Origin: Melittangium boletus DSM 14713 | GTDB lineage: Bacteria; Myxococcota; Myxococcia; Myxococcales; Myxococcaceae | Direction of reading: 5' to 3' | NCBI RefSeq assembly: GCF_002305855.1 | Contig: NZ_CP022163.1 | Span: forward strand, 7,003,765 to 7,067,764 | DNA length: 64,000 nucleotides | Shown: one piece after another, positions 1 through 64,000 of the stretch | How positions within the stretch are numbered: position 1 is the stretch's first letter | Layout: each line of letters begins with the position of its first letter | The notes under the pieces: model-generated | The model's input: only the letters and a program-made list of their open reading frames with translations | The model's database searches: none | Told to the model about the DNA's origin: nothing | Position numbers and translations under genes: made by a program

Positions 1-3000
1 GGTCGTACACCGAGCAGTCGAAGGCGGCCGCGGCCGGGGTGAGGAAGTCCGCGGCCAGGCTGATCGAGAGCCACTGCCGGGTGTCCTCGGTGTCCCGTGA
101 GGGGTCTAGCGCGCGGTCGCCGACTGGCGGGTCCGCGACCGGGGCGAGCCAGCGGGGCAGGTCCGCCAGCACGTCGGGGTGATGGGCGTGCTGAAGCAGG
201 GCCCGCGCCCACTGCGGGAACGGCGTGCCGGTGGCGGGCAGCACCGGGGCGCGGCCGTCGCGGACCGCCGCCCAGGCCGTGTGCAGGTCGTCGAGCAGGA
301 TGCGCCAGGACACGCCGTCCACGCACAGGTGGTGCGCGGTCAGCTTGAGCCGATCCTCGCACCAGGTGGCGTGCAGGACGCGGCCGAGGGCCAGGTTGAT
401 GGGCCGGTCCAGCTCAACGGTGACGTGCTCCAGCACCCGCAGCGCCCACACACCCTTCACTTCGGACAGTGCGAGGCGCAGCATGCCGTGGTGGTCGACC
501 AGCGCCTGGACCACGGCGCGCACCTGCTCGGCCGTGCACCCGGCCGGGGTGCGCACGGTCATCGACTGGACGAACCGGTTGTCCGGCGCGCCCCGGCCGC
601 GCAGCCAGTGCATGACCGGGGTGAGCGGCACGGTCGGGTCGTCGGGGTCGCCGAGAGCCAGGCTCCGGCCGCGCGCGGCGGGCAGCGCGAGGCCCTTGGC
701 CAGGGCGGTGACGGTCGGGGCGCGGAAGACGTCGGAGGTGCTGACGGCCAGCCCGGCGCGCTGCGCGGCGGCGGCGAGCTGAATGGCCCGGATGCTGTCG
801 CCACCGAGCTTGAAGAAGTCCCCGTCCACGGGCACCTCGGCCCGGCCGAGCACCTGCGCGAACAGCTTCGCGAGGGTCCGCTCGGCGGCCGAGCCGGTGG
901 CGCGCACCGGCTCGGGCGCGGGGGCAGCGGGGTCGGGCAGGGCGGCGCGGTCGAGTTTCCCGTTGCGGGTCAACGGCAGCGCGGCCAACCCGACCACGGC
1001 CGAGGGCACCAGGAACGGCGGCAGCCGCTCACCGAGCCGCTCCAGCAGCCCGTCCGGGACCTCGCCGACGACGTAGGAGACCAGGCGGCCCTCGCGCAGC
1101 ACGGTCGCGGCCTGCCGCACCCCCGGCTGGGCCAGCAGCGCGGCGTCCACCTCACCCAGCTCCACCCGAAAGCCGCGCAGCTTGACCTGGCCGTCGGCGC
1201 GCCCGGCGAACTCCAGCTGCCCGTCGGCGTTCCAGCGGGCCAGGTCGCCGGTGCGGTAGACGCGGGCACCGGGCGGACCGGACGGGTCGGGCAGGAAGCG
1301 CTCGGCGGTGGCCGCCGGCCGGTTCAGGTAGCCCAGGGCCACGCCCGCGCCACCGATGTACACCTCGCCGATGGTGCCGAGCGGCACGGGGCGCAGGGCC
1401 GCGTCGAGCAGGAGCACCCGCATGCCGTCCAGGGGACGGCCGATGGGGACCACGTCGGTGACCGGGCCCGCGGGGTAGCGGGTGGCGAAGACGGTGGTCT
1501 CGGTCGGGCCGTAGCCGTTGACGACGGTGAGCCCGGGCAGTGCTTCCCGCACGGCGCGCACGGCGGCGGGGGAGACTACGTCACCGCCGGTCCACACCTG
1601 GCGCAGCCCGGTAAGGCAGCGCGGGTCCTGGGTGGCGATCGCGTTGAACAGCCCGGCGGTGAGCCACATGCCGGTGACCCCGGCGGTGGCGATGGTGCGG
1701 GCCAGCTCGCCGGGGTCGAGCCTGCCGGGCGGGGCGAGCACGATCTCGCCGCCGGTGAGCAGCGGGACCCACAGCTCCAGGTTGATCGCGTCGAAGGCCT
1801 GCGGAGAGTGCAGCAGCACCCGCTCGGCGCCGCCCTCGGTCCACCAGCGGTCGGCGGCGAGGTCGACCAGGTTGGCGTGCGTGACACCGACGCCCTTGGG
1901 CGTGCCGGTGGAGCCCGAGGTGAACATGACGCAGGCCAGGTCGTCCCCGCCGACCTCCGGGCACGCGGCGCCCGGGCCGGTGCCGTTGACGGTCAGCACG
2001 CGCAGACCGGGGGCCGTCGCGTCCGCCTGGTCGGTGAGCAGCAGCCGGGCCCCGGAGTCGGCGAGCACGACCGCACGCCGGGGCGGCGGGTCCTCGGCGT
2101 TCAGGGGCACGTAGGCCGCGCCGGACTTGAGCACGGCGAGCACGGCGACCACCAGGTCCACCGAGCGCTGCAGCAGCATCGCGACGTTGTTGCCGGGCCC
2201 GGCACCCGCCCCGGCGAGCCGGGCGGCCAGGGCGGTGGCCCGCGCGTCCAGCTCGCGGTAGGTCAGCCTCCGCCCGGTCGCCGGGCAGTGCACCGCACCG
2301 GCCTCCGGTTGTTGGCGGACCCGCGCGGCGAAGGCCGAGGTCACCGTGCTGGCTCGCGCCGCCTGTGCGGCCCCGGCTCCCAGGTCGGTCAGGTGCGCGC
2401 GCTCGGCGGCCGTGGTGGGTTGGACGTCGACCAGGGGCGTGTCCGGGGTGGCCTCGACCAACTGCCACAGCACGTGCTCGAACCGCTCGCCCAGCTCCCG
2501 CAGCCGCTTGGGGGAGCACGTGGTGGGGTTGGCGTCGAAGTCCAGGCGCAGCCTGCCGTCACCCCGGTCGTAGGCCACCACGGACAGGTCCTCCGACGGC
2601 GGGGCCTGGAGGTTGTGCACGGTCACCGTCGCCGAGCCGAAGCGCAGCACGTGGTCGAACCGCTGGATGTTGAGCACCGGTCCGAAGAACTTCCGCCCGT
2701 CCTCTGGCAGCCCCAGCTCGCGCCGCAGGCGTTCGCCCCGGTAGCGCTGCCGCGACCGGATGGCGCTCAGCTGCGCGGACACCTCCTGGAGCAGGCCGCC
2801 CACGGTGCCCACCAGGTTGACGCGGATGCGCAGGGGCACCACGTTGGCCGTCATGGCGGGCACGGCCACCTCCGCCGCGCGGCCGGAGACGGGCAGGCTG
2901 AGCAGCAGGTCCGGCTGCCCGGTGACGGCATGCACGTGCACGGCGGTGGCCGCGGTGACCACGCGGGACCACCGCGTCCCCAACCGCTCGGCGCCCTGCC

Positions 3001-3704
3001 GCAGCCGGGCGAACTCCCCTTCCTCCAGCACTCGGGTCCACCGCACCGAGGCCTCGGCGGCGGGCGCGGCGCGCGACCCGACCACCACCGGCTCGGGCCG
3101 GTCGGCCAGCCGTGCGAGCCACCACTCGCGGTCCTCGGCCAGTGCGGCCGAGTCGCGGTACGCCTGCTCGGCCGAGGTCACCTCGGCCAGGGCGGCCCAC
3201 CCGGTTCCGGGCACGACGCGCCCTTCCCGGAGGCACTCGTAGATCTCGGCCACGCGCCGCACGAGCAGCGCCATGCCCGCGCCGTCGAGGGCGATGTGGT
3301 GCACCCGCAGGAACACCCACTGCCGCTCCTCGGCCAGCCGCAGCACGGCACCGAGGAACAGCTCCTCGCCCGCCGCCGCGAGGCGCTCCGCCATCCACGC
3401 CCGCGCCGAGGCGATGGGATCGGGGGCCTCCCGGAAGTCCACGGTGGTGACCCGGGGTTCGGCGGAGTCCAGGACCCGTTGCCGGGGAAGGGAATCGGCC
3501 GTCTCCTCGAAGACCACCCGGACCGCCTCGCACTCCGCGGCGGCCCGCGTGAGCGCTGCGGTCAGCAGGTCGGTCCGGACGGTCCCGCACAGGTCCAGAT
3601 ACTCAGCCCACTGGTAGGAGCCGGGACGGCTGTACCCGGCGCGCTCGGCGAGCCACACACCGGTCTGGGCATCGGACAGTTCGAGTCTAGCGCTCTGGTC
3701 GACC
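1..3704 (-). CDS. Non-ribosomal peptide synthetase, 5' part (starter condensation domain then adenylation domain; continues beyond window start)
   Basis: Minus-strand frame is open from ~3704 to position 1. The translation starts with a C-domain ('ELSDAQTGVWLAE...VHHIALDGAGM' = HHxxxDG motif). It is followed by an A-domain ('LTYRELDARATALAARL', 'FTSGSTGTPKGVGVTHANLV', 'LTGGEIVLAPPG'). Candidate GTG start with GGTGAGGA upstream at ~3704. The ORF track omits it because it runs off the window edge. Confidence 0.8.
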
Positions 3705-3807
3705 ACGTGGGAGGTGTCCTCACCAGCTTGTGTGGGTCAGCGGGGCGCTCTTCTAGCACGGAATGTTTTGGCAAAAAGCAAAGTTCGAGTTTTCCCGTTT
3801 TAGCGCA

Positions 3808-4160
3808 CTATTGGAGGAGGGCGTCGGGCCAGCCCGCTGGACAAGCGGGGTCTCCGTGAGAAGGAGAGCAAGCCATTGGATGAGGCCACCTGCCTTGGGG
3901 ACCCTGCCTCTGCTCCTGGACAGCTCCCACCACCGGGCTGTTGATATACCCCCGGTCGATGTACAGCTCGTCCATTCCAATGCCTTGTCGCCTTATGTCT
4001 TTCTGGAGCTCCGGAGTGGCCTCCGCCTCGGGCCGGTTGGCTGGAGTGACGGTGCAGGCGACTAACGGGCCCATCTCCACCTCCGCGGCGATGTGCTGCT
4101 TGAACCCATTGAAGCGCTTGCTCTGGCTCTTGCGGCCGTGACGCATTTCGCTGTCTTCCA
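3808..4160 (-). pseudogene. Transposase remnant (IS1182/IS5-superfamily-like internal fragment)
   Basis: Minus-frame peptide 'MRHGRKSQSKRFNGFKQHIAAEVEMGPLVACTVTPANRPEAEATPELQKDIRRQGIGMDELYIDRGYINSPVV' resembles the conserved core of IS1182-type transposases ('MRHGRKSSSKRFDGYK...TPANxxD'). No intact N- or C-terminus. Local GC is lower. Sits exactly at the junction between the NRPS and the YD-repeat genes. Confidence 0.5.
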
Positions 4161-4342
4161 CCGACACTCGCTTGTCAGGTGCTACCGCCTGGTGGAACTG
4201 TCCGGGGTCCTTGGAGAGGGCGATCCCGAGAGCGGAAGTTGCGCGAGCCTTCGAGAAGAGCCGGCAGCGAGGCTCTCGATCTTCCGGAGCAGAGCGCGAT
4301 CCACCTCCCCACCTGGGTGAGGGTTCCAGTCGTTCAGGGCTG

Positions 4343-5662
4343 CTAGTCACACTCGTACTTGAAGTCGCGGCGCACCGGACCGTCGTCCAGGCCCGGCGTG
4401 CCCGAGTACTCCTCGTGCACGAGCCGTCCCTTGTCATCGCGCTCGTGGGTGCGCCGGGCATCCACGACGCCGTCCTGGTCGCTGTCCCACTCGTCGAGCC
4501 AGACGATCTTCGTGCCACACAGGTATGTGAGCCGGCGGGTGGTGGTCAGGTACGTGGTCACCAAAGGGTATTCGATGCCGGGGCCCGAGAGCTGGGTGTA
4601 GACCTTGCCAAGCCGCTCGAGCAGCAGCAGGCCCGAGGCGTCGTAATAGAGGGTCCGCACGAACTCGTGGCTGCGGTAATAGCCGCCGTATTTTTCCCAG
4701 CTTCGGAACACCCGGCGGGCCGCGTCGTGGGAGGTGACGGTGTGTCGGACATGCTCGAAGCCCTCCTCCTGTTCGTCCACGAGGTTGCCCCGGTCGTCGT
4801 ACAGGTTCGTGAAGCTCATGTGGTGGTCGTCGGTCCACGCGTTCTGTTTCACGTGGCCATTGGGCCAGTAGGTAAACGTCTCGCAGCGGGCGACTCTCAG
4901 GTCGCAGTCCGGCCGACTGTCGATCTCCACCAACTGACCCACCGCGTTGTAGTGGTAGACGATCGGGCCGTCCTGTCCGTTCGAGGTCTGGCGCTCGATG
5001 CGTTCGAGACGGCCCTTCGCGTCGCGGATGTACTGGTAGGAGCGGGGAAGGGTGGGCGCGTCGAACGTCTCGGTCCGCCGCGCGAGCCGGCCCGCGTCGT
5101 CATACGCCCACTCGATTTGGTCCCAGGAGCCCTCGGGGAACTCGAGGCGGCGGAGCGTTTCGTGGCCGTTCTTCCAGGTGTGGAACTCGGTCTCTTGCAG
5201 CGTGCCATCCGGCCCGTAGCGGCGCCGCTCCAGCAGGCGGCTGTCGGCGTCGTAGCGGGCCACCTCGCGGTCGCCGTTGGCGAAGACCGAGGTGCCCTCG
5301 CACGCCGTGGCGCGCACGGGCGCCACCTTCCCCTTCCAGGGCACACAGGCCACGGGCTTGAGGGTGGGGGAACCCTCGAGGCCCGCGCTCACGGGGGGAA
5401 CCTCGCCCGGCGACGGCGGGGGCTGCACCACGGGCACCGTGGGCTCCTGGGTGGGCGTCTCGGGCTGCGTCGAGGGCTCACCCGGAGGAGGCGCCTCACC
5501 CGTGGGGGGCGTGGACGCGGGCGGCTGGGCGGGCACGGGCGTGTCCGGGAGGGGCGCCGGGGCTTCGGGTGTGGGCCCTGGCGCGGGCTCCTCGCGCGTC
5601 GCACCACACCCCACGAGCATCGCGCACACGCTCCATCCCATCAGCCTCCAGTGCTTGCGCAT
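4343..5662 (-). CDS. YD-repeat (RHS-repeat-like) lipoprotein, paralog A
   Basis: Start ATG at ~5662 with GGAGGGGAG RBS. Lipoprotein signal 'MRKHWRLMGWSVCAMLVGCGA', then a Pro-rich linker. Multiple 'YDxxGRL'-type YD repeats ('ARYDADSRLLERRRYGPDGTL', 'YDDAGRLARR', 'YDDRGNLVDE'). The C-terminal ~60 aa are nearly identical to the divergently encoded paralog. Confidence 0.7.
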   Translation of the reverse strand: MRKHWRLMGWSVCAMLVGCGATREEPAPGPTPEAPAPLPDTPVPAQPPASTPPTGEAPPPGEPSTQPETPTQEPTVPVVQPPPSPGEVPPVSAGLEGSPTLKPVACVPWKGKVAPVRATACEGTSVFANGDREVARYDADSRLLERRRYGPDGTLQETEFHTWKNGHETLRRLEFPEGSWDQIEWAYDDAGRLARRTETFDAPTLPRSYQYIRDAKGRLERIERQTSNGQDGPIVYHYNAVGQLVEIDSRPDCDLRVARCETFTYWPNGHVKQNAWTDDHHMSFTNLYDDRGNLVDEQEEGFEHVRHTVTSHDAARRVFRSWEKYGGYYRSHEFVRTLYYDASGLLLLERLGKVYTQLSGPGIEYPLVTTYLTTTRRLTYLCGTKIVWLDEWDSDQDGVVDARRTHERDDKGRLVHEEYSGTPGLDDGPVRRDFKYECD

Positions 5663-5891
5663 TCCCATCTCCCCTCCGGTTGGTTGGCCGGCAAGGTGTG
5701 CACGTGGAGTGTGGGCGCCCATAGCCCCCGGTCGCTCGCTTGGGTACATGCCGAACGCTTGGCGACGGAAACGACATGAGGCGCGGACTCCACTCTACAC
5801 GCCTCCCATTCGCCCGATGCGTTGACTCCGGGTGAAGTCTTGTAGGGCGATGGGTCCATGAACACCTTCCCGCGACAACAGGGGAGGGAGC

Positions 5892-7157
5892 ATGGGACGG
5901 GGGCGGAGCGCATGGATGCTGGCCATGTGTCTGGTGGTGAGCGCATGTGGAAGCACGTCACCATCTCCCGCCGAGCCCACCGAGTCGGGGGAGCGGACGG
6001 GGCTGGGTCCGGGCGACGACCCGGCTGGCGGTGGCACGGTGTCCGGACTGGAGGGTGAGCCGTCCCTGCCGCCGCGTGCGTGCATCCCCTGGACGCGCCC
6101 GACGCCCCCGGTGCGAGCCACGGCGTGCGCGTCCTTCTCCGTGTTCGCGGATGGCTCCTCCGTGCGCGCCCGGTATGACGCCGACAGCCGTCCCCTCGAG
6201 GTGCGCGAGTTCTCGAGCGACGGCACGCTCCACACGGTGGAGACGCGTGTCTGGAGCGAGGGACTCGAGCGGCTGTACCGCCGGGAGGAGCTCGCGTTCG
6301 GCTTGTCCACCCAATCGGAGTGGACTTATGACGGCCGGCGGCTGCTGCGGCGCGTGGACTCGTTCTCGCACGACCCCCCGAAGACGTATGACTACGTCTA
6401 CGACGCCCAGGGCCGTATCACGCGCGTCGTGCGCCAGTGGTCCGGGGAGTCGGTCACGAGTCTCTACACCTACGACGTGCAAGGGCGCCTGGTGCGCATC
6501 GCCGACGAGCAGAGCGATTGGCTGTGCGGCTCGGGGGACAGCCGATGCGCGAGCCTGTCCTATTGGCCCAATGGTGTGCTCAAGCGCCACGAGTGGGAGA
6601 CCGGGAAGATGAACTTCGAGGAGGAGTTCGATGCGGCGGGCCGGCTCGTCGGGTCGCTCGCGCAAGACCCGGACCACCTGAGGCGCCGCCAGCTGGGCTA
6701 CGACGAGGCGGGGCGTTTGCGCCGGGAGTGGCGCTTGCACTCCTGGTACGTCTGGGACGCCACCTCCGTCACGCGCACCGTCTACGATCCCGCGGGGCGG
6801 CGCGAGCGGTTCGCGGAGGAACTGGCGGACTATGGCGAATGTGGGGCCCGTTTGCCGGATTGCGAGCCGGAGCGGAGCTCCGTGCACGTCACCCGCCGGA
6901 CCACCTTTTTCTGTGGCACGGAGATTGTCGCGCTCGACGAGTGGGACGGCGACGAGGACGGCGTGGTGGATGCCACGCGTACGCACGAGCGCGATGACGC
7001 GGGCCGGCTGGTGCACGAGGTGTACTCGGGCACGCCGGGACTGGATGACGGGCCCGTGCTGCGCGACTTCACCTATGAGTGCGCCCCGTCCGGCGTCGCT
7101 CAGACGCAGGGCGATGCCGGTGGTGAAGCCCGCGCCCGCGCTGCACAGGTGAGGTGA
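5892..7157 (+). CDS. YD-repeat (RHS-repeat-like) lipoprotein, paralog B
   Basis: ATG with GGGGAGGGAG RBS. Lipoprotein signal 'MLAMCLVVSACGS'. YD repeats ('ARYDADSRPLEVREFSSDGTL', 'YDAQGRITRV', 'YDVQGRLVRI', 'YDEAGRLRRE'). C-terminus 'WDGDEDGVVDATRTHERDDAGRLVHEVYSGTPGLDDGPVLRDFTYEC' matches paralog A. Confidence 0.7.
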   Translation: MGRGRSAWMLAMCLVVSACGSTSPSPAEPTESGERTGLGPGDDPAGGGTVSGLEGEPSLPPRACIPWTRPTPPVRATACASFSVFADGSSVRARYDADSRPLEVREFSSDGTLHTVETRVWSEGLERLYRREELAFGLSTQSEWTYDGRRLLRRVDSFSHDPPKTYDYVYDAQGRITRVVRQWSGESVTSLYTYDVQGRLVRIADEQSDWLCGSGDSRCASLSYWPNGVLKRHEWETGKMNFEEEFDAAGRLVGSLAQDPDHLRRRQLGYDEAGRLRREWRLHSWYVWDATSVTRTVYDPAGRRERFAEELADYGECGARLPDCEPERSSVHVTRRTTFFCGTEIVALDEWDGDEDGVVDATRTHERDDAGRLVHEVYSGTPGLDDGPVLRDFTYECAPSGVAQTQGDAGGEARARAAQVR

Positions 7158-7368
7158 TCCAAACCTCCCGTCTCCACACTTCACAACGCGCCGGGCGATT
7201 CTAAGGCACTCGGCGTTGCCGTGAGCGCGCACACATGCACGCCGTGGGATGGCGTACGGCCTCCACGCAACCTCCAGGGCACAGTTCTCCGCTAACGAGG
7301 AGGCGCGGATCGGCTTAGAGGACCAATCGGCGGGAACCAGGTTCACGAGGATGGAATGACCGAAGGCC

Positions 7369-8043
7369 TCATGCAGCTGGCCTGACCAGCCCGAGCTTCA
7401 AAAGGCTGTCCGAAGTGGCGACGACGGCGTCCTCGAAGGGCCGAGGCGACCAGCCCAGAAGCTTCTCTGCCTTTGCGCTGCTCGTCTCGCGCACCGACCC
7501 CAGGTGCGGCAGGACCACCTTCGCGGCCGGGTTGTGCAGTGCCGCAAGCCTCACGCGCCAATTGGGGAGCTCGCGCGTAGAGACGTGCGCGCCCAGCTTC
7601 CGCTTCAGTACCCGCGCCACGTCCGCGATGGAGTGGGTGCCCGGTGCCGCGGCGATGAAGCGCTCGCCCTTCGCCGCCGGGTGAGTCATCGCGCGTAGGT
7701 GCAGCTTCGCCACGTCGCGGACATCGACGTACGGCGAATAGACCTTCGGGCAGCCCGACATCGCGCCGCTCAGGAGCTGCTTGATGATTCCGATCGAGTG
7801 CGACGTGTCAGGCCCAAGCACCGGTCCCAGCACGCCAACGGGATTCACCGCGCTCAGTTCCAGTGCTCTGCCTTCACGCGCGAGGAAATCCCAGGCGGCG
7901 CGCTCCGACAGGGTCTTGGATCGCTGATAGAGCGGAACCCACGCCTCCTCACTGCTCCAGTCCGTCTCCAGATAAGGCCCACGTTTGGCGGTTGGAGTGG
8001 CGAGGCGGAGAAGCGTTACACCTGATTCTACAAAAGCGTGACG
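7369..8043 (-). pseudogene. NAD-dependent epimerase/dehydratase (SDR) family gene, N-terminally disrupted
   Basis: The C-terminal 159-aa ORF is clean. Extending upstream in frame gives '...PLYQRSKTLSERAAWDF...' (the catalytic YxxxK of SDRs). That frame hits a TAA at ~8045 with no Met and no Rossmann 'TGxxGxxG' segment. Rossmann-like remnants appear only in other frames at 8050-8400. Confidence 0.45.
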
Positions 8044-8419
8044 ATGCTCTGCCGCGGTCGGGCTCGCCCGCGATTAAGAGGACCCGGAGGTTTCCGTCCT
8101 CCACATTCAGCACCGCGGCGGCGTCCTGGGGCGCGAGACCTTCGACATCGCAGAGCACCACCGCCGCCCGCCACGCGTCGGGGAGCTTCCGGAACTCGCC
8201 CTCCAGGTGTCGCAGCAGCTCGCGGTTTCCTGCGACTTGCTCTGGGTCCTCCAGCGCCGCGGGCCAGGGTCAGCTTCCGCCAGGTGGGCGTGGGGTTGGT
8301 GCCGCAGTCGGTGGCCACCGCGGAGTCGATGGGGAAGGCCGTGGCGGACGCACGCGCGACAGCGCGCAACGCGGGTCGGGGGACGTCAGGGTCCGCGAGC
8401 GCACCCACCCCGGCTGGGC

Positions 8420-9106
8420 GGGGGCGCGCAGCATGAAGACGGCATCATTGAAGTCCCGGTCTTCGCCCCCACTCAAGTCCTCGAAGCCGAGGAACCACCG
8501 GTCCGGCGTGGTGCTCGGGGCGCTCAACAGGGCGTGTGGCATGGTGCCCGTGCCCGACACGGGCAGGAAGGCGGCTTCCTGTCCGAGCGGAGCGGTGCCG
8601 GTGGGGGGCGCCAGGTTGTAGAGGTCCTCGTGCAGGTCCGCGATGCCATTGCCATTGGCGTCTCGCAGCGTGTCGTCCGATGAGTCCGCCGGTGTGCCCT
8701 GGGTGTCGATGTAGCCGCGGGCGACGAGATCGTCGTAATACAGCCAGCCGAGTGTGTTGCTCCCGGTCGTGGTTCCTCCGACGAGCGAGATGCTCAGCGG
8801 CTGGTCGTGGGTGAAGACGATGCGTTCCACGGACAGAGGGGGCGCCGGTGGGGTGGTCTGGATTTTCGAGTTCGGCGTGAGCGTCACGTTCTGGAGCGTC
8901 TCGAAGTCCGCGGGGAGGAAGGACGTCTGGTGATTGAGGCTCAGGTTCTGCGTCACGCTGAAGCCGAACCCCATCGTGGCGGACAGCCCAAGGTCATTGG
9001 TGGCGGTCACCGAGACAGGGGCGCTCCCCTCCGCCAGACAGATGGGCGCGGTCCACAGCAGGCCGCTGTCGTTCGTTCCTGATACCAGCATCCGCGATCC
9101 AGTCAC
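8420..9106 (-). CDS. DUF4114-domain protein (possibly truncated; no signal peptide found)
   Basis: Minus ORF containing 'WFLGFEDLSGGEDRDFNDAVFMLRA', the characteristic DUF4114 C-terminal motif. The open frame downstream of the motif (to 8270) is low-complexity read-through. N-terminus uncertain (GTG at 9106 or ATG at 9091). No secretion signal, although this family is usually secreted. Confidence 0.4.
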
Positions 9107-9250
9107 CCAGCCGCCCTCGTCCCGCGGGGGACGGAGGACACCCTGGTGCTCCCGGCGACCGACCCCTCAACAGAGCGCCTGTTCCGTCCCATGCGTTTCG
9201 CGAACTTGAGGGCAGGATGGACGTGATGTATATACATCATCGGTGCCTGC

Positions 9251-10135
9251 ATGAATGTCGACTCCATCCTCTTCTTGGTCCTGGGCGTGATCTGGGGAAC
9301 GAACTTCCTCTTCATGAAGGAGGCCGTTCAGGTCATCTCGCCGCTGCAGGTGGCCTGGCTGCGCGCCTCGTTCGGGGCAGTCCCCATCCTGCTCTTCGCG
9401 TTCTCGCGCAGGAGCCTGGCGAAGGCCGACCTCCGCAACGCGCACCACTTCGCGGCAATGTCGATTCTCTCCATCGTTGTCCCGTACGTGAGCTTCGTGA
9501 AGGGCACGCAGTATCTGCAGTCGGGAGCGGCCGGCGCGATCAGCGGCATCATCCCCTTGATGACAGCGGTGGCCGCCGCGCTCTTTCTTCCGAAGGATCG
9601 ATTGAGCGCGAGAAAAGGACTCGGATTGCTTCTCGGGCTCGTCGGCGTTGCCTGGGTCGCCGACGTGACCCGGCTCTTCGAGGCCTCATCGAGCAATGCC
9701 CTGCACGGCACCCTCTGCATGCTCTTGGGTTCGGCGGGATACGCGTCAGGGATGGTCTACGCCTACAAGTTCATCACGCCCTTGAAGCTCAGCCCCATCG
9801 CGCTTGCCGGGTATCAAACCGCCGGTGCGGCCTTGTTGCTCGCGTTCATCACCCCCATGAAGGGCGTCGAGGCGGTGGCGAGCGTGCCTGCATCCCTCGC
9901 CGCGCTCGCATTGGGGCTCGGACTGCTCGGCACGGGGATCGCGTTCATCCTCTACTACCGCATCATCGAGCGCCTGGGCGCGATCACCGCGTCGTCGGTC
10001 TTCTATATCCCGCCAGTGGTCGCCCTCGCCGTCGGCGCGCTTGTTGGCAAGGAGGGGCTTTCTCTCTCCCAGTGTCTGGGAACCGCGGTCATCTTGCTCG
10101 GCGTCTTTCTTGCCCGAAATGGAGCTCCGGCTTGA
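9251..10135 (+). CDS. EamA/DMT-family transporter
   Basis: 294 aa with ~10 hydrophobic helices and two EamA-like halves ('LFLVLGVIWGTNFLFMK', 'LLLGLVGVAWV'). Confidence 0.85.
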   Translation: MNVDSILFLVLGVIWGTNFLFMKEAVQVISPLQVAWLRASFGAVPILLFAFSRRSLAKADLRNAHHFAAMSILSIVVPYVSFVKGTQYLQSGAAGAISGIIPLMTAVAAALFLPKDRLSARKGLGLLLGLVGVAWVADVTRLFEASSSNALHGTLCMLLGSAGYASGMVYAYKFITPLKLSPIALAGYQTAGAALLLAFITPMKGVEAVASVPASLAALALGLGLLGTGIAFILYYRIIERLGAITASSVFYIPPVVALAVGALVGKEGLSLSQCLGTAVILLGVFLARNGAPA

Positions 10136-10608
10136 AACCAAAGAAGAAGAGTCCCGAGGCTTCGCAGCCAGATTTGAAGCCCATTCAGTGCGTGTGCACG
10201 AACTTGAAGATGGCTTCACGCGTTGTGGGCCGTGCGTATGACCTGGCGCTCGAGGAGAGCGGCGTGAACGTCATCCAGTACTCGATCTTGATCAACGTCT
10301 CGCGCTACCAGCCCATCTCCCAGATGCGGCTCGCCGAACATCTCGAGATGGAACGGACGACTTTGTACCGTGCGCTCGACATCCTCGAAAAGAAGGGCCT
10401 CGTGGCCTCTGAATCGAACGGCGAAGGCGTCGCGAAGGTGGTGCGGCTGACCGCTCGCGGGACAGACGTCACGTCCGCTGCTGCGCGAAAATGGAACTTG
10501 ATGCACGAGGGGTTCCTGTCGAAGTTCGGCCCCCGGAGGCTCAAGGAGCTCAATGCGCTCCTCGGCGAAGTTCGAGACCACTTCAAGCACGTCAACCCCT
10601 CCACCTGA
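10132..10608 (+). CDS. MarR-family transcriptional regulator
   Basis: Winged-helix MarR pattern 'VNVIQYSILINVSRYQPISQMRLAEHLEMERTTLYRALDILEKKGLV...VRLTARG'. TTG start overlaps the EamA stop. Alternative ATG at 10213. Confidence 0.75.
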   Translation: MKPKKKSPEASQPDLKPIQCVCTNLKMASRVVGRAYDLALEESGVNVIQYSILINVSRYQPISQMRLAEHLEMERTTLYRALDILEKKGLVASESNGEGVAKVVRLTARGTDVTSAAARKWNLMHEGFLSKFGPRRLKELNALLGEVRDHFKHVNPST

Positions 10609-10612
10609 AGGT

Positions 10613-10884
10613 GATGTCCGCGTGAGGCGCGAGGATGGTGCCCCAGAAGCCGTAGCTGGTGGCCTCGATCTTCGTGGTGTCGACGAAGTTGAAGAGGACG
10701 CTCTTCTGATTGATGCCACCGCTGAATGACTGGCCGAGGTGGCGAACCGGGCGTACGCGCCCCGGATGTTGATGACGACGCGGGAGTTGACCGGCGCGTT
10801 GATGGAGAAGTCGTTCTTCCGGCCGAAGACGCTGGTGTCCACGTCCTCGGCCACCTGGGAGACGCTCTTGCCTCCCTCGCACAC
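10613..10884 (-). pseudogene. Choice-of-anchor-A domain fragment (frameshifted)
   Basis: Two adjacent minus frames give '...NDFSINAPVNSRVVINIRGAYARF' and 'SGGINQKSVLFNFVDTTKIEATSYGFWGTILAPHADITF'. Together these match the choice-of-anchor-A pattern (VVINV-G...LFNFP...GSILAP-A). No start and no signal peptide. Confidence 0.4.
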
Positions 10885-10929
10885 TGAAGCTCCGCCTCTT
10901 CCTTCTCTCCATGGACACTACCTCTCGTG

Positions 10930-11085
10930 TAGCCGACTTATGCGGTATGTCCACTAAAACGCCTCTCCCGCACTTCATGTGCTCCATGAGCCGTCCAAGA
11001 GCGGGACTCCTGCTGCTCCGTCGCACGCGACTCGCCAGCCGAGCAGCGAACACACAAAGTGCGGGAGAGCCACTAAAGCGGGGCA
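10930..11085. repeat. MITE-like element copy A (terminal inverted repeats CCGYTTTAGTGGCTCTCCCGCACTTT)
   Basis: Left arm 10933-10970 ('ctaaaacgcctctcccgcacttcatgtgctcc'). Right arm 11043-11070 ('acaaagtgcgggagagccactaaagcgg') is its reverse complement. Second copy at 57787-57967. Confidence 0.5.
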
Positions 11086-11108
11086 GGCTCACCCCGAGGT
11101 GCTACGTG

Positions 11109-12137
11109 ATGCGTTGTTCACTGGTGCTGCTCTGCTTGGCCCTGATGGGGTGTGGCGGCGCTGCTCCAAGCGTCCGTCATACGCCGGATGAGCAGAGGCG
11201 CTGTGTATATGTCCCGTCCCGTGACGAGGCGGCCGGAGCCTGGAATGAGACGGTGCCCTCCGCTCACGCGGGTGTGAACGTGGTGCTTGTCGCGGCGACG
11301 GCGGGGGCTTCGCCCGTGGCTCCCCCTGCCCCAAGTCCGGCTCCTGCCCTGGAATGGCTGTCGGGTGAGGGGTTGGGGAACGGCATTCCCCGGGGCGTGC
11401 TCCGGTTGGTGCCTGAAGGAGGCGCGGGCGCGGAGGTAGGGGCTGGCGGAGCCGCAGGGGAGACGGTGGTGGTGGGGGGAGCGTTCGTCGCAGCCGTTGG
11501 CAGTGGGCTGCTGGTCTGCCTGACGGCTCGTGCGGCCCTGGATGGGGAGAAGACCCCCATCGAGATTGCGGACGAGTATTACGGCACACACTTCGGAGAC
11601 GTGATGGGGTGGGTTCAAGGTCAATACCCGGCCCAGGTTCCTCCTCCTGGCGCAGCGCCCAGGTCGAAACCCGACGAGAGCACCGGCAAGAGGCTGGGGC
11701 GCATCTATGTCACCTACACAAAGCTCAATAAGATGACCCACCGCTACTACGCGGGGCGGACCAGCATGGTCGTCGATCTTGCTGTGTCCCTCGAATTTCA
11801 GGCCGCACTGGCGGTTTTCCTCCGAGACAGAAACCACCACCTGGACGAGAATGCTGAACCGGGTGGCGCCATGTTCGGCTTGGCGCAGACTGATCGATTT
11901 GATGTCGGCACCGGGGTTGACTATAGCCGTCGATACGACGACGTCGCTTACTGGCGGATTCGCGGGAGAGAGCAGCAGTTGATTGATTCCCTTGGAGGAG
12001 CCCACGCTGACACCGGAGCGCCTTATCGCACCGAGAACGCCGTACGCGGCGTGGCGAAAGAAAATCCACAAGGCAGAAGGTTCCACTCCGCCGCGACGGA
12101 GTTGTGGGGCCAACTTCACCCTTACACGGGATACTAG
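11109..12137 (+). CDS. Lipoprotein, candidate OME-delivered (SitA-like) polymorphic toxin; function of C-terminal domain unknown
   Basis: Start ATG 11109 (GTG 11106) preceded by GAGGTG, lying inside the right arm of the MITE-like element. Lipobox 'LLCLALMGCGG'. Ala/Gly/Pro-rich linker, then a globular C-terminal domain. Followed 3 nt later by a small low-GC ORF. Confidence 0.55.
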   Translation: MRCSLVLLCLALMGCGGAAPSVRHTPDEQRRCVYVPSRDEAAGAWNETVPSAHAGVNVVLVAATAGASPVAPPAPSPAPALEWLSGEGLGNGIPRGVLRLVPEGGAGAEVGAGGAAGETVVVGGAFVAAVGSGLLVCLTARAALDGEKTPIEIADEYYGTHFGDVMGWVQGQYPAQVPPPGAAPRSKPDESTGKRLGRIYVTYTKLNKMTHRYYAGRTSMVVDLAVSLEFQAALAVFLRDRNHHLDENAEPGGAMFGLAQTDRFDVGTGVDYSRRYDDVAYWRIRGREQQLIDSLGGAHADTGAPYRTENAVRGVAKENPQGRRFHSAATELWGQLHPYTGY

Positions 12138-12139
12138 GG

Positions 12140-12595
12140 ATGCCGCGAATCTACAAACCGGGCTCGTTCTTGAGAATCCCCCTTGCCGACGGCTCCTTCG
12201 GTTACGGCAGGGTGCTCAAACTGCCGCATGATGCCTATTACGATTACAGGACCGACACTCCAGATTCCGATCTGGAGCGGATTGCCTCCAAGCCTATCCT
12301 TTTCAAGATCATGGTTCGCCATATGGAGGAGAGGGCATGGGAGTTCATTGGGTGGAAAAAGCTGGAGGAGCAGTTTTCTCAACCGGTCGTCCAGTTCATG
12401 CAGGACATTGGGAACCTCCGCGACTGCACGATCTTCGACACCGTCGGCAATTCGAGGCGCGCGGAGCCCCAGGAGTGTGTGGGACTTGAGCGCTCGGCTG
12501 TCTGGGAAGAGGTGGGAGTCGAGCAACGCCTGCTCGACTCCTTCATGGGGCGGCCCAACGATGACGTGGAGCGCGTGAAGGTGCGCCTGAAATAG
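12140..12595 (+). CDS. Small cytoplasmic protein, candidate immunity protein (Imm-like)
   Basis: 152 aa, no signal peptide, N-terminus 'MPRIYKPGSFLRIPLADGSFGYGRVL'. GC ~55% versus ~69% background. Tightly coupled to the upstream lipoprotein. Confidence 0.5.
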   Translation: MPRIYKPGSFLRIPLADGSFGYGRVLKLPHDAYYDYRTDTPDSDLERIASKPILFKIMVRHMEERAWEFIGWKKLEEQFSQPVVQFMQDIGNLRDCTIFDTVGNSRRAEPQECVGLERSAVWEEVGVEQRLLDSFMGRPNDDVERVKVRLK

Positions 12596-12734
12596 GCACG
12601 CGCATAGGAGCGGACGCGGCTCAAAGCGGCGGGTTGTTCTGCGTGGAAGCGGCGGGAATCGAACCCGCCGCGCTCGGCCTCTCCGAGTCTCCGGGCATTC
12701 CGGAACCGCTGCCGTGGGAACCGGAGTGTCGTGA

Positions 12735-14084
12735 CTAGCCGATGCGGCCGATGGTGGCGCCCCGCTCGTAGACGGTGATGGGGCCATCCTCGGAGACGTT
12801 GATGGCCACGCCCCGGAAGCTCGCCCGCCACGCCGCGAGCGCCCGGGCTCCGGGCATGCTGGGCTCGCGCAGCCCCAGCCGGGCGATCTCCCTGGGGCTC
12901 GAAATCATGCAGGCGATGTCCAGCACGCTGCCGTCCTTGTCGAGCACCACGGCGCCGTCCGTGGCGGCCGCCGCGGTGATGACCTGGCGCTGCGCCCAGA
13001 CGGAGATGTTCTGGCCCCTCAGGCTGCGGCGCAGGTGGGAGTTGGCCGCGAGCGCGTGTCCATGGTCGGGGATGAAGTCCGTCAGATCCTCGCGCGAGTC
13101 GAGCAGGCAGAAGAGGGCCCCCGTGCGCTCGAAGGACAGGTCGATGGCGGCCCGGAGCACGCCGATGACCACGTCCTCGCGGAAGCGCAGGGACAGCCGC
13201 TCGTGCAGGGCCTCGTAGTCGAGCACGCGCCAGTGGCCGTGGGTCTTCTGGAAGACGGAGCCCTTGCCACTGAGGATGAACAGGTCTCCCTGCGGCGAGG
13301 CCACGAGCGCCACGTCATGCGCGGAGTGGCCGAGCACGGCCTGCACGGGGACGAGCGTTTCGTGCGGGGCGTAGCGCAGGGCGGCGTCGTTGCGGTCCAC
13401 CTCGGCGAGCGAGATGAAGCCGATGATGTTGCCGGAGTGCATGCTGCCGAGCAGCGCCACGCGGCGGCCATCCACCACGGTGCGGATCCACTTCTCGCGC
13501 AGGAGCGCGTTCTCGATGGAGATGCCGCCCGGCAGGGGGATGAACTTGTTCTGCAGCTTCTGCACGAGCTTGGGCGCCTTGCGCGCGACGATGAGGCAGT
13601 GGCGCACGGCGCGGCCCTCGTAGGTGAGGGCCATGGAGTCCTCCACGGCGCGGATCCAGTTGGACATCTGGTGCGGCCGGTAGTTGAGGAAGCGCGCCAC
13701 GGCGCGGCGCAGGCGCGTCTGCTCGAGCGAGGCCCAGTGCTCGTTGAGCGGCAGGGCGGCGGAGACGTGGGTCAGGTCGTCGTTGAAGACGCGGCAGAAG
13801 GCTCGCGCGAAGTGGCTGTCGCTCGTGCGCACCGGGCGCCACAGGTCGATGAGGAGCCCCGCCTGGGGCGTGGGTTGATCGAAGTAGAGCAGGGCGGCGA
13901 GCCGTGTCTCGTCGAGCGGCACCACCTTGGGCTTGAGCGCCGCGCGAGGGCCCAGCGCCTCGATCTGCGCGGCGAGGTCCGCCGCCGACAGCGAGGACGT
14001 GGTGCTGCCCGGGAAGATGTCCTTGAAGGCATTGGCCAGCGAGGCGAGTGCATCGACGATGACCAGGGGCCTGCGCGTTCGCAT
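12735..14084 (-). CDS. DAC (diadenylate cyclase)-like domain protein with ~300-aa unknown N-terminal region; RHR motif degenerate
   Basis: C-terminal ~150 aa align to the DisA_N/CdaA DAC fold ('TDGAVVLDKDGSVLDIACMI', 'GARALAAWRAS...VAINVSEDGPITVYERG' versus CdaA 'GTRHRAA...VVSEETG'). The DGA motif is kept, but RHR is replaced by ARA. Confidence 0.65.
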   Translation of the reverse strand: MRTRRPLVIVDALASLANAFKDIFPGSTTSSLSAADLAAQIEALGPRAALKPKVVPLDETRLAALLYFDQPTPQAGLLIDLWRPVRTSDSHFARAFCRVFNDDLTHVSAALPLNEHWASLEQTRLRRAVARFLNYRPHQMSNWIRAVEDSMALTYEGRAVRHCLIVARKAPKLVQKLQNKFIPLPGGISIENALLREKWIRTVVDGRRVALLGSMHSGNIIGFISLAEVDRNDAALRYAPHETLVPVQAVLGHSAHDVALVASPQGDLFILSGKGSVFQKTHGHWRVLDYEALHERLSLRFREDVVIGVLRAAIDLSFERTGALFCLLDSREDLTDFIPDHGHALAANSHLRRSLRGQNISVWAQRQVITAAAATDGAVVLDKDGSVLDIACMISSPREIARLGLREPSMPGARALAAWRASFRGVAINVSEDGPITVYERGATIGRIG

Positions 14085-14150
14085 CTGGAGGACATCCTAG
14101 GACGGGCGCGGGCCCCCGCACCGTTTCGTTTTCGTGGTGCGGTGCGTTGC

Positions 14151-14888
14151 TCAGGCGCCGCGGGTGGCCGCGTCCACGCGGTCCAGGTACCGGGAAAGCC
14201 GGGAGCGCGCGGAGATCTGATCGCGCTGCCAGGGCGTGATGTCCTGGCGCAGGCTGAAGAGCTGGGCGAACAGGCCCAGGTCGGCGATGGAGAAAGCGCC
14301 CAGCCAGAAGCCCTCCTCGGGGGCGCGGGCCTCCAGCGCGTCGAGCTGGGCCTGGAAGCGCCGCCAACACGCCTCCGGGCCCGCGCGCCAGACATCCCGT
14401 GCCACGACGGCGCTCACGATTTTCTTGCGCATCCGACCGGAGATGAGGCCCCGCAGGGGCGCGGGAATGGGCTTGAAGATCCGGTCGCGGAACCCGGCCC
14501 AGTTGCGATCGTCGGCCCAGCGCGAGGAGATGAAGAAGCCCACCAGCGACGTGTCCGCGAATTCCTCCCACAGGACGGCCTCGGCGGCGAGCTTCGCGTC
14601 CTGGGTCCCGTGGAAGGTGCGCCCCGTGAGGGACTGGAGCCTCAAGAGGATGTCGGTGGAGTCTCCCACGGCTTCGTTGTCCCCGATGAGGAGCACGGGC
14701 GCCTGTCCGGTGGAGTAGTACTTCTTGAAGCTGCCGGGCATGCCGTGGCGGCGCTCATAGGGCAGGCCCAGGTACTTCAGCGCGCGGTGCACCTTCACGC
14801 AGAACGGCGAGTAGCTTTCCAGGCCAGGGATGTCGGTTTCTCCGAGCTCGCACAGCACGAGCTTGGGCAGGGACGAGGGGGTGGTCAT
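14151..14888 (-). CDS. Glutathione S-transferase family protein
   Basis: Thioredoxin-like GST N-domain ('KLVLCELGETDIPGLESYSPFCVKV...PVLLIG') and a helical C-domain. Confidence 0.75.
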   Translation of the reverse strand: MTTPSSLPKLVLCELGETDIPGLESYSPFCVKVHRALKYLGLPYERRHGMPGSFKKYYSTGQAPVLLIGDNEAVGDSTDILLRLQSLTGRTFHGTQDAKLAAEAVLWEEFADTSLVGFFISSRWADDRNWAGFRDRIFKPIPAPLRGLISGRMRKKIVSAVVARDVWRAGPEACWRRFQAQLDALEARAPEEGFWLGAFSIADLGLFAQLFSLRQDITPWQRDQISARSRLSRYLDRVDAATRGA

Positions 14889-14977
14889 GGTGGCTCTTTC
14901 AATCGAATCGCCTCGGGGCGTCAAGCCACGCCTGGGCCTGATACCCTCGCGGCCCCCCTTCCTCCCTGGGAGTTCAC

Positions 14978-16132
14978 GTGACGGAGATAGAGAGCCTGGC
15001 GGCGTTCGAACAACACCTGACGGGTGGCAAAAGCCTCTCCAACGTCATCCTCCAGGGGTTGGACCTGATGGAGCAGGGGGAGGTGTTGCTGCGCGCGGAC
15101 CTCTCGGGCTCCGTCTTCCTGGGCTGCCTGCTGGACGCCAGGATCTTGCAGGAGGTGATCGGGCGGGGCGCCATGGTGTTCCCGCCGTTCTCGGGGCTGC
15201 CCTACTCGCCCTACCGGGGGGGCCTCTACACGCCCGAGGAGCTATACGCGGGCTTCGACCCCGCGCATCCCGAGAGCTACGCGGACACCCCGGACGCCCG
15301 CATCTACGCGCACTGGAACTCGCGAGGAGGGCCCAATCCGCCGTCGATCCTCGAGACCCTGGCGCAGCGGCTCCATGACCACGCCATCAGCGACGCCCTG
15401 GAGGAAGCCCTCATCGACCAGGGCCAGCCACGCCGGGTGGTGGCCATCATGGGCGGCCACTCCATGCTCCGAGGACAGGCGGACTACCGCGCGGTGGCGG
15501 AGCTGGCCCGCGCCCTGGCGCGTCTGGGCTTCTTCCTGGTGAGCGGCGGAGGCCCCGGCGCCATGGAGGCCACGCACCTGGGCGCGTGGTTCGCCGGACG
15601 GAGCGACGGCGAGCTGGACGCGGCGCTCGAGGTGTTGGCGCTGGCGCCGGGCTACAAGCACCGCGAGTGGCTGTCCCGGGCCTTCGAGGTGCGCGCCACC
15701 TGGCCGCTACGGGACGAGGATCGAGCCATCAGCGACAGCCTGGGCATTCCGACCTGGCTCTACGGCCACGAGCCGCCCAACCCCTTCGCCACGCGCATCG
15801 CCAAGTACTTCGCCAACAGCGTGCGCGAGGAGGGCCTGCTCACCATCGCCCAGGGCGGGGTCGTCTACTCGCCGGGCAGCGCCGGCACCGTTCAGGAGGT
15901 GTTCCAGGACGCGTGCCAGAACCACTACAACACGGTGGGCGTCATCAGTCCGATGATCTTCCTGGGCCGCGAGTTCTGGACGAAAACGAGGCCCGTGTAC
16001 CCGTTGCTGGAACACCTCGCCCAGGGGCACGACTACTCACGCTATCTGCTGCTCACGGACTCCCAGGAGGAGATCATCCAGGCGCTCGTGAAGTTCAACC
16101 AGGAGCGCGAGGCCCAGCGCGTCGCGGGTTGA
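14978..16132 (+). CDS. LOG-family Rossmann-fold protein (PpnN/YgdH-like nucleotide 5'-monophosphate nucleosidase family)
   Basis: 'VVAIMGGHSM...GFFLVSGGGPGAMEATHLGA' is the LOG/TIGR00730 'GGGxGxMEA' signature. Has N- and C-terminal extensions. GTG start. Confidence 0.7.
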   Translation: MTEIESLAAFEQHLTGGKSLSNVILQGLDLMEQGEVLLRADLSGSVFLGCLLDARILQEVIGRGAMVFPPFSGLPYSPYRGGLYTPEELYAGFDPAHPESYADTPDARIYAHWNSRGGPNPPSILETLAQRLHDHAISDALEEALIDQGQPRRVVAIMGGHSMLRGQADYRAVAELARALARLGFFLVSGGGPGAMEATHLGAWFAGRSDGELDAALEVLALAPGYKHREWLSRAFEVRATWPLRDEDRAISDSLGIPTWLYGHEPPNPFATRIAKYFANSVREEGLLTIAQGGVVYSPGSAGTVQEVFQDACQNHYNTVGVISPMIFLGREFWTKTRPVYPLLEHLAQGHDYSRYLLLTDSQEEIIQALVKFNQEREAQRVAG

Positions 16133-16212
16133 GTCCGTTGTCGCGTGCGGCGCGACCCCTGTAAGGGTCCGGCGAGTGCTTCGTCAGCCCAGGTGAAAGG
16201 AGCGATTTTCAC

Positions 16213-18582
<2,370 letters not shown>

Positions 18583-18591
18583 CCTCCGCCT

Positions 18592-19194
18592 TCAAGATCG
18601 GGCGCTCTGGCACGAGCAGTCCAGACACCCGCGTGCGGCACACGCGCCGCACGTGTGCTGGAGCCGCGTCTTGAGTGCCTGACGGGCCCGGTGCAGGCGG
18701 ACCATGGCGTTGTTGGGGGTGACTCCCGCCTCTCGCGCCACCTCGGAGACCGGGTGCTCCTCCAGGTCCACCCGCCGCACCATCCGTGCGTACTCGGGCT
18801 TGAGCGAGGGCAACACGCCGTGCAGGCACGCACAAACCTTCGGTTCGGCTCCCGGCTCGGGCTGTACCGCGACGGGCTCCCGGGCCTCACGCTCGAGCAC
18901 CCGGGATTCCGCGTTCCGGTGCCGATAATGGTCGGTCACGGCGTTGCGCAGCAGACGGTAGAACCACGCCACCGCGCGTTCCGTGTCCCGCAGCGATGCG
19001 CCTTTCTCGATCGCCTTGACGTACGCGGCCTGGAGCAAATCCTCCACCACCCTCTCGCTGTCCACCCGGCTCGCCAGGAAGGAGGCGAATCGCGCCCGAT
19101 GGCTCAACAAGGTTCGCAGAACCTCCTCATGCACCGGGGCTTGCTCCGATCCGGTGTCGGACTCGGCGATGGAGGGGAGGGGCGGATTTCTCAT
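18592..19194 (-). CDS. ECF sigma factor with C-terminal Cys-rich extension (CorE-like, putative copper-responsive)
   Basis: Sigma-70 region 2 ('DLLQAAYVKAIEKG...WFYRLLRNAVTDHYR') and region 4 ('VDLEEHPVSEVAREAGVTPNNAMVRLHRARQALKTRL'). C-terminal 'HTCGACAARGCLDCSCQ' plus internal 'VCAC'. Convergent with the Cu-ATPase. Confidence 0.7.
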   Translation of the reverse strand: MRNPPLPSIAESDTGSEQAPVHEEVLRTLLSHRARFASFLASRVDSERVVEDLLQAAYVKAIEKGASLRDTERAVAWFYRLLRNAVTDHYRHRNAESRVLEREAREPVAVQPEPGAEPKVCACLHGVLPSLKPEYARMVRRVDLEEHPVSEVAREAGVTPNNAMVRLHRARQALKTRLQHTCGACAARGCLDCSCQSARS

Positions 19195-19269
19195 GTCGAT
19201 GGGGAAGTATAACGAGGGGCATGGCCCCGGAACCATGCGCGGCCGCTCAGCACGCATGCGAGCAGGACG

Positions 19270-20886
19270 TCATCCCCTCATCAGGTCGGCCCAATTCAAG
19301 TCGAACCGGGCGAGGTACTTGCGCAGCCGATCCGCGTCATTGACGCTCTTCTTCTGGGCCCGGGATTGGGCGAACAGGAGTCGTCCCGCGTCGGAGAGCG
19401 AGCGGGCCTGACGGCACACGGTGAGGACTTCCGCGAGCTGCGCCCGGTCGAACCGATCGAGCGCTTCCGCCCGCTCGGCTCCCAGCACCTCCGTCACCAC
19501 GTCCTCCGCCGGGTGGCGCCGCGTGCCGGGCGTCCACGCGGCGAGCAGCCGCTCCCACTCCTCGTCCACGCCCTCGCGGGTGATGCGTCCTCCCGGCGCG
19601 AGCGTGGCCATGCGCAGCACCGCCGCGTTGAGGTCCCGGAAGTTGCCGCTCCAGCGCGCCTCGGGCGAGGTGGCGAAGCGCAGGAAGTGCTCCTGGGCCT
19701 CCTTGTTCATCGTCACCCGCGTGTCCAGTGCCTGCGAGGCCTGATCCAGCTCGTAGAGCAGGTTGGGGAGGATGTCCTCGGGCCGCTCGCGCAGGGGCGG
19801 CAGGCGGAAGGTCCACAGGTTGATGCGCGCGAGCAGATCCTCCCGGAAGCGTCCGCCCTCCACCTCGGCCAGCAGGTCGCGGTTGGTGCCCGCGAGGAGC
19901 TGGAAGTCGCTCTCCACCTCCTTGTCCGAGCCCACGGGCAGGAAGCGTTTGTCCTCGAGCGCCCGGAGGAGCATGGCCTGCTCGTCCGCGCCGAGCTCGC
20001 CGATCTCATCGAGGAACAACAATCCACCGTGTGCCTGCCGCAGCAGCCCCGGCCGGTCCGCCACCGCACCGGTGAACGCGCCCTTCACGTGGCCGAAGAG
20101 GGCGGACATCGCCCCGTCCCCACGCAGGGTGGCGCAGTTGACGTCCACGAACGGGCCGCTCACGTGCCGCCGGGTCTTCTTGAGCTGGTAGATGCGCTTG
20201 GCGAGCTGGGACTTGCCCGCCCCCGTGGGCCCCATCAGGAGGAGGGGCGCGCGGGAGCTCGTGGCCACCTGTTCGATCCGCTCGATGAGCCGGTTGAAGG
20301 CCGCGTTCCTCGTGTCGATGCCCGCCTTGAGGAAGGACAGGCCCTCGCGCTGCTCCTGCTGGAAGCGGCTCGCCAGCGTGTCGTACTGGGACAGGTCCAG
20401 GTCGATGAGGGCATGCACGCCGGGGCCTCCCTGATCCCTTCCCCCATGCGAGGGCGACGTCTGCACGAGCCGGGCGGGGATGTGGCGGCTCTCCACCAGG
20501 AGGAAGAGGCAGATCTGCGTGATGTGCGTCCCGGTGGTGATGTGGACGAGGTAGTCCTCCTGCTCGGGCTGGAAGGGGTAGGCCTTCGCGTAGTCGAGCA
20601 GCGCGCCGTAGACCTCCTCCAGGTCCCACGGGTTGCGGATGTCCACGGGGGTGGGGCGCACGCGCGTTTCCGGGGACACCTGGGCGATGTCCGCCGTCAC
20701 CGTCTGGGCCAGGTCCGCCTGCGCCGGGGGGTGGAGCAGTTCCAGGCGGTGCACCACCAGATCCTCCTGCTGGCACAGTCCCACGGTGGGCCGCCACCGC
20801 TCCCACCGCTTCGGAGTCCTCCCCGTGTCCAGGGTGGTGCCCAGCATCCCGATCACCACCGTCTCGCGCGCCCGTGTCTTCGCCAT
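19270..20886 (-). CDS. rtcR: Sigma-54-dependent transcriptional regulator RtcR (CARF-like N-domain + AAA+ + HTH)
   Basis: AAA+ sigma-54 activator motifs ('LLMGPTGAGKSQLAKRIY', 'GAFTGA', 'GLLFLDEIGEL', 'RFREDLLARINLWTFRLPPLRERPEDI'). Divergent from rtcBA. Confidence 0.85.
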   Translation of the reverse strand: MAKTRARETVVIGMLGTTLDTGRTPKRWERWRPTVGLCQQEDLVVHRLELLHPPAQADLAQTVTADIAQVSPETRVRPTPVDIRNPWDLEEVYGALLDYAKAYPFQPEQEDYLVHITTGTHITQICLFLLVESRHIPARLVQTSPSHGGRDQGGPGVHALIDLDLSQYDTLASRFQQEQREGLSFLKAGIDTRNAAFNRLIERIEQVATSSRAPLLLMGPTGAGKSQLAKRIYQLKKTRRHVSGPFVDVNCATLRGDGAMSALFGHVKGAFTGAVADRPGLLRQAHGGLLFLDEIGELGADEQAMLLRALEDKRFLPVGSDKEVESDFQLLAGTNRDLLAEVEGGRFREDLLARINLWTFRLPPLRERPEDILPNLLYELDQASQALDTRVTMNKEAQEHFLRFATSPEARWSGNFRDLNAAVLRMATLAPGGRITREGVDEEWERLLAAWTPGTRRHPAEDVVTEVLGAERAEALDRFDRAQLAEVLTVCRQARSLSDAGRLLFAQSRAQKKSVNDADRLRKYLARFDLNWADLMRG

Positions 20887-20888
20887 AC

Positions 20889-20921
20889 GGATAGGAATTT
20901 ATCCCAGAGGATAGGAAATCG
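20889..20921. promoter_or_regulatory. Candidate RtcR upstream activating sequence: palindrome GGATAGGAATTTATCC plus repeated GGATAGGAAAT half
   Basis: 20889-20904 is GGATA-N6-TATCC inverted repeat. 20909-20919 repeats GGATAGGAAAT. ~60 bp upstream of the sigma-54 promoter. Confidence 0.4.
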
Positions 20922-20955
20922 GGCGCGGAAAGACGCTCCCCCTGGGGAGAAGCGT

Positions 20956-20971
20956 TGGCACGCGCCCTGCT
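20956..20971 (+). promoter_or_regulatory. Sigma-54 (-24/-12) promoter for rtcBA
   Basis: TGGCACgcgccCTGCT matches TGGCAC-N5-TTGCW (GG at -24, GC at -12). ~55 bp upstream of the rtcB ATG. Confidence 0.6.
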
Positions 20972-21025
20972 CTACCCCTCCCCGTGCCCGGCGGGACCGG
21001 GCGGACACTTCCGAGGGAGCAGGCC

Positions 21026-22261
21026 ATGAAGACCCAGCGCGATTACGAAGTCCTGACGAACGAGGCGGGTGGGGTGCCCATCAAGGCGTGGACGGTGGGG
21101 GTGCCGTTCGAGGACGAGGCCAAGAAGCAGCTCCGGGCCATGGCGACCCTGCCCTTCGTCCACAAGTGGGTGGCGGCGATGCCGGACGTGCACCGGGGCT
21201 TCGGTGCGACGGTGGGGAGCGTGGTGGCGACCGCGGGCGCGGTGATTCCCGCCGCGGTGGGCGTGGACATCGGCTGCGGGATGATCGCCGTGCGCACCAC
21301 GCTGCGCGCGGAGCAGTTGCCGGACTCGCTCGCCGGGGTGCGCTCGGCCATCGAGCGCACGGTGCCTCATGGCCGGACGGATAACGGCGGCCGCAACGAC
21401 AAGGGCGCCTGGCGCGAGGCCCCCGCTGCCCACCAGGAGGCCTGGGCCCGGCTGAAGCCCGGCTATGACGCCATCCTCGAGAAGCACCCGCGCCTGGGCC
21501 GTGGCCCGGACCTGGGTCACCTCGGGACGCTCGGGACGGGAAACCACTTCATCGAGGTGTGCCTGGATGAGGCCGGCCACGTGTGGGTGATGTTGCACAG
21601 TGGTTCGCGCGGTGTGGGCAACCGCATCGGAAGCCACTTCATCGAGCTGGCGAAGGAGGAGATGAGCCGCTTCTTCATCCACCTGCCGGAGCGGGATCTG
21701 GCGTACCTGCCCGAGGGGACGGTGCACTTCCAGGACTACCTGCACGCGGTGAGCTGGGCGCAGGACTACGCGGCCACCAATCGCGAGCTGATGATGCGCT
21801 CGGCGGTGGAGGCGTTGAAGGCGAGCGGGGAGCTGCCGGAGTTCTCGCTCACCGACGCGGCGGTGAACTGCCACCACAACTACGTGTCGCGCGAGCACCA
21901 CTACGGAAAGAACGTGCTCGTGACGCGCAAGGGGGCGGTGCGGGCGCGGGAAGGGGACCTGGGAATCATCCCCGGCAGCATGGGGGCGCGCTCGTACATC
22001 GTGCGCGGAAAGGGAAACCCGGAGTCCTTCCATTCGTGCAGCCACGGCGCGGGCCGGGTGATGTCGCGCGAGGCCGCCAAGCGGCACTTCTCGCTGGAGG
22101 ACCACGCCCGGGCGACGGCGGGCATCGAGTGCCGCAAGGACGCGGACGTCATCGACGAGACGCCCGGGGCCTACAAGCCCATCGATGCGGTGATGGCGGC
22201 GCAGGCGGGGCTGGTCGACATCGTTCATACCCTGCGCCAGGTGGTGTGCGTGAAGGGGTGA
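21026..22261 (+). CDS. rtcB: RNA-splicing ligase RtcB
   Basis: 'DIGCGM', 'GTGNHFIE', 'MLHSGSRGVGNRIGSHF', 'NCHHNY', 'HSCSHGAGR'. ATG 21026 with GGGAG RBS. Confidence 0.9.
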   Translation: MKTQRDYEVLTNEAGGVPIKAWTVGVPFEDEAKKQLRAMATLPFVHKWVAAMPDVHRGFGATVGSVVATAGAVIPAAVGVDIGCGMIAVRTTLRAEQLPDSLAGVRSAIERTVPHGRTDNGGRNDKGAWREAPAAHQEAWARLKPGYDAILEKHPRLGRGPDLGHLGTLGTGNHFIEVCLDEAGHVWVMLHSGSRGVGNRIGSHFIELAKEEMSRFFIHLPERDLAYLPEGTVHFQDYLHAVSWAQDYAATNRELMMRSAVEALKASGELPEFSLTDAAVNCHHNYVSREHHYGKNVLVTRKGAVRAREGDLGIIPGSMGARSYIVRGKGNPESFHSCSHGAGRVMSREAAKRHFSLEDHARATAGIECRKDADVIDETPGAYKPIDAVMAAQAGLVDIVHTLRQVVCVKG

Positions 22262-22410
22262 GCGGAGTGTGCCTGGAACCCTGACCCGGGAGGACGCCAT
22301 GAGGGGATAAAGACATCGAGACGCCCGCTCCCTCCGAGACTTCGGTCAGTAGGATGGGGGAGCGGGCGTCGCTACGTGCGGGCAAGGGGATTCACAGGGA
22401 GGGAGACGAC

Positions 22411-23427
22411 ATGGTTCGCATCGATGGTTCGAAGGGAGAGGGGGGCGGGCAGGTCCTGCGCACGTCGCTGGCGCTGTCGCTGGTGACGGGGACGCCGTTC
22501 CAGATGGAGAACATCCGCGCGGGGCGCTCCAAGCCGGGACTGTTGCGCCAGCACCTGACGTCGGTGAAGGCGGCGGCGGCCGTGGGCGGGGCGGAGGTGG
22601 AGGGCGCGGAGCTGCATTCCCGGACGCTGACGTTCCGGCCCCGGAGCGTGAAGCCGGGGGACTACCACTTCGCGGTGGGCACGGCGGGGAGCGCCACGCT
22701 GGTGTTGCAGACGGTGCTGCCGGCGCTCCTGAGCGCGAGCGGGCCGTCCACGCTGGTGCTGGAGGGCGGGACGCACAACCCGGCGGCGCCGCCGTTCGAC
22801 TTCCTGACGAAGGCGTACCTGCCGCTGGTGCGGAAGATGGGGCCGGTGGTGGAGGCGTCGCTGGAGCGGCCCGGGTTCTTTCCCGCGGGGGGAGGGAAGT
22901 TCCGCGTGAGTGTGCGGCCCGCGCCGCTCGAGCCCCTGCACCTGTTGGAGCGGGGGAAGGTGGTGCGCCGGCTGGCCACGGCGATGGTGGCGCAGGTGCC
23001 GTTCGACGTGGCTCAGCGGGAGCTGACGACGGTGGGGCGCACGCTCGGGTGGAGCGCGGAGGAGCGCCGGGTGGAGGAGGTGAAGCGCTCGGCGGGACCG
23101 GGAAACGTATTGTCGCTGGAGGTGGAGAGCGAGCACGTCACCGAGGTGTTCACGGGCTTCGGGGAGCGGGGTGTGCGGGCGGAGGCGGTCGCCGAGGCGG
23201 TGGCGGAGGAGGCCCGGGTCTACCTGGAGGCCGAGGTGCCCGTGGGCCCGCACCTGTGTGATCAGCTGTTGCTCCTGCTGGCCCTGGCCCGGGGAGGCTC
23301 GTTCCGGACGCTGCCCCTCGAGGGACATGCGCTCACCCAGATGGAGACGTTCGCGCACTTCACCGATGTGCGGGTCACCGAGACCCCCATCGCCCCCCGG
23401 GTGAGGGAAATCGTGGTGCGCGGTTGA
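22411..23427 (+). CDS. rtcA: RNA 3'-terminal phosphate cyclase RtcA
   Basis: 'IDGSKGEGGGQVLRTSLALSLVTGTPF...AVGTAGSATLVLQTVLPAL...HLCDQLLL' is typical of RtcA. The listed ORF begins earlier, at a spurious in-frame ATG. Confidence 0.85.
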   Translation: MVRIDGSKGEGGGQVLRTSLALSLVTGTPFQMENIRAGRSKPGLLRQHLTSVKAAAAVGGAEVEGAELHSRTLTFRPRSVKPGDYHFAVGTAGSATLVLQTVLPALLSASGPSTLVLEGGTHNPAAPPFDFLTKAYLPLVRKMGPVVEASLERPGFFPAGGGKFRVSVRPAPLEPLHLLERGKVVRRLATAMVAQVPFDVAQRELTTVGRTLGWSAEERRVEEVKRSAGPGNVLSLEVESEHVTEVFTGFGERGVRAEAVAEAVAEEARVYLEAEVPVGPHLCDQLLLLLALARGGSFRTLPLEGHALTQMETFAHFTDVRVTETPIAPRVREIVVRG

Positions 23428-23663
23428 TGGCGGGCTTCACCGAGGAGCAGTTGAACGCCGCGCTGCGTCGCGCGAGCGAGGAGCTGGGCTTTCCCTCCTA
23501 TTATGAGGCGTGTGTCCGGCCCCTCGTGCGTGACCCCGAGGGCCATTGGCCCCGCTGCTGCGGCGGGGGGTGTGATCCCTGTGCCCAGAGGCTCATCCAG
23601 GTGGCGCTGAGAACGCTGGAACTCCTGGGCACGCCCCGCGTGGCCCCCCTGCCGGAGGGGTGA
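23427..23663 (+). CDS. Small oxidoreductase-like-domain protein (CCGGGCDPC motif)
   Basis: 78 aa. Its ATG overlaps the rtcA stop (TGATG). Good GC3 codon usage. 'PRCCGGGCDPCAQRL' resembles the Oxidored-like (PF09791) C-C-G-x-G-C-x-x-C signature. Confidence 0.5.
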   Translation: MAGFTEEQLNAALRRASEELGFPSYYEACVRPLVRDPEGHWPRCCGGGCDPCAQRLIQVALRTLELLGTPRVAPLPEG

Positions 23664-23667
23664 AGGA

Positions 23668-25695
23668 CTACGGGGAGGCGGGAGCGGTGGACACCTTGGG
23701 CAGATCCAGTGCGGGATTGCGTGAGAAGAAGCCCATGGGCAGCAGCTTGAAGCCCGCGTGCGCCACGGGCATGACCGGCCACTCCTCGGGGCGCGGTGTG
23801 TGGGTTACCCCGAGCGTATACCAGACCACCACGTCCTCGTTGACCAAGGGCTGGTTGTCTCGCACCCAGGTGGGCAGCCCGTCGCCCCCCTCGCTCTGAT
23901 TGGGATAGGCACCGGCGGCATACAGCTCCCCGGGGACATGGCGCGTGGCCCAGAAGTGGTGATCGATGAAGCCCGCGCGCTTGCGCGACACGTTCTCGGG
24001 CGCGGCGAAGGGCACGGTGTTCTCTCCTGGCACGAGCACATAGCCCGTGGGACCGCCCAACGCGTTGCGCTCCTGGGGGTTCTGGATCACCCACCGCCGG
24101 GCATTCACCAGGCTCATGTCCCGCTGGGACTGGGCCTCGCTCGCGAGCGGTTCCATGCGCATGGTGAAGGCATTTCCCGCGGGGTTGGCCGCTCCTCGTG
24201 GCAGGGGATGGGTGTTCATCTCCAGGATGGAGTTGCGAGGCCCATCCACGTCGAAGTCGAGCCGGAAGTTGAAGAAATGCTGGTGATGGACCGCGATCAC
24301 GTCCTTCTGCACCAGGTGACCGTACAGCTCATGCTCGGCGTGCTCGGACTGGGGAGTCATGCCCTTGGCCAGCATGATGCCCGTCAGTTGGACGTCGACA
24401 TCGATCGAGCCATCTTGTTTGAAGATGTAATAGAGGACGTAGTCATAGTTGGCGACCGCGACCCCGTACGCCACCACCAGCTCACTCCCCCGCCGGGACT
24501 CGTTGCGCTTCGTCTCGTAGTCGTAATGCTTCCACAGGATGCCGCCGTCGCGCTCATAGAGGGCGAGCGCACGAGGGATTTCGGAGACCTCGCCGGAGTT
24601 CTTGGCCTGGGCCGCCGGGAGGAAGGTGGCGCTGGCGGGGACGTCCACGCCGGGCTCGAGCGGGCTGAGATAGTTCCCAAAGCCATACTCTCCCACGTCG
24701 AAGGCGCTCCTCCAGGACCAGGTGTCCTCGGGATCTCCATAGGGAACCACCATCTCGGAGAGGGAGAGCCGGTGGAGGATCTTCCGCTCCCGGCCCTGGT
24801 CCGTATAGGTGACCTGGTGGAGCACCGCGCCCTCTCGCGGGTGGGCTTCCACGCGGAAGCGCCAATTCTGCCAGCGCACTTCATTTCCTGTCAGGGTGTA
24901 GTTCACGCCCTCCGGGTGGGTCACGACAACGGGGTGTGGACGGGGGCGAAGCACCCCCACGGACGCCTCGTCATAAGCCCCCGCGTCCTGGGGAATCGGA
25001 ATGTCCCCCCGGTCGATGACCTCCACTACCTCGCGCTTCGTGAGATCCAGGAGCGCGAGCACGCCCTCCACGGGCCGAGCGTAGGCATTGCCACTGTCTC
25101 CCTTGAAGAAGGGAAAGATCCTCATCAGGCGGTGATCCGCGCGCTGAGGATCCAGGGAGGGTCCCGGCGCCCAGGTGTCCAGATGGATGTGCTCGGGGTG
25201 GGTCACGCCCCGCCGCTGCATGGCGGCTCGCCAGCGCTCATCCTGCCACACCAGCTCCTTACCCAATTCCTTGTCCCGAGTGCCCAGGGACGGCTGCACA
25301 CCGGGAACCTGATTCCAGCTTTCCACGGCCGTGGGAGGCGTCAGCCGGACGCGCGCCTCGAAGGTCAGGTTGCGCGCGAAGTCATAGACCACCACGAAGG
25401 CGCGGCGCGCAACGGGAGTCCCCGCCGCGAAGGCATCCAATTCCTCCTTGGAGGGCTCCCACGGCGAGACCAGGGGAAACACACTGTTCTCATTCACGTG
25501 CCCCTGCTCGCGCAGGAGCTGGATCGCCTGGGCGTACTCCGCCACCGTGAACGCATCCAACGGGTGGGGTGAAGGAGCCGGTTGCGTGGAGGATTCACCC
25601 TCCGGTGGCGCCACCGGCTCGGGTTTCTTGGCACACGAGAGGCTCGAGAGGGTCAATAGACCCGAGAGCAGGACGCACCGCGTCAGTGAATACAT
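23668..25695 (-). CDS. Copper amine oxidase (TPQ-containing primary-amine oxidase), lipoprotein
   Basis: 675 aa. Lipobox 'LLTLSSLSCAKK'. TPQ consensus 'VANYDYVLYY' (N-Y-D/E-Y). Copper-ligand His residues ('HHQHFFNFRLDFDVDG', 'VTHTPRPEEWPVMP'). Confidence 0.85.
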   Translation of the reverse strand: MYSLTRCVLLSGLLTLSSLSCAKKPEPVAPPEGESSTQPAPSPHPLDAFTVAEYAQAIQLLREQGHVNENSVFPLVSPWEPSKEELDAFAAGTPVARRAFVVVYDFARNLTFEARVRLTPPTAVESWNQVPGVQPSLGTRDKELGKELVWQDERWRAAMQRRGVTHPEHIHLDTWAPGPSLDPQRADHRLMRIFPFFKGDSGNAYARPVEGVLALLDLTKREVVEVIDRGDIPIPQDAGAYDEASVGVLRPRPHPVVVTHPEGVNYTLTGNEVRWQNWRFRVEAHPREGAVLHQVTYTDQGRERKILHRLSLSEMVVPYGDPEDTWSWRSAFDVGEYGFGNYLSPLEPGVDVPASATFLPAAQAKNSGEVSEIPRALALYERDGGILWKHYDYETKRNESRRGSELVVAYGVAVANYDYVLYYIFKQDGSIDVDVQLTGIMLAKGMTPQSEHAEHELYGHLVQKDVIAVHHQHFFNFRLDFDVDGPRNSILEMNTHPLPRGAANPAGNAFTMRMEPLASEAQSQRDMSLVNARRWVIQNPQERNALGGPTGYVLVPGENTVPFAAPENVSRKRAGFIDHHFWATRHVPGELYAAGAYPNQSEGGDGLPTWVRDNQPLVNEDVVVWYTLGVTHTPRPEEWPVMPVAHAGFKLLPMGFFSRNPALDLPKVSTAPASP

Positions 25696-25843
25696 ATCTT
25701 TGGATGTCTCCCAAGCACTTCATCCGCATCACAGCCGGTGCATCTCACACGCCGCCGCGGCACGAACCATCACGCGAACGGCATCTGATGACTGTCATGA
25801 CAATCGAGGTGCCCAGGCGTCCGGCGCCGAACGGTGGGGCCCT

Positions 25844-26539
25844 TCAGAAGAGGCGCATGCCCAGGCCCAGCCGCAGCCCGTAGCCCAATTGAGTCTGGGT
25901 CAGCCGGCTCGCGCCCTGGAACACGTCCACACCCAATTGGCCCAGCAGGGACAGCGTGAGGTCTTCCCCGATGTAGATTTCCGCGCCAGCTCCCGCCAGG
26001 GGCTTCACCCGCCAGTGGCTGCTCGTGCTCAGGCCCTGGTCGTAGGCGACCTCCACCTGCCCCAGCGCCGTCACCGTCTCCGTCACCTGGTACGTCCCCA
26101 CCAGCGCGGGGTTGATGCGCAGGAACCATCCGCGCACGTTCTGGGTGTCGAAGTACCGGCTGCCCGGGTTGGCCGTCACGCCCACGCCCAGCTCCGGCGC
26201 CAACGTCCACGCCCCGTCCGTCCAGACCCGCAGTCGCGTCGTCACCTCGGCCGTCGTCGCCAGCCGCAGATAGTCGAACCGCGCCCGGGCGCCGATCTCC
26301 CAGCCGGGCAAAAGTCCCTGCCGGTACGCCACGCCCAGCTCCGGAACGCCCACCCACCCGGAGATCGCCGAGCCCCCCTCCGGCAGGGTCGCGGGGGCCA
26401 CCATCGCCCCGATGTCCTCGTGCCGGTCCACCGCCGCCACCTGCTCCGTCACCGGCGCGCTCTTCGTCTCCTGGGCCGCCGCCACCCGCGCCAGCGCCAC
26501 CCACGGCACCACCACCCACGTCCGCATCGATCGCTTCAT
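25844..26539 (-). CDS. Predicted outer-membrane beta-barrel protein
   Basis: Signal peptide 'MKRSMRTWVVVPWVALARVAAAQE'. Alternating amphipathic strands. C-terminal 'GLGMRLF' ends in Phe. Confidence 0.5.
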   Translation of the reverse strand: MKRSMRTWVVVPWVALARVAAAQETKSAPVTEQVAAVDRHEDIGAMVAPATLPEGGSAISGWVGVPELGVAYRQGLLPGWEIGARARFDYLRLATTAEVTTRLRVWTDGAWTLAPELGVGVTANPGSRYFDTQNVRGWFLRINPALVGTYQVTETVTALGQVEVAYDQGLSTSSHWRVKPLAGAGAEIYIGEDLTLSLLGQLGVDVFQGASRLTQTQLGYGLRLGLGMRLF

Positions 26540-26754
26540 AGGGCCCTGCACTCTGGCTCGGGCCTCCGCGTCCGTCGAGCGCTTCTTCCTCGCCGTTCTG
26601 CCAGGTAGCCAACAAATTCAGGGAGTTGGCTCCCAGGGGGCACATATTTCCCGGCTCTTGCGTGGCCTGCTTCTGTTTCCTGCTAGTCTAGCTTTCTAGG
26701 AACACGGTTCAGTGCTCGACGCGGTCGCGATCTTTCCTGATACAGGAGTGTTTC

Positions 26755-27873
26755 ATGGTTTCCAGCACGACCTTCGCCACCGTCCTCGAGCCGGCTCCGT
26801 CGTGTGCCTCCGCGGATGTCAGTCCCCGGCGGCGTTCCTGCCGGACCCGCCCGCGCGTGCTGCTCGTCGAGTCCCAGCCCGAGGTGCGTGACGCACTTGC
26901 TCAGGCGCTGGTGGGGGCGGGGTTCGAAGTGCTCGCCGCCTCGGCGATCGAGGCCGTGCTCGAGGCGCTGGGCGAGAACTGCGCGCTGCCGCACCTGGTG
27001 TTCGCCCCCGCTGAGTCCTCCCAGGGAGGGATGGACGGCGCGGCCCTGTGCGAGCGGCTGCGCGCCGATGCCCGGACGGCGCATCTGCCGGTGTACCTGC
27101 TCGCGTCCCAGGACTCGCCCGCGCTGCGGGAGCGGGTTGACGCGGTGCGTGCGGATGACCTGCTCGTGCAGCCCGTTTCGCCGCGCGTGGTGGTGTCGCT
27201 CGCGCGCCTCAAGGCGGGCCGGGGAGCCTTCGCGTCCGCCTACGAGGCGCATACCGTCCGCATGCCCCTGGCCCAGGTCGTTCACGCGCTGTTGCACGGC
27301 TCGCGCGCGGGTCGTGTGGAACTGCGCGACAATGCCGGCTGGCTCACCTTCCGCCAGGGGCACGTGGTGGACGCGTCCTTCGAGGGGGAGCGGGGGCTCG
27401 TCGCCATCCGTCGGCTGCTCTTCTTCGGCTCGGGTGCCTACGCGGTGTCCTTCGGGGAGGAACTGGCGGACGGCAAGCTGTTGCTCAACTCGCGCATCTA
27501 CGACTCGCTGCTGCTGCCGGCCGCCGAGCGCTTCCTGGCGCTGTGCGCGCTGGGCATCCCCCTGTCCGCCCGCCTGACGGTGGACTTCAAGCGGCTGGCG
27601 GACGCGCTGCGCTCGCTGCCCGATGACGTGGGCCAGGTCATCCGGCTGTGCGACGGGCACCGCAGCGTGCACACGGCTCTCCTGGAGTGTGCCCTGCCCG
27701 AGGTCACCACCCTGGAGGTGCTGACGTGCCTGTACGCGCAGGGGGTGCTGGTGCCGGCCAACTTCATCGCCGAGCGCGAGCCGACGCCCCAGCACGTGCC
27801 GCGCTTCTTCGAGCCGGTGCTCGAGGAGTCCGAGGAGCCCTTCGCCGACGCGTTCGCGGCCACGGGTTCCTGA
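26755..27873 (+). CDS. Response-regulator receiver domain protein with C-terminal DUF4388 (PATAN-like) domain
   Basis: 'RVLLVESQPEVRDALAQALVGAGFEVLAASAIEAV' is a REC domain (phospho-acceptor Asp region 'LVFAPAESS'). The C-terminal part resembles DUF4388. Confidence 0.65.
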   Translation: MVSSTTFATVLEPAPSCASADVSPRRRSCRTRPRVLLVESQPEVRDALAQALVGAGFEVLAASAIEAVLEALGENCALPHLVFAPAESSQGGMDGAALCERLRADARTAHLPVYLLASQDSPALRERVDAVRADDLLVQPVSPRVVVSLARLKAGRGAFASAYEAHTVRMPLAQVVHALLHGSRAGRVELRDNAGWLTFRQGHVVDASFEGERGLVAIRRLLFFGSGAYAVSFGEELADGKLLLNSRIYDSLLLPAAERFLALCALGIPLSARLTVDFKRLADALRSLPDDVGQVIRLCDGHRSVHTALLECALPEVTTLEVLTCLYAQGVLVPANFIAEREPTPQHVPRFFEPVLEESEEPFADAFAATGS

Positions 27874-27958
27874 GCGGCACGGGCCGTTCTGCGGGTTTGA
27901 CTCCGCCGGGCCACTGGGAGAGAAGGCGCGAGCACTCGCCTCCAGGAGCGCTACTGCC

Positions 27959-28708
27959 ATGTCCGGTCACAATCGATGGTCGAAGCTCAAGCGGGCCAAC
28001 GCCATCATGGGCAAGACCAAGGGCAAGCTCTACTCCAAGCTCATCAAGGAGATGACGGTCGCGGCGCGCCTGGGCGGAGGCAACCCGGACGGCAATGCCC
28101 GTCTGCGCGTGGCCATCGCCGCGGCGCGCGAGGCCAACATGCCCAACGACAACATCCAACGAGCCATCAAGAAGGGCACGGGGGAGTTGGAGGGCGAGAG
28201 CTACGAGGAAATCGTCTACGAGGGCTATGGCCCGGGCGGCGTGGCGGTGCTCGTGGAATGCCTCACCGACAACCGCAACCGCTCGGCGGCGGACGTGCGC
28301 TCCATGCTCGGCAAGGAGGGCGGCAACATGGGCGCGGAAGGCTCGGTGAACTGGATGTTCCACAAGAAGGGCGTCATCACCGTGAAGTCCGGCCCCACCG
28401 AGGAGCGGGTGATGACGGTGGCCCTGGACGCGGGCGCCGAGGACATCCTCGACCAGGGCGCCGAGGGCTTCGAGGTGCGCACCGCTCCGGCGGACCTGCA
28501 CGCGGTGGCGTCGGCCTTGGAGGGCGCGGGCCTCGTGCTCGGCGAGCAGAAGTGGACGTACATCCCCCAGAACACGGTGCGCCTGGAGGGAGACAATGCG
28601 AAGAAGATGCTCAAGCTGATGGAACTGCTCGAGGACAACGACGACGTGCAGAACGTCTACGCCAACTTCGAGATGGATGACGCGCTGTTGGAGTCGCTCT
28701 CGGGGTGA
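27959..28708 (+). CDS. yebC: YebC/PmpR-family transcriptional regulator
   Basis: 'MSGHNRWSKLKRANAIMGKTKGKLYSKLIKEMTVAARLGGGNPDGNARLR...' is full-length YebC. Confidence 0.9.
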   Translation: MSGHNRWSKLKRANAIMGKTKGKLYSKLIKEMTVAARLGGGNPDGNARLRVAIAAAREANMPNDNIQRAIKKGTGELEGESYEEIVYEGYGPGGVAVLVECLTDNRNRSAADVRSMLGKEGGNMGAEGSVNWMFHKKGVITVKSGPTEERVMTVALDAGAEDILDQGAEGFEVRTAPADLHAVASALEGAGLVLGEQKWTYIPQNTVRLEGDNAKKMLKLMELLEDNDDVQNVYANFEMDDALLESLSG

Positions 28709-28796
28709 GGGGGCGGGAACGGGCCCGTCGACACGAGGGGGGCCCGCGCGTTATAGGGCTCGCTGAACCCCTGTTCCGTTGTTCCTGGAGAGGCAT

Positions 28797-29366
28797 TTGC
28801 GCGTCCTCGGCATCGATCCTGGCAGCCGCTTCATGGGCTATGGCGTGGTGGAGGATCGGCGCGGGAAGCTCGTGCACGTGGGCCATGGCGTCATCAAGGT
28901 GGACCCCGAGGCCGCGCTGGAGTGGCGCCTGAAGGAACTGCATGACGCGCTGCTCACCGCGCTCAAGCTCCACCGGCCGGACGCGGTGGCGGTGGAAGGC
29001 GTGTTCACCTTCCGCAATGCCCGCAGCGCGCTCATCCTCGGGCATGCCCGCGGGGTGGCGCTCCTGGCGGCGGCCCAGGCGGGGTTGACCGTGTACGAGT
29101 ACGCCCCCGCCAAGGTGAAGCGCTCGGTGGGCGCGGGCGGCTCGGCGGACAAGGACGCGGTGGCGCGCATGGTGTGCACCTTCCTGGGGCTGGAGGAGTT
29201 GGAGCGCTCGGACGTGAGCGATGCGCTCGCGGTGGCGCTCTGCCACCTCAACCATGGCCGCGCGGGAGTCCCGGCCGCGGGCGGCTCGAAGGCCCGGGGC
29301 AAGTCGGCGCGGGCGCGGCTCGCGGACAAGCTGACGCCGTCCTACCGTCGGCCGGAGGCACGATGA
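28797..29366 (+). CDS. ruvC: Holliday junction resolvase RuvC
   Basis: 'LRVLGIDPGSRFMGYGVV' and 'VAVEGVFTFRNARSALILGHARG'. TTG start at 28797 with GGAGAGG RBS (ORF track begins at an upstream TTG). Confidence 0.85.
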   Translation: MRVLGIDPGSRFMGYGVVEDRRGKLVHVGHGVIKVDPEAALEWRLKELHDALLTALKLHRPDAVAVEGVFTFRNARSALILGHARGVALLAAAQAGLTVYEYAPAKVKRSVGAGGSADKDAVARMVCTFLGLEELERSDVSDALAVALCHLNHGRAGVPAAGGSKARGKSARARLADKLTPSYRRPEAR

Positions 29367-29974
29367 TCGCTTCACTGCGCGGCACCGTTCAGGAAAAGGG
29401 CCTCGACGAGGCCATTCTCGACGTGGGGGGCGTGGGCTACCGCGTCTTCTTTTCCACGCTGACGCTGGGGCGCCTGCCCGCCGAGGGCGAGGCCGTCCAG
29501 GTGCGCATCCGCACCGTGGTGCGCGAGGACGCCTTCGAGCTGTTCGGCTTCCTCACCCGCACGGAGGAAGAGCTCTTCCTGTTGCTCAACTCGGTGTCCC
29601 ACGTGGGGCCGAGGCTCGCGCTGGCGGTGCTCTCGGGCATGGAGGCGCCGGAGCTGGTGGCGGCGCTCGGCCGGGGCGAGGTGGCTCGCCTCACCAAGAT
29701 TCACGGTGTCGGCAAGAAGACCGCCGAGCGGCTGGTGCTGGAGCTCAAGGAGAAGGTGAAGACGCTGCACCTGGAGCAGGTGGCCACGCAGATGCAGCCC
29801 GAGGCGCCCGCCTCGAAGAACCTGGCCGACCTCATCTCCGCGCTCGTCAACCTGGGCTACAAGGTGCCCCAGGCGGAGAAGGCCGCGGCATCCGCCAGCG
29901 AGCGGCTGGGGGAGGAGGCCGCCTTCCAGGCGCTCTTCCGCGAGGCCCTCAAGATGTTGCGCGCCACGCCCTGA
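29363..29974 (+). CDS. ruvA: Holliday junction branch-migration protein RuvA
   Basis: 'MIASLRGTVQEKGLDEAILDVGGVGYRVFFS...LTKIHGVGKKTAERLVLELK'. ATG overlaps the ruvC stop (ATGA). Confidence 0.85.
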   Translation: MIASLRGTVQEKGLDEAILDVGGVGYRVFFSTLTLGRLPAEGEAVQVRIRTVVREDAFELFGFLTRTEEELFLLLNSVSHVGPRLALAVLSGMEAPELVAALGRGEVARLTKIHGVGKKTAERLVLELKEKVKTLHLEQVATQMQPEAPASKNLADLISALVNLGYKVPQAEKAAASASERLGEEAAFQALFREALKMLRATP

Positions 29975-29976
29975 AT

Positions 29977-30636
29977 TCAGAAGTGGGTGACGCGCACCTC
30001 GGGCTCCGGCGCGTCGTCCGGAACGCCCTCGCGCTTGCGCTGGCAGGCCGCGCAGCACTCCGCCCAGGGCACGAGCTGCAGGCGCTCCAGGGGAATGGCG
30101 CCCTGGCAGTCCTCACACCGGCCATAGGCGGAGGGATTCGTGCCGAGCTTGTTCAGGGCGGCGCGCACGCGGGGCAGGAGCACATCGTTGCGCTCCTCGC
30201 CGGACTCCGCCGCGTCCTGGAGCTGCTCGCGCTGCTCTTCGTCGATCGCCGACCAGACCCATTCCGGCGGTGGCTGGGCCGTGAGGATGTAGTGGAGGAC
30301 ATGCAGCTGGTGCTCGGCCTCGCGGCGCTGGGCGTCGCGGCGCAGGGCCTGCAGCTTCGGGTTCTCCATCATCCGCGACAGGCGCTTCTGCACGTCCCGC
30401 CGCATCCCCGCGTCCCGGGTGATGACGTCGATGTAGGCCTCCGGGGTGACGCCCCGGGGTTCGCAGATCTGCTGCAGGACGCGCTCGAAGATGGGCTCGA
30501 TGCCCGCGGTGGCGGCGGTGGAAATCCACGTGGTGGCGGAATTCAGCGCGTCGAGCGACGAGAGGACGGACTGGTGGATGTCCTTCCACTGCGGCGAAGG
30601 GCCTTCTGGAGAACCGGTCGTCATGCCTGGGGCCAT
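29977..30636 (-). CDS. DksA/TraR-family C4 zinc-finger protein (long form)
   Basis: C-terminal 'YGRCEDCQGAIPLERLQLVPWAECCAACQ' is the DksA/TraR C4 finger. ATG at 30636 (alternative at 30624). Confidence 0.6.
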   Translation of the reverse strand: MAPGMTTGSPEGPSPQWKDIHQSVLSSLDALNSATTWISTAATAGIEPIFERVLQQICEPRGVTPEAYIDVITRDAGMRRDVQKRLSRMMENPKLQALRRDAQRREAEHQLHVLHYILTAQPPPEWVWSAIDEEQREQLQDAAESGEERNDVLLPRVRAALNKLGTNPSAYGRCEDCQGAIPLERLQLVPWAECCAACQRKREGVPDDAPEPEVRVTHF

Positions 30637-30827
30637 ATAACCACAAGGGTGCCGGAAGACACACGGACCCTTGGCTGGAGGGGCCCGCTCTCTTGGTTGC
30701 TCATGGGTCGCACCAGGATGGCTCACGCCCGCGTCGGTTCGGAGCGGCCGGATGCTCCATTCTGGCCGCGCCCGAGCCCTTTCGGGACGGGGCCTCGGAG
30801 GGAGACGGGCCCGGCACGGGGCTCGCA

Positions 30828-33134
30828 ATGCCCGGGGGTGAACCTCCATCCCACATAGGTGTTGGCGTGCCCCCCTCGAATTCCGGCAGCGAAGCCATCC
30901 AGCGCATCTCCCTGAAGAACCGCGAGTACGCCTACATCGAGGACGCCAACCGGGGCGTGGTGCTGGTGGAGATCGGCCCCAAGGTGCTCACGCTGGAGGC
31001 CCACCTCACCCTGGTGATGAAGAGCCGGATGGTGGAACTGGGCACGGGGAGTTGGTGCGTGGTGCGCAACCCCGTGGTGCGCGCCGAGGGCCGGGTGGCG
31101 CTGGATGACTTCGGGCAGGCGCGCATCGCGGTGGGAGACCGGGAGGTGCGCGTGGGCCCCCAGGTCTTCCCCCTCTACCCGGGCGAGGAGCTGGAGGGGG
31201 AGATCGCCGCCGAGTACGTGCTGGGGGTCAACGAGGCGCTGCGCCTGCGCGCGCTCACGGCCTTCACGGAGGAGCCGTCCTCGGGGAGCGCCCCGCGCCG
31301 CCGCGAGGCGGGTGACGAGTGGTTGATGCGGGGGCCGGGCCGCTACGTGCCCAACGCGGCGGTGGTGGTCGTCTCGGACGAGAAGGCGCGGGTGCTCAAG
31401 GAGACGGAGTATTGCGTCGTGCTCAACCCGGTGGACCGCGCCACGGGGCGCATCCAGGAGGGCCGCCGCAAGGTCATCTCGGGGCCGGACGTGTTCTTCC
31501 TCGAGCCCGGCGAGGAACTCGAGGGCGACGTGCGCCGCAAGCACGTCCTGTCGGAGATGCAGGGGCTCAAGCTCCAGGCCCTGGATGAGCTCTCCGAGCC
31601 GGAGGAGGGCGGTGCTCCCCGGGCGCGCAGGGCGGGCGACACGTGGATCGTCCGGGGGCCACGCACGTACGTGCCCAGCGAGAAGGTGCTCATCCTCAAG
31701 GAGATCTCCGCGCTGTCGCTCGGGCAGAGCGAGGGCCTGTACGTGAGGGACTTGCGCTCGGGCAAGGTGTCGCTCGTGCAGGGGCCCTGTCAGTTCATGC
31801 CCGAGGCGCACCAGGAACTGCACGAGAAGCGCCTGTCCCCCGAGGCCGAGGCGCTGCTGGGGCTCGTTCCGCCGCCGCCGGCCGTTCAGGGCGAGGGCAA
31901 GGTGCCGCGTCCGATGCCGGAGAAGGTGGACCGCACGCGCGCCATCGTCCTGCGCATCGAGGACAACACGGCGGTGCTCATCAATGACTTCGAGACGAAC
32001 CACGCGCGGGTGGAGTTCGGACCGTCGAAGGTGATGCTGCGTCCGTACGAGGACGTGACGGTGCTGGACCTGTCGGGAGGCACGCCCAAGAAGGCGAGGC
32101 AGCTCAAGGTGTTGATGCTCCGGTTGGGGCCGGACTTCGCCACGGATCTGTTCGAGGTGGCCACGCGCGACCATGCCCGGCTGCGCATCAAGCTCTCCTA
32201 CAAGTGGCAGTTCGACGTGGAGGGGGACTCGGAGAAGGACAAGGCCATCTTCCGGGTGAACGACTTCATCGGCTACGTCTGCGAGAACCTGGCCTCGCGC
32301 ATCCGCCAGGTCGCCGCGGAGAACGACTTCGAGACCTTCCACAAGACGGCCAGCGTGCTCATCCGCCGCGCCATCTTCGGGGTGGACGAGGGGGGCAAGC
32401 CGCGCAAGGACCGGCTCTTCTCCGAGAACCAGCTGCGCATCATCGACATCGACATCAAGGACATCGCGCCGGTGGACGACAAGACGGCCCTCAAGCTGCG
32501 CGAGGCCATCGACACCAACATCCAGATTCAGCTGGACGCATCGCGTCAGGAGGCGCAGGCCGCCGCCGAACTCAAGCGCATCCGCAGCGAGGAGGAGAAG
32601 CAGCTCGCGGACATTTCCAGTCACCGCAAGGCGGAGGCCGAGCGCCAGTCCCTCATCGAGCTGCAGAACCGCAACAACCAATTGGCCACGTTGAGCCGGG
32701 CGAAGGTGGAGGCCGAGGCGCAGCTCGAGAAGGCGCGGGTGGAGAGCGAGGAGGCGCTGGCGCGCGCGGAGGCCGAGGCCCGGGCCTCGCGCATCCGCAC
32801 CGAGGCGGAGCTGGAGCGCGAGCGCAAGATGACGGAGATGACGATGGAGCGGCAGAAGCGGCTCAACGACCTGGAGGTGGAGCGCCAGGCGCGGCTCTCC
32901 GAGGTGGAGGCCGGGCAGTTCCGTCAGCGGGTGGAGGCGCTCGGGGGTGGGGAGAACTTCGTCAAGGCCGTGGCCGCCCAGGCGCAGGCGGCCGTGGTGG
33001 GCGGGCTGGACAAGGTCGTGTTCCTGCCCAGCGGCTCCAACCTCAACCTCTTCGACTCCATGCAGGGGCTGCTCGGGCCGGGTGGGGCGGGCGCGGCGCG
33101 TCCCGGTACGGGCGGCGGCGGCGGCGGCAATTAG
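30828..33134 (+). CDS. Major vault protein (MVP) homolog
   Basis: ~770 aa. Tandem MVP-repeat domains ('YAYIEDANRGVVLVEIGPKVLTLEAHLTLV', 'VVRNPVVRAEGRVALDDFGQARIAVGDREVRVGPQVFPLYPGEELEG' recurring ~55 aa apart). Then a shoulder domain and a long cap-helix coiled coil ('ELKRIRSEEEKQLADISSHRKAEAERQSLIELQNRNNQLATLSRAKVEAEAQLEKARVESEEALARAEAEARA'). Gly-rich tail. Start uncertain (ATG 30828 or a GTG ~30873). Confidence 0.8.
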   Translation: MPGGEPPSHIGVGVPPSNSGSEAIQRISLKNREYAYIEDANRGVVLVEIGPKVLTLEAHLTLVMKSRMVELGTGSWCVVRNPVVRAEGRVALDDFGQARIAVGDREVRVGPQVFPLYPGEELEGEIAAEYVLGVNEALRLRALTAFTEEPSSGSAPRRREAGDEWLMRGPGRYVPNAAVVVVSDEKARVLKETEYCVVLNPVDRATGRIQEGRRKVISGPDVFFLEPGEELEGDVRRKHVLSEMQGLKLQALDELSEPEEGGAPRARRAGDTWIVRGPRTYVPSEKVLILKEISALSLGQSEGLYVRDLRSGKVSLVQGPCQFMPEAHQELHEKRLSPEAEALLGLVPPPPAVQGEGKVPRPMPEKVDRTRAIVLRIEDNTAVLINDFETNHARVEFGPSKVMLRPYEDVTVLDLSGGTPKKARQLKVLMLRLGPDFATDLFEVATRDHARLRIKLSYKWQFDVEGDSEKDKAIFRVNDFIGYVCENLASRIRQVAAENDFETFHKTASVLIRRAIFGVDEGGKPRKDRLFSENQLRIIDIDIKDIAPVDDKTALKLREAIDTNIQIQLDASRQEAQAAAELKRIRSEEEKQLADISSHRKAEAERQSLIELQNRNNQLATLSRAKVEAEAQLEKARVESEEALARAEAEARASRIRTEAELERERKMTEMTMERQKRLNDLEVERQARLSEVEAGQFRQRVEALGGGENFVKAVAAQAQAAVVGGLDKVVFLPSGSNLNLFDSMQGLLGPGGAGAARPGTGGGGGGN

Positions 33135-33143
33135 CGTCCTCCG

Positions 33144-34217
33144 TCACGCCGCGTGGCGGGCGGCGGAGGGCGGCTGGATGGCGCCGTGACCCGGAGGGGG
33201 GAGGGTGAGCGTGGGGTGGAGGCCCGGCGACACCAGCGCGCTCGTCAGGAGGGAGGAGGGGTGGACGTTCACGAAGCCCCCCTCCACCTGGGAGGGGCCC
33301 GCGAACACCTTCTCCAGGATCATCGACGAGTACTGCTCCAGGGAGCTCTCGCGGGTGTTGCCATTGAGCACCACCTCCCAGCCCATCTGTTCGGCGAAGG
33401 CGCGCACCCCGGGGATGAGGGATTGGAGCGGGGTGTAGCTCTCCGTCGCCACGGCGTTCTCGCTCACCACGAACACCTCCTGCCCGGTGGCCACCGCGAG
33501 CGACATGTTGCCCAGCGTGTGGCCCGGCGTGGACAGGAGCGCCACGCCCCGGCCCAGCCACGTATCGCCCTCCAGGAGCACCACGCGCTCCTCGGGCACG
33601 CCGGTCGTTCCGTCCTCGACGTACCAGACGCGCTCCAGGGGGTGCAGGTTCTTCACCGCGGCCCACTCGGCCCGCTGCACCAGCAGCTTCGCGCGGGGGA
33701 AGTAGGCCGGCTGACCATCTCCGCCGAGCCAGCGCCGCAAGTCCTGTGCGTGCAGGTGATCGAACGCGAGGTAGTCCACGTCCTCGGGCCGCAACCCGAG
33801 CGCCTGGAGGTGTTCCTGTACCGTGCCGTGCCGCCGCGTCATCACCTTGGTGGTGACGAAGTCGCCATACTTCTCGCGCAGCGATTTATAGAAGGGCGCC
33901 TCATGGCCGCGCTCATAATCGCTCGGATTGAAGAGCAGGGTGCGCTGCGTCCCGTCCTCCTGGTACTGCACCACCTGCATCCGGTTCAGCATCATCACGT
34001 ACGGGGCGAGGGTGCGCGCCGCGCCACTGAAGGCGAACAGGGTGGGGTAGGGGAAGGTGACGAGGTCGCACGTGGCCAGCGCGGTGACGGGGCCCTCGGC
34101 GGTGAAGGCCTCGCGCGCCTCCTGGGCGGCCCGGCGCAGCTTCCGCAGCCGACGCCCGGCCGCCTGCTCGGTGCGCGCCTCGGGGAGGAAGGGGAGAGGT
34201 CGAAAGGGAGCGGTCAT
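33144..34217 (-). CDS. MBL-fold metallo-hydrolase
   Basis: 'LLSTPGHTLGNMSLAVATGQEVFVVSENA' is the MBL HxHxDH-region equivalent. ATG at 34217. Convergent with the MVP gene; the stops are ~10 bp apart. Confidence 0.6.
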   Translation of the reverse strand: MTAPFRPLPFLPEARTEQAAGRRLRKLRRAAQEAREAFTAEGPVTALATCDLVTFPYPTLFAFSGAARTLAPYVMMLNRMQVVQYQEDGTQRTLLFNPSDYERGHEAPFYKSLREKYGDFVTTKVMTRRHGTVQEHLQALGLRPEDVDYLAFDHLHAQDLRRWLGGDGQPAYFPRAKLLVQRAEWAAVKNLHPLERVWYVEDGTTGVPEERVVLLEGDTWLGRGVALLSTPGHTLGNMSLAVATGQEVFVVSENAVATESYTPLQSLIPGVRAFAEQMGWEVVLNGNTRESSLEQYSSMILEKVFAGPSQVEGGFVNVHPSSLLTSALVSPGLHPTLTLPPPGHGAIQPPSAARHAA

Positions 34218-34434
34218 GGGATCACCGGGAGGTAACGCGTGAGCGCGGGCGGATGTGTCGCCCATTACGCACGGTGGCTGGACGCTCCGCGAGCGGCGCG
34301 GCGGCGGCGGGTTCACTGGTAGACGGGGTTTCCGGGCGGGCTGGCCGGCGGCGGGCGGCGGGCCCGAGGGGCGATGAGAGAGGCCGCCATGCCAGGGCCG
34401 TTCTGGTAGGGTGGGGAAAGAGGATTCACGGGAC

Positions 34435-35466
34435 ATGGCGAAGCGGAAAACGGACGACGCGCTCTCGGGAGAGGCGCTCAATGACGAGGGCCGGGTCGAG
34501 GCCTCGCTCCGGCCACGCTCCTTCGACGAGTACGTGGGCCAGAGCGCCGTCGTCGACAAGCTCAGGGTGTATGTCCAGGCGGCGCGCAGCCGCGGGGAAG
34601 CGCTCGACCATTGCCTCTTCTCCGGGCCTCCGGGTCTGGGCAAGACGTCGCTCGCCTACCTCATGGCCACGGAACTGGGCGTGGGCATCCACGTGACGAG
34701 CGGCCCCGCGCTCGAGCGCAAGGGGGACCTGGCGGGCCTGCTCACCAACCTCAACGAGCGCGACATCCTCTTCATCGACGAGGTGCACCGCCTCAACGCC
34801 GCCATCGAGGAGTACCTCTACCCGGCCATGGAGGACTTCCGGCTGGACATCACCATCGACACGGGCCCCGCCGCCCGGGCGATGAAGATCGACCTGCCGC
34901 CCTTCACCCTCATTGGCGCCACCACCCGCACGGGCCTGCTCACCTCGCCCTTGCGCGACCGCTTCCAAATTCAGGAGCGGCTCGAGTACTACGAGCCCAA
35001 GCACCTGGAGATGATCCTCAACCGCTCGGCGCGCATCCTCGGCGTGAAGCTGGAGCGGGACGGGGCCCGGGAGATCTCCACCCGCGCCCGGGGCACGCCC
35101 CGCATCGCCAACCGGCTGTTGCGCCGCCTGCGGGACTTCGCCCAGGTGGAGGGGGATGGCACCATCACCCGGGAGCTGGCGTCCCAGGCGCTCACCCGGC
35201 TGGGCGTGGATGCCTCGGGCCTGGATGCCATGGACCGGAAGATCCTCCTGGCCATCCTGGAGAAATTCGGTGGGGGCCCGGTGGGGGTGGAGACGATCGC
35301 CGCCAGCGTGGGCGAGCAGCGCGATACCATCGAGGACGTGTACGAGCCCTACCTGCTGCAAGAAGGCTTCCTCCAGCGCACGCCGCGGGGCCGCACGGCC
35401 ACGCATCGCGCGTACACCTACTTCAACAAGAAGGCGCCCGAATCGGCGCAGGGGTCCCTCTGGTGA
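34435..35466 (+). CDS. ruvB: Holliday junction DNA helicase RuvB
   Basis: '[18 protein letters not shown]' Walker A. '[10 protein letters not shown]' Walker B. '[22 protein letters not shown]'. ATG 34435 with AAGAGGA RBS. Confidence 0.9.
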
Positions 35467-36953
35467 GTTCCGCGCCCGCAGTTCCTCCGACCCGAGCCTC
35501 GCGCGTTCCTCGTGACTTCTACGAGGAGCTGGTGCGCGCCTCACAAGGCAGCCAGGCCGGCTTCCTCTCCGAGCGCGAGCGCTGGTTGCGCGCCCTGACC
35601 GTGGATGCCCGCGAGGAGCTGCTCTTCGAGTTCGAGATGCTCCTGCGCGGCATGGAGCGCTACGTCCACCAGCAGGACAATGGCGTCACCGCGGAGTCCC
35701 ACGAGCAGCCGCTCGTCACGCGGGACTTCCGCGAGGAACTCAAGGACATCCGCGCCACGCTCAGCCAGAGCATCCGCCTGGCGCGCCACCTGTTGGATCC
35801 GGACTCGGACCAGAAGCTCCAGTTCCGCCGCTACGTGGAGACGCAGCTCGCGGATGACCGGGGCCTGCGCTCGCGCATCGAGGGCGAGCGGCAGCAGGAG
35901 ACGCCCCAGGAGAGCCTCTTCGTCCTGCGCCAGTCCTTCGAGTCGCTGCGCAACCTCATCGACCACCTCCTGCAGTTGCCAGTGTGCGGGCTGAGCCTCT
36001 TCACCGACGTGGGCAACCTGGTGCTGCGGGAGATCGTCCTCAACCGCTACTTCCGGCCCTGCCGTCTGACCGAGTTCCGCCTGGAGTATGATCGGCTGCG
36101 CTCGGCGCGGCTGCTGGCGCTCCTGGCCACGGTGCCCGCGGAGACCCGGCCGCTCTTCACCACCGCCTACCTGGGCCTGTTCCGCCTGCTGCATTGCCTG
36201 GCCTACGTGAGCCAGGACGCCCAGGGCCCCATTCCCCGGCGCGTGCGCGTGCTGCTCGCGCTGGTGCGCAGCGAGGCGCTCAGCCTGGTGGGCTACCTGA
36301 AGAACGAACTGGCGCCCCGGGCGGGCCCCAAGCCGCTCCAGGCCGCGTGTCTGCGCGCCGCGCGGGACATCGCCCGCGAGACCGAGCGCATCGCCCGCGA
36401 CATCCTCGTGGAGCTGGATCGCGATCGGGCCGCCGCCGCCCGGGCCTCCTACGCCTTCACCCAGCTGCTGCAGACGCAGGTGGTGGCGCTCACGGAAGCG
36501 CTTTCCCCGGGCTCCACGTCCGGAGAGGCCCCCTTCGAGCAGCTCACCTCCGCCACCGAGTGCGCGAGCCGGTTGCGCATGGACTTGTGGGTCTTCTCCC
36601 AGCTGTGCCGTGCGGCGGAAGGCCACCTGCGCAACGACGACGTGCCCGCGTCCGAGTCCGTCATTTCCAGCATCGTGGCCTTCCTCGGCTATTTCCAGGA
36701 CGGCAGCTACCAGCTGCTGCGTTACGTGGATTACGAGGCGTTCGACCGCTTCTCGGCGCTGCTCACCGAGCTGCCGTGGCCTCCCGAGGGCCCCGCCGTC
36801 CGCACCCGGCTCATCGTGGACCTGAAGGCCTTCTCCCAGGTGCTGGAGAACACCTTCGCCGCCGTGAGCCGGCGCGCCCAGCTCCGGGGCTTCCATTTCG
36901 ATCGGATCGAGGCCGAGGCCCTGCGCGACCGGTTCCTCTCCACCGCGCAGTAA
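35465..36953 (+). CDS. Hypothetical protein (helical, conserved-looking), translationally coupled to ruvB
   Basis: GTG overlaps the ruvB stop (GTGA). ~495-aa continuous frame with consistent GC3. No recognisable domain. Confidence 0.45.
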
Positions 36954-37343
36954 ACGCGTTTGTCCGGAAGTGGGCATTGCAATCGCCCCAGACTCCTCGT
37001 TCGTGATCGGCCTCCGTTTGATTCCAGGCATCCGCTTGCGCTATGCGGGGGCCCTCATGACGCGCCCCGACGGGCGTCTGGGTGAGGGAAAGTCCTGACA
37101 CCTTTGTCACGGTGTCGAGACAGATGCACAGCGGATCGAGGGGGGACGGGACTCCGGATGTCGCGGAAGTCCTGGCGAGCGGATGAAAAACCCCAGTGAA
37201 ACCAACGACTTGGCTCATTCCCGAAGCTCGGGGATCCGCTGGGAACGGAGGGGACTCACTGGCGTATCGCTTGCAATGATGCGCGGCGCGTCAGATGGGC
37301 AGTGAACAGAGCAGCACCCGCATCGAAGAGGCGACACCGAACC

Positions 37344-38273
37344 ATGCCTTCCAGTTCATTCAACCAGCGCACGCTCCTCCAGCCCGTCCACTGCCAGGGG
37401 GTGGGCCTCCATTCCGGGGCTCCGGTGAACCTGTCCCTGCTGCCCGCGCCGGTGAACCACGGCATCTGCTTCGTGCGCACGGACACGCCGCGGCCGGTGG
37501 TCCTCCCGGCGCTGTCGGAGTACGTGGTGGACACGTCGCTGGCCACGACGCTGGGGCGTGACGGGGTGAAGGTGAGCACGGTGGAGCACCTGATGTCGGC
37601 GCTGGCTGGCATGGGGCTGGACAACGTGCGCGTGGAGCTGGACGGGCCCGAGGTGCCCATCATGGACGGCAGCGCCGCGCCCTTCGCCGCGCTGATCTCC
37701 GAGGCGGGGCTGCGCGAGCAGGAGGAGCCGCGCCGCGTCCTGGTGATGAAGAAGACGGTGGCGGTGGTGGACGGGGACAAGGAAGCGAGCCTGTCGCCCG
37801 CGAAGAACTTCCGCATCTCCTGCACCGTGGATTTCAAGCACCCGCTCATCACCGAGCAGTCCTTCGAGCTGGAGTTCTCCGACCGGTGCTTCGCCCGGGA
37901 GATCTCCCGCGCGCGCACCTTCTGCTTCCGCCGGGACGTGGAGATGCTGCAGAAGATGGGCCTGGCGCGGGGCGGCTCGCTGGACAACGCCATCGTGGTG
38001 GACGAGTTCTCCATCCTCAACCCGGATGGCCTGCGCTTCGCCGACGAGTTCGTGCGTCACAAGATCCTGGACGCCATCGGGGACATCTCCCTCTTCGGCC
38101 GTCCGGTGGTGGGTCACCTCAAGGCCTTCAAGACGGGCCACGCGCTCAACCAGAAGCTGGTCAAGGCGGTGCTGGCGGATCCGAGCTCCTACGAGATCGT
38201 CCCCATGCGCAAGTCCGTGGATTTGCCCGAGTTGCGCCTGCCGGAGCTCGGGCTCGAGCCGCTGGTGGCCTGA
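37344..38273 (+). CDS. lpxC: UDP-3-O-acyl-N-acetylglucosamine deacetylase LpxC
   Basis: 'QRTLLQPVHCQGVGLHSGAPV', 'TVEHLMSALAGMGLDNV', 'EVPIMDGSAAPF', 'HKILDAIGDISL' are LpxC hallmarks. Confidence 0.9.
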   Translation: MPSSSFNQRTLLQPVHCQGVGLHSGAPVNLSLLPAPVNHGICFVRTDTPRPVVLPALSEYVVDTSLATTLGRDGVKVSTVEHLMSALAGMGLDNVRVELDGPEVPIMDGSAAPFAALISEAGLREQEEPRRVLVMKKTVAVVDGDKEASLSPAKNFRISCTVDFKHPLITEQSFELEFSDRCFAREISRARTFCFRRDVEMLQKMGLARGGSLDNAIVVDEFSILNPDGLRFADEFVRHKILDAIGDISLFGRPVVGHLKAFKTGHALNQKLVKAVLADPSSYEIVPMRKSVDLPELRLPELGLEPLVA

Positions 38274-38321
38274 GAAATTTCTTTGCGAGTCCCGGGTTTT
38301 CTCGACTAAGGACCCGTACCC

Positions 38322-39401
38322 ATGCCCATGCGCACCTCTTCCACCCTCCTGGCCGCGTTCCTCGCGGCTTCTTTCGTCTCCGGTTGTAACAAGGAGAAGG
38401 CCCCGGCGGCCGCCGCCACCGCGACCACCCCCTCCTCGACGGAGCCCTCCGCGGACACGGTCGTGGCCACCTTCGGCGACGGTCAGAAGATCACCTTCGG
38501 TGAGCTGAACGACCGCCTCAAGGATCCGCTGGCCAACCTGGAGAAGCAGAAGTACCAGACGCGCAAGCAGGGTCTGGATGGCTTCGTGGTGGAGAAGCTG
38601 GTGAAGGCCGAGGCCACCAAGCGCAACCTCTCCGAGGAAGCGCTGGTCAAGGCCGAGGTCGACGACAAGATTCCCCAGCCGCCCGAGGAGGAGATCAAGA
38701 AGCTGTACGACGAGGCCAAGGAGCGGCTGCCCCCGGGCACCACCTATGAGCAGGTCAAGCCGCAGATCGTCGACTTCCTCACCGGCTCCAAGAAGCAGGA
38801 GCGCGCGCGGGACTACTTCGCCGAGCTGAAGAAGAACGCGAACGTGCAGATCACCCTGCCCGAGCCGCCGCGCCCGCCCGTCGAGCGCAAGCAGGTGGCC
38901 GCCATCGGTCCCGCGAAGGGCCCGGACAGCGCGCCCATCACCATCGTGGAGTTCAGCGACTTCCAGTGCCCCTTCTGCAGCCGCGCCATCAAGACGGTGG
39001 ACGAGGTGATCAAGGCGTACCCGGACAAGGTGAAGCTGGTGTTCCGCCAGTTCCCGCTGGAGTTCCACAAGGAGGCGCCCAAGGCCGCCGAGGCCTCGCT
39101 GTGCGCCAGCGACCAGGGCAAGTTCTGGGAGTACCACGACACGCTCTTCGCCAATCAGTCCGCGCTGCAGGTCGACAAGCTCAAGGAGCACGCCAAGACG
39201 CTGGGCCTGGACACGGCGAAGTTCGACAAGTGCCTGGACAGCGGTGAGAAGGCCGCCACGGTGAAGGCCGATCAGGACGACGGCCAGAAGGTGGGCGTCA
39301 ACGGCACGCCGGCCTTCTTCATCAACGGCATCCTCCTGTCGGGCGCCCAGCCCTTCGACGAGTTCAAGAGCGTCATCGACGCCGAGCTGGCCAAGAAGTA
39401 A
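38322..39401 (+). CDS. DsbA-family thiol:disulfide oxidoreductase lipoprotein with N-terminal chaperone-like domain
   Basis: Lipobox 'LAASFVSGCNKEK'. Thioredoxin CxxC 'FSDFQCPFCSRA'. Confidence 0.8.
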   Translation: MPMRTSSTLLAAFLAASFVSGCNKEKAPAAAATATTPSSTEPSADTVVATFGDGQKITFGELNDRLKDPLANLEKQKYQTRKQGLDGFVVEKLVKAEATKRNLSEEALVKAEVDDKIPQPPEEEIKKLYDEAKERLPPGTTYEQVKPQIVDFLTGSKKQERARDYFAELKKNANVQITLPEPPRPPVERKQVAAIGPAKGPDSAPITIVEFSDFQCPFCSRAIKTVDEVIKAYPDKVKLVFRQFPLEFHKEAPKAAEASLCASDQGKFWEYHDTLFANQSALQVDKLKEHAKTLGLDTAKFDKCLDSGEKAATVKADQDDGQKVGVNGTPAFFINGILLSGAQPFDEFKSVIDAELAKK

Positions 39402-39416
39402 GGAAGGCGGCTTCAC

Positions 39417-40697
39417 GTGGCGGTGCGCCCCAAGGCGACGCTTCGTCTGGGACGGGATGGTGAGCCGGGCGTGCTCGAGTTGGAGCGCCCGCTCGCCGCC
39501 AGTCTCTCCCCTGGCCAACCCCTCGTGGCGCATTTCCACTCGCCCGAGGGAGTGGTGCTGTTGCGCGAGCCCGCCGCCCTGGGCGGCTTCTTCGCCGGCA
39601 GTCTCCGCTCGCTGTCGGTGGAGGAGGTGCTCGGCCATGTGCACTCCGGCATCCGCAGCGGCCAGCTCATCCTCCAGAACGGCCCGGTGCAGCGCACCGT
39701 CACCTTCCGGGACGGCCAGCCCACCTTCGCCGTGTCCAGCGTGCACCATGAGCGCCTGGGCTCCGTGGTGGTGCAGTTGGGCCTCGTCACTCCCGAGCAG
39801 CTGCACCACGCGCTGGGCAAGGTGTCGCCCTCGTTGCGCATTGGCGCGGTGCTCACCCGCGAGGGCTTCCTGTCCGAGGCCAACCTCTACAGCGCCATGA
39901 CGTACCTGGTGCGCGAGGTGATGCTCAACCTCTTCGAGATGTCCGAGGGCAGCTTCCTCTTCATCGAGGGCCGTCCGCCACCGGGCGACTCGGTGAAGCT
40001 CCAGGAGCGCACCCGGGATCTCATCCTCCAGGGCCTCAAGCGTGGAGAGGCCGTGGCGCGGCTGCGCCGGCGCTTCCCGGACGATCTGACGGTGGTGGCC
40101 GGCTCCGAGTCACCTCCTCCCGGCGAGGAGGCCCTGTTCGCCCAGGCCTCCGCGGGCAGCGTGCTGGGCGTGCTGCGCTCCTTTTGGGAGGGCAGCCTCT
40201 TCTCCTTCCTCACCTGGGTGGATGAGCGCCTGCGCGACGGCTCGCTCGTCATCCAGCAGAAGTCCGCCGTGCCTCCCGTGGCGCCCGTGCCCCTCGTTCC
40301 CCGGCGGCCCTCGGGCTCCTTCGCCGTGGTGCCCCCTCCGGTCGTGGCGCCCCTGGGCCCCGAGGAGCGCTTCAACGCGCTGCTCGCGCAGATCCACACC
40401 GCCATCCGCCTGGCGGGCGCCAATCCGAACCTGCTCCAGGGCTTCCTCGAGTCTCCCCAGCCCGGGCTGGAGACCGCCTACGAGGGCGTGAAGCTCGGGC
40501 CGGATGGCCGGCTGGACGTGGAGCGCATCCGCCAGAACGTCTCCAGTGGGGGCGAGGCGCTCGCGCGCGCCATGACGCTCGAGGCGCTGGACGCCTTCGT
40601 GTCCTACGCGCTGTTCTCCGCGCGCAACGTGCTGCCGGGCGAGATGTCCGAGCGGCTCTATCGCGGCTACCGCGATCTCCAGGAGGGCTTGTCGTGA
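39417..40697 (+). CDS. DUF4388 (PATAN)-domain protein
   Basis: GTG start. 'LGHVHSGIRSGQLILQNGPVQRTVTFRDGQPTFAVSSVHHERLGSVVVQLGLVTPEQL' is typical of DUF4388. Confidence 0.6.
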   Translation: MAVRPKATLRLGRDGEPGVLELERPLAASLSPGQPLVAHFHSPEGVVLLREPAALGGFFAGSLRSLSVEEVLGHVHSGIRSGQLILQNGPVQRTVTFRDGQPTFAVSSVHHERLGSVVVQLGLVTPEQLHHALGKVSPSLRIGAVLTREGFLSEANLYSAMTYLVREVMLNLFEMSEGSFLFIEGRPPPGDSVKLQERTRDLILQGLKRGEAVARLRRRFPDDLTVVAGSESPPPGEEALFAQASAGSVLGVLRSFWEGSLFSFLTWVDERLRDGSLVIQQKSAVPPVAPVPLVPRRPSGSFAVVPPPVVAPLGPEERFNALLAQIHTAIRLAGANPNLLQGFLESPQPGLETAYEGVKLGPDGRLDVERIRQNVSSGGEALARAMTLEALDAFVSYALFSARNVLPGEMSERLYRGYRDLQEGLS

Positions 40698-41419
40698 CGG
40701 ATGCTTCCCCCGCGCGGGAGCGGCTCGCGCTCGCCGCGGATCTCCCCCTGGACGAGGGCCTGCGGCTCTACGCGCAGGTGGCGCCCCATGTGGGCTACGC
40801 CAAGGTGGGCCTGTCGCTCTTCGTGGAGCATGGCCCCGCGGCCGTGGCCGCCTTCCAGAAGCTGGGGGCGCGGATCTTCCTCGACCTCAAGCTGCACGAC
40901 ATCCCCAACACCGTGGAGCTGGCCGCCGCGCGCGCCGGGGCGCTGGGCGTGTCCCTGCTCACCGTGCATGCCGCCGGAGGCGAGCCCATGCTGCGCGCCG
41001 CGGTGAAGGGCGCGCGCGCGGGAGCCCAGGCCCAGGGTCATGCGCCGCCGCGAATCCTCGCGGTGACGGTCCTCACCTCCATGTCCGCCGAGGACGTGGC
41101 CGACGTGGGCCTGTCCGGTGCTCCCGAGCAGGCCGCCCTGCGGCTCGCGCGGCTGGCCATGCGCGCGGGCGTGGAGGGCCTGGTGTGCTCACCCCGCGAG
41201 GCGGAGTCCTTCCGCCGCGAGCTCGGCACCGCGCCCTTCCTGTGCACGCCGGGCATCCGCCCGGCGGGCGCGGCCCTGGGGGACCAGAGCCGCGCGGAGA
41301 CGCCGGCCTTCGCGGTGCGCGCTGGAGCGGACCTCCTGGTGGTGGGCCGCCCCATCCACACCGCCGCCCAGCCGGTGGACGCCGCACGCGCCATCGCCCT
41401 GGAAGTTTCATCCGCTTGA
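40694..41419 (+). CDS. pyrF: Orotidine-5'-phosphate decarboxylase
   Basis: 'LALAADLPLDEG...AKVGLSLFVEHGPAAV...IFLDLKLHDIPNTV' is the OMPdecase active site (DxK...D). GTG overlaps the previous stop. Confidence 0.85.
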   Translation: MTDASPARERLALAADLPLDEGLRLYAQVAPHVGYAKVGLSLFVEHGPAAVAAFQKLGARIFLDLKLHDIPNTVELAAARAGALGVSLLTVHAAGGEPMLRAAVKGARAGAQAQGHAPPRILAVTVLTSMSAEDVADVGLSGAPEQAALRLARLAMRAGVEGLVCSPREAESFRRELGTAPFLCTPGIRPAGAALGDQSRAETPAFAVRAGADLLVVGRPIHTAAQPVDAARAIALEVSSA

Positions 41420-41513
41420 CAACACGCGGTTGAGGGCTTGCCACGGCCCCTGGCCGCATCCCCCGCTCGTCCCCAGCTTGTGTCCCGAGGCCATCGGGCC
41501 TGGGGAGACTCAC

Positions 41514-42110
41514 ATGGACGCAAGGCGGTTGTTGGGTTGGGGCCTGGTCGCGCTCTGCACGGCGTGCAGCGGAGCGAAGCAGGCGGTGCGGGAGCCGTCC
41601 GAGCAGGCGACAGGGGGTTCTGGCCTCGTGGCTCAATCCCCGGGTGCGTCCGATTCCAGACGCTACGTGGACCAGACCCTGGGCTTCGAGCTCACCCAGC
41701 CGGGGGGGGACTGGTTGTTGGATGAGACGGGTGAGCAGACGCCCGAGGGGCTCGCCATTCCCGTCGTGCTGCACCACCGCACCAGCGGGGCCCAGATGGT
41801 GTTGCAGGTGGCGCCCGCGGTGGCCTCGCCCATTCAGTTCGCCGAGCGGCTGACGATGGGCCTGCGCAGCCAGCCCGGCTTCGTCACCAGCGATCCCGAG
41901 CCGCTGCCCCTGTCCGATAGCGCCGTGGGCTTCCACTTCGCCGTGGGCGACAACGTGCGCGGGCGGGTGGTGGTGCGTGACGGCAGCGCCGGCCACGTCT
42001 TCATGATGCTCGCCACCTGGCCGACGGCCGCTCCGGAGGAGGTGCCCGAGACGGTGGACGCCCTCTTCGAGAGCGTCCACCCGCTGCCCCTGGCGCCCGA
42101 GCAGACCTGA
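41514..42110 (+). CDS. Hypothetical lipoprotein
   Basis: ATG with GGGGAG RBS. Lipobox 'LVALCTACSGA'. 198 aa. Confidence 0.5.
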   Translation: MDARRLLGWGLVALCTACSGAKQAVREPSEQATGGSGLVAQSPGASDSRRYVDQTLGFELTQPGGDWLLDETGEQTPEGLAIPVVLHHRTSGAQMVLQVAPAVASPIQFAERLTMGLRSQPGFVTSDPEPLPLSDSAVGFHFAVGDNVRGRVVVRDGSAGHVFMMLATWPTAAPEEVPETVDALFESVHPLPLAPEQT

Positions 42111-42113
42111 GCG

Positions 42114-43709
42114 CTAGCCCTTCGCGCGGCCGCCCCGCGGGCTCTTGGCGGCCGCCGGGGGCTTGGGCGTGGGGGCCTCGGTGGCCGCGTCCGCCTCGAG
42201 CTGGGTGGTGCGCCGCCGCACGTACTCCACCAGCGTGCGCACGCCCACGCCCGTGGGGCCCTTGGCGTTGTAGCCGCGCTCCTTGGGGCTGATGGACGGA
42301 CCCGCGATGTCCAGGTGCACCCACGGCGTCTCGCCGACGAACTCCTTGAGGAAGAGCGCGGCGTTGGTGGCGCCCGCCCAGCGCTCGCCCGAGTTCTTCA
42401 TGTCGGCGATCTCCGAGCGCAGCGCGTCCTTCTGCAGCTCCGTCACGGGCAGGCGCCACATCTCCTCGCCCGCGGCGCGCGCCGACTCCATCACCTCGTT
42501 CACCGTGGCGTCATGCTCGCCAAAGGCACCCACGATGTAGTTGCCCAGGGCGACGATGCACGCGCCGGTGAGCGTGGCCAGGTCGATGAGCGCCGACGGC
42601 TTGTGCTCGTTCGCCCAGGTGAGCACGTCGCCGAGCACCAGGCGCCCCTCGGCGTCCGTGTTCGTCACCTCCACCGTCTTGCCCAGGCGCGACACGAGGA
42701 CGTCGCTGGGCCGGTAGGACGTGCCCGAGGGCATGTTCTCGCACGCGCCAATGAAGGCGTGCACGGGGAAGGGCGGCTTGAGCGCGGCGATGACCTTCAT
42801 GGCGCCGAGCACCGCGGCCGAGCCCGCCATGTCCGTCTTCATGTCCACCATGGAGTCGGTGGGCTTGAGCGACAGGCCACCCGAGTCGAAGGTGATGGCC
42901 TTGCCCACGAGTGCCAGGGGCGGCTGCTTCGCCTGCTTCGCGTTCTTCGGCGTGTATTCCACGTGGATGAGCTGCGGCTCGTTCGCGCTGCCCTGGGCCA
43001 CCGCGAGGAACATGCCCATCCTCAACTTCTCGATCTCCTTGCGCCCGCTCACGCTCACCTTGAGCCCCACTTCGCGGCCCATCTCCTGCGCGGCCTGGGC
43101 CAGGCGCGCCGGGTTGACCACGTTGGGCGGCTCGTGGGTGAGATCCCTCGCCCAGTTGGTGGCCTCGGCCACGCGCTGCGCGAGCGCCACGGCCTGCTCC
43201 TGCTCCTTCGTCTTCTCCCCGTCGACGTGCAGCTTCACGGCCGTCAGCTTCGGCGCGTTCTTCTCCTCGCGGGCCGAGGACTTGTAGCGATCGAAGCGGT
43301 AGGCGCCCAGCTCCAGGCCCTCGACCACGGCGCGCACGGCACCCGTCACCTCCAGGCCCCCGGGCACCGCGAACACCAGCGTGCGCGTCTTGAGGCGCTG
43401 GGCCGTCTTCGCGGCGCGGCCCGCGGTGAGCCGCAACACCTCCGGGGTGAAGCGCGCGCGCGTGCCCAGGCCGAGCAGCAACACGCGATCCGCGGCGAGT
43501 TTACCCAGGGTGTGGATGACGAAGGACTGATCGCCCTTCCCCTTGAAGCCCTCCTGGGCGGCGGCGGCGAGCAGCCGCGAGTCCAGCGCCGCGTGCACTC
43601 CGGCCAGGATGCCGGGAGGGGTGTCTCCGGTCTCGCCTTCGAAAAGGGGGATCACGAGCAACTCACCGCTCGCGCGGGCCAGTTCGCCGGAGACGAAGCT
43701 GAAGTTCAT
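42114..43709 (-). CDS. pepA: Leucyl aminopeptidase (M17)
   Basis: 'NTDAEGRLVLGDVLTWANE' (M17 NTDAEGRL signature). 'VGKAITFDSGGLSLKP'. Confidence 0.9.
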   Translation of the reverse strand: MNFSFVSGELARASGELLVIPLFEGETGDTPPGILAGVHAALDSRLLAAAAQEGFKGKGDQSFVIHTLGKLAADRVLLLGLGTRARFTPEVLRLTAGRAAKTAQRLKTRTLVFAVPGGLEVTGAVRAVVEGLELGAYRFDRYKSSAREEKNAPKLTAVKLHVDGEKTKEQEQAVALAQRVAEATNWARDLTHEPPNVVNPARLAQAAQEMGREVGLKVSVSGRKEIEKLRMGMFLAVAQGSANEPQLIHVEYTPKNAKQAKQPPLALVGKAITFDSGGLSLKPTDSMVDMKTDMAGSAAVLGAMKVIAALKPPFPVHAFIGACENMPSGTSYRPSDVLVSRLGKTVEVTNTDAEGRLVLGDVLTWANEHKPSALIDLATLTGACIVALGNYIVGAFGEHDATVNEVMESARAAGEEMWRLPVTELQKDALRSEIADMKNSGERWAGATNAALFLKEFVGETPWVHLDIAGPSISPKERGYNAKGPTGVGVRTLVEYVRRRTTQLEADAATEAPTPKPPAAAKSPRGGRAKG

Positions 43710-43833
43710 GGGGGAAGGCAACTCCTGATAGAGGGGAGAGGGGCGTGGGACTGTAGCGCCGCGAATGTTTCAGGCAAGAACGGTCGAGAGTTCCCGCGTT
43801 GCATTGACACTCCACGCTGACTAGGTCCCCGCC

Positions 43834-44727
43834 ATGCCTTCGTTGCTGTTGCACCTCACGGCCATCGAGAGGCTGGCCGCCAACCCGGGAGCGCTCCCCG
43901 AGGACTTCGTGCGCGCTTTGTCCGAGGACCTGGCCTACGCACGTTTTGGCGCGGCCCTGCCGGATCTCCCCCTGTGCGAGGGGCTGTTCGGCGGGCTCGC
44001 CTCGAGCGTGTCCGGGCGGGATTGGCCCCTCTACGCGAAGCTCTTCCACGAGCGTGCTCCGGTGACCCTGGGCCTCAAGATGGCGGAGTTGGTGGCGGCC
44101 GGCGCCCTGGTGGGCACCGAGGCCGGGCTCGCGCTGCTGGCCGGCTATTTCACCCACCTGTCCCTGGACCGGGCGCTCCATCCTCAAGTGGACAAACTGG
44201 TGTTGCGCCACCGGCGCCGGGGCGAGCACGCGCTCGTCGCGCACCGGCAGATCGAATGGACGCAGACGCTCTTCTACCTGCGCGAGTTGCATGGAGTGGA
44301 CCTGATGGGCAGTCCCCGCCTGCGCTCGCGCTTCCAGGTGACCAAGAGCACGGGCCTTCCCCTCAAGGGCATTGGCCGCGGCATCTATGAGTTGGTGCGG
44401 CTGGCCTCGCAGGAGACGTTTCAGCAGGCGCCCAGCAAGTCCGAGGTGGACGCGTGGGTGCGGGGCCTGTACCGCGCGGGGCTCTACCTCTCCAGCCCCG
44501 TGGGGCGCATGAAGGCGCTGCCGGCCTGGTCGCAGCTGAGCTTCCAGGAGTTGTACCGCAACGACACGTTCGACTTCGCGCGCGAGGTGGAGCTCGCGGT
44601 GGAGCAGACGCGCGGCGTGTTGCGGCGGCTGCTCGCGTATATGGCCCGCGGTATTTTCACGCCGCGTGCGCGGGCGCGCTTCCTCACGGAGTTTCCCGAG
44701 GGCACCATCGGGGTGAACGCCGCCTAG
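43834..44727 (+). CDS. Hypothetical protein
   Basis: 297-aa ORF with consistent codon usage. No confident family assignment. Confidence 0.45.
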   Translation: MPSLLLHLTAIERLAANPGALPEDFVRALSEDLAYARFGAALPDLPLCEGLFGGLASSVSGRDWPLYAKLFHERAPVTLGLKMAELVAAGALVGTEAGLALLAGYFTHLSLDRALHPQVDKLVLRHRRRGEHALVAHRQIEWTQTLFYLRELHGVDLMGSPRLRSRFQVTKSTGLPLKGIGRGIYELVRLASQETFQQAPSKSEVDAWVRGLYRAGLYLSSPVGRMKALPAWSQLSFQELYRNDTFDFAREVELAVEQTRGVLRRLLAYMARGIFTPRARARFLTEFPEGTIGVNAA

Positions 44728-44852
44728 GCCTGGACGCCAACACCCTTCGGGACACGCCCCCCAGGGGGAAGGGCAGACGGCCGATCGAGCCGGGAAGTGT
44801 CAGGGAATGCGCCTATCCGATCGTCAAGGGGGCCCCTATCCTCCTCTTGGGT

Positions 44853-45620
44853 ATGACGCTTCTCTTCTTGATCGCCGCGGGTGTCCTCTCGGGGACGTTG
44901 GGTGCCCTCCTCGGGGTGGGGGGAGGGGTCATCCTGGTGCCTACCCTGGTGCTTGGCTTCCAGGTGCCATTGGAGGACGCCGTCCCCGCGAGCCTCATGT
45001 GCGTGGTGGCGAGCTCCTGCGGCGCGTCGGCCAGCTATCTGGAGCGGCGGCTGAGTGATGTGCGCCTGGGTCTGACCCTGGAGCTGGCCACGGTGACGGG
45101 CGCCATCGTGGGCGGACTGGTGGCGACCCTGGTGGCGCCGGCCTGGGTCGCGCTCGTCTTCGGGCTCTTCGCCCTCTACGTGTCGGCGCAGATGCTGCTC
45201 GCACGGGGAGGCCGGGAGCAGCGGCTCGAGGACTACACACCCACCAATTACCCCCTGGGCATCTCCGGCTCCTTCGTGGCGGGCAGCCTGTCGGCGCTGC
45301 TGGGCGTGGGCGGTGGCCCCCTCAAGGTGCCGTTGATGACCTACGGCATGCGGGTGCCCTTCAAGGTGGCCAGCGCCACGAGCAATCTGATGATCGGCGT
45401 GACGGGCGCGGCGAGCGTGGCCGCCTATGCGTGGCGTGGCCACGTGAAGCTCGCGCTGGTGGCGCCCCTGGTGGTGGGGGTGCTGGCGGGGGCCTCGGTG
45501 GGCAGCCGGTTGATGCCGCGGGTGCCCACGGGGGTGTTGCGCCGGCTGTTCGCGGGTGTGCTGCTGATGGTGGCGGCGCAGATGTTGTGGAAGGGAGCGG
45601 AAGGACTATGGCCGAAATAG
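44853..45620 (+). CDS. TauE/SafE (DUF81) family sulfite/anion exporter
   Basis: Two 'LGVGGG' repeats ('LGALLGVGGGVILVP', 'LSALLGVGGGPLKVP'). ~8 TM helices. Confidence 0.8.
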   Translation: MTLLFLIAAGVLSGTLGALLGVGGGVILVPTLVLGFQVPLEDAVPASLMCVVASSCGASASYLERRLSDVRLGLTLELATVTGAIVGGLVATLVAPAWVALVFGLFALYVSAQMLLARGGREQRLEDYTPTNYPLGISGSFVAGSLSALLGVGGGPLKVPLMTYGMRVPFKVASATSNLMIGVTGAASVAAYAWRGHVKLALVAPLVVGVLAGASVGSRLMPRVPTGVLRRLFAGVLLMVAAQMLWKGAEGLWPK

Positions 45621-46018
45621 CCGAAATGACCTCACGGGAGCCCAGACCGGTGGCCGTTCCCGTGTCCATGGATCCCACACCTTCCGAGTCCCGGGCCCGG
45701 CCCTCGGCCACGCACGTCGAGCGGGCCGAGGCCGGAGAGCAGTGGATCGCCCGGCTGCTGCGCGGGGGCGCCCTGTGCAGCGGTGCGCTCTTCCTGGTGT
45801 CGCTCGCGCTGGAGTCCCTGCCGGACTCCGAGTCCGTGCACGTGCTCATCGACATCCTGCGCAAGGGCGCGGCGTCCGCCCTGCTGGTGACGCCCGTGGT
45901 GCGCCTGATGGTCGCGGGCACCACCCTGGGGCTGCGCGGCGAGTGGCGCTATGCGCTCTACGCCGCGGGAGTCCTGGGCCTGCTCGCGGTGGCGGTGGGC
46001 ACGGGCCTCCACGCCTGA
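45608..46018 (+). CDS. DUF1634-like small membrane protein (usual partner of DUF81 transporters)
   Basis: ATG overlaps the TauE 3' end. Two to three hydrophobic helices ('GALCSGALFLVSLALE', 'YAAGVLGLLAVAVGTG'). Confidence 0.55.
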   Translation: MAEIAEMTSREPRPVAVPVSMDPTPSESRARPSATHVERAEAGEQWIARLLRGGALCSGALFLVSLALESLPDSESVHVLIDILRKGAASALLVTPVVRLMVAGTTLGLRGEWRYALYAAGVLGLLAVAVGTGLHA

Positions 46019-46022
46019 GCCG

Positions 46023-46892
46023 TCACACCCCGCGCGCGTCGAAGTGGGCGAGCACCTTGCGCGCCCGGGCCACGTCGTCCGCCCGGCCCTGGTGCTCGAA
46101 GAGGGGGATGACCGTCTCGAGCTCCGCGCGCGCCATCTTCCAGTCCTGCACGAAGGTGCACGCGATGCTCAGATCCCACCGGGCCCGCGACTCGTAGGCA
46201 TGGTCGTGCAGCTTCGAGTACAGCTCCGCCGCCGTGCGCAGGTGGGGCCGCGCCGCCTCGTGGTTGCCGAGCAGTCCCTCGGCCTCGCCCAGGAGCAACC
46301 GGCAGAGCGCGAGCGGCTCGAGGTCCTCTTCCTTCTCCAGCACGAGCAGCGCCTCGGCGAAGCGCTTGCGGGCCGCCTCGTAGTCGCCCGTCTCCATGCG
46401 GATGTCGCCGATGTCCAAGAGCAGCCGGGCCACGCGCGGCCCGTTCTTCGCCTGCCGGTAGAGCAGCAGCGCCTCCTGGTACTTCTCCTCGGCGCCCTTG
46501 GGCTGCCCGAGCGAGCGCAGCGACTCGCCGATGGCCGCCCGGCACAAGGCCTCGTTCTCCTGATCCTTCAGCTCGTTGAAGAGGAACGCGGCCCGGGCGA
46601 TGTGCTCGATGGCGCCCCGGTGATCCTCGAAGTGGGCGCGGGCCACGCCCAGCCCGAAGAGCACCTGGGCCTGGCCGTCCTTGTCCGCGGCGGACTGGAA
46701 GAAGCCCAGGGCCTCCTCGTAGTGGCGGCGGCTCTCGGCGTGATCCTCCAGCATGCCGTGCAGCTCGGCGAGCTGCAGCAGCCCCTTGCCAATCTCCCCC
46801 GGGTCGCTGGTGATGCGCGTGACGGCGAGCGCGTTGCGCTGTTGCTGGATGGCTTCGAGGATGTGGGCGCGTTCGGTGTCGTTGGGACTCAT
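46023..46892 (-). CDS. TPR-repeat protein
   Basis: Repeated 34-aa TPR units ('AESRRHYEEALGFF', 'GAEEKYQEALLLYRQAKN', 'YEAARKRFAEALLVLEK'). Confidence 0.7.
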   Translation of the reverse strand: MSPNDTERAHILEAIQQQRNALAVTRITSDPGEIGKGLLQLAELHGMLEDHAESRRHYEEALGFFQSAADKDGQAQVLFGLGVARAHFEDHRGAIEHIARAAFLFNELKDQENEALCRAAIGESLRSLGQPKGAEEKYQEALLLYRQAKNGPRVARLLLDIGDIRMETGDYEAARKRFAEALLVLEKEEDLEPLALCRLLLGEAEGLLGNHEAARPHLRTAAELYSKLHDHAYESRARWDLSIACTFVQDWKMARAELETVIPLFEHQGRADDVARARKVLAHFDARGV

Positions 46893-46903
46893 GGCGGGGC
46901 GGC

Positions 46904-48442
46904 TCAGTTCTCCTCGCCCTTGTTACGGCGCCGGGGCGCCTTGTCCAGCGATTCCGCCCGGCCGGCCTCGTGCACCAGCAGGGGCGAGAAGAAGCAGTCC
47001 TTCTTGGTGTACTCGTCGAAGGAGAAGGCGAAGCGGTAGCTGGCGGCCGCGCGCTGGTTGCAGTCGGTGCGCTCGCAGAAGCGGCAGGAGATGCCACTGG
47101 GGACCGCGTCCTTGCGCAGGTCCGTGGTGGGCAGCCCATAGGCCAGGTACTTGGCGTTCTCCGCGTGGGTGCCCAGACCGATGGAGTAGGCCGTGCCGCG
47201 CACGATGGAGCCCTCGATGGGTTGCAGCTGCACCTTGGCGAAGCAGAAGTACGACGTGCCATCCGGCATCATCGAGTACTGCCGGGTGAGCTGCGAGGGA
47301 TTGAGGAAGGCCAGGTGCACGGCCCACTTGCCGCACGAGCCGCCGCCCGAGGCGAACTTGATGCCCGTGCCGCTGTAGCGCTTGGAGATGTTGCCCGCGA
47401 TGTCCGAGCGCAGGAAGTGGAAGGGCAGGCCGCGGCGCTTGGGATCCGACAGGTTGCACAGGCGGTGGGCCACCGTCTCGTACGTGGTGCCGAAGAGGTT
47501 GGACAGGAGCTCCACGTCGTAGCGCGTGCGCTCCACATCCTTGAAGAACTCCCCGTAGGGCAGCATCAGCGCGCCCGCGAAGTAGTTGGCCAGGTGCACC
47601 TTGATGAGCCGCAGCGTCTCGGCGTGCCGCGTGCGCGCCGCGCCGACGATCCGCTCCACCAGCTTCTCCTTGTCCAGCATCAGGATGCCGATGGAGGCGG
47701 CGAGCTGGAACTTGAGCGGCTGCTCGGTCAGGTCCGGCGAGAGGGTGAGCTCCTGGTTCTCCGCGTCCAGGCGGCGCACCACCGAGGAGCCGCTGGAGGC
47801 GGCCTCCAGGCGCACCCGGTAGCCGAAGCGCTCCTCCAGCAGGGGCACGAGCTGGGGGCTCGACAACAACCGCCCGAGCTTGAAGTCGCGCCGCATCGAC
47901 TCGGCCTGTTCCTCCAGCTCGGGGAAGTAGTTGTGGTGGGACTCGAGGAAGTCGCTCACCTCGTCGAAGGGGGAGTAGTCGAAGCGGGGGCCCGCCGAGC
48001 TGCCCGGCGTCGCGTTCATCCGCGCGCTCTCCTCCACGTTGAGCTGCGCGAGCACGTTCTCCAACTGTGTGCGCGTGTTCTTGTAGAGGTTGAAGAGCGC
48101 GGCCACCGTGCCGGCGAGCTTCGGCTCCGCGGACAGGCTCTGCAGGGACTCCGAGTCGATATCCAGGCTCTTGAGCAGGGGCTCGTCCAGCAGCTTCGCG
48201 AGCGCCTCGTCCACGCGGCCCTCGCCCAGGGTGGACATGAACTGCTCGGGATCCTGATCGAAGTAGCGCAGCGCCTTCCACAGCAGCGGGAAGGGCATGA
48301 CGCGCTTGCCCTTCTCGATGAGGTTCAAGTAGGCGGGGGACACCCCCAGGTCCTTGGCCGCATCCGTCTGCTTGATGTTGCGAGCGAGCCGCAAGCCCCG
48401 GAGTTTGAGGCCCACGTTCGCGTTCAGTGCGTTCTCGTTCAT
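46904..48442 (-). CDS. XRE-family HTH regulator with C-terminal DUF2083/ImmA-like domain (ScfR/PrpR-like)
   Basis: 'VGLKLRGLRLARNIKQTDAAKDLGVSPAYLNLIEKGKR' is an HTH_XRE. The long C-terminal region has Cys/His residues ('CRFCERTDC'). ATG at 48442. Confidence 0.7.
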   Translation of the reverse strand: MNENALNANVGLKLRGLRLARNIKQTDAAKDLGVSPAYLNLIEKGKRVMPFPLLWKALRYFDQDPEQFMSTLGEGRVDEALAKLLDEPLLKSLDIDSESLQSLSAEPKLAGTVAALFNLYKNTRTQLENVLAQLNVEESARMNATPGSSAGPRFDYSPFDEVSDFLESHHNYFPELEEQAESMRRDFKLGRLLSSPQLVPLLEERFGYRVRLEAASSGSSVVRRLDAENQELTLSPDLTEQPLKFQLAASIGILMLDKEKLVERIVGAARTRHAETLRLIKVHLANYFAGALMLPYGEFFKDVERTRYDVELLSNLFGTTYETVAHRLCNLSDPKRRGLPFHFLRSDIAGNISKRYSGTGIKFASGGGSCGKWAVHLAFLNPSQLTRQYSMMPDGTSYFCFAKVQLQPIEGSIVRGTAYSIGLGTHAENAKYLAYGLPTTDLRKDAVPSGISCRFCERTDCNQRAAASYRFAFSFDEYTKKDCFFSPLLVHEAGRAESLDKAPRRRNKGEEN

Positions 48443-48766
48443 CGCCGCGTCCTGGAGCGGGGGCCCACGTGTCCTTCCGGGGCACCTCCGTTCCATCCAC
48501 TGTGCGGACGCATTTACCGATTTGCAATAAACGTTTTCAGCCGAAACCCCCCTTGTCCTCGAACCGACGGTGCACGCCGGGCCTGCGCGGACTTCCTCTT
48601 GGGCCGCGTCTAAGCCGTTGATTCACCAAGGGTTGTTGGAAAGAGGACGAGCCGTGGCCCCCGTGGAGGGCGGCTGTCAAATTTTACCAGCGCGGTTTAC
48701 CAGCGGGGAGCGTTGACGCCCCGCGGCACGGCGCGGTCCCGCGACGCGTGCGCTCGCGCGGACCCT

Positions 48767-48792
48767 GTAACCTGAAATTCCCGCATGGCGTA
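48767..48792 (+). promoter_or_regulatory. Candidate ECF-type promoter (GTAACC-N16-CGTA) upstream of the MNIO precursor gene
   Basis: 'AAC' -35 core and 'CGT' -10 core with 16-nt spacing, ~45 bp before the ATG at 48839. A tandem 13-bp repeat TTTACCAGCGSGG sits at 48683-48708. Confidence 0.35.
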
Positions 48793-48838
48793 CGGGTTCA
48801 CGAGCGAACCCCCCGCCTTCCGCGGGGGATTTCCCGCC

Positions 48839-49114
48839 ATGACCCGAAAGGCCACACCCATGAACGTCAAGACCCTGACCGCTCTCGTTGGAACCCTCTC
48901 CCTCGGTGCTCTCGCCACCGGCTGTGCGACCGCGAAGCCCGCGGCCGCCCCCTCCGAGCAGGGCTCGGCCACCGTGAACAGCGCGGCCGCCACCCCCGAG
49001 AAGGCCGCCGAGGGCACCTGCTCCGGCAAGGCCTCGCCCACCACCGAGAAGGCCGCCGAGCACGGCTGTGGCGCGGGCGGCTGCGGCGCCAGCGGCTGCG
49101 GCGGCAAGAAGTAG
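48839..49114 (+). CDS. Small secreted Cys/Gly-rich peptide, candidate MNIO (DUF692) precursor
   Basis: 91 aa (or 84 from the ATG at 48860). Signal/lipobox 'MNVKTLTALVGTLSLGALATGC'. Core 'EGTCSGK...EHGCGAGGCGASGCGGKK'. Ends 99 bp before the DUF692 gene. Confidence 0.55.
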   Translation: MTRKATPMNVKTLTALVGTLSLGALATGCATAKPAAAPSEQGSATVNSAAATPEKAAEGTCSGKASPTTEKAAEHGCGAGGCGASGCGGKK

Positions 49115-49212
49115 TCAACCTCCAGGCCCTCGGCGACGCCGGGGGTCGTTTCATCCGGGCGGTGGGGAAGTCTTGTCCCGCCGCCCGTGTCTTTTTCCCC
49201 GAGGGAGACGGC

Positions 49213-50061
49213 ATGCCGGTGGGTGATGCGTACGGACGGAAGTGGAAGCCGCTGGGAGTGGGGATCGGGCTGCGGCGCGAGTTCTACACGCTCCTGCCGG
49301 AGACCTCCCGGGCGCTCGACTGGGTGGAGATCATCCCCGAGAACTTCCTCACCCTGGGGGGCCGTCCCCAGCGCGCGCTGGACGCGTGTGGAGAGCGCTG
49401 GACGCTCCTGCCCCATGGCGTGGCGCTCAACGTGGGCGGGCCGGATCCCCTGGACGAGGCCTACCTCGCCGGGCTCCGGGCGCTGGTGGAGCGCGTGGAT
49501 GCGCCCTTCTTCTCGGATCACCTGTGCTACGCGCGGCTGGGCGGGGCGTACCTCTACGATCTGCTGCCGTTGCCCTTCTCCGAGGAGGCCGTGGAGCACG
49601 TGGTGCCCCGGGTGCGCGAGGCGCAGGCGCGGGTGGGCCGGCCCTTCCTGCTGGAGAATCCGAGCTACTACGCGCACATGCCCGGCGGCACCCTGGCGGA
49701 AGCGGACTTCCTGCGGCACGTGGTCGAGCAGGCCGACTGTGGCCTGTTGCTGGACGTGAACAACGTGTACGTGAACGCGTGCAACCATGGCTATGACCCG
49801 CGCGCCTTCGTGGACGCGCTGCCGTTGGAGCGGGTGGGGCAGCTCCACCTGGCGGGGCACGAGCGCCAGCCGGACGTGCTCATCGACACGCATGGCGGGC
49901 CCGTCTGCGACGAGGTGTGGTCGCTCTACCGCTATGTGCTCGAGCGCACGGGGCCGGTGTCCACGTTGATCGAATGGGATCAGCACATCCCCTCGCTGGA
50001 CGCGGTGCTGGACGAGGCGGATCGGGCACGCGCGCTGATGGCGCGGGTGGAGGCGCGATGA
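49213..50061 (+). CDS. DUF692 multinuclear non-heme iron oxidative enzyme (MNIO; MbnB/BufB/HvfB family)
   Basis: ATG with GGGAG RBS. TIM-barrel DUF692 pattern 'LGVGIGLRREFY...LDWVEIIPENF...HGVALNVGG...FSDHLCY...FLLENPSYY...LLDVNNVYVNACNHGYD...LHLAGHE'. Confidence 0.85.
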   Translation: MPVGDAYGRKWKPLGVGIGLRREFYTLLPETSRALDWVEIIPENFLTLGGRPQRALDACGERWTLLPHGVALNVGGPDPLDEAYLAGLRALVERVDAPFFSDHLCYARLGGAYLYDLLPLPFSEEAVEHVVPRVREAQARVGRPFLLENPSYYAHMPGGTLAEADFLRHVVEQADCGLLLDVNNVYVNACNHGYDPRAFVDALPLERVGQLHLAGHERQPDVLIDTHGGPVCDEVWSLYRYVLERTGPVSTLIEWDQHIPSLDAVLDEADRARALMARVEAR

Positions 50062-50774
50062 AACCCGGACTGCGCGGCTTCTTCGACTCGATGGAGAGCT
50101 ACTTCACGGACCCGGCGCCGGAGGCCCTGGAGCGCCTGTACGCGGCGCATCCAGGCTGGGACGCCCCCCGTTCGCGGGTGGCGCTCTATGGCCAGATGGT
50201 GCGTCACCACGGCGATGCCACGCTCGACAAGCTCTACCCCCGGGTCCGCGGGTGCGTGGACGCGGAGACCTGGACGGCGCTGCTCCGGGCCTACGCGGCG
50301 TCCCGTCCCGCCCGGCCCTTCGAGATGAACCAGGTGGGCGAGGGGTTCGCCGGATTTCTCGCGGACGAGGCCCACGCGCGGGGCCTGCCGGACTTCCTGC
50401 CCGCGCTGGCGCGCTTCGAGTGGACGGACTTCGCGGTGTACATGTCCAGGGAGGAGGTGCCGGCGCGGGTGGAGCGGCTGACGGTGAACCCCACGCTGGC
50501 GATGCTGGAGCATCCCTTCCAGCTCTGCGCCTGGCTGCGGGGGGGCACCCCGGAGCGGCCGGCCCCGGGACAGGAGCTGGCGCTGCTCTGGAGGCACCCG
50601 GAGCGGCTGGTGACGATGTTCCTCGCGGCGGACGACCGCGCGCTGCTGGTGCTCAAGATGGCGGTGGAAGGACTCACGCCGGAGCAGGTGGCGGCGGCCA
50701 CGGGCGTGGACGCGCGCGCCATCCACGACGCCGTGGCGGCCCGTGTGGAGGAAGGCCTCGTGCTGGCGCCTTGA
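50058..50774 (+). CDS. DUF2063-family MNIO partner protein (BufC/HvfC/MbnC-like)
   Basis: ATG overlaps the DUF692 stop (ATGA). 'FFDSMESYFTDPAPEALERLYAAH...LYGQMVRHH' is a typical DUF2063 N-terminus. Confidence 0.8.
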   Translation: MKPGLRGFFDSMESYFTDPAPEALERLYAAHPGWDAPRSRVALYGQMVRHHGDATLDKLYPRVRGCVDAETWTALLRAYAASRPARPFEMNQVGEGFAGFLADEAHARGLPDFLPALARFEWTDFAVYMSREEVPARVERLTVNPTLAMLEHPFQLCAWLRGGTPERPAPGQELALLWRHPERLVTMFLAADDRALLVLKMAVEGLTPEQVAAATGVDARAIHDAVAARVEEGLVLAP

Positions 50775-50825
50775 GCCCACGGGCCAGGGCGGTCCCGGGA
50801 GGACCCGGAGCCGCCCCGGTGGGAC

Positions 50826-53271
50826 TCAGTTCAGCTTCACCCGGCAGACATTGCCGCTGGACGTGGTGGTGCAGGTCAGGCCATTGCAGCACGCGGAGCC
50901 GCCGCCGCAGGGCTGATCCTTGCCGGAGCACGGCGGACGGCACGAGCAGTTGTCGCCCGAGCAATCCCCGCCCGTGGTGTCATCCAGGCAGCGCAGACCA
51001 TCGCAGCAGGGCGCCACGGTCGAGCACTTCTGGAAGGCGGGCGCGCACTGGGGAATGGGCTTGCACGCGCACGCGCCCTCGATGTCGCAAGGCAGGGGCG
51101 GATCCCGGTTGAGCTGCACGCACTTGAGGCCGTTGCAGCAGGTGGCGCCGGCCGAGTCGCAGCCCTCGTCCACCGTGGAGCAGCCGTTGCTCACCAGGTA
51201 CTGCGCCCACTGGGCGATGTGGTTGGACGTGGTGATGTCCTGGAAGGGCAGGGCGAAGGCCACGTACGAGCCGTCCTCGCCCGCGAGCACCTTGTCGGGA
51301 TCCACCGCCGCCATCCACAGGAGAGTGCTCTTGCGGGCCTCGGACGCGTTGCTGGCGTCGGCCGTCTTGCGCAAGCCGTAGTTGCGCGAGGACGAGAACG
51401 TCAACCACATCAGCCGGCTGGTGTCCCCGGTGTTGCCCTGGGTCACGAAGGGGCTCCACTTCGGGTAGCTGTTGGTGAGCGTCTGGAGGTAGGCGCCCGC
51501 GCCGTCCTTGTCATCCGTGATGCCGGGTTTGTTGGCGTTCTTGAGCTCCACGAGGGCGGCGTTGGCCTCCAGCTTCGCGGCCCAGAGCGTGGCGGTGGGA
51601 TCCGTGTCCCCGTTGCAGTCCTGGCTGGTGTCGCTGTTGATGGGGCAGGTGGACTCGTTGAACACGAGGAACGCGTTGTCCGGGGCGATGGCGGGGTAGT
51701 AGCGGTGCTTGGCGTAGGGGTTGCTGCCCGTGAGCGGCACGGGAGGCACCACCGTGAGGGGCGCGCTCCAGCTGCCCGCGGTCTCCCGCACCATCTGGAT
51801 GGAGCCCGTGAACGTCCGCCGGTTCTGCGGGGGATAGCCGGTATAGCCCACGGACGTGTAGGCGATCGTCTTGCCGTCGGCGCTCCAGTCCGGATGGGTG
51901 GCGGGGTTCTGGCTCGTGCCCGTGTTGGCGATCTGGCTCTCGAAGGCGCCCGTGTCGCCGTTGAAGAGCAGCAGGCCGAACTTCGTGGCCTGCTCGGCGC
52001 TGTAGACGCCGACGAACTTGCTGCCATCCGGATTCCAGGACTCGAAGGCGCTCTGGTACTTCGACGTCAGGGCGATGCCCGCGTCGGACGGCGTGCCGCC
52101 ATCCCCGTCGGGGGTGTAGGTGGAGAGATCCTTGATGAGCGCGAGCTGGCCCTCGTTGCGGCCCAGGGTCGGATCTCCCTCCACCGCGGCCACCAGCTTC
52201 TTGCCGTTGCGGCTCAGCGAGTGGCAGCCCACGCAGCCCACGCCGCTGGTGTTGATGTTGTTCTTCGTGAGCATCGACGTGGCGGTCTGGGGCCCGGTGC
52301 CCGCGAAGTCGTAGCGCGTCACGCCGACCTGATCCGGCTTGGTGGTCCAGTAGTAGAGCGCGCCCTTGATCTCCGCGCGGGCGAACTGGAGGGAGATGGG
52401 ATCGGACACACCCACCGACGTGCCCGCGTCATCCGTGGCGCGCAGCGCGAGCGTCACCAGCTGGCCACCGCGGTTGCTCTCCGCGAGGAACTTCCACACG
52501 GTCTCGTCCGGCGTGTAGATGCAGCCCCGGGTGATGCCCGTGGGCAGGGTGACTCCCGAGGGCAGGTAGCAGCGCAGGTAGACGCGCACGTCGGTGATGT
52601 CGTTGGTGAAGCGCAGCTCGAACAGGGTGTTGGTGGTGGGGCCGGGCGTGAAGTGGATCTCCAACTGCCCGAGGTTCGGCGGCACCATGACCTTGTCGGC
52701 GGGGTAGACGAGCGACGGCTTGCGGGCGGGATCCACCGTTCCACCGAACTTCGAGTCCGCGTTGGCCGGCACGTCCGCGGAGCCCGGGGCTGGATCCGCC
52801 GTCTTCTGGGAGAGCTGGAGCAGGAGCTCGGTGGAGATGGACAGGGTGTCCACGCGGGCATGCACGGCGCTCTTGCCGCCCACGGTGGTGCTGGAGGTGA
52901 AGGTGGGTCCGGAGAAGGTGCCCAGCCGTGTGTCCTCGATGCTGAAGAAGGCCTGGGACGTCAGATCCTCGGAGTGCCCGTCGGAGTAGATGCCGAGCAC
53001 GGAGAACTTCTGCGTGGCCGCCGTACTGCCCGAGGCCTTGAGGATGGGGTTGGGAGGCGAGATGGACAGCGAGTCGAGCGTGATGCCTCCGTCCGGGCTC
53101 GTGTCTCCGCCGTCACGGCCGTCTCCCGTGCCACTCCCCGCGTCGTTTCCGTTTCCGCCACCCGTGCCGCTATCGAGCGTCCCCGGGGTGGGGTCGGCGC
53201 CGCCGCAAGTACAACCGGACAGCGTGGCCACTGCCATCAGGAGTCCAAGTAACCAGGTCTTCTTCCACATG
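50826..53271 (-). CDS. Large lipoprotein with beta-propeller-like central region and three C-terminal knottin-like (C-x6-C-x6-CC-x4-C) repeats
   Basis: ATG at 53271. Lipobox '[15 protein letters not shown]'. TolB-like '[13 protein letters not shown]' and '[12 protein letters not shown]'. C-terminus has three 'C...C...CCNGL(K/T)C' / 'CCDGLRC' units. Confidence 0.7.
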
Positions 53272-53430
53272 GCCCGTAGCGTAGCGCCATTTCCTGGCCC
53301 TCGCCCGGGGGTTGGCCGGGGGGGCGCGGTTTTGCCGGGGCGGACGCATCGGTGGTGCTTCGTGCTTCCCCGGAGGAGGCGTTCGGCGCAATCTCCCGCT
53401 CGGTCGTTCTTCCCGAAGAGAGGCCTTGTC

Positions 53431-54519
53431 ATGCGCGTCATCAACTTCAATGCCGGCCCCGCGGGGCTGCCTCTGCCCGCGCTCGAGCGGGCGAAGGAGG
53501 AGCTGCTCGATTTCAAGGGCTCCGGCATGTCCATCATGGAGCACAGCCACCGGGGCAAGCAGTACGACGCCGTCCATGAAGAGACGATCTCGTTGCTCAC
53601 CGAGCTGCTGGGCATCCCCGACACGCATCAGGTGCTCTTCCTCACGGGAGGCGCCTCGCAGCAGTTCGCCCAGCTCCCGATGAACTTCCTGCGCCCCGGC
53701 GAGAGCGCGGACTACCTGATGACGGGCGTGTGGAGCGAGAAGGCCTACGACGAGGCGAAGCTCGTGGGCCAGGCGCGCATCGCCGCCACCGCGGTGCAGC
53801 CGGACAAGAAGTACGTGCGCGTGCCCCGGCAGGACGAGTTCCAGCTCGACCCGAAGGCGGTCTACGTCCACCTGACGAGCAACAACACCATCTACGGCAC
53901 CCAGTGGCACACCTGGCCCGAGGTGGGGGACGTGCCGCTCGTCGCGGACATGAGCTCGGACTTCATGTGGAAGCCCGTGGACGTGAGCCGCTTCGCGTTC
54001 ATCTACGCCGGAGCCCAGAAGAACCTGGGTCCCTCTGGCGTGCTCATCGCCGTGGTGCGCAAGGACTTCATCGCCCGGGGCCGCCAGGACATCCCGAAGA
54101 TCTTCCGCTACTCCACCCACGCGGACAGCAACTCGCTCTACAACACGCCGCCCACCCTGGCCATCTACCTGTGCCGCAACGTGCTCTCCTGGGCCAAGGA
54201 GCTGGGCGGGCTCACGCAACTGGAGAAGCGCAACCGGGAGAAGGGGGAGTTGCTGTATGGCACCCTGGACAAGCTCTCGGGGTTCTACCGGGCGCCGGTG
54301 GAGAAGGACTCGCGTTCCTACATGAACGCGGTCTTCTACCTGCCCACGCCGGAGCTGGACGACGCGTTCGTGGCCGCCGCGACGCGCTCCGGCATGGTGG
54401 GTCTCAAGGGCTACCGCAGCGCGGGGGGCATCCGGGCCTCGCTCTATAACGCGGTGTCTCCGGATGACGTCCGGACACTCGTGTCCTTCATGGAGGAGTT
54501 CGCCCGGAAGAACGGCTAG
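53431..54519 (+). CDS. serC: Phosphoserine aminotransferase
   Basis: '[14 protein letters not shown]', '[10 protein letters not shown]', '[13 protein letters not shown]' (PLP-lysine region). Confidence 0.9.
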
Positions 54520-54554
54520 GGTGCCCGCCTCTTTCCCGTCTCCAGGAGGAGTTC

Positions 54555-55115
54555 ATGAAGAACGCCACGCTGTGCGCTGTCCTGCTGCTCGCCCTGTCCG
54601 CGCTGCCCGCCAACGCCAAGGAGATCGCCGGGGTGAAGTTCCCCGACACGGCGTCCGTGGACGGCCAGGAGCTCAAGCTCAACGGTGTGGGCCTGCGCAA
54701 GAAGGTCGTCTTCAAGGTGTACGCGGTCGGCCTGTACCTGCAGACCCCGTCCAAGGATGCCTCGAAGGTGATCTCCTCGGAGCAGATCAAGCGCGTGCGC
54801 ATGTCCATGCTGCGTGACCTGGAGAAGAAGCAGATCACCGACGCCATCGTCGAGGGCTTCAAGAAGAACGCGGGGAGCAATCTGTCCGCGCTCCAGGCGC
54901 GGCTGGACACGTTCGCGGCGGGCATTCCCGACTTGAAGGAAGGGCAGGAACTGGTGCTCACCTACGCGCCGGGCAAGGGCACCTCCATCGAGAGCAGCTC
55001 GGGGCAGAAGCTGTCCGTGGAGGGCAAGGACTTCGCGGACGCGCTCTTCTCGGTGTGGCTGGGCGCCAGCCCCGTGGATGGCAGTCTGAAGAAGGGAATG
55101 CTCGGGGAGGAGTAA
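54555..55115 (+). CDS. Chalcone-isomerase-like family protein, secreted
   Basis: Signal peptide 'MKNATLCAVLLLALSALPANA'. 'FKVYAVGLYL' beta-strand motif typical of the CHI-like fold. Confidence 0.55.
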   Translation: MKNATLCAVLLLALSALPANAKEIAGVKFPDTASVDGQELKLNGVGLRKKVVFKVYAVGLYLQTPSKDASKVISSEQIKRVRMSMLRDLEKKQITDAIVEGFKKNAGSNLSALQARLDTFAAGIPDLKEGQELVLTYAPGKGTSIESSSGQKLSVEGKDFADALFSVWLGASPVDGSLKKGMLGEE

Positions 55116-55194
55116 GTCCCCGCGTTCCCCGCTGTTTCGTCACCCGTGCGCTGGCCGCCCTGTTCGTGGCGGCCCGCACGTCTCTTACCCCCAC

Positions 55195-57303
55195 ATGGAG
55201 AAACACTGGATGAGAAAGGCATTGCTCGCCGCTTGCTGCCTCATGGCTTCCGCCTGCAAGACGGCCACGCCCGCGCCCTCGCAGACCGAGCCTCAGGCGC
55301 CTCCCGCGCCGCCCCCGCCCGCCCAGCCGTTGCCGATGCCCGCCGGTCTGGATGCCTCGGCGATGAACGAGCAGGCGAACCCCTGCGACGACTTCTACGA
55401 GTACGCGTGTGGCAACTGGATGAAGACGACGGAGATCCCCGCGGACCGCCCCCGCTGGTCGCGCGGCTTCGACTCCATCACGGCGCGCAACGAGGAGATC
55501 CTCCGGAACATCCTGGAGGCGGCGTCCACGGGCAAGGCCCCCGAGGGCACGCCCTACGCCCAGAAGCTGGGTGACTTCTACGGCTCCTGCATGGACGAGG
55601 CGAAGCTCGAGGCCTCGCTGCCCGCGCTCAAGGCGGACCTGGCGAAGCTGACGGTGGCCAAGGACGCGAAGGCACTGGCCCAGCAGGTGGGCACCCTGCA
55701 TGCCCGCGCCGTCTTCCCCTTCTTCCGCTTCAGCTCCAACAACGACCTCAAGGACGCCAGCCAGATGATCGGCGAGGTGGACCAGGGCGGCTTGAGCCTG
55801 CCGGACAAGGACTACTACCTGCGCGACGACGAGAAGTCGAAGGCGCTGCGGGGCGCGTTCGTGGAGCACGCGAAGAACGTCTTCGTGCTGCTCGGCGAGA
55901 CGCCCGACGTGGCGGCCAAGAGCGCCGCGACGGTGATGGAGGTGGAGACGGCGCTGGCCAAGGTGTCCCAGTCGCGCGTGGAGCGCCGCGAGCCCAAGAA
56001 CCTCTACCACCGCCTGGATCGCAAGGGCCTCAAGGCGGAGACTCCGGCCTTCCCGTGGGATGTGTACTTCACGGCCGTGGGCGCCAAGGACGTGCAGGCG
56101 CTCAACGTCACTCATCCTCCCTTCTTCAAGGAGCTGGAGCGTCTGGTGCGGACCACGCCTCCCGCGGAGTGGAAGACCTACCTGACGTGGCACTACGTCT
56201 CGAGCAGCATTCCCGCCCTGCCCAAGGCCTTCCAGGACGAGCGCTTCCGCTTCTCGCAGAACCTGACGGGCGCGAAGGAGGACACGGTCCGTTGGAAGAA
56301 GTGCGTGCGCTACACCAACGCGGGTCTGGGCGAGGCGCTCGCGCGGCCCTTCATCGCGCAGACGTTCGGCGCGGACGGCAAGGCGACCACGCAGCAGATG
56401 GTGGTGGAGCTGGAGAAGGCCTTCGAGCGCGATCTGGACACGCTCACCTGGATGGACGCGCCCACCAAGGAGCAGGCGCTGGTGAAGGCGCGCAAGATCG
56501 TCAACAAGATTGGCTACCCGGACCAGTGGCGCAACTACGACGCGGTGAAGGTGGATCGCGGCTCGTTCCTCGCCTCGTGGACGGGCGTCAACGCGTTCGA
56601 GCAGGCGCGGCAGTTGGCGAAGATCGGCAAGCCGGTGGACAAGAACGAGTGGTTGATGTCTCCGCCCACGGTGAACGCCTACTACAACCCGCCCTTCAAC
56701 GAGATCGTCTTCCCGGCGGGCATCCTGCAGCCGCCCTTCTTCGATCGCGAGGCGACGGCGCCGGTGAACTTCGGCGCCATGGGCATGGTGGTGGGACATG
56801 AAGTCACCCACGGCTTCGACGACGAGGGCCGGCAGTATGACGCGGAGGGCAACCTGCGCGACTGGTGGACGCCCGCCTCGGACAGCGCCTTCCGCGAGCG
56901 CGTCGCGTGCGTGAAGACGCAATACGACGGCTACACGGCGGTGGATGACCTCAAGGTCAACGGGGCCCTGACGCTCGGGGAGAACGTGGCGGACCTGGGG
57001 GGCCTGAAGCTGGCGCACTCGGCCATGGAGGAGTGGCTGCGCAAGAATCCGGAGGAGGCGAAGCGCGCGAGCGGTTCGCGCTTCACGCCGAGCCAGCAGC
57101 TCTTCCTGGGCTACGCGCAGTCCTGGTGCTCGAAGACCCGGGACGCGTTCGCCCGGCAGTTGGTGCTGGTGGATCCGCACTCGCCGCCGTACTGGCGGGT
57201 GAACGGCCCGGTGGGCAACCTGCCGGAGTTCCAGCGGGCCTTCTCGTGCAGGGCGGACGCGAAGATGGTGCGTCCTCCGGCCGAACGCTGCGAGGTCTGG
57301 TAG
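55195..57303 (+). CDS. M13-family zinc metallopeptidase (PepO/endothelin-converting-enzyme-like), lipoprotein
   Basis: Lipobox 'LLAACCLMASACK'. 'NAYYNPPFNEIVFPAGILQPPFF', 'VVGHEVTHGFDDEG' (HExxH) and 'ENVADLGG' (ExxxD). Confidence 0.85.
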   Translation: MEKHWMRKALLAACCLMASACKTATPAPSQTEPQAPPAPPPPAQPLPMPAGLDASAMNEQANPCDDFYEYACGNWMKTTEIPADRPRWSRGFDSITARNEEILRNILEAASTGKAPEGTPYAQKLGDFYGSCMDEAKLEASLPALKADLAKLTVAKDAKALAQQVGTLHARAVFPFFRFSSNNDLKDASQMIGEVDQGGLSLPDKDYYLRDDEKSKALRGAFVEHAKNVFVLLGETPDVAAKSAATVMEVETALAKVSQSRVERREPKNLYHRLDRKGLKAETPAFPWDVYFTAVGAKDVQALNVTHPPFFKELERLVRTTPPAEWKTYLTWHYVSSSIPALPKAFQDERFRFSQNLTGAKEDTVRWKKCVRYTNAGLGEALARPFIAQTFGADGKATTQQMVVELEKAFERDLDTLTWMDAPTKEQALVKARKIVNKIGYPDQWRNYDAVKVDRGSFLASWTGVNAFEQARQLAKIGKPVDKNEWLMSPPTVNAYYNPPFNEIVFPAGILQPPFFDREATAPVNFGAMGMVVGHEVTHGFDDEGRQYDAEGNLRDWWTPASDSAFRERVACVKTQYDGYTAVDDLKVNGALTLGENVADLGGLKLAHSAMEEWLRKNPEEAKRASGSRFTPSQQLFLGYAQSWCSKTRDAFARQLVLVDPHSPPYWRVNGPVGNLPEFQRAFSCRADAKMVRPPAERCEVW

Positions 57304-57382
57304 TGGCCAGGGCGGGCGCCCGGATGAAGCCAAGCGGGGTGCCCGCCCCCTCCAGCGTCACGAAGTGCGGTAGGGAAGGGGC

Positions 57383-57739
57383 ATGAACGCTCCAATCTAC
57401 ACGCTCGTCCGAGGCGCCGACTGGCGGGCAGCCAAGACGGTGGGTGCCTACTGCGGCTCGGCCGACGACACGCGCGACGGCTTCCTGCACTTTTCCACGG
57501 CCGAGCAGGTGCGCGACAGCGCGCGCAAGCACCGCGCGGGGGAGCGAGACCTGTGGCTGGTGGCCGTCGATCCGGAGGCGTTGGGCGCGGCGCTGCGGTG
57601 GGAGCCAGCCTCGGGTGGCCGTCGCCCGGGGTTGTTCCCGCACTTGTACGGCCCGCTGCCGGTGTCGGCCGTGGTGTCGGCGGTTCCACTGCCGCTGGGC
57701 GGCGACGGGCAGCACACCTTCCCCGACGGGGTGCCGTAG
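57383..57739 (+). CDS. DUF952-domain protein (intact copy)
   Basis: 118 aa, 'DGFLHFSTAEQV...LWLVAVDPEAL'. Its 3' 336 bp are repeated at 59287-59623. Confidence 0.7.
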   Translation: MNAPIYTLVRGADWRAAKTVGAYCGSADDTRDGFLHFSTAEQVRDSARKHRAGERDLWLVAVDPEALGAALRWEPASGGRRPGLFPHLYGPLPVSAVVSAVPLPLGGDGQHTFPDGVP

Positions 57740-57786
57740 GGAGCGTTCAATCCCACTCCGCCGACGAGGCAGTCGTGGGCCTGATC

Positions 57787-57967
57787 CGTTTTAGTGGCTC
57801 TCCCGCACTTTATGTGCTCCGCGAACTGGAATGCTTTCTGCTCCAACAAGCGTTGCTCGCCACATGAGCGGTGAACATACAAAGTGAGGAGAGGCACGTA
57901 ACCGGCTCAAACCCGAACGCCACGCAGATGGCGAACCGCCTGCGACGGAGGAGAGCCACAAAATCGG
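57787..57967. repeat. MITE-like element copy B (same inverted-repeat family as 10930-11085)
   Basis: Left arm 'ccgttttagtggctctcccgcactttatgtgctcc' (57787-57821). Degenerate internal arm 57884-57905. Right arm 'ggaggagagccacaaaatcgg' (57947-57967) is the reverse complement of the left arm. Confidence 0.5.
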
Positions 57968-57990
57968 TTCAGAATCCATTGAAGGATATT

Positions 57991-58464
57991 TCATTCACCC
58001 AGCCAATAGAGACCGCGCCGGGTTCGCAGCACCTGCTCCAGGAACTCCGAGAGGGAACTGGCGACCTGCTTGCAGTAGGCCGGATCCGGCCACGCCTCGT
58101 GGTCGCCGTCGAAGAGGGGGTAGAGACCATTCTCCTGGCGACGCACATCTACCAGCACGTAGTTACCGTCCTGTACGTCGCAGAAGGCGAACACCGAGGC
58201 AGGACCCCACGTATCGTTATCCTCACCGTAGATGGCTACCCGTGCTCGGACGATCTCGGACAGGGGAAGCATCTGATACGGCGAGTTCGGCAGCCTCTTG
58301 ATCAACTCCGCCCCGTTGCAGTGCAGATAGAAGGCACGAAGGTCCGAGTCCAGCTTCCAGCCCACCCTCTGCTCGAACGCATCGATCTCCTCCGGCGTAG
58401 CAGGTGGATAGGGGAAGTGATCGCGGGAGACTTCCTCCAGCAGGCGGCTCATGGGCGTGGGCAT
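57991..58464 (-). CDS. SMI1/KNR4 (SUKH-1) family immunity protein
   Basis: 'TPEEIDAFEQRVGWKLDSDLRAFYLHCNGAELI...YQMLPLSEI...VFAFCDVQDGNYVLVDV' is a SUKH-1 pattern. No signal peptide. GC ~60%. ATG 58464 lies 3 nt after the toxin stop. Confidence 0.7.
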   Translation of the reverse strand: MPTPMSRLLEEVSRDHFPYPPATPEEIDAFEQRVGWKLDSDLRAFYLHCNGAELIKRLPNSPYQMLPLSEIVRARVAIYGEDNDTWGPASVFAFCDVQDGNYVLVDVRRQENGLYPLFDGDHEAWPDPAYCKQVASSLSEFLEQVLRTRRGLYWLGE

Positions 58465-58466
58465 CG

Positions 58467-59132
58467 TCAATTGTCTGTGTAGGGCAGATCGGGGCCCACT
58501 GTATTCCAGGGTGGCTGGCCGCCGTAGCACGCGGGATACGCCCTGTTGTACAGGTCGTGGACGCTGGGCTTCGCGGGGAAAATATTGTTGGGGTCCACTG
58601 GATTGCCTCCGTGCTGGAGGTCCCGGATGTGATGGCCGGGCCACGACTTGGTGCCATCGCCAGGCCACTCTCCAAATTTCTTGCTCCAGTCCTCCCGGAA
58701 GGACTCTCGAAATCTGTCCCACCTCTTGCGCTCCACTTCCTTCTTGTCTGTCGGCAGCTTGGGGTAGTTGCAGCAGCAGTGCCAGATGCCGTAGCGGCTC
58801 CCGGAATCAACGTCCACGGGTAAGAGGATGAGGCGGCCCTCCCAATCGAACTTGAGATCGGCCAGCCAAACGCAACCCATGAGCGGGGAACCTTCACTGG
58901 CGCACTGCATCTGGCACTGGTTCATGAATTGACGGCGGCACTGCCAGGGACCGTAGAAGAGGGTTGTCTTCATCCGTCCACCCGGAACCATCAGCCACGG
59001 CAGTTCCTTCTTCACAGCGGGCTTGGCCCCGGGTGATGGCGTGGGTTTAGTCCCGAGGGAACCGCTCGACTCGTTGATGGAGCCGCACGCGGCGAGGAGC
59101 ATCAGCAGTACCGCCGTCCAGTCCAGCTTCAT
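58467..59132 (-). CDS. Lipoprotein with C-terminal Tox-GHH (HNH/EndoVII-superfamily) nuclease domain; SitA-like OME toxin candidate
   Basis: ATG at 59132. Lipobox 'LLMLLAACGS'. Cys-rich middle region ('CRRQFMNQCQMQC', 'WHCCCNY'). C-terminal 'SWPGHHIRDLQHGGNPVDPNNI' matches the GHH signature. GC ~58%. Confidence 0.65.
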   Translation of the reverse strand: MKLDWTAVLLMLLAACGSINESSGSLGTKPTPSPGAKPAVKKELPWLMVPGGRMKTTLFYGPWQCRRQFMNQCQMQCASEGSPLMGCVWLADLKFDWEGRLILLPVDVDSGSRYGIWHCCCNYPKLPTDKKEVERKRWDRFRESFREDWSKKFGEWPGDGTKSWPGHHIRDLQHGGNPVDPNNIFPAKPSVHDLYNRAYPACYGGQPPWNTVGPDLPYTDN

Positions 59133-59286
59133 GAGAATCCCCCGTGATGATGGCCACCCCTTGCTGGGTAGCCAATTCGAGGGGATACCCGATGCGGCTG
59201 ACAACTCTCGGCGCTCGATACTCTCGGCGGCGTCCTCCGGGATCATCAAAAGCGCCAGTGTTTTGGCATAAGAGGGTGTGCCCGTC

Positions 59287-59623
59287 GCTCGTCCGAGGCG
59301 ACGACTGGCGGGCAGCCAAGACGGTGGGTGCCTACCGCGGCTCGGCCGACGACACGCGCGACGGCTTCCTGCACTTTTCCACGGCCGAGCAGGTGCGCGA
59401 CAGCGCGCGCAAGCACCGCGCGGGGGAGCGAGACCTGTGGCTGGTGGCCGTCGATCCGGAGGCGTTGGGCGCGGCGCTGCGATGGGAGCCGGCATCGGGC
59501 GGGCGTCGTCCGGGGCTGTTCCCGCACCTGTACGGCCCGCTGCCGGTGTCGGCCGTGTTGTCGGCGGTTCCGCTGCCGCTGGGCGGCGACGGGCAGCACA
59601 CCTTCCCCGACGGGGTGCCGTAG
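59287..59623 (+). pseudogene. 3' partial duplicate of the DUF952 gene (direct repeat of 57404-57739, ~96% identical)
   Basis: Nucleotide alignment shows ~14 mismatches in 337 bp, mostly synonymous. No N-terminal 5 codons and no start codon. Confidence 0.7.
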
Positions 59624-59632
59624 GACGGGCGC

Positions 59633-60667
59633 TCAGAAGAAGCTGAGCTGGGTGCCCGACTTCATGGGCCGACGGAAGGGACTCTCCTTGTCGCCGCTGT
59701 CCAGGGACATGGTGGTTTTCAGCCCCAGGCGGCGGGCGGTGGTCGCGAAGAGCTGGTGGAGGGTGTCCGCGTACAGGCCCTCGCCGCGCATGCGCACCTT
59801 GAAGCGTGAGTCGTTGAGTTCTCCGCCCCGCGTCTCGCGGATGCGGTGGAGGACGCGCTCGGCGCGCAGGGGCAGCTTGTCGCGCAGACGCTGCTCGAAG
59901 ACGGCCTGCACGGGGCCGGGCAGCCGCAGCAGGGTGGAGAAGGCCCGGGTGGCCCCCGCCTCGCGCGCCGCGGTGAGCACGCGCACCATGTCCTCGTCAT
60001 TGAGGCCGGGGATGATGGGAGCCACCGCCACGCCCACGTCGATGCCCGCGGCGGCCAGCCGCTCGATGGTGAGCAGGCGCCGGCGGGGCGAGGCCACGTA
60101 GGGCTCCATGGCCCGGGCCACGTGCTCGTCGTGGAAGGGGAGGGTGATGCATACGGAGAGCCGTGCGTGCTCGGCGAGCGTCTGGAGCACGTCGAGGTCG
60201 CGCTCGATGAGGAGCCCCTTGGTGATGATGCCCACGGGGTTGCGGTACTCGGCGCAGACCTCCAGGCAGGCGCGGGTGAGCCGCAGCGAGGCCTCCAGGG
60301 GCTGGTAGCAGTCGGTGATGCCGCTGAAGGCGACGGACTCGCCCTTCCAGCTCCTGCGCTCGAAGGCCTCGCGCAGCAGCTCCGCGGCGCGCGGCTTGAC
60401 GACGAGTTTGGTCTCGAAGTCCGTACCCGCGCCGAAGCCGAGGTACTCGTGATAGGGCCGGGCGTAGCAGTACGCGCAGGCGTGCAGGCAACCGCGGTAC
60501 GGGTTGACGCTCCAGGAGAAGCCCACGTCCGGACTGTCGTTGCGCCCGAGCACCTCGCGGCTGTGATCCTCCAGGACCTCCAGCTTCGCGGGGGGAATCT
60601 CCTCCAGGTACTCCACTGCGGTGGTGTCCCAGGGGTTGGGCGGGTTGGAGACGGGCCGGGGTTTCAC
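59633..60667 (-). CDS. Radical SAM protein (SplB/PA0069-like family)
   Basis: 'NPYRGCLHACAYCYARPYHEY' is a CxxxCxxC radical-SAM cluster motif. GTG start. Confidence 0.8.
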   Translation of the reverse strand: MKPRPVSNPPNPWDTTAVEYLEEIPPAKLEVLEDHSREVLGRNDSPDVGFSWSVNPYRGCLHACAYCYARPYHEYLGFGAGTDFETKLVVKPRAAELLREAFERRSWKGESVAFSGITDCYQPLEASLRLTRACLEVCAEYRNPVGIITKGLLIERDLDVLQTLAEHARLSVCITLPFHDEHVARAMEPYVASPRRRLLTIERLAAAGIDVGVAVAPIIPGLNDEDMVRVLTAAREAGATRAFSTLLRLPGPVQAVFEQRLRDKLPLRAERVLHRIRETRGGELNDSRFKVRMRGEGLYADTLHQLFATTARRLGLKTTMSLDSGDKESPFRRPMKSGTQLSFF

Positions 60668-60730
60668 ACGCTCAGGGTGTGCCTGAAAGAACGTTCAGTC
60701 AAGCGGGGTTCCGTACCGGAGGGGCCGGGT

Positions 60731-61402
60731 CTACAAGGGGCTCGTCTGCACCTGGCGCGGCGCTGCTGGCTCCAACAGCATTCCCTCGGACAGCCGCACG
60801 GTATCGCCCAGGAAGTAGTAACCCCACAGTCTGCCGCTCACGTGGACTCCCTGTCCCTCGCGCAGTTGCTCGAGCTGGGCGTTGTAGAGGGGATCGAAGT
60901 TCACCTGCACCTTCAACGTCTGGCCCTCCTCGGGCCGGAGCACGAGTTGACTGGCGATCCCCTCGTTTGCATGGACCTCCTCCACGCGCCCCTTCCAGGA
61001 CACCCAGTGCCCCTCGTACTTCTCGCGCCATTCCTGCTTGCGCTGCGCGAGGGAGCGGTCCCCGGCATCGCGCATGTCCATGAACACCTGCATCGCCGCG
61101 ATGTCTTCCGCTGGGCGTTGCGCGACGGGGGGCGGTCGCGCGCTGTATTTCGGCGCGTCCATTCTGATGGCGTACCTCGTCTCGTGGAGCGTCCCGAAGA
61201 CGCCCAGTGGAGCGCAGCACATGAGGCTCACGAGGCCCAGAGCGCTCTTGAGGAGGGTGCGGCCTGAGAAACGGCGGGGGGCCTCTTTCTCGGACGCGGA
61301 GCGGGATTCACCCAGGCGGTCCGGTTCGCAGTAGTGACAGAACGAGGTGCCCGCGGCCAGGGGCGCATTGCAATTGGCGCACCGGTTTTTTCGCATCTGC
61401 AT
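60731..61402 (-). CDS. Zinc-ribbon membrane protein, hypothetical
   Basis: 'CANCNAPLAAGTSFCHYCEP' is a zinc ribbon. It is followed by one TM helix ('ALGLVSLMCCAPLGVFG') and a C-terminal domain. Confidence 0.5.
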   Translation of the reverse strand: MQMRKNRCANCNAPLAAGTSFCHYCEPDRLGESRSASEKEAPRRFSGRTLLKSALGLVSLMCCAPLGVFGTLHETRYAIRMDAPKYSARPPPVAQRPAEDIAAMQVFMDMRDAGDRSLAQRKQEWREKYEGHWVSWKGRVEEVHANEGIASQLVLRPEEGQTLKVQVNFDPLYNAQLEQLREGQGVHVSGRLWGYYFLGDTVRLSEGMLLEPAAPRQVQTSPL

Positions 61403-61446
61403 GGCGCACCCTACCACCGCCGCGAGCGCTCCTGGCCCGCTGAGAC

Positions 61447-61503
61447 TCGAGTCGGAAAAAGCGAAGGGCCTGGAACTCCTGGAGGATGTCTCCAGGAGTT
61501 CCA
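61447..61503 (-). terminator. Rho-independent terminator downstream of tRNA-Gly
   Basis: Perfect 19-bp stem 'GGGCCTGGAACTCCTGGAG'/'CTCCAGGAGTTCCAGGCCC' with a 6-nt loop. Followed on the minus strand by 'CTTCGCTTTTTCC'. Confidence 0.55.
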
Positions 61504-61517
61504 GGCCCTTCATTCAG

Positions 61518-61590
61518 AGCGGCGGACCGGGTTCGAACCGGCGACCCCGAGCTTGGGAAGCTCGTGCTCTACCAGCTGAGCTACCACCGC
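61518..61590 (-). tRNA. tRNA-Gly (anticodon CCC)
   Basis: Reverse complement 'GCGGTGGTAGCTCAGCTGGTAGAGCACGAGCTTCCCAAGCTCGGGGTCGCCGGTTCGAACCCGGTCCGCCGCT' folds as a cloverleaf. 7-bp acceptor stem, D-arm GCTC/GAGC, anticodon loop TTCCCAA, T-arm GCCGG/CCGGT with TTCGAAC loop. CCA not encoded. Confidence 0.85.
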
Positions 61591-61657
61591 GCGGCAAGCA
61601 GGGGGAAAGTAGGGGGATGGACCCTGCTTGTCAACGAGCAAGTCGCGAGGGAGACGT

Positions 61658-63568
61658 CTAATCGCCTTCCTCGACGGTCAGTTGGTAGGAGTCCTGGAAG
61701 TTGGCCTCCCGGTTGCGGGCGTCCCGTACCTCCAGGATGTAGACGTCGGGCTCGGCGCTGTAGCGGATGACCTCGGGCTGGTCGCCCTTGGCGCGGTCCG
61801 ACGTCTGCACGAGCGACAGCTTGCCGTCCTCGCCCAGGCGGTGCAGGTACAGCCCCACGTCCACCTTGAGGATGCCCAGCAGGGTGGCCTTGAGCGCCGT
61901 GCGCACGGGCCGGTCCGATAGATCCAACCGGTAGTAGTCCACGTCCTTGAGGGGGTAGACGGTGCCGCGCACCGCCCGGCCCAGGGTCAGCTCCGTGGCG
62001 CGATCCGCGGAGTTGTTGGGCTCGCGCTCCTGGCTACCGTCGTCGGGCACGGTGGTGATGGACAGGCGGTAGGGCTGCTCGGCGTTCTCGTAGTCGCGCA
62101 CCCACTTGCCCTCCACCTTGCGCGACGCGCTCTGGACGCGGAAGTAGCACGCGCCGCTGCACGCCACGTTGTTGAGGCGCTCGGGCTCCTTGATGGCGCC
62201 ATCGTTGGCGCGCTGGAGCACCGTCTCCTTCTGGTTCTCGCCCTCGGGGGGTTGAATCACGGACAGTTCCAGATCCATGCGCTCCACGCCGGACAGCTCC
62301 ACCCGGGCGAGCACGGGCTCCGAGGTCTTCAGCACGAAGTGGTCCACGTCGCCCTTGGGGGACAGGAAGCCTTCCTTGTAGCCGGCCAGCGGCAGCGGCG
62401 TGGCCTTGTACAGCTCCTCGTTGGGTTCGAGCTCCGCGTTGGCTCCGGCCTCTTCCTGCGTCACCGTGAGCGTGTAGGCCTTTTCCGGGTTGAAGCCCCG
62501 CTTCGCGTCCTTGCCGGTGCCGGACCACCCGCTCTTGACCACCAGGTACACCACGCGATCGCTCGCCCGGACGCCGACGTTGCGCAGGGACAGCGCCTCG
62601 CCCTCGTTGCCCTTCGTGGTGAAGAGGGGCGCCTCGGCGGCCGTGAGCACGGACAACTCCGGGCGGACGCCCTCGATGCCGCCCAGGTCGATCTTCAGCG
62701 CCACCATGGGGGGCTCCACGGGCAGGGGAGCGGGGGCGGGCGTGGCCGGAGACGGTGCCTGTGGGGGCACGGGGATGGGAACCTCGAGCGGCGGCATGTT
62801 CTCCGCCGGGGGCGGTGTGCCGGTGGCGGACTCTTCCGAGGGGGTGCCCGGCTCCGGGGACACACCGCCTTCGGAGGGCGGGGGCTCGGCGGCGGGCGGA
62901 GGCGTCGCGGGAGGCGGCTGGGTGGCCCCCGCCGCGTCCGGAGGAGGCGTGGGGAGGGCGGGCTCGGGAAGCTCCAGCCGGTACCAGTCCTCATCTCCCG
63001 CGTGGCCGATGAATCCCGCCACGGCCTGCCCGAGCTGCAGCGGAGTGGCGTCCACGGCCCGGTCATTGGGCTCGCGCTCCACGCCGTCCTCGGGCGCGTG
63101 GTAGCGCACCTCGAGCGTGTAGGCACCGCCGGTGCCCTTGCGCGCCGAGGCCACCCGCACCCAGCGCTCGTGCTCGACGAAGAGGTTGGGGAAGCGCTCG
63201 GGCTTGCCCACGCCCGCGCTGTTGATGCTGGCGCTGCGCACGCCAGGGGCGTCGTACACCTCGAGCAACACGTCTCCGCCGGGGATGCCGGAGACGCTCA
63301 CGTCCGCCACCCGGGGGTTGGCCGGGGCGAGCCGGTACCAATCCTCATCGGGCTTGGAGGGATCCGCGCCCAGACTGGCGCTCACCGTCGCGTCCTTCGC
63401 GACGACGAGGGCCTGTTCGGGCCGCTCGTTGGGCTCCTTCTCGCTGAGCTGCTCGGGTCCGGTTTCCACGGGACCCGCATCGGGGGTCTCGGTCTCCTGC
63501 TCCTTCGAGCAGCCACTCGGGCAGCCCGCGAGAAGCAGGCACAGCCATACCCCACCCAGACGTCGCAT
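61658..63568 (-). CDS. Lipoprotein with four PPC/pre-peptidase-C-terminal-like beta-sandwich domains and a Pro-rich linker
   Basis: Lipobox 'WLCLLLAGCPSGC'. Four repeats of 'EPN(D/E)...A(T/D)xL.LG..V.G.I...GDxDWYRL' ('EPNERPEQALVV...DEDWYRL', 'EPNDRAVDATPLQLGQAVAGFIGHAGDEDWYRL', 'EPNEELYKATPL...GDVDHFVL', 'EPNNSADRATELTLGRAVRGTVYPLKDVDYYRL'). Confidence 0.65.
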   Translation of the reverse strand: MRRLGGVWLCLLLAGCPSGCSKEQETETPDAGPVETGPEQLSEKEPNERPEQALVVAKDATVSASLGADPSKPDEDWYRLAPANPRVADVSVSGIPGGDVLLEVYDAPGVRSASINSAGVGKPERFPNLFVEHERWVRVASARKGTGGAYTLEVRYHAPEDGVEREPNDRAVDATPLQLGQAVAGFIGHAGDEDWYRLELPEPALPTPPPDAAGATQPPPATPPPAAEPPPSEGGVSPEPGTPSEESATGTPPPAENMPPLEVPIPVPPQAPSPATPAPAPLPVEPPMVALKIDLGGIEGVRPELSVLTAAEAPLFTTKGNEGEALSLRNVGVRASDRVVYLVVKSGWSGTGKDAKRGFNPEKAYTLTVTQEEAGANAELEPNEELYKATPLPLAGYKEGFLSPKGDVDHFVLKTSEPVLARVELSGVERMDLELSVIQPPEGENQKETVLQRANDGAIKEPERLNNVACSGACYFRVQSASRKVEGKWVRDYENAEQPYRLSITTVPDDGSQEREPNNSADRATELTLGRAVRGTVYPLKDVDYYRLDLSDRPVRTALKATLLGILKVDVGLYLHRLGEDGKLSLVQTSDRAKGDQPEVIRYSAEPDVYILEVRDARNREANFQDSYQLTVEEGD

Positions 63569-63760
63569 TCCGTTCCCTCTTGGCATTCGGGTGCCTACTC
63601 AATCCCCTGGCACCCGGGTGTCAAGGATCGCCAACAGGCGGCCTGACGCTTTCATCCCAGGAGGAGGAGCGGCGAGAGGGCGGAGCGCGGGTATGACCGG
63701 CCCCTCTTCGAGAAGGGGACCGGGGGCGGGCGAGAGAGAGGCCGCCTTGCGAGAGGGAGA

Positions 63761-64000
63761 TCAGCCCGCCGCTGACTTCTTGTTCCTGCTGAAGTTGCGG
63801 AAGAAGTGGATGATCTGCTGCTCGGCTTTCTTGGCGTCGGTGGCGTCGGCGAATTCGGATTCGAGGAAGATGCCGCCGCACGACTCGCAGGTGTCGTAGC
63901 TCAACGGGTGTTGACGGTCTCCACCATCGACCCGGACGAGATCCACCTGGCATTCAGGGCACTGGCCGGTCAGCGCGTCCGCGTCGACCTTGCCTCCTTG
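63761..64000 (-). CDS. zf-TFIIB-type zinc-ribbon protein, C-terminal part (start outside window)
   Basis: Open frame to the window edge. '...GQCPECQVDLVRVDGGDRQHPLSYDTCESCGGIFLESEFAD' resembles PF13453 (CPxC...CxxCGGxWLD). Confidence 0.45.
   Translation of the reverse strand, partial: QGGKVDADALTGQCPECQVDLVRVDGGDRQHPLSYDTCESCGGIFLESEFADATDAKKAEQQIIHFFRNFSRNKKSAAG

What the first reader, a model, noticed from the sequence alone, without database searches (positions are those of the whole stretch)
1..4340. Compositional and coding boundary: NRPS gene end abutting a transposase remnant
The NRPS segment (1-3704) is ~75% GC with actinomycete-style sequence. The next 600 bp fall to ~55-60% GC and contain an internal fragment of an IS1182-like transposase plus an AT-rich promoter-like stretch. 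This suggests the NRPS locus borders, or was mobilised by, an IS-mediated event. The starter C domain hints at a lipopeptide product.
Basis: partly seen in the sequence, partly recalled or inferred. Interest (0 to 1): 0.5.

Follow-up and report, generated by a model that had tools for sequence, protein, structure and literature searches.

The report
Horizontally spread NRPS cassette edge
The GC step marks the upstream edge of a small, uncharacterised three-gene peptide-synthetase operon of actinomycete type that occurs almost unchanged in many distantly related myxobacteria, and the transposase piece beside it is a dead fragment that marks a local rearrangement rather than a proven vehicle.

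Summary
The window comes from Melittangium boletus DSM 14713. An NRPS gene on the minus strand (GTG at 3706, running off the left end) has 75.4% GC, against 68.5% for the rest of the window. The next 636 bp have 62% GC and contain a 94-118-aa internal fragment of an IS1182-family transposase (3919-4200, minus strand).

The boundary is biological. From about 76-120 bp upstream of the start codon, the DNA is 93-98% identical to loci in Cystobacter fuscus, C. ferrugineus, Stigmatella hybrida, another Melittangium, three Sorangium cellulosum genomes and Byssovorax. The flanks differ on both sides between genera. Orthologous loci show a tight operon of about 13.5 kb: an NRPS (starter C-A-T-E-C-A-T-C-A-T-TE), an acyl-ligase-like enzyme and a cupin-like protein. 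The nearest relative outside myxobacteria is the same operon in the actinomycete Crossiella equi, at about 82% nucleotide identity.

I read this as recent horizontal spread of an actinomycete-type cassette. IS-mediated mobilisation is not shown. The fragment has no ends. A related complete IS lies next to the Sorangium copies, but it is only 60% identical to the fragment. The starter-C call is supported. A lipid rather than an aryl cap is plausible but unproven.

The parts
2..3706 (-). 5' third (1235 codons) of an NRPS gene. The start codon is GTG at 3706-3704 and the gene runs off the left end of the window. Orthologues are 3617 aa.
   Evidence: One open frame from 3736 to 2 on the minus strand, with GC1/2/3 of 0.78/0.53/0.95. 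Pfam domains. 95-96% nt identity to C. fuscus, Sorangium and other loci.
2390..3685 (-). N-terminal starter-type condensation domain. It has HHIALDG at residues 136-142 and Met145 at the acyl-gate position.
   Evidence: Pfam Condensation. Best solved structures are RzmA-Cs 7c1h (208 bits), ObiF1, CdaPS1-Cs 4jn3 and EntF; the elongation C domain of TycC scores only 40 bits. NCBIfam's best match is the MxcG C domain at 3e-99. Gate residue alignment (PMC7804268).
956..2332 (-). Adenylation domain 1, with specificity code DALWWGGVFK (Val-like).
   Evidence: Pfam AMP-binding and AMP-binding_C. The assignment is an inference.
695..877 (-). Thiolation (carrier) domain 1, with FFKLGGDSI.
   Evidence: Pfam PP-binding 1.4e-12. 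Motif.
2..649 (-). First part of an epimerisation domain (HHLCVDGVSW), cut by the window edge.
   Evidence: Best solved structures are the TycA E domain 2xhg, TycA 9bfg, PvdL and the GrsA E domain 5isw.
3707..3782 (-). Leader and presumed promoter region, conserved in all five loci compared. This is the minimal upstream edge of the shared cassette.
   Evidence: Alignment A1. blastn homology with Sorangium and Byssovorax ends at window 3782. No sigma-70 consensus.
3783..3827 (-). Further upstream sequence shared only with the Cystobacter fuscus copies. Homology ends at 3815 (strain NCWS) and 3827 (strain Cbf 10).
3828..3918 (.). Junction sequence found only in M. boletus, between the cassette edge and the IS fragment. 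It contains the short hairpin CCCGCT-GGACA-AGCGGG.
   Evidence: No match in any fetched locus. Read directly from the sequence.
3919..4200 (-). Internal fragment of an IS1182-family DDE transposase, with an HMM envelope of about 3877-4230. It has the same orientation as the NRPS. About 18-22% of a full transposase remains and there are no IS ends.
4201..4342 (.). Spacer of unknown origin between the IS fragment and the stop codon of the next gene.
   Evidence: Its translation has no family match. The N-terminal 278 residues of the transposase are missing.
4343..5749 (-). First host-side ORF (468 aa; weak YD-repeat signal). It opens a 4-12 kb stretch with lower GC3 (0.84-0.88) that includes an RHS-repeat ORF.

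Best explanation
Window 1-3827 is the upstream end of a compact, horizontally acquired biosynthetic operon of about 13.5 kb in the Melittangium boletus chromosome.

The operon has three genes. They are translationally coupled in every orthologous locus examined. The first is a three-module NRPS (starter C-A1-T-E-C-A2-T-C-A3-T-TE). The second is an ANL-type acyl-ligase-like enzyme of 592 aa. The third is a 243-aa cupin-like protein.

Inferred chemistry: the ligase activates a carboxylic acid. The starter C domain transfers it onto a Val-like residue held on T1. The E domain inverts that residue. Two further condensations add an unknown residue and a Gly-like residue. The TE domain releases an N-capped tripeptide, which the cupin may modify.

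Inferred history: the operon type is native to actinomycetes, entered myxobacteria, and then spread recently between genera and suborders.

The GC step has three components. The NRPS is Ala/Arg/Val-rich and Lys-poor. It is followed by a low-GC conserved leader. Beyond that lies decayed foreign DNA. The IS1182 fragment lies just beyond the point where M. boletus stops matching C. fuscus. It marks a lineage-specific rearrangement at the cassette edge, either an IS insertion followed by deletions or insertion of the cassette into an IS. It is now inert.

Shown: the domain content, the boundaries, the identities, the differing flanks and the family of the IS fragment. Inferred: the direction of transfer, the chemistry and the role of the IS.
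For: Source genome: five window proteins are identical to M. boletus DSM 14713 entries ATB32345/47/51/63/68.

Cassette content: the C. fuscus orthologue is 3617 aa with 4 C-type, 3 A, 3 T and 1 TE domains. The ligase start overlaps the NRPS stop, and the X start overlaps the ligase stop. M. boletus has X as ATB32331.1.

Identities: the 1079-bp segment shared with the window is 94.7-96.4% identical to all myxobacterial copies. Over 10.7 kb the myxobacterial copies are 92.7-97.8% identical to one another. dS is 0.05-0.07.

No host signal: M. boletus versus So ce26 is 96.4% and versus C. fuscus 96.3%. M. boletus versus its congener CP185340 is 94.9%, although those two genomes share only 85.7% ANI (PMC12766979).

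Boundaries: the right edge lies at -76 to -120 bp from the start codon. The left edge lies 0-5 bp after the X stop codon between genera. Flanks are unrelated between genera.

Outgroup: Crossiella equi has the same three-gene synteny at about 82% nt identity, and its X protein is 83% identical. Named X homologues outside the tight myxobacterial cluster are almost all actinomycete, as are the NRPS hits.

IS fragment.
Against: The part of the M. boletus cassette left of the window could not be fetched. Its completeness there rests on accession numbering and on X being annotated.

Codon usage does not mark the NRPS as foreign.

No vehicle for transfer was identified. There is no integrase, no tRNA and no terminal repeats. 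Ends trimmed this tightly on both sides are not explained by random rearrangement alone.

dS is compressed by extreme GC3, so 'recent' is relative.

The ligase scores about equally against fatty-acyl, feruloyl, oxalyl and dihydroxybenzoate ligases.
Confidence: 0.75

Rival explanations
1. IS1182-type elements are the vehicle. The cassette moves as IS cargo (a composite or one-ended transposition), and the M. boletus fragment is what remains of the element that delivered it.
For: An IS1182 fragment lies 50-90 bp beyond the cassette edge in M. boletus, in the same orientation as the operon. A complete IS1182-type element sits 1.2 kb beyond the other edge in So ce26. It is 1736 bp with about 21-bp imperfect inverted repeats and a 529-aa transposase. 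A truncated copy sits 261 bp from the edge in two other Sorangium genomes. It belongs to the same subfamily as the fragment (59.6% aa over 94 aa, against 44% to a Nostoc IS1182). So ce26 also has an rve-type transposase 1.5 kb from the right edge.
Against: The IS sequences are only 60% aa / 66% nt identical while the cargo is about 96% identical, so they did not travel together recently. They lie on opposite sides of the cassette in the two hosts. C. fuscus, C. ferrugineus, S. hybrida, Melittangium CP185340 and Byssovorax have no transposase at the edges examined. No IS end sequence is found in the conserved leader. No repeats are shared between the two cassette ends. IS copies are locally frequent in Sorangium, so chance proximity is plausible.
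Confidence: 0.15
2. The NRPS is native and vertically inherited. Its high GC simply reflects NRPS amino-acid composition, and the gap is an ordinary intergenic region with an incidental IS scar.
For: Codon usage lies within the host range and GC3 is nearly equal. Low-GC 600-bp stretches occur elsewhere in the window.
Against: There is 93-98% nucleotide identity across two suborders with unrelated flanks, and no agreement with host relatedness. The nearest outgroup is an actinomycete.
Confidence: 0.03
3. The join at 3700-4400 is an assembly chimera.
For: None beyond the abrupt composition change.
Against: The same leader and gene start occur in four other independent assemblies, with breakpoints within 45 bp of each other. 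The copies differ by 4-5%, so this is not cross-contamination. Read-level data were not available.
Confidence: 0.01
4. On the product (independent of the rivals above): the cap is an aryl acid such as dihydroxybenzoate, giving a siderophore-like aryl-capped tripeptide rather than a lipopeptide.
For: The best family match of the C domain is MxcG, followed by EntF. ObiF1 is the best structure match for the N-lobe. All three take aryl donors. DHB-AMP and salicyl-AMP ligases score about 76-80 bits against the ligase.
Against: The tight three-gene operon has no aryl carrier protein, isochorismatase or isochorismate synthase. NCBIfam's best ligase matches are fatty-acid-CoA ligases, and no DHB-AMP ligase model appears in the top 25. 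RzmA-Cs and CdaPS1-Cs, which are true lipoinitiation domains, are also top structure hits.
Confidence: 0.3

Closest known systems
Lipoinitiation modules with a starter condensation (Cs) domain, e.g. RzmA of rhizomide (PDB 7C1H) and CdaPS1 of CDA (PDB 4JN3)
   Same: The C domain is the first domain of the first module. The HHxxxDG motif is intact. These are the best solved-structure matches (208 and 170 bits). The residue aligned with the RzmA acyl-gate R148 is Met, as in CdaPS1, which takes a C6 chain (PMC7804268).
   Different: Identity is modest. The N-lobe is as close to the aryl-accepting ObiF1, MxcG and EntF C domains. The acyl donor is unknown. The assembly line has only three modules and is paired with an atypical ligase.
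IS1182-family insertion sequences (NCBIfam NF033551), e.g. the complete 1736-bp copy at L026 11897-13632 in Sorangium cellulosum So ce26
   Same: The DDE transposase core is 59.6% identical over 94 aa to the Sorangium element. The IS1182 profile is the best family match.
   Different: Only residues 279-372 of 529 remain. There are no inverted repeats, no target duplication and no intact ORF. It is a relic, not an element.
Streptomyces-type BGCs in myxobacteria attributed to horizontal transfer, e.g. the indigoidine cluster in Melittangium (PMC12766979)
   Same: An actinomycete-type NRPS locus present in Melittangium and Cystobacter. The nearest outside relatives are actinomycetes.
   Different: This cassette is uncharacterised. 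It is spread over at least five genera in two suborders at 93-98% nt identity. It sits at different chromosomal sites and is trimmed to the operon edges. It is not listed among the conserved BGCs of that study.
The orthologous three-gene operon of Crossiella equi (L023) and Streptomyces spp. (L004, L006)
   Same: Same gene order and overlapping stop/start codons (NRPS 3596 aa, ligase 581 aa, X 242 aa). About 82% nt identity; X is 83% aa identical.
   Different: The host phylum differs. The Streptomyces versions are only about 70% nt identical, and their NRPS is longer (3820 aa or more).

Membership tests
NRPS starter-C (lipoinitiation) module | The condensation domain is the first domain of the first module, with no upstream module on the same protein | tested here: met
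   GTG at 3706 is the first possible start codon in the open frame. The C domain begins 7 residues later. The start is conserved in five loci.
NRPS starter-C (lipoinitiation) module | Intact HHxxxDG catalytic motif | tested here: met
   HHIALDG at residues 136-142.
NRPS starter-C (lipoinitiation) module | Groups with Cs domains rather than LCL, DCL or E subtypes | tested here: inconclusive
   The top structures all take non-aminoacyl donors. Two are true Cs domains (RzmA, CdaPS1) and three take aryl donors (ObiF1, EntF, VibH). The best family profile is MxcG. No subtype-specific profile or tree was available.
NRPS starter-C (lipoinitiation) module | A fatty-acyl donor is supplied, and the product carries a lipid | not testable with these tools
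   A coupled ANL ligase exists in the orthologues, but its substrate class is unresolved.
No other NRPS subunit feeds this C domain | Absence of a further NRPS gene in the operon | tested here: met
   In eight orthologous loci the shared DNA holds only the NRPS, ligase and X genes, and the NRPS ends in a TE domain.
IS1182-family insertion sequence | Full-length DDE transposase that reaches the family cutoff | tested here: not met
   72.6 bits against a cutoff of 270. Profile positions 243-343 of 488 only.
IS1182-family insertion sequence | Terminal inverted repeats and a target-site duplication | tested here: not met
   Only short chance repeats occur in 3650-4450. The inverted repeats of the Sorangium relative are absent.
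Composite transposon / IS-mobilised island | The same IS at both ends, conserved together with the cargo | tested here: not met
   So ce26 has an rve-type IS on one side and an IS1182-type IS on the other. IS identity is 60% against 96% for the cargo. Other hosts have none. The M. boletus far end could not be fetched.
Horizontally acquired genomic island | Distribution and similarity disagree with host phylogeny, and flanks differ | tested here: met
   ANI values from PMC12766979.
Horizontally acquired genomic island | Atypical composition | tested here: inconclusive
   GC is 3.8 sd above the window mean, but codon usage lies within the host range.
Horizontally acquired genomic island | Integrase or tRNA at the border | tested here: not met
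   The only tRNA is at 61517-61590. No integrase is found at the borders examined, apart from IS transposases.

The most novel reading that the evidence does not exclude
The three-gene operon behaves as a 'mobile operon'. It has been placed at many different chromosomal sites across two myxobacterial suborders, and before that across phyla. Its ends are trimmed to within 0-5 bp of the last stop codon and about 76-120 bp of the first start codon, and it carries no mobility gene of its own. This precision could reflect a capture or transfer mechanism not yet recognised in myxobacteria. One possibility is mobilisation in trans by IS1182-type transposases acting on cryptic ends. Another is repeated allelic replacement: in Sorangium the flank is 99.7% identical between strains but the cassette only about 97.5%.
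Probability: 0.15. Interest if true: 0.75.

Novelty: new member of a known kind. Interest (0 to 1): 0.5.

Why it matters
Secondary-metabolite clusters in myxobacteria are generally held to follow taxonomy, and a recent pan-genome survey found very few clusters shared between genera (PMC12766979). This cassette is small and self-contained. It occurs in at least five genera and two suborders at 93-98% identity, and its closest outside relative is in an actinomycete. That makes it a clean natural case of recent cross-lineage BGC transfer. At about 13.5 kb it is small enough to clone and express in one piece.

For the scan itself, the lesson is methodological. The composition step and the IS scar were correct pointers, but neither was proof. 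Codon usage would have 'refuted' a genuine transfer.

Tried and rejected
- The long + strand ORF 179-3859 is an antisense shadow, not a gene.
- Fetching M. boletus DNA left of the window failed. Two window proteins and the M. boletus X protein are 'not on record'.
- The first protein search, with the NRPS, returned no close relatives. All listed hits are 2162 aa or shorter, so long orthologues seem to be missing from that index. A search with the ligase N-terminus also missed them. The search with X succeeded.
- A sigma-70 promoter or terminator in 3600-4500: none found.
- Repeats around the fragment: only chance-level matches.
- A second copy of the IS in the window: none.
- Terminal repeats shared between the right cassette end and the left end: chance level.
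- The idea that the conserved leader is a relic IS1182 end: local alignments to the last 150 nt of the Sorangium IS score no better than shuffles in four of five loci (49-288 of 300 shuffles reach the observed score). So ce26 is marginal, at 11 of 300 on an 11-nt exact match. Rejected.
- Leader conservation with Streptomyces axinellae: none.
- Homology between the 543-aa genes flanking the cassette in C. fuscus and S. hybrida: none.
- Literature searches found no description of this cassette or its product.
- The fold of X gave only weak cupin-superfamily matches (TM about 0.35), so no specific function was assigned.
Full report
**What is in the window**

The 64-kb window is from the chromosome of Melittangium boletus DSM 14713. 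Five of its proteins are identical to entries ATB32345, 32347, 32351, 32363 and 32368.

Positions 1-3706 have 75.4% GC. No other 3.7-kb stretch of the window exceeds 72.2% (mean 68.5%, sd 1.8%). Positions 3707-4342 have 62.1% GC, which is the 5th percentile for stretches of that size. The lowest 300-bp window is 59.3%.

The coding strand is the minus strand. The only frame open throughout is 3736 to 2 on the minus strand, with GC3 of 0.95. The long + strand ORF 179-3859 is its antisense shadow.

GTG at 3706-3704 is the first possible start codon. GGTGAGGA lies 11-18 nt upstream of it, and the start is conserved in the related loci. What abuts the transposase fragment is therefore the beginning of the gene.

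**Domains of the NRPS part in the window**

Pfam gives Condensation, AMP-binding plus AMP-binding_C, PP-binding, and a second Condensation-type domain.

The second Condensation-type domain matches the epimerisation domains of TycA and GrsA best.

The first C domain matches these solved structures best:
- RzmA-Cs (7c1h), 208 bits
- ObiF1, 181 bits
- CdaPS1-Cs (4jn3), 170 bits
- EntF, 131 bits
- the elongation C domain of TycC, only 40 bits

PMC7804268 confirms that 7C1H and 4JN3/4JN5 are starter C domains. NCBIfam's best model is the C domain of the myxochelin synthetase MxcG at 3e-99.

The domain therefore belongs with C domains that accept a non-aminoacyl donor. Sequence alone does not decide between a fatty-acyl and an aryl donor.

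The residue aligned with the RzmA acyl-gate R148 is Met145. CdaPS1 also has Met at this position and takes a C6 chain (PMC7804268). This is a weak hint of a short to medium chain.

**The transposase fragment**

ORF 3808-4518 (minus strand) matches Pfam DDE_Tnp_1 at 5e-9. It matches NCBIfam IS1182 (NF033551) at 3e-20, but only over profile positions 243-343 of 488, at 72.6 bits against a cutoff of 270.

Against a complete relative found later in Sorangium, it covers residues 279-372 of 529, at window 3919-4200.

There are no inverted repeats, no target duplication and no second copy in the window. It is an inert internal relic in the same orientation as the NRPS.

**The boundary is the edge of a shared cassette**

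A scan of one genome per species found the N-terminal C domain at these protein identities:
- 92-96% in two Cystobacter fuscus strains, Sorangium cellulosum So ce26 and Byssovorax cruenta
- 60% in Streptomyces axinellae

At the DNA level, the window matches these loci from position 3 up to 3827 (C. fuscus Cbf 10), 3815 (C. fuscus NCWS) and 3782 (So ce26 and Byssovorax). Beyond those points nothing matches.

It has no sigma-70 consensus. The IS fragment lies just outside the shared DNA.

**The whole cassette**

In C. fuscus the NRPS is 3617 aa: starter C-A-T-E-C-A-T-C-A-T-TE.

Its stop codon overlaps the start of an ANL-type ligase of 592 aa. The ligase stop overlaps the start of a 243-aa protein, X, which has no Pfam family.

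A search with X found orthologues at 91-92% identity. Fetching their loci gave the same three genes in the following:
- C. fuscus
- C. ferrugineus
- Stigmatella hybrida
- three S. cellulosum genomes
- a second Melittangium genome (CP185340)
- a 164-kb metagenome contig

Cluster members add S. aurantiaca, S. ashevillena, 'Archangium' primigenium and M. boletus itself (ATB32331.1). By accession numbering, the ligase would be ATB32332 and the NRPS ATB32333. That numbering is an inference.

Between genera, homology stops 0-5 bp after the X stop codon. It extends 30 bp further between the two Cystobacter species and 261 bp further among the Sorangium strains.

The shared unit is therefore about 13.5 kb and contains no mobility gene.

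**Evidence for horizontal spread**

Over the 1079 bp shared with the window, M. boletus has these identities:

| Compared copy | Identity |
|---|---|
| So ce26 | 96.4% |
| C. fuscus Cbf 10 | 96.3% |
| C. ferrugineus | 95.9% |
| Melittangium CP185340 | 94.9% |
| S. hybrida | 94.7% |

CP185340 is the 9,298,785-bp genome that PMC12766979 reports at 85.7% ANI to M. boletus. The two C. fuscus strains share their insertion site and have 95.2% ANI. Their cassettes differ by about as much (96.3%) as cassettes from different suborders do.

Over 10.7 kb the myxobacterial copies are 92.7-97.8% identical. dS is 0.05-0.07 and dN/dS is 0.33-0.63.

Flanking genes are unrelated between genera on both sides.

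Between So ce26 and S. cellulosum CP150318, the flank is 99.7% identical but the cassette only 97.4-97.8%. This suggests the cassette allele was exchanged at a fixed site.

**Likely source**

The actinomycete Crossiella equi carries the same three genes with the same overlaps, at about 82% nt identity, and its X is 83% aa identical. Streptomyces copies are about 70% identical.

The named X homologues listed outside the tight myxobacterial cluster are almost all actinomycete, with a few from Deinococcus (479 hits in all). The same holds for the NRPS hits.

Deep diversity in actinomycetes and shallow diversity in myxobacteria point to transfer from an actinomycete lineage into myxobacteria. This direction is an inference.

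**Composition is not the proof**

NRPS codon usage differs from the pooled host genes by a JS distance of 0.028. Individual host genes range from 0.009 to 0.050.

GC3 is 0.947 against 0.921. The excess GC sits mainly at position 1 (0.783 against 0.694) and position 2 (0.532 against 0.468). This reflects Ala at 15.4% against 11.2% and Lys at 0.9% against 3.7%.

**Role of the IS**

Some evidence favours a link:
- The fragment sits 50-90 bp beyond the point where M. boletus diverges from C. fuscus.
- So ce26 has a complete IS1182-type element 1.2 kb beyond the other cassette edge. It spans L026 11897-13632, has about 21-bp imperfect inverted repeats beginning CTAGAG, and encodes a 529-aa transposase.
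- The same element is truncated to 261 bp from the edge in two other Sorangium genomes.
- So ce26 also has an rve-type transposase 1.5 kb from the right edge.

Other evidence argues against a link:
- The two IS1182 sequences share only 59.6% aa and 66% nt identity, while the cargo is about 96% identical.
- They lie on opposite sides of the cassette.
- Five other hosts show no transposase at the edges examined.
- No IS end is present in the leader.
- No repeats link the two cassette ends.

I read the fragment as a marker of a local rearrangement rather than a demonstrated vehicle. I give IS-mediated mobilisation a probability of about 0.15.

**Predicted function (inferred)**

The ligase matches fatty-acid-CoA ligase models best (FadD7-type, 1e-43). 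All matches are far below the family cutoffs, and no DHB-AMP ligase model appears in the top 25.

Against solved structures it scores 76-101 bits with feruloyl-, fatty-acyl- and oxalyl-CoA ligases and with DHB- and salicyl-AMP ligases alike. It lacks roughly 70 N-terminal residues (judged from the offsets of its matches to solved ligases) and carries a C-terminal extension of about 185-230 residues that matches nothing.

- A1: DALWWGGVFK (Val-like)
- A2: DVFSVAMV-K (unassigned)
- A3: DILQIGAVWK (Gly-like)

X folds with good confidence (pLDDT 83, pTM 0.84). It resembles cupins only weakly, at TM about 0.35. It carries invariant His residues in an HxH...H pattern.

The expected product is an N-capped D-Val-X-Gly tripeptide, possibly modified by X.

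**Verdict**

The finding is an uncharacterised but conventional type of locus: an NRPS operon acquired horizontally, next to an IS scar. Its breadth of spread and its tightly trimmed ends are more notable than the IS remnant itself.

Noticed in passing
window 30693-33134 (+): An 813-aa protein with Major Vault Protein domains (MVP_shoulder 1.6e-44, Vault, Vault_2, Vault_3). This is a bacterial homologue of the eukaryotic vault shell protein.
   Followed up: no
window 19270-23427: A complete RNA-repair set: RtcR activator (minus strand), then RtcB ligase and RtcA cyclase (plus strand).
   Followed up: no
window 4343-12000: The stretch next to the cassette has lower GC (0.66) and lower GC3 (0.84-0.88, against about 0.92 elsewhere). 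It holds RHS/YD-repeat ORFs, a DUF4114 ORF and several ORFs with no family. It may itself be a variable or foreign region.
   Followed up: partly
L001 9205-9618; L022 12186-14164 and 19646-20104; L025 13195-14115; window 5892-7157: Polymorphic toxin or immunity genes lie beside the cassette in four different hosts: an Imm11 fragment, AHH plus Imm11 and Imm26, TsiV, and an RHS repeat. This suggests the cassette tends to sit in hypervariable toxin-immunity regions.
   Followed up: partly
L026 versus L027 (S. cellulosum So ce26 versus CP150318): The flank downstream of the cassette is 99.7% identical over 4.5 kb, but the cassette is only 97.4-97.8% identical. There is also a 1184-bp deletion in L027 that removes an AttH fragment and the IS 5' end.
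   Followed up: partly
L027 11688-12449 and 15932-16880: Two IS1182-type copies in inverted orientation (99-100% identical) bracket a beta-lactamase-family gene and a 191-aa ORF. The arrangement resembles a composite transposon.
   Followed up: no
L022 17748-18064: A second, 320-bp fragment of gene X (96.6% identical) lies 7 kb downstream of the cassette in C. ferrugineus.
   Followed up: no
L002 9971-19767 (C. fuscus NCWS): The NRPS is split over three reading frames, and X is annotated as 149-aa and 66-aa pieces. This is either long-read assembly error or decay of the cassette in this strain.
   Followed up: partly
L009 1-2319 (soil metagenome contig): The ligase start (98% identical) is joined, exactly 4 bp upstream of its ATG, to unrelated lower-GC DNA that encodes histidine-kinase-like and LacI-like fragments. 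This is either a rearranged variant without the NRPS or a chimeric contig.
   Followed up: no
L007 1-20780 (metagenome contig): More distant homologues of the ligase (63%) and X (69%) sit without an NRPS among IS21, rve, Mutator-type transposase and phage-integrase genes. A luciferase-like monooxygenase follows.
   Followed up: no
L021 10001-10732 (gene X) and its 479 homologues: X is a strongly conserved 243-aa protein with no Pfam or NCBIfam family, and 82 invariant columns among 28 diverse members. Its predicted fold is only weakly cupin-like. It appears to be an undescribed family, mostly in actinomycetes and a few Deinococcus.
   Followed up: partly
L021 8226-10004 (ligase): An atypical ANL enzyme. 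It is short by roughly 70 residues at the N-terminus, judged from alignment offsets to solved ligases. It has a C-terminal extension of about 185-230 aa with no match in Pfam, NCBIfam or PDB.
   Followed up: partly

Follow-up and report, generated by a model that had tools for sequence, protein, structure and literature searches.

The two-gene cassette described here, which lies in a 64,000-nt stretch of the Melittangium boletus DSM 14713 genome (the window), probably constitutes a horizontally mobile polymorphic-toxin/immunity islet encoding a contact-delivered GIY-YIG nuclease lipoprotein and its Imm26 partner. The first gene (11109-12137, forward strand) specifies a 342-aa protein that starts with MRCSLVLLCLALMGC and whose lipobox is apparent in the translation, in line with the lipoprotein reported in an earlier note on this DNA. 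Signal peptide and lipobox (L-M-G-C) are encoded by 11109-11153 on the same strand, with Cys15 at 11151-11153, and the G-C pair of the lipobox is kept in 26 of 26 full-length homologs in the alignment. The second gene (12140-12595, forward strand) begins 2 nt past the toxin stop codon and its product is devoid of a signal peptide; the coupled cytoplasmic ORF proposed in the earlier note is indeed present, with 151 residues instead of 152 and this spacing of 2 nt after the stop. The guess that this small protein belongs to Imm26 was borne out by a Pfam profile search (PF15428, E=3.6e-13, 50.2 bits versus a cut-off of 23.3, profile positions 1-106 of 107). An Imm26-type gene is located 3' of the toxin gene in essentially all 88 cassette intervals, which come from 82 sequences (81 loci and the window), the exceptions being contig ends and disrupted loci. 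Imm26 is a published immunity family for Tox-URI1 toxins (PMC3482391), and its member TipC has been found experimentally to neutralise a Mg-dependent DNase toxin (PMC10833071); the cassette toxin may likewise be neutralised by its own Imm26 partner. Lipobox, toxin-domain family and Imm26 strongly support the reading of the pair as a lipoprotein toxin with coupled cytoplasmic immunity.

Judged from its sequence signature and structural model, the C-terminal ∼155 aa of the toxin (11676-12134, forward strand; aa ∼190-342) is a GIY-YIG domain with the URI fold, of the Tox-URI1 type. The signature published for Tox-URI1 consists of Y, YxG, R, [RK]xxE and N (PMC3482391), and its counterparts here are Y203, Y214-x-G216, R239 (also R217), R285-x-x-E288 and N310, which are invariant or nearly so across diverse members. 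Together with H243, these positions (Y203, Y214, G216, R217, R239, R285, E288 and N310) are the candidate catalytic residues. The AF2 model of the C-domain (pLDDT 88.6) displays the beta-beta-alpha-beta-alpha-alpha topology of the URI (GIY-YIG) fold. As in Tox-URI1 toxins, the domain occupies the C-terminal position on polymorphic-toxin carriers with an Imm26 neighbour: it is found at the extreme C-terminus in 61 of 61 full-length representative matches, including Rhs and SpvB-TcdB-RHS giants. Sequence searches with toxin and family profiles returned no Pfam GIY-YIG, no toxin Pfam, no NCBIfam and no PDB match. The likeness to the GIY-YIG catalytic domain (Pfam PF01541), which the cassette toxin does not match, is thus at the level of fold and motif only, and a Pfam scan of 27 C-domain members gave a single weak GIY-YIG match (E=0.12). 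Pfam does not include a Tox-URI1 model, and the assignment rests on signature, fold, carriers and neighbours. On this basis, a DNA-directed nuclease activity of the domain is putative.

Both Tox-URI1 and Imm26 are domain kinds that are already known. Tox-URI1 is listed with Imm26, RHS and TcdB/TcaC (PMC3482391), and its reported neighbours are Imm14, Imm26, Imm44 or Imm51 (Zhang et al. 2012, PMC3482391). The cassette shares with the Tox-URI1/Imm26 pairs of Zhang, de Souza, Anantharaman, Iyer and Aravind (2012; PMC3482391) the C-terminal URI/GIY-YIG-type domain and its signature, the Imm26 gene directly downstream, the occurrence of the domain on RHS and TcdB/TcaC-type carriers, and hosts among the delta-proteobacteria, but it uses a short Archangiaceae-specific lipoprotein module instead of Rhs, filamentous or T6SS carriers. 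A second point of comparison is TepC/TipC of Yersinia pseudotuberculosis (PMC10833071), in which the immunity protein also has an Imm26 domain. Like the cassette toxin, TepC lacks a recognisable Pfam domain; it is a Mg-dependent DNase that is neutralised by tight binding. However, TepC is an iron-binding T6SS effector taken up through a TonB-dependent receptor and is not a lipoprotein.

The full-length toxin matched no Pfam or NCBIfam family, and an exact-protein look-up retrieved no record for it or for the 449-aa neighbour. The search nevertheless returned 258 toxin homologs, mostly full length (∼340 aa), from Archangium, Cystobacter and Hyalangium, every one annotated as hypothetical; all named homologs of the family belong to these genera or to Vitiosangium. 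Between the lipid-modified cysteine and the toxin domain lies a pre-toxin region of ∼170 aa, mostly of low complexity, in which ∼100 aa are poorly conserved (pLDDT <50) and ∼60 aa are conserved. It includes a hydrophobic, Gly/Ala-rich TM-like helix (11460-11540, forward strand; aa 118-144), predicted with low confidence in the AF2 full-length model, one face of which is made of residues that are invariant in the alignment columns and small (G124, A128, G131, L135, T139 and A142). The helix is followed by a short conserved motif, DGEKTPIEIADEYYGTHFGDVMGWVQGQYP (11541-11633, forward strand), with P150, A154, D155, Y158, D164, G167 and W168 invariant in the alignment and which is exclusive to this lipoprotein family. 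The AF2 model of the full-length toxin is poor (pLDDT 46), which makes a Foldseek search on that model meaningless. A search with the N-terminal region matched members of the same lipoprotein family only. A modular N-terminal domain common to other toxin domains was rejected, the N-module never being paired with a different toxin domain, and modular 'polymorphism' in the strict sense is therefore absent.

The hydrophobicity of the helix (Kyte-Doolittle 19-residue mean of 2.36 at aa 120-138) exceeds that of the signal peptide. As an observation that runs against the main view, the hydrophobic stretch of aa 120-138 could be a stop-transfer anchor, with the nuclease facing the cytoplasm of the producer; a protein held in the inner membrane in this way could undergo neither Lol sorting nor outer membrane exchange. 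The pair could then be an addiction or stabilisation module, in which the helix anchors the toxin in the inner membrane of the producer, Imm26 restrains the nuclease and loss of the islet kills the cell, akin to post-segregational killing by toxin-antitoxin systems, which would stabilise the mobile element. The strong hydrophobicity and conserved small-residue face of the helix, the tight coupling to a cytoplasmic immunity protein and the position of cassettes at the edges of strain-variable insertions are compatible with this scenario. Yet every full-length homolog has a signal peptide and lipobox, for which a toxin acting inside the cell would have no use, the C-domain is shared with secreted Rhs and Tc-type proteins, and a set of 6-8 diverged alleles per genome, accompanied by tandem arrays and orphan immunity genes, is typical of inter-cellular polymorphic toxins and not of addiction modules, all of which makes an addiction module quite improbable.

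An exported toxin that acts between cells, our preferred reading, finds its closest counterparts in the six families of SitA/SitI lipoprotein toxins that Myxococcus delivers by outer membrane exchange (PMC5562445, PMC8546572). The common features are a myxobacterial lipoprotein with an outer-membrane-type lipobox and a C-terminal nuclease-type toxin, a cytoplasmic immunity gene directly downstream in the operon, genomes that hold many diverged alleles, a location on mobile DNA, and host genera with traAB. Alleles of traAB have been reported in Archangium gephyra, Cystobacter fuscus, C. violaceus and Hyalangium minutum (PMC6372800). The mature lipoprotein starts with CGGAAPS; position +2 is not Lys and position +7 is not Ala, in agreement with the outer-membrane sorting rule of Myxococcus xanthus (quoted in PMC5562445) that SitA toxins follow, and the protein is thus predicted to reside in the outer membrane. 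The family keeps one and the same toxin domain throughout, as do SitA4, SitA6 and SitA7. In contrast, SitA families are each defined by an escort domain of ∼375 aa (PMC8546572), for which there is no equivalent between lipobox and toxin domain in the cassette lipoprotein: the ∼170 aa found there comprise one TM-like helix and a motif of 30 aa, and there is no sitB. Moreover, its toxin fold is GIY-YIG, whereas the tested SitA alleles have WHH/colicin DNase, CdiA DNase or tRNase, AHH or HNH toxins. The comparison to SitA3 made in the earlier note is thus not supported, since SitA3 combines an N-domain of 399-441 aa with a CdiA-type tRNase (PMC5562445). It is by these published descriptions of escort size and toxin types that we set the cassette family apart from SitA.

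Delivery by outer membrane exchange is plausible. A lipoprotein toxin could also be exported and reach its target by another route, either packed in outer-membrane vesicles or released in soluble form after processing, as a bacteriocin with receptor-mediated entry in the manner of colicins and TepC. The lack of a SitA-type escort domain, the short proteins P0128, P0130, P0136 and P0138, in which related C-domains stand behind plain Sec signal peptides, and the Imm26-partnered TepC, which can act without contact via an outer-membrane receptor (PMC10833071), speak for this possibility. We nonetheless regard it as improbable: the lipobox cysteine is invariant in the lipoprotein family, all members seen come from Archangiaceae genera with traAB, and lipoprotein toxins are known cargo of outer membrane exchange in myxobacteria (PMC5562445, PMC8546572).

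The composition of the cassette differs from that of its surroundings. GC content is 0.58 in the small gene, 0.59 in the toxin C-domain and 0.626 in the cassette, compared with 0.689 in the window and 0.70 in the neighbouring 449-aa gene, and GC3 is 0.69/0.76 versus 0.92-0.96 in adjacent genes. Overall, GC lies between 58 and 64%, as against 69% for the window. The earlier note gave ∼55% for the small gene, and 300-nt windows do fall to 0.55-0.56. The conserved mobile block (11090-12669, forward strand; 1.58 kb) comprises the ribosome-binding site, the toxin and immunity genes, a 39-nt trailer and an ssrA-like core. Measured over 11090-12668/71, it is 90-95% identical in DNA sequence to loci L001, L002, L003, L005, L006, L008, L009, L023 and L048. 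At least nine other Archangiaceae loci therefore carry the block, with unrelated flanks and neighbour genes, and it always ends at the ssrA-like core. The copies cease to align precisely at the core or its CCA end, while the left boundary is ragged. Genomes hold at least 6-8 diverged toxin/immunity alleles apiece, and tandem copies as well as orphan immunity genes also occur. The cassette family is thus multi-copy and mobile, with a boundary at the ssrA-like core, and the mobile-element scars that the earlier note had reported at this gene pair are strongly supported by the repeated element, the recurrent block and the core at cassette ends. The parallel it drew with a Tox-GHH cassette at 58-59 kb holds as regards the layout, as that cassette pairs a lipoprotein gene with a SUKH/SMI1_KNR4 immunity gene and likewise has a copy, the second in the window, of the inverted-repeat element, but Pfam did not confirm the Tox-GHH label.

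The sharp right-hand edge of the block is formed by the core GGCGGGTTCGATTCCCGCCGCTTCCA (12644-12669, reverse strand), which resembles the T-arm and 3' acceptor strand of the 3' end of ssrA (tmRNA) and is a putative att core. The Rfam tmRNA model matches 12652-12668 below its gathering threshold (E=0.004, T-arm only), and many viral contigs have bona fide tmRNA genes whose 3' terminus is a near-identical 25-mer. The earlier note had placed a tRNA-like 3' fragment at 12644-12684 on the reverse strand; a T-arm-like sequence is present at 12644-12669, but it matches the 3' end of tmRNA. Calling it a scar was mistaken too, for the piece moves together with the cassette and indicates an insertion site that varies between strains. 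A true tRNA or tmRNA gene at 12.6-12.7 kb was rejected (ARAGORN reported none, Rfam recognised the T-arm only and the fold is no better than shuffles), and so was the idea of a large island that starts from the tRNA-Gly of the window (61517-61590) as its anchor and has the fragment as its distal end, the two sequences being different. The core is followed by the trailer (12605-12643, reverse strand; 39 nt, ...CGCAGAACAACCCGCCGCTTTGAGCCGCGTCCGCTCCT), part of a repeated att-like unit. In L082, the core is followed by a longer (∼130 nt), duplicated version of the trailer at ∼80% identity; L062 and L043 have the trailer too. On the other side, 12670-12730 (reverse strand), directly after the stop of the 449-aa gene, corresponds to the host-side 5' part of a tRNA-like element. 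It contains GGCAGCGG, able to pair 7/8 with the 3' strand; the fold is not above shuffles (z=-0.7). In alignments, this segment is common to the window and L082 and diverges from L001, L002 and other cassette copies.

A 19-mer of the core has one match in the 64 kb and 4 of 100 shuffles also give one, which alone is weak evidence; the significance of the core comes from its recurrence at cassette ends in other genomes. Forty-four of 59 core copies lie within 700 nt of cassette ends, a 19-fold enrichment (p about 1e-26) over a background density taken from the flanks of the very loci chosen for carrying the toxin. Where a cassette is flanked by cores on both sides, these are direct repeats 1.6-2.2 kb apart in 8 of 8 cases, all in relatives. 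L082, a 94%-identical relative, has the same site and core with different cargo: at this host site, unrelated cargo lies between two exact 25-nt cores in direct repeat. It has nothing in common with the window left of 12605, and the other insertion junction was not found. In the window, we detected one core only, with no second core or trailer even allowing 6/26 mismatches and no obvious integrase or recombinase beside the cassette; the closest cassette copies have no degenerate core at their left boundary. Insertion may have been mediated by an integrase. It is conceivable, though we rather doubt it, that core and inverted repeat are incidental (terminator-like hairpins or dispersed repeats) and that the cassette spreads by homologous recombination or duplication without site specificity. 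The single core of the window, the absence of an identified integrase, the ragged left boundary, the position of the core, a strong G+C hairpin ∼50 nt past the immunity stop codon, and the origin of the background density point in that direction. Against this, the core coincides with the 3' end of tmRNA, a site that integrases classically use, homology between copies ends precisely there, the paired cores are always direct repeats and those of L082 enclose unrelated cargo; both orientations of the core relative to the cassette genes argue against a terminator role, and no terminator-like site was scored. Site-specific insertion also conforms to ssrA 3'-end genomic islands and cis-mobilisable islets, with which the cassettes share a boundary exactly at the T-arm/acceptor 3' part, direct core repeats around the cargo and cargo that is strain-variable at one host site. 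They differ in that the sites are short pseudo-3'-ends dispersed over megabases and not the ssrA gene, and in that the units are just 1.6-4.2 kb without integrase, one core surviving in the window.

On its left side, the cassette abuts a non-coding MITE-like inverted-repeat element of ∼140 nt (10950-11092, no strand assigned), with arms of 22 nt at 10963-10984 and 11048-11069 that are 86% complementary. The terminal block kept between copies ends ...GGGGCAGGCTCAC at 11092. The toxin gene does not start inside the right arm, as had been claimed, since the arm ends at 11069, the conserved element at 11092, and the ATG lies at 11109, 17 nt beyond the element. As single-stranded DNA, the element folds better than shuffles (z=-2.6). 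A second copy is present in the window at ∼57775-57900 (two matches in 0 of 100 shuffles) and others are found in L016 and L064, each near cassettes. The element replaces the usual upstream ∼120 nt of the cassette; other copies have a common alternative upstream sequence that stops at the GGCAGG junction of the window. Short non-coding length, terminal inverted repeats and multiple copies, two of them in the window, are shared with MITEs. Unlike typical MITEs, it shows no clear target-site duplication, no parent transposon was found for it and all four copies seen adjoin toxin cassettes. In the 10950-11092 copy, whose left arm is rearranged, the arms lie between the halves of a 10/11 direct repeat, CCACTAAA[A/G]CG; in the other copies, the corresponding sequence belongs to the arm itself. 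Further upstream, gene debris (10610-10880, reverse strand) derives from a frameshifted and truncated choice-of-anchor A gene: its spliced two-frame translation matches TIGR04215 choice_anch_A (E=5e-18) and PF20597 (E=8e-16) and covers no more than positions ∼148-230 of the 255 in the profile. The surroundings of the cassette yielded neither a sigma-70-like promoter nor an intrinsic terminator.

Based on these observations, we propose that the first gene yields a Sec/Lsp-exported, lipid-anchored protein with a C-terminal GIY-YIG metal-dependent nuclease, and that the second, translationally coupled, yields a cytoplasmic Imm26 protein that would bind and neutralise the nuclease in producer cells and their clonemates. 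Transfer of the toxin would be by cell contact, most plausibly through TraAB-mediated outer membrane exchange, and helix and motif (aa 118-175) may act as a minimal entry module across the recipient inner membrane. The most likely victims are related myxobacteria without the matching Imm26 allele, whose DNA would be cut in the cytoplasm. The islet itself would have inserted behind a core gene, at an attachment sequence that resembles the 3' end of tmRNA, the MITE-like element having replaced the native upstream region. More tentatively, the cassettes could represent an undescribed system of Archangiaceae, in which integrase-less mini-islets of 1.6-2.2 kb occupy pseudo-tmRNA 3'-end sites, and the lipoprotein a seventh, minimal family of outer-membrane-exchange toxins. 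If so, insertion or exchange at dispersed sites, also of cargo such as a ROCO-nucleosidase gene, would generate strain-specific allele sets, and a single TM-like helix would replace the SitA escort domain of ∼375 aa.

To conclude, more than 250 'hypothetical' proteins can now be read as predicted lipoprotein GIY-YIG nuclease toxins with Imm26 partners, a family whose diverged copies number at least 6-8 per genome in Archangium and Cystobacter. The minimal module (lipid anchor, TM-like helix and 30-aa motif) offers a compact test case for the way toxins cross the inner membrane of the recipient, a question that is likewise open for SitA toxins. Diverged alleles, tandem copies and orphan immunity genes make up a kin-barcode-like pattern; the 'barcode' logic is that of the SitA toxins of Myxococcus, found here in another myxobacterial family, where the delivery module is much smaller. 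The cassette family may thus help social myxobacteria to tell kin from non-kin, and the tmRNA-3'-end-like brackets and differences in cargo suggest cassette exchange, which could explain the fast turnover of kin-discrimination loci.

The lipoprotein gene at 11109-12137 (+) encodes a 342-aa protein (N-terminus MRCSLVLLCLALMGC) with a GAGGTG 7 nt 5' of its ATG, and is followed 2 nt after its stop codon by an immunity gene (12140-12595, +) whose product has no signal peptide. The pair is a genuine toxin-immunity islet, assembled from domains of already known kinds, Tox-URI1 and Imm26. In a window of 68.9% GC whose top protein matches come from Archangium, Cystobacter and Hyalangium, GC falls to 0.626 over the cassette (11090-12669), 0.59 in the toxin C-domain and 0.58 in the immunity gene, against 0.70 in the adjoining 449-aa gene, while GC3 is 0.69 and 0.76 in the two cassette genes and 0.92-0.96 in their neighbours. 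The ORFs and these values bear out the cassette coordinates and GC drop described in the earlier note, and its suggestion of an Imm26 partner was right: the small protein covers the entire Pfam Imm26 profile (PF15428; E=3.6e-13, 50 bits versus a cut-off of 23). Imm26 is among the immunity proteins of Tox-URI1 toxins (Zhang et al. 2012, PMC3482391), and the Imm26-domain protein TipC neutralises a Mg-dependent DNase toxin experimentally (PMC10833071). A toxin/immunity function is predicted for the gene pair with high confidence.

The lipoprotein C-domain has no sequence match in Pfam, NCBIfam or the PDB. An exhaustive search with aa 145-342 matched 354 representative proteins; 61 of these matches span the complete domain, and in 61 of 61 it sits at, or a few residues from, the extreme C-terminus. 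Among its carriers are proteins 2352, 1646 and 2604 aa long that combine SpvB, TcdB-mid and RHS repeats, as well as several plain Rhs proteins, and many shorter matches start with the Rhs core-tip motif; judged from sequence, the extreme C-terminal position on such carriers is a hallmark of a polymorphic-toxin C-terminal domain. The same GIY-YIG-type domain also follows other short N-terminal modules, one a ~220-aa lipoprotein N-domain of another kind (protein P0132), others plain Sec signal peptides (P0128, P0130, P0136, P0138), so that Rhs proteins are not its only carriers and several small secreted proteins have acquired it too. Residues Y203, Y214, G216, R217, R239, H243, G286, R287, E288, Q289 and D293 are invariant in diverse members, with R285 and N310 nearly so. 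They reproduce the signature published for Tox-URI1, 'Y, YxG, R, [RK]xxE, N', and the reported associations with RHS, TcdB/TcaC and Imm26 fit too (PMC3482391). The AF2 model of the full-length toxin is poor; a C-domain model on a deeper alignment (pLDDT 88.6, pTM 0.82) adopts a beta-beta-alpha-beta-alpha-alpha topology and scores 6.2 against the I-TevI catalytic domain (2.4 A over 76 residues), 4.7 against a GIY-YIG restriction enzyme and 4.4 against the UvrC GIY-YIG domain, with T4 EndoII, SLX1 and R.Eco29kI lower in the list. Because Foldseek gave no significant match for the C-domain, the fold by itself is only moderate evidence; with the motif added, the predicted assignment to Tox-URI1-type GIY-YIG nucleases is convincing, and the corresponding nuclease chemistry is likely.

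The G-C of the lipobox is invariant in 26/26 aligned full-length homologs, and export as a lipoprotein is probable. As the mature N-terminus, CGGAAPS, has neither Lys at +2 nor Ala at +7, the M. xanthus rule on these positions (PMC5562445) predicts outer-membrane sorting. The lipobox is followed by ~100 residues of poor conservation and very low model confidence (pLDDT <50), then by a hydrophobic Gly/Ala-rich helix (aa 118-144; Kyte-Doolittle mean 2.36, above that of the signal peptide) with invariant small residues on one face (G124, A128, G131, L135, T139, A142), directly followed by a conserved 30-aa motif, TPIxIADEYYGTHFGD...GW. We infer that this TM-like helix would be an entry device; it may instead be a stop-transfer anchor, which would defeat outer-membrane sorting, and it is the chief difficulty for the delivery reading. 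The earlier note labelled the toxin SitA3-like. Each SitA family is defined by a ~375-aa escort domain (PMC8546572), the conserved N-terminal region spanning 507 aa in SitA1 and 441 aa in SitA3 (PMC5562445, PMC8546572); the toxin lacks this feature, so that, judged by these published lengths, it should not on present evidence be filed as SitA3 or any described SitA family. In several respects it resembles the non-modular SitA families: it is a lipoprotein, its toxin domain is of nuclease type, an immunity gene lies downstream, genomes hold many alleles, and the host genera possess traAB (PMC6372800). An N-terminal module common to other toxin domains was ruled out, since a search with aa 1-178 matched only own-family members or fragments, every one with the same C-domain. 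Delivery by outer membrane exchange is proposed tentatively.

Relatives of the toxin, sought in one genome per species, numbered 245, and the best 80 of them all belong to Cystobacter, Archangium, Hyalangium, Vitiosangium or Myxococcaceae/Archangiaceae metagenome-assembled genomes (MAGs). Single genomes carry at least six (C. fuscus Cbf 10), seven (A. lansingense) or eight (A. violaceum Cb vi76) cassette loci. Across the 81 related loci, the gene after the toxin is of Imm26 type, save at contig ends or in disrupted loci (L066, L074), and the identity of both partners declines jointly, from 94% to about 60%. Some loci hold tandem cassettes (L019, L033, L063) and others extra 'orphan' immunity genes (L035, L036, L038, L049).

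The cassette also behaves as a mobile block. Window positions 11090 to 12668-12671 are 90-95% identical in DNA to nine loci (L001, L002, L003, L005, L006, L008, L009, L023, L048), each with wholly different flanking genes. The right boundary is sharp, at the 5' edge of GGCGGGTTCGATTCCCGCCGCTTCCA (12644-12669, minus strand). This core, previously taken for a tRNA-like fragment, is not a tRNA: its Rfam alignment is to the T-arm of tmRNA, and in other loci the alignment takes in both acceptor strands of the tRNA-like domain of tmRNA. Many viral contigs carry genuine tmRNA genes that terminate in a near-identical 25-mer, and it occurs there as isolated 3' fragments as well. Across 992 kb of toxin-bearing loci, 44 of the 59 core copies (3 or fewer mismatches) fall no more than 700 nt from a cassette end (0.38 per kb versus 0.020 in the remainder; binomial p about 1e-26). 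The core pair of two-sided cassettes forms direct repeats 1.6-2.2 kb apart in 8/8, and the left boundary of a second subfamily coincides precisely with the core's CCA end. The sequence 5' of the core (75-100 nt) is of several recurring kinds, seen over ~75 nt in L016 and L018-L022 and over ~100 nt in L002, L006, L023, L028, L042, L046 and L055; in some (e.g. L055 5753-5830), pairing of the 3' end with a 5' GGGGCGG strand under the Rfam tmRNA model would give a mini tRNA-like domain. In a locus of the species Archangium minus (L004 7498-10248), an IS21-family insertion, its IstA transposase and IstB ATPase recognised by eye in ORF translations, separates the immunity gene from the core of an otherwise near-identical cassette.

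A presence/absence comparison, as proposed in the earlier note, revealed a relative that shares site and core but carries different cargo. This metagenome contig (L082, Ga0081606_1000010) is 93.7% identical to window 12605-20048, with the same 449-aa gene and tRNA-like element. Past the core it holds a 4.17-kb insert (7406-11677, in a position corresponding to window 12644-12730) between direct repeats, which consist of exact 25-nt cores and 93-nt trailers (86% identity). The insert encodes a 1121-aa LRR-Roc-COR-PNP_UDP_1 protein, a ROCO-type NTPase with a nucleosidase-like C-domain, similar to an anti-phage defence protein. This makes the site a hot spot for insertion, with different cargo in close relatives. 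The adjoining 449-aa gene (12735-14084, minus) has native GC3 (0.96), is 99% identical in L082 and belongs to no Pfam or NCBIfam family. The window holds a single core copy, and no integrase was identified there, none being obvious beside the cassette; we infer integrase-mediated insertion at the site, and put site-specific (att-type) mobility of the cassettes at about an even chance.

The left boundary is ragged, lying between -15 and about -140 nt from the ATG in different copies. An inverted-repeat element (10950-11092) has taken the place of the usual upstream sequence in the window, with the switch at a GGCAGG junction. The element is real, given its 22-nt arms (86% complementarity) and further copies at ~57775-57900, immediately behind the cassette of L016 and ~620 nt downstream of that in L064; the earlier note had recognised it, and the toxin start it placed inside an arm lies 17 nt outside. 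Upstream lies a frameshifted, truncated choice-of-anchor A gene fragment (TIGR04215/PF20597; 10610-10880, minus), to which a stretch near a cassette in L064 (8600-8771) is related; farther upstream is a lower-GC marR-eamA pair. Everything from ~9.1 to 12.67 kb may be of foreign origin; no left junction was found for it. The ~57775-57900 copy sits beside the SUKH/SMI1_KNR4 immunity gene (57994-58461, minus) of another lipoprotein cassette, whose lipoprotein (58470-59156, minus) has no Pfam match. Two DUF952 copies bracket this cassette, one at 57383-57739 and one in the 3' part of 59144-59623. It looks like an insertion with duplication of the target gene.

To conclude, what is new here is the size and multi-allelic nature of an unannotated toxin family, the bracketing of its cassettes by repeats that resemble the tmRNA 3' end, at scattered sites that vary between strains, and an Archangiaceae-specific lipoprotein module with one TM-like helix and a predicted role in delivery.

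Follow-up and report, generated by a model that had tools for sequence, protein, structure and literature searches.

Background

Insertion sequences (IS) of the ISL3 family, i.e. the IS204/IS1001/IS1096/IS1165 group, are the closest described relatives of the elements considered here. The features shared with this family are the ISL3 domains of the parent elements, target duplications of 8 bp and a transposase stop codon that lies about 20 nt from the right end; the start of the inverted repeat, GGCTCT..., is likewise that of many ISL3 members with ISfinder entries. There are, on the other hand, several differences. The copies analyzed here are without a transposase, the clade to which they belong combines a CCC-N8-GGR target consensus with frequent nesting in the ends of other IS, and many of its copies carry extra inverted outer blocks of 20 nt with no flanking duplications.

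With regard to size and structure, comparable elements are the Correia elements of Neisseria, RUP of Streptococcus pneumoniae and MITEAba12, which are likewise non-coding, about 100–150 bp long, bounded by terminal inverted repeats, associated with a target duplication, dispersed, often located just upstream of genes and presumed to be mobilised in trans by a related IS. They differ from the elements described here in their parent family, and, unlike in their case, no promoter or processing-site activity is evident for our elements. In addition, Correia elements are present in hundreds of copies, compared with a handful per 12-Mb genome here. A search of the literature on myxobacterial MITEs returned nothing relevant.

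A strong preference for a short structured repeat over random DNA is shared with IS1397 and ISKpn1 of the IS3 family, which, in the work of Bachellier, Clement, Wilde and co-workers, reportedly insert specifically into REP/BIME palindromes. In our case, however, the targets are the terminal regions of other IS and not host REP sequences, and the transposase belongs to the ISL3 family.

Detection of the repeat family

The window, by which we mean the whole 64-kb stretch of Melittangium boletus DNA that was analyzed, has a G+C content of 68.9% overall and of about 60–62% in its two toxin cassettes. An earlier note, made from the letters of the sequence, had described a family of short elements with inverted terminal arms beside both cassettes, the two copies being called A and B. 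This repeat is real and far beyond chance. In a pattern scan of the 64-kb window the 19-nt arm core CTCTCCCGCACTTTRTGTG was found at three sites (10963–10981 on the plus strand, with one mismatch; 11051–11069 on the minus strand; 57798–57816 on the plus strand), compared with 0.02 in shuffles, and the outer part of the arm, CCGYTTTAGTGGCTCTCC, was likewise found at three (11064–11081 on the minus strand; 57786–57803 on the plus strand; 57950–57967 on the minus strand, with two mismatches), compared with 0.06 in shuffles. A repeat finder pairs 11048–11092 with 57775–57819 as an inverted match of 45 nt at 87%. No additional copy of the arm core or the outer block exists in the 64-kb window beyond the sites given in this text, nor does the window contain a full-length ISL3 parent.

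Eight copies were aligned, namely the two from the window, four from Cystobacter fuscus and two from metagenomes (L085 and L116; loci are designated by L and a number throughout). The mean column identity of this alignment is 70%, and the core measures about 101 bp in most copies. Copies A and B are 65% identical to each other and the pairwise identities among the aligned copies range from 56 to 83%, from which it follows that the copies are old.

Relatives and full-length parents

A motif search in other genomes and in metagenomes reveals relatives at unrelated loci. Scanning with TAGTGGCTCTCCCGCACTT, for which one genome per species was used, gave 12 loci that carry the core, five of which are located in two C. 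fuscus genomes, one in Sorangium and the other six in Chloroflexia genomes and one archaeal bin; a scan of metagenomes with GGCTCTCCCGCACTTNNNGTG gave more than 120 further loci with the core. The copy number per genome is low, with two to three exact-core matches in each of the two C. fuscus genomes, and outside the repeat the window and C. fuscus are only about 70–78% identical. In a plasmid collection no match to the element was obtained with blastn, and the arm core had no match among viral contigs.

The conserved inner part of the arm, GGCTCTCCCGCACTT..GTG, is at the same time the terminal inverted repeat at both ends of ISL3 elements of 1.75–2.0 kb. Inverted core pairs at this distance were found at eight loci, seven of which (L021, L025, L045, L060, L100, L126 and L122) enclose a single full-length ORF of 547–586 aa, the longest ORF at the eighth locus (L057) being only a 237-aa fragment. 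Six of the ORFs at the eight loci terminate about 20 nt ahead of the right core with a sequence very similar to ..KRQMYGRANFDLLRRRVLLAA*, and in the ORFs of L060 and L126 the KRQMYGRANFDLLRRRVLLAA-type motif is followed by about 15 extra residues. The two ORFs that were tested, those of L025 and L122, contain both the DDE_Tnp_ISL3 domain (PF01610; E 3e-29 and 7e-25, respectively) and the Zn_ribbon_ISL3 domain (PF14690). Furthermore, a peptide of 29 aa beside the Chloroflexaceae arm L008 matches NF033550, the NCBIfam model of the ISL3 transposase, over model positions 344–369 of 370, i.e. its last 26 positions (E 1e-7). A protein search found homologues annotated as 'ISL3 family transposase' in Myxococcus, Stigmatella, Archangium and Corallococcus, and five encoding loci (L133–L137) show the same cores at both ends, the full-length copies in these four genera agreeing in their ends, outer blocks included. 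Core pairs that are only 100–290 bp apart, which is the size of a MITE, are common among the relatives.

Both copies in the window are very probably non-autonomous deletion derivatives (MITEs) of an ISL3-family IS whose inverted repeat starts with GGCTCTCCCGCACTT. A MITE was one of three options that the earlier note had offered, and it is the correct one: the cores are short (111 bp in copy A and 100 bp in copy B) and without a transposase gene, of which only the last codons remain; their ends are inverted and identical in kind to those of the autonomous 1.75–2.0 kb elements; copy A, though not copy B, is flanked by an 8-bp duplication, with seven of eight positions identical; and the elements occur at several unrelated loci (the two window copies and fragments, five loci in C. 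fuscus, L085 and L116). The assignment to the ISL3 family is concluded from the DDE_Tnp_ISL3 domain of the autonomous relatives and from the 8-bp duplications, which are perfect in 17 cases.

Structure of copy A

The core of copy A is located at 10961–11071 on the plus strand. Its left ISL3-type inverted repeat begins with GCCTCTCCCGCACTTCATGTG and the right one finishes with CACACAAAGTGCGGGAGAGCC, the terminal match between both ends being 22 of 28 nt, and the stretch 11009–11082 can be aligned over 74 nt, at an identity of 75.7%, with the right end of the ISL3 element in L058. From our own translation, a codon trace of the transposase C-terminus (..LLLRRTRLAS..) can still be recognised, its stop codon having been lost.

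The core is abutted on the left by ACTAAAAC (10953–10960) and followed on the right by ACTAAAGC (11072–11079), which together form a direct repeat with seven of eight positions identical; by our own estimate a match of at least 7/8 at fixed positions has a chance of about 4e-4. Beyond the right copy of this target duplication follows an outer block of 12 nt (11080–11091, reading TGAGCCTGCCCC on the minus strand). The similarity among copies ends sharply at the TG of this block, and the DNA outside of it is unrelated.

The arm of 25–30 bp which the earlier note had treated as a single unit is thus a composite of the ISL3 inverted repeat, 8 bp of target and part of the end of another repeat. In detail, the outer 20 nt of that arm are the 8-bp target plus the 12-nt end TGAGCCTGCCCC of a second repeated element. 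Of the left arm of copy A, nothing but the inner core is present, the 8 nt outside it being no inverted repeat but instead a direct repeat, at 7/8, of 11072–11079. The direct target duplication also explains why the left arm reads CCACTAAAACG where the consensus is CGTTTTAGTGG. It had moreover been proposed that copy A supplies the ribosome-binding site and start of the lipoprotein gene that follows. As the final base of the repeat is 11091, both the GAGG at 11096–11099 and the ATG at 11109 are outside of it, 5–18 nt past its end, and this proposal has to be given up.

Target duplication and target preference

Among the relatives in which both ends are present, 17 show a perfect (8/8) direct repeat that abuts GGCTCTCC. 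These include the full-length elements L025 (GGTTTTTC) and L100 (GTTTCAGC) and, as MITEs, L093, L015, L044, L001/L003 and others. Since the perfect repeats abut GGCTCTCC, the mobile unit starts at this motif and makes the 8-bp duplication that is typical of ISL3. A logo of the targets, drawn from 145 non-redundant arms, is C-rich or CCC at positions -11 to -9 and A/T at positions -6 to -3 of the flank; this ISL3 clade favours targets of the form CCC-(8 bp, A/T-rich)-GG(G/A).

At least six of 16 insertions with a perfect duplication are located no more than 110 nt upstream of the transposase gene of another IS, the hosts being IS3 OrfA in L025, L093, L100 and L001, IS256 in L071 and an HTH transposase in L055. 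In L025/L092, L093 and L100 an ORF with the HTH_Tnp_1 domain (IS3-type OrfA) is reached within 51–65 nt beyond the duplication, and in L001/L003 the flank runs into both orfA and orfB of an IS3 (HTH_Tnp_1 and rve). With the MITE removed, the left end of the IS3 in L001 reads TGTGAC-TATAATAG-TGAGACAAC, and this interrupted end matches the right end of the same IS3, TGTGTCAATGATT-TGAGACAAC. The IS3 and the MITE inside it are present at two loci of one Chloroflexia genome (L001/L003), which shows that they have moved as a unit after the MITE had entered. It follows from these nested cases that at least six of the 16 clean insertions are inside the terminal region of another IS.

In the literature on the target specificity of ISL3 elements, neither a CCC-N8-GGR consensus nor nesting in the ends of IS was found described. 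The one aspect of our results that might be new is that this clade prefers to insert into other IS, near their ends.

Copy B and isolated fragments

The core of copy B (57796–57895, plus strand, 100 bp) is bordered on the left by an outer block at 57776–57795 (plus strand; TGGGCCTGATCC followed by GTTTTAGT) and on the right by one at 57896–57909 (minus strand; ACGTAACC followed by GGCTCA). According to our own translations, copy B keeps a remnant of the transposase C-terminus, ..QQALLAT* with TGA as stop codon, and the C. fuscus copy L009 keeps ..QRALLVA* with its stop, where the parents read ..RRRVLLAA*; in both, about the last seven transposase codons and the stop codon have been kept. An alignment of the two copies extends over 132 nt, of which about 35 nt are flank, at an identity of 78%. 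The right end of copy B is degenerate, with a deletion of 1 nt, and its right outer block, inverted with respect to the left one, is 6 nt shorter than in L009. The flanks of copy B are inverted and not direct, i.e. there is no 8-bp target duplication.

The earlier note had ascribed to copy B an extra, degenerate internal arm and a far-right arm as its end. The former does exist as a sequence, its role being that of the true right end of the core at 57796–57895. The latter (57947–57971, minus strand) does not belong to copy B; it is a separate solo end fragment, composed of 11 nt of ISL3 inverted repeat (GGAGGAGAGCC), ACAAAATC and GGTTCA, which is the remnant of a further insertion and is separated by 19 nt from the point where the SUKH immunity gene has its stop codon.

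A 'truncated arm', cccgttttagcgcact, had been reported as well. It is present on the plus strand at 3794–3809, 21 nt away from the position given for it (3773–3788), and consists of an outer-block-like part plus 8 nt, without the ISL3 core GGCTCTCC. The expectation of 0.01 for this pattern is only indicative, as the pattern was picked after viewing the sequence. The fragment could represent an end of the second element that no insertion has disrupted. Another candidate for an uninterrupted outer block, at 6556 in L012, was rejected as a chance match inside an ordinary gene.

Origin of the outer block

The outer block that recurs in myxobacteria consists of TGAGCCTGCCCC, which can be replaced by the variant TGGGCTTGCCCC, and of 8 further nt. 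The DNA past the TG is unrelated, and the 12-mer TGAGCCTGCCCC flanks copies at unrelated loci with up to one or two changes. Decisive for its interpretation is L137 from Myxococcus vastator, where the order is TGAGCCTGCCCC, GATTCCGT, a full-length ISL3 element, GATTCCGT and GGGCAC... Since the block is present on one side only and the 8-bp duplication is perfect, the block must be independent of the ISL3 element. Copy A has the same geometry as L137, and the 12-nt block beside it is the end of the second repeated element that received copy A, which is probably IS3-like.

Evidence on the nature of this second element comes from the side of copy A that carries no block. The sequence there continues with GGACATACCGC.., as verified IS3 ends do, and the architecture TG..CCC-N8-GGAC matches verified left ends of IS3 elements; the same geometry has been verified for the IS3 elements in L001, L025, L093 and L100. 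An orfA-like start follows 47 nt past GGACATACCGC (ATG at 10913, MERRKRRSFS.., with a frameshift into ..EGGKSVSQVAEDV). Over 31 nt this remnant matches what is left of an IS3 orfA in L133, and it shows a weak similarity to the N-termini of IS3 OrfA from other loci (E 0.001 and 0.018 for a search space of 200 nt). Its 33-aa translation has no match in Pfam, a version of 29 aa has none in plasmids (tblastn), and the comparison of copy A with the outer-block element of L137 is, beyond about 25 nt, no better than with shuffles (68 versus 61.8 ± 6.7). Judged from its sequence, the remnant at 10800–10952 on the minus strand, comprising the inner part GGACATACCGC... of the interrupted element and the decayed orfA-like start, is probably IS3-like and fused to a choice-of-anchor-A pseudogene.

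Other copies carry inverted 20-nt blocks at both ends and no 8-bp direct duplication. Such double-block copies are copy B, L009, L010, L012, L030, L088 and L107, to which the full-length elements L122, L133, L134, L135 and L136 have to be added; L009 and copy B have about 35 nt of flank in common and are thus not independent. This pattern is not expected from a simple ISL3 insertion.

One way to account for it would be to assume an ISL3 subgroup in myxobacteria whose terminal inverted repeat is in fact the whole arm of about 45 nt (12-nt block, 8 nt and core); the elements and MITEs of this subgroup would move as a longer unit whose block is not derived from another IS. The sharp stop of the similarity at the TG of the block would agree with this, as would the near-identical blocks at both ends of L122 and L134 and the common arrangement, with TGGGCTTGCCCC on the left and TGAGCCTGCCCC on the right, of the full-length copies L133 (Archangium) and L135 (Stigmatella). 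On the other side, a search by eye for duplications of 3–8 bp outside the blocks in 11 double-block copies gave a single match of 3 bp (L135), which is at chance level. L137 and copy A, moreover, carry the block on one side only and have their 8-bp duplication at the core, a single MITE family exhibits both forms (L093/L015/L044 versus L030/L097), and the core does not face the two block types in the same direction at all loci. Finally, one flank of L133 is the decayed interior of an IS3 (..LGVSRSGHYAWKGR..) and the other is unrelated, which indicates a rearrangement. We therefore consider a 45-nt terminal repeat to be possible but rather doubtful.

The mixed forms within one MITE family, the varying orientation of the core and the flanks of L133 speak rather for a different possible origin of the double-block copies, namely hits in IS3-like ends followed by recombination between the inserted copies. 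Template switching ('snap-back') was also considered as the main origin and rejected, as nearly all copies lose their symmetry at one and the same TG and not at random points.

Neighbouring toxin cassettes

Both cassettes are neighbours of the elements and located outside of them. Cassette A consists of a lipoprotein gene encoding a candidate toxin (MRCSLVLLCLALMGC..; 11109–12137, plus strand, with the lipobox LMGC) and an Imm26 immunity gene (12104–12595; Imm26 E 4.5e-13). Cassette B (57991–59132, minus strand) contains a lipoprotein gene (MKLDWTAVLLMLLAAC..), which ends at 58467, and an immunity gene of the SMI1/KNR4 (SUKH) type, the stop of which is at 57991 (SMI1_KNR4 E 3e-22). The candidate toxins of the two cassettes have no match in Pfam or NCBIfam, and can hence be called 'SitA-like' by their architecture only. 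On either side of cassette B a DUF952 gene is repeated directly over 300 nt, with 96% identity between the two repeats, an arrangement that suggests the footprint of integration by a single homologous crossover (Campbell-type) and not an exchange mediated by the arms.

An enrichment of the elements beside lipoprotein toxins, raised as a question by the earlier note, is seen in the small number of relatives that were available. L009 is located 670 nt upstream of a lipoprotein gene whose product shares its signal peptide with the lipoprotein of cassette B, L116 abuts the 5' end of a lipoprotein gene that encodes an AHH nuclease domain (E 3e-18), the half copy L004 truncates a small lipoprotein whose N-terminus resembles by eye that of the cassette A lipoprotein, and at L002 a 49%-identical homologue of the latter is found 7 kb away. 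The association is more than chance, in a sample that is tiny and partly non-independent, and it is most simply explained by the cassettes being located in transposon-rich, horizontally acquired DNA. According to Vassallo et al. (PMC5562445), mobile elements are typically found next to those sitA loci that lie outside Mx-alpha.

A further suggestion is that the arms are sites at which a site-specific recombinase, integron-attC-like or Xer-like, swaps toxin/immunity cassettes. Copies are indeed located at the edge of both cassettes, the relatives L009, L116 and L004 adjoin other lipoprotein-toxin genes, and an ORF by L009 (3082–3534), although without a Pfam match, looks by eye like the N-terminus of a tyrosine recombinase. 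However, neither copy in the window has a recombinase gene as its neighbour and no conserved recombinase partner was found; the ends GGCTCTCC/GGAGAGCC do not, by inspection, correspond to the attC core RYYYAAC...GTTRRRY or provide another site-like core; most relatives are situated in unrelated contexts; and the arms are transposase ends with target duplications, cassette B being bracketed instead by the DUF952 repeats described above. We regard this suggestion as highly improbable.

The same has to be said of the remaining option, that the elements have been selected as hairpins which regulate the toxin/immunity operons in cis, be it as a structured 5' leader, an attenuator or a terminator: copy A is located 17 nt upstream of the lipoprotein start, within any transcript arriving from upstream, and both copies form long hairpins (-67 kcal/mol for A and -87 kcal/mol for B, with z-scores of -1.9 and -3.8), but these z-scores result from the inverted repeat itself and that of copy A is unremarkable, the stem is the inverted repeat of a transposon that is equally conserved in full-length IS, the two mismatches in the stem of copy A are not compensatory, no Rfam family is matched (a tRNA at 61518–61590 being the sole Rfam match in the window), no promoter- or terminator-like site was found around copy A, and the placement is inconsistent, namely 5' of the toxin gene (A), 3' of the immunity gene (B) or interrupting a gene (L004).

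Conclusion

The elements in the window are new but ordinary ISL3-derived MITEs, degenerate and nested in transposon debris. They retain just the two transposase-binding ends together with the last few transposase codons and, according to the mechanism that we propose, would be mobilised only in trans, by the transposase of a full-length relative, with an 8-bp target duplication arising upon insertion. Sites of the type CCC-N8-GG(G/A) are found within other IS at a distance of about 12 nt from their ends, and the elements are consequently often nested there. In the case of copy A, the insertion was very probably into the left end of an element which has since decayed, is probably IS3-like and immediately precedes the lipoprotein gene; copy B is an older copy that bears foreign end blocks on both sides. 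Their mutual identity of 65% and their degeneracy suggest that both copies are most likely inactive relics.

It is tempting to go further and to view this ISL3 clade and its MITEs as specialised 'IS-end hunters', which enter about 12 nt inside the terminal repeats of other IS (IS3, IS256 and others) and then ride inside the host IS as long as it is still mobile. If both ends were hit repeatedly, subsequent recombination would remove the host IS, and double-block copies like copy B would be what remains. In myxobacteria, lipoprotein toxin/immunity cassettes would have such nested debris at their edges, and homologous recombination between cassettes would be promoted by it, leading to their turnover. 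We offer this scenario tentatively and, taken as a whole, consider it rather unlikely.

As the hairpins are transposon relics and not a signal for the control or exchange of toxin cassettes, a false lead has been removed, and annotating the elements as repeats keeps the long ORF at 10911–12137 from being mistaken for the lipoprotein gene. The finding in this window is a further concrete case of the association, already published, of sitA-type loci with mobile DNA. For the transposon field, an ISL3 clade with a defined target consensus that is repeatedly found in the ends of other IS, and whose MITE can travel inside a mobile IS3, may be of modest interest.

Surroundings of the MITE copies in the window

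The open reading frame that contains the lipoprotein gene beside the ISL3-derived MITE copy A (11109-12137, +) starts with an ATG at 10911 and runs through the entire copy into the lipoprotein gene, ending at 12137 (+). Because this frame spans the MITE, a gene caller could misplace the start of the lipoprotein, making it 66 codons too long. On the other side, copy A is adjoined by an orfA-like remnant, which is itself joined to a frame-shifted remnant of a choice-of-anchor-A or pAdhesive_15-type gene (10216-10810, -). An intact-looking piece of a homologue of the latter, found at locus L002, matches PF20597 with an E-value of 2e-22.

Copy B and the entire immunity/toxin cassette next to it (57991-59132, -) are located between the two units of a direct repeat of 300 nt with 96% identity (57402-57701 and 59286-59585). 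The first unit is carried by a full DUF952 gene (57383-57739) and the second by a 5'-truncated DUF952 copy (~59267-59623). This bracket looks like the product of a circular DNA that would have integrated via a single homologous crossover, the donor being about 4% diverged. The sole Rfam match in the window, a tRNA gene (61518-61590, -), is found about 2 kb past this cassette.

A truncated transposase remnant (..RVSVEDSEMRHGRKSQSKRFNGFKQHI..) is found at 3808-4350 (-). It resembles a 531-aa ORF from Sorangium (L011, 2361-3956) and, with motifs as the sole basis, was judged to be probably IS5/IS1182-like. The sequence described in the earlier note as a truncated arm (3794-3809, +) is placed just past the 3' end of this remnant. 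Two paralogous lipoprotein genes are arranged back-to-back (4343-5749, -, and 5892-7157, +), and their conserved C-terminal ~64 codons (..DEWDxDxDGVVDAxRTHERDDxGRLVHExYSGTPGLDDGPV..) constitute an inverted repeat of 192 nt that is 83% complementary (4350-4541 and 6890-7081).

ISL3 elements at other loci

Full-length ISL3 copies in Corallococcus (L136) and M. vastator (L137) both have a DUF2379 gene directly upstream (535-903 and 955-1380, respectively), yet their flanking DNA cannot be aligned. The C. fuscus copies have as their outer block the 14-mer TGAGCCTGCCCCAG, and in Archangium violaceum (L133) an identical 14-mer (1196-1209) lies 190 nt from the ISL3 copy, where it falls in the region of a decayed IS3 orfA that encodes the HTH; this match may be fortuitous or may hint at where the block came from.

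Head-to-head pairs of ISL3 ends were observed at L090 (3334-3376), L039 (~1665-1700) and L062 (~4290-4330), with spacers of either 8 bp (ATCATGAT, TGCACTCT) or 5 bp. These pairs resemble circle junctions or, alternatively, insertions beside a resident end.

Finally, an IS3-family element of the Chloroflexia MAG MFD04780.bin.2.32 carries a 150-bp ISL3-type MITE within its left inverted repeat, accompanied by an 8-bp duplication (ATAATAGT). Two copies of this element, L001 (1379-3228) and L003, differ in the DNA that surrounds them; apparently, the host IS was still mobile after gaining the MITE and carried it along.

Follow-up and report, generated by a model that had tools for sequence, protein, structure and literature searches.

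DAC domains have long been held to make only c-di-AMP for housekeeping signaling, and canonical DAC enzymes pair these domains head-to-head between subunits. Preprints of August 2026 (PMC13640721, PMC13640738) now place minimal DACs in anti-phage immunity and show that they can make cUMP-AMP. The minimal immune DAC that they describe, PanS (PanDA/Panoptoo), has about 150 aa, consists of the DAC domain only and is encoded in an operon with the 2TM-beta protein PanE. One of these preprints (PMC13640721) also flags larger CdaG-type DACs beside CBASS as an open frontier. According to PMC13640721, which describes CdaG (DACNG-DACNH-DAC; Galperin 2023, J Bacteriol 205:e00023-23), this protein has about 575 aa and a C-terminal helix bundle, and no member is characterized.

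The window analyzed here, a stretch of 64,000 nucleotides from Melittangium boletus DSM 14713, contains a gene (12735..14084, − strand; ATG start) for a cytoplasmic DAC-like protein of 449 aa plus stop, in which we found no transmembrane (TM) or hydrophobic segment. A Melittangium boletus protein with the UniRef name "DAC domain-containing protein" has the identical sequence (100%), and databases label family members in this way or as "DisA nucleotide-binding domain protein." The initial annotation of the window considered its alignment to DAC folds convincing. This holds when structure and the profiles of relatives are used, but not for the single sequence, which had no match at an E value of ≤1 in Pfam, NCBIfam, or PADLOC and none at ≤10 among the PDB sequences. 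The profile of an 18-sequence family alignment searched against PDB returned only noise. Four of the 18 members of this first alignment matched the Pfam DAC model PF02457; the window protein lies below the gathering threshold of that model and distant relatives lie above it, and no other Pfam model matched any member tested.

The C-terminal domain (residues 299 to 449; 12738..13190, − strand) has the DAC alpha/beta fold with a reduced motif set, and the protein terminates at the last DAC strand. Contrary to the initial view that the N-terminal part of about 300 aa has no recognizable domain, it holds a cryptic one at the level of the fold, a second, degenerate DAC-fold domain at residues 133 to 298 (13191..13688, − strand). 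An alpha/beta domain with long helices makes up residues 1 to 132 (13689..14084, − strand); it is a putative sensor or regulatory module and is probably GAF/Roadblock-like. The middle domain, whose features are likewise on the − strand, carries the family-invariant pair Y155-E156 (13617-13622) and the motif G283-x-W285 (13230-13238), of which W285 is invariant in the family and G283 nearly so; D205-G206 (13467-13472) occupies its DGA-equivalent position and P240-H241 (13362-13367) its RHR-equivalent position. A profile-profile self-comparison of the middle and C-terminal domains gave the expected register at a marginal P value of only 0.01, pairing TYEG with SFER, VDGRRVALL with TDGAVVL, APH with GAR, and ASPQGDLFIL with VSEDGPITVY, and gave no internal-repeat signal when the domain boundary was wrongly placed. 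Because a degenerate DAC fold precedes the C-terminal DAC domain, we take the 449-aa protein to be a tandem-DAC-fold protein, the predicted internal duplication being backed by structure and accompanied by a marginal sequence signal.

Aligning the family profile to Listeria CdaA and 2fb5 gave the motif correspondences of the C-terminal domain. D376-G377-A378 (12951..12959, − strand) aligns with the DGA of CdaA, as the initial annotation had recognized, and among 116 family members 85 have DGA and the remainder DGx, with DG present in all. The proposal that ARA replaces RHR was one residue off register, because GTRHRAA aligns with G412-A-R414-A-L-A-A418 (GARALAA; 12831..12851, − strand). RHR thus corresponds to R-A-L in the window protein, with the first Arg (R414) kept, His replaced by Ala and the second Arg by Leu, and the DAC-defining motif GxRHRxA is absent from this protein. 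Nor do its relatives keep RHR, a point on which the initial annotation had hoped for information from orthologs: a His follows the Arg in 0 of 116 full-length relatives. The third position is K or R in about 36 of the 116 ("SRTKAA," the R-T-K branch) and uncharged in the others, and the reduced motif is common to all members labeled by genomic context (examples are GARAQAA, GARSTAA, and GSRSTAA in those adjoining CBASS or SLATT genes, and also GSRTKAA). S431-E-D433-G434 (12783..12794, − strand) is the counterpart of S222-E-E224 in the VSEE segment of CdaA, and S-x-D-G is nearly always present among the 116 relatives. In an alignment of 52 diverse sequences with about 20 to 50% identity to the query, the invariant residues are Y155, E156, W285, D376, G377, G412, A417, S422, G425, S431, and D433; R414 is present in at least 90% of these members and G434 is nearly invariant. 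Reduction goes furthest in the Archangiaceae clade, where the third motif position is Leu and K429, elsewhere conserved, has become Asn.

How much function such a site could retain is best judged from mutagenesis of other DACs. Single mutations have shown that both the Asp and the first Arg are essential in DacM (D112 and R143), Leptospira CdaA (D172 and R203), and PanS (D68 and R105), and D376 and R414 are their equivalents. The Gly equivalent to G377 is required in DacM (G113), and a G73A variant of Mycobacterium tuberculosis DacA retained activity. S222 of Leptospira CdaA, predicted to coordinate ATP and a cation, was picked for mutagenesis; E224 of CdaA is presumably a metal ligand. An RHR-to-AAA triple mutation in M. 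tuberculosis DacA abolished ATP binding and activity, and in the papers covered it is only within this triple mutant that the His and the second Arg have been probed. In DisA, DGA and RHR contact the product c-di-AMP. The PanS Arg is flanked by the small residues G104 and A108, to which A413 and A417 of the window protein correspond. Judged by these correspondences, the C-terminal domain keeps D376, G377, R414, S431, and D433, the residues that contact ribose, phosphate, and probably metal. We consider the site reduced and not obviously dead, because the singly essential residues are kept and the papers covered report the loss of RHR only as a triple mutant. Of the initial suggestion of a non-catalytic or divergent DAC, divergence is borne out as a family-wide trait and not a local lesion; lack of catalysis is not established, with the Asp, Gly, first Arg, Ser, and acidic residue all kept.

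The family is large and has no experimentally characterized member. A HMMER scan covering 1.84 billion representatives retrieved 1,399 proteins at an E value of ≤1e−3 and 691 at ≤1e−10 (both counted at 50% clustering), of which 85 reached ≤1e−30; a metagenome scan used the 18-sequence alignment as the query. Most members have 430 to 480 aa, and distant ones match residues 190 to 447 only. The R-T-K branch, with Methylibium and Phycisphaerae as named examples, adds more than 478 further clusters at 90% identity and scores above the Pfam DAC threshold. The closer clade has a patchy distribution, comprising Archangium/Cystobacter/Melittangium (86 to 99% identity), Sericytochromatia, Peptostreptococcaceae, Tepidibacter, and Hymenobacter, so that its occurrence spans Myxococcota, Sericytochromatia, Bacillota, and Bacteroidota. 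A plasmid search found one distant homolog, on a Bacillus megaplasmid, next to a recombinase, an integrase, and HNH and NucS-like nucleases. We dropped a phage origin because IMG/VR and the GenBank phages contained no relatives.

Some relatives are encoded in conflict-system contexts. In the nearest outgroup (loci L003, L004, and L007 to L009; 51 to 53% identity), the gene lies 35 to 46 bp upstream of, and co-directional with, a CBASS oligonucleotide cyclase gene; a gene for a Cap15-type 2TM effector is convergent, and the flanking genes vary by locus; PADLOC identified the CBASS genes with E values of 1e−102 and 4e−69. A 32%-identical member (L037) is the last gene in a tight operon with the order 2TM-GGDEF, CD-NTase, patatin, DAC-like gene, and a 41%-identical member (L030/L045) is convergent with a patatin-CD-NTase pair. 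These are three independent associations with CBASS, because the CD-NTases of the three loci are only 25 to 34% identical pairwise and the gene orders differ. Elsewhere, a gene for a SLATT_5 2TM protein lies 72 bp upstream of the DAC-like gene (L041), and in the R-T-K branch a gene for an unclassified four-TM protein lies 9 bp downstream (L046). Other loci contain transposases, Mrr, a Ppl-like ATPase, a zeta-toxin-like gene, or recombinases with HNH and NucS-like nucleases. A CBASS/SLATT-type or small membrane-protein partner is found at a minority of the sampled loci, and the conflict-system link is not family-wide, because three R-T-K-branch members on long contigs have ordinary housekeeping neighborhoods.

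In the window, the DAC-like gene has native codon usage, its GC3 of 0.96 matching the surrounding core genes, and a promoter/terminator scan around it detected no sites. A glutathione S-transferase (GST) gene, also on the − strand (14151-14924), precedes it by 66 bp, and a LOG/SLOG-like gene (14978-16132) is divergent from the GST gene; a low-GC toxin/Imm26 cassette (GC3 of 0.74) lies directly downstream of the DAC-like gene, and rtcR, rtcB, and rtcA occupy 19270-23427. In Cystobacter and Archangium, the DAC-like gene lies downstream of rtcR, separated from it by a gene for a 302-aa secreted protein or MatE, and is followed by an EamA transporter gene. As the placement downstream of rtcR is common to Cystobacter, Archangium, and the window, the conserved frame consists of rtcR and, farther on, the DAC-like gene. 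Melittangium has acquired insertions upstream of the latter (sigma factor, CopA, SLOG, and GST genes) and has the low-GC cassette on its downstream side. We found no CD-NTase, Cap15, patatin, SLATT, or four-TM partner in the window or at any Archangiaceae locus, and in the window no 2TM-beta gene is near the DAC-like gene, which does not lie in a CBASS operon of CD-NTase and Cap effector. Inherited vertically, the Archangiaceae copy is a chromosomal orphan that follows rtcR and that no effector gene adjoins. It is also under purifying selection. The dN/dS ratio against ten intact orthologs is 0.05 to 0.26, or 0.17 to 0.26 for the Archangium/Cystobacter orthologs when the near-identical contig L027 is left out, and on the latter basis it is 0.12 to 0.25 for the DAC domain; all three domains are constrained, at about 0.2.

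What does this protein then do? We tentatively favor, at slightly less than even confidence, a catalytic signal generator of a DAC-derived family, with an undefined product. We hypothesize that the C-terminal domain still binds nucleotides and transfers nucleotidyl groups, most likely yielding a nucleotide second messenger, which need not be 3′3′-c-di-AMP. The two N-terminal domains would probably control the C-terminal one, with the degenerate DAC copy as a possible intramolecular partner or allosteric half of a head-to-head DAC pair. In some lineages the family is wired into conflict systems, its genes adjoining those for a CBASS CD-NTase and a Cap15 or patatin effector, for a SLATT 2TM protein, or for a small protein with four TM segments. 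Consistent with such an activity are the single essentiality of the equivalents of D376 and R414 in PanS, DacM, and Leptospira CdaA and the fact that PanS, with small residues flanking its Arg, makes cUMP-AMP as well as c-di-AMP; moreover, PMC13640721 independently reports CdaG-type DACs beside CD-NTases and 2TM-beta effectors. However, the window protein lacks two of the three residues whose joint replacement leaves M. tuberculosis DacA inactive and unable to bind ATP, and the Archangiaceae proteins have Leu without a compensating Lys at the third position and have exchanged K429 for Asn. The window protein also scores under the threshold of every sequence family, its gene has no effector, CD-NTase, or receptor gene nearby in the window or at the Archangium/Cystobacter loci, the three R-T-K contexts on long contigs are of the housekeeping type, and the sequence signal of the duplication is marginal. 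In DisA, the counterparts of the retained residues touch the product c-di-AMP, so that their retention would suit a receptor no less than an enzyme. Hence, a less probable but still sizable alternative is a pseudo-enzyme, in which the C-terminal DAC domain would receive or buffer a cyclic dinucleotide (c-di-AMP made by the canonical DACs of the cell, or a CBASS product) and the output passes through the N-terminal domains or through protein contact, for example by regulating a neighboring CD-NTase or effector in the CBASS-linked relatives. The M. tuberculosis triple mutant speaks for this alternative, as do the complete loss of the RHR His from the family, the replacement of the second Arg, mostly by uncharged residues, and the presence of another, complete cyclase next to the DAC-like gene at three loci. 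SLATT domains were named for their association with SMODS synthetases and SLOG domains (Pfam description), and ThsA shows that a SLOG domain can serve to bind a ligand. On the other hand, D433, which aligns with E224 of CdaA, is invariant, as is the Ser at the site predicted to contact ATP and the cation, and a metal ligand, if E224 is one, should not be needed for the binding of a finished cyclic dinucleotide. The R-T-K branch, with its basic third residue, passes the Pfam DAC threshold, and the pairs with a membrane protein at L041 and L046 have no other synthetase nearby in the DNA covered.

An ordinary 3′3′-c-di-AMP synthase, acting in housekeeping as a head-to-head dimer of C-terminal DAC domains, like DisA or CdaA with a different sensor, is in our judgment improbable. 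It would suit the retained fold, Asp, Gly, first Arg, and Ser, the database names, the core-like, vertically inherited, and selectively constrained gene of the Archangiaceae, and the three housekeeping contexts of the R-T-K branch, but the motif treated as defining DACs occurs in none of the 116 relatives, the window protein misses the Pfam threshold, and patchy distribution with mobile or defense-type neighborhoods is unlike a core osmoregulatory enzyme. A more specific scheme is a long shot: the two DAC folds would form an intramolecular, asymmetric head-to-head pair with one competent site (D376, R414, S431, and D433), gated by the GAF-like module and making a signal other than symmetric c-di-AMP. 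In the CBASS/SLATT relatives the protein would then be a second signal generator or a guard that feeds membrane effectors, and in the Archangiaceae the orphan, domesticated and conserved close behind rtcR, might supply or sense a ligand linked to the CARF-type RtcR. The gene could also be the decaying remnant of a former defense operon on its way to a pseudogene, as might be suspected from an orphan whose relatives at 51 to 55% identity are CBASS-linked, from the loss of K429 and the Leu at the third motif position in the Archangiaceae, and from frameshifts in two orthologs (L019 and L020). We think this very unlikely, because 11 of 13 Archangiaceae copies have an unbroken frame, protein identity is 86 to 99% over three genera, dN/dS is about 0.2 in all three domains and GC3 is 0.96; both frameshifts, moreover, come from assemblies of one contig each, probably built from long reads, and could reflect errors in sequencing. 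There is hardly any likelihood that the protein works with the adjacent GST and LOG/SLOG-like proteins in nucleotide metabolism, the context read from these neighbors in the initial annotation. Both genes are real by Pfam and NCBIfam, the GST gene is close to the DAC-like gene and on its strand, and SLOG domains do occur in nucleotide-signaling conflict systems (as the Pfam names SLOG cluster4 and SLATT reflect), but the context is lineage-specific. GST, SLOG, and CopA genes together are shared only with L027, a 99%-identical metagenomic contig, and are absent within 8 to 10 kb at the Archangium/Cystobacter loci, whose orthologs are 86 to 91% identical. tblastn with the window GST and SLOG proteins found neither in the other loci compared, the annotated neighbors of more distant relatives include no LOG-family or GST gene, and the SLOG match itself is marginal (27.3 bits against a cutoff of 26.3). 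We therefore rejected GST and LOG as functional partners, since they are not conserved beside orthologs.

DAC-domain labels in databases were already known, as were, from a 2023 census and the two 2026 preprints, related architectures and CdaG-type genes beside CBASS. Our analysis adds the corrected motif register, the lack of the RHR His in every member examined, the second DAC fold in a family of 450-aa proteins, the independent links to CBASS and SLATT, and the incidental nature of the GST/LOG context in the window. The window provides a clean, conserved example of this tandem-DAC family of about 450 aa, which has at least 1,399 representatives at 50% clustering and whose label "DisA nucleotide-binding domain protein" masks an architecture of its own, in which a second DAC fold is concealed. 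The activity of the reduced site would tell how much of the RHR signature DACs really need, and, if catalytic or binding, the family could add a nucleotide signal or a receptor to CBASS/SLATT-type systems.

Compared with the canonical DACs (DisA, CdaA/DacA, CdaS, and CdaM/DacM; PF02457), the window family lacks the RHR His, has other regulatory modules and carries a second DAC fold in cis, and the window protein lies below the Pfam threshold. The two-gene systems of SMODS/CD-NTase with SLATT/Cap15 resemble L041 and L046, where a member is paired with a small multi-TM protein; however, the family has a DAC fold and not that of a Pol-beta nucleotidyltransferase, and the window gene has no partner. 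PanS is likewise DAC-derived and encoded near CBASS operons, as are some relatives of the window protein, and in both small residues flank the Arg (the catalytic one in PanS), the product of PanS not being restricted to c-di-AMP. Unlike PanS, the window protein has 449 aa with two extra domains and no adjacent effector. The family may be CdaG itself or a sister family. By the description in PMC13640721, the two differ in that the proteins of the window family, of about 450 aa, have the DAC domain at their very end, whereas CdaG has about 575 aa and a helix bundle. The window gene also has no adjoining CD-NTase and 2TM-beta genes, unlike its relatives with CD-NTase and Cap15 (L003, L004, and L007) or with CD-NTase and patatin (L037 and L030/L045). 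By the same description, the DAC domain of CdaG follows a motif-less DAC-like domain, itself preceded by a further N-terminal domain; the window family has a similar order, its degenerate DAC-fold domain being a candidate counterpart of DACNH, and some members of each adjoin CD-NTases and 2TM-beta (Cap15-type) effectors.

Upstream of the DAC-like gene, Melittangium carries rtcR, rtcB and rtcA (window positions 19270 to 23427). The same three genes precede it in a Cystobacter locus (L010, 2616 to 6784), as do rtcR and rtcA in an Archangium-like contig (L011, 3502 to 6580). In the Archangium-like contig, rtcR, matE and the DAC-like gene share one strand and are separated by 5 and 19 bp. RtcR is a sigma-54 activator, and its sensor domain is presumably of the CARF type. 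The gene order could mean that a nucleotide-cyclase-like protein is functionally linked to a regulator carrying such a domain. Alternatively, the arrangement could be mere synteny inside one bacterial family.

Frameshifts occur in the orthologs of Archangium lansingense MIWBW (L019, 10001 to 11346) and Cystobacter fuscus NCWS (L020, 10001 to 11349), which show 1 and 4 gap openings, respectively, relative to the window gene. Because both assemblies consist of a single contig and probably derive from long reads, these frameshifts may be sequencing errors instead of signs of pseudogenes.

The LOG-like gene (14978 to 16132, plus strand), CopA and the GST were found in Melittangium-type contigs only. 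The LOG-like protein is extended at its N terminus by about 150 residues, and its matches to SLOG cluster 4 (27.3 bits; cut-off, 26.3) and TIGR00730 (24 bits; cut-off, 96) are only marginal; the protein is atypical for a LOG enzyme.

A region at 10911 to 12595 (plus strand) looks like a polymorphic toxin/immunity cassette. It comprises a 408-aa ORF, which had no match in Pfam, and an Imm26 immunity gene (12104 to 12595; PF15428, E = 4.5e-13), the start of which is overlapped by the end of the ORF. The GC content is 58 to 61% and GC3 is 0.74, compared with a GC3 of at least 0.9 in the surroundings. The N terminus of the 408-aa product is lipoprotein-like. In L027, a contig of 99% identity, Imm26 is located about 7.3 kb farther from the DAC-like gene than in the window, and thus the spot is variable. 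An RHS-repeat protein is encoded at 5892 to 7157.

Distant relatives have other neighbors. Two family members have a gene for a small multi-TM protein immediately next to them: in L046 (1554 to 2207), a 217-aa four-TM protein that is unclassified is encoded 9 bp downstream of an R-T-K branch member, and in L041 (7018 to 7728), a SLATT_5 protein is encoded 72 bp upstream of a different family member; both could be effectors in two-gene systems. PADLOC also matches the latter to SLATT proteins associated with defense reverse transcriptases. A third relative belongs to a CBASS-type operon (L037, 328 to 4336), in which a 2TM-anchored GGDEF protein gene (PF00990, E = 5e-30) is followed by genes for a CD-NTase and a patatin effector and by the DAC-like gene. 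This four-gene cluster encodes three distinct nucleotide-cyclase folds.
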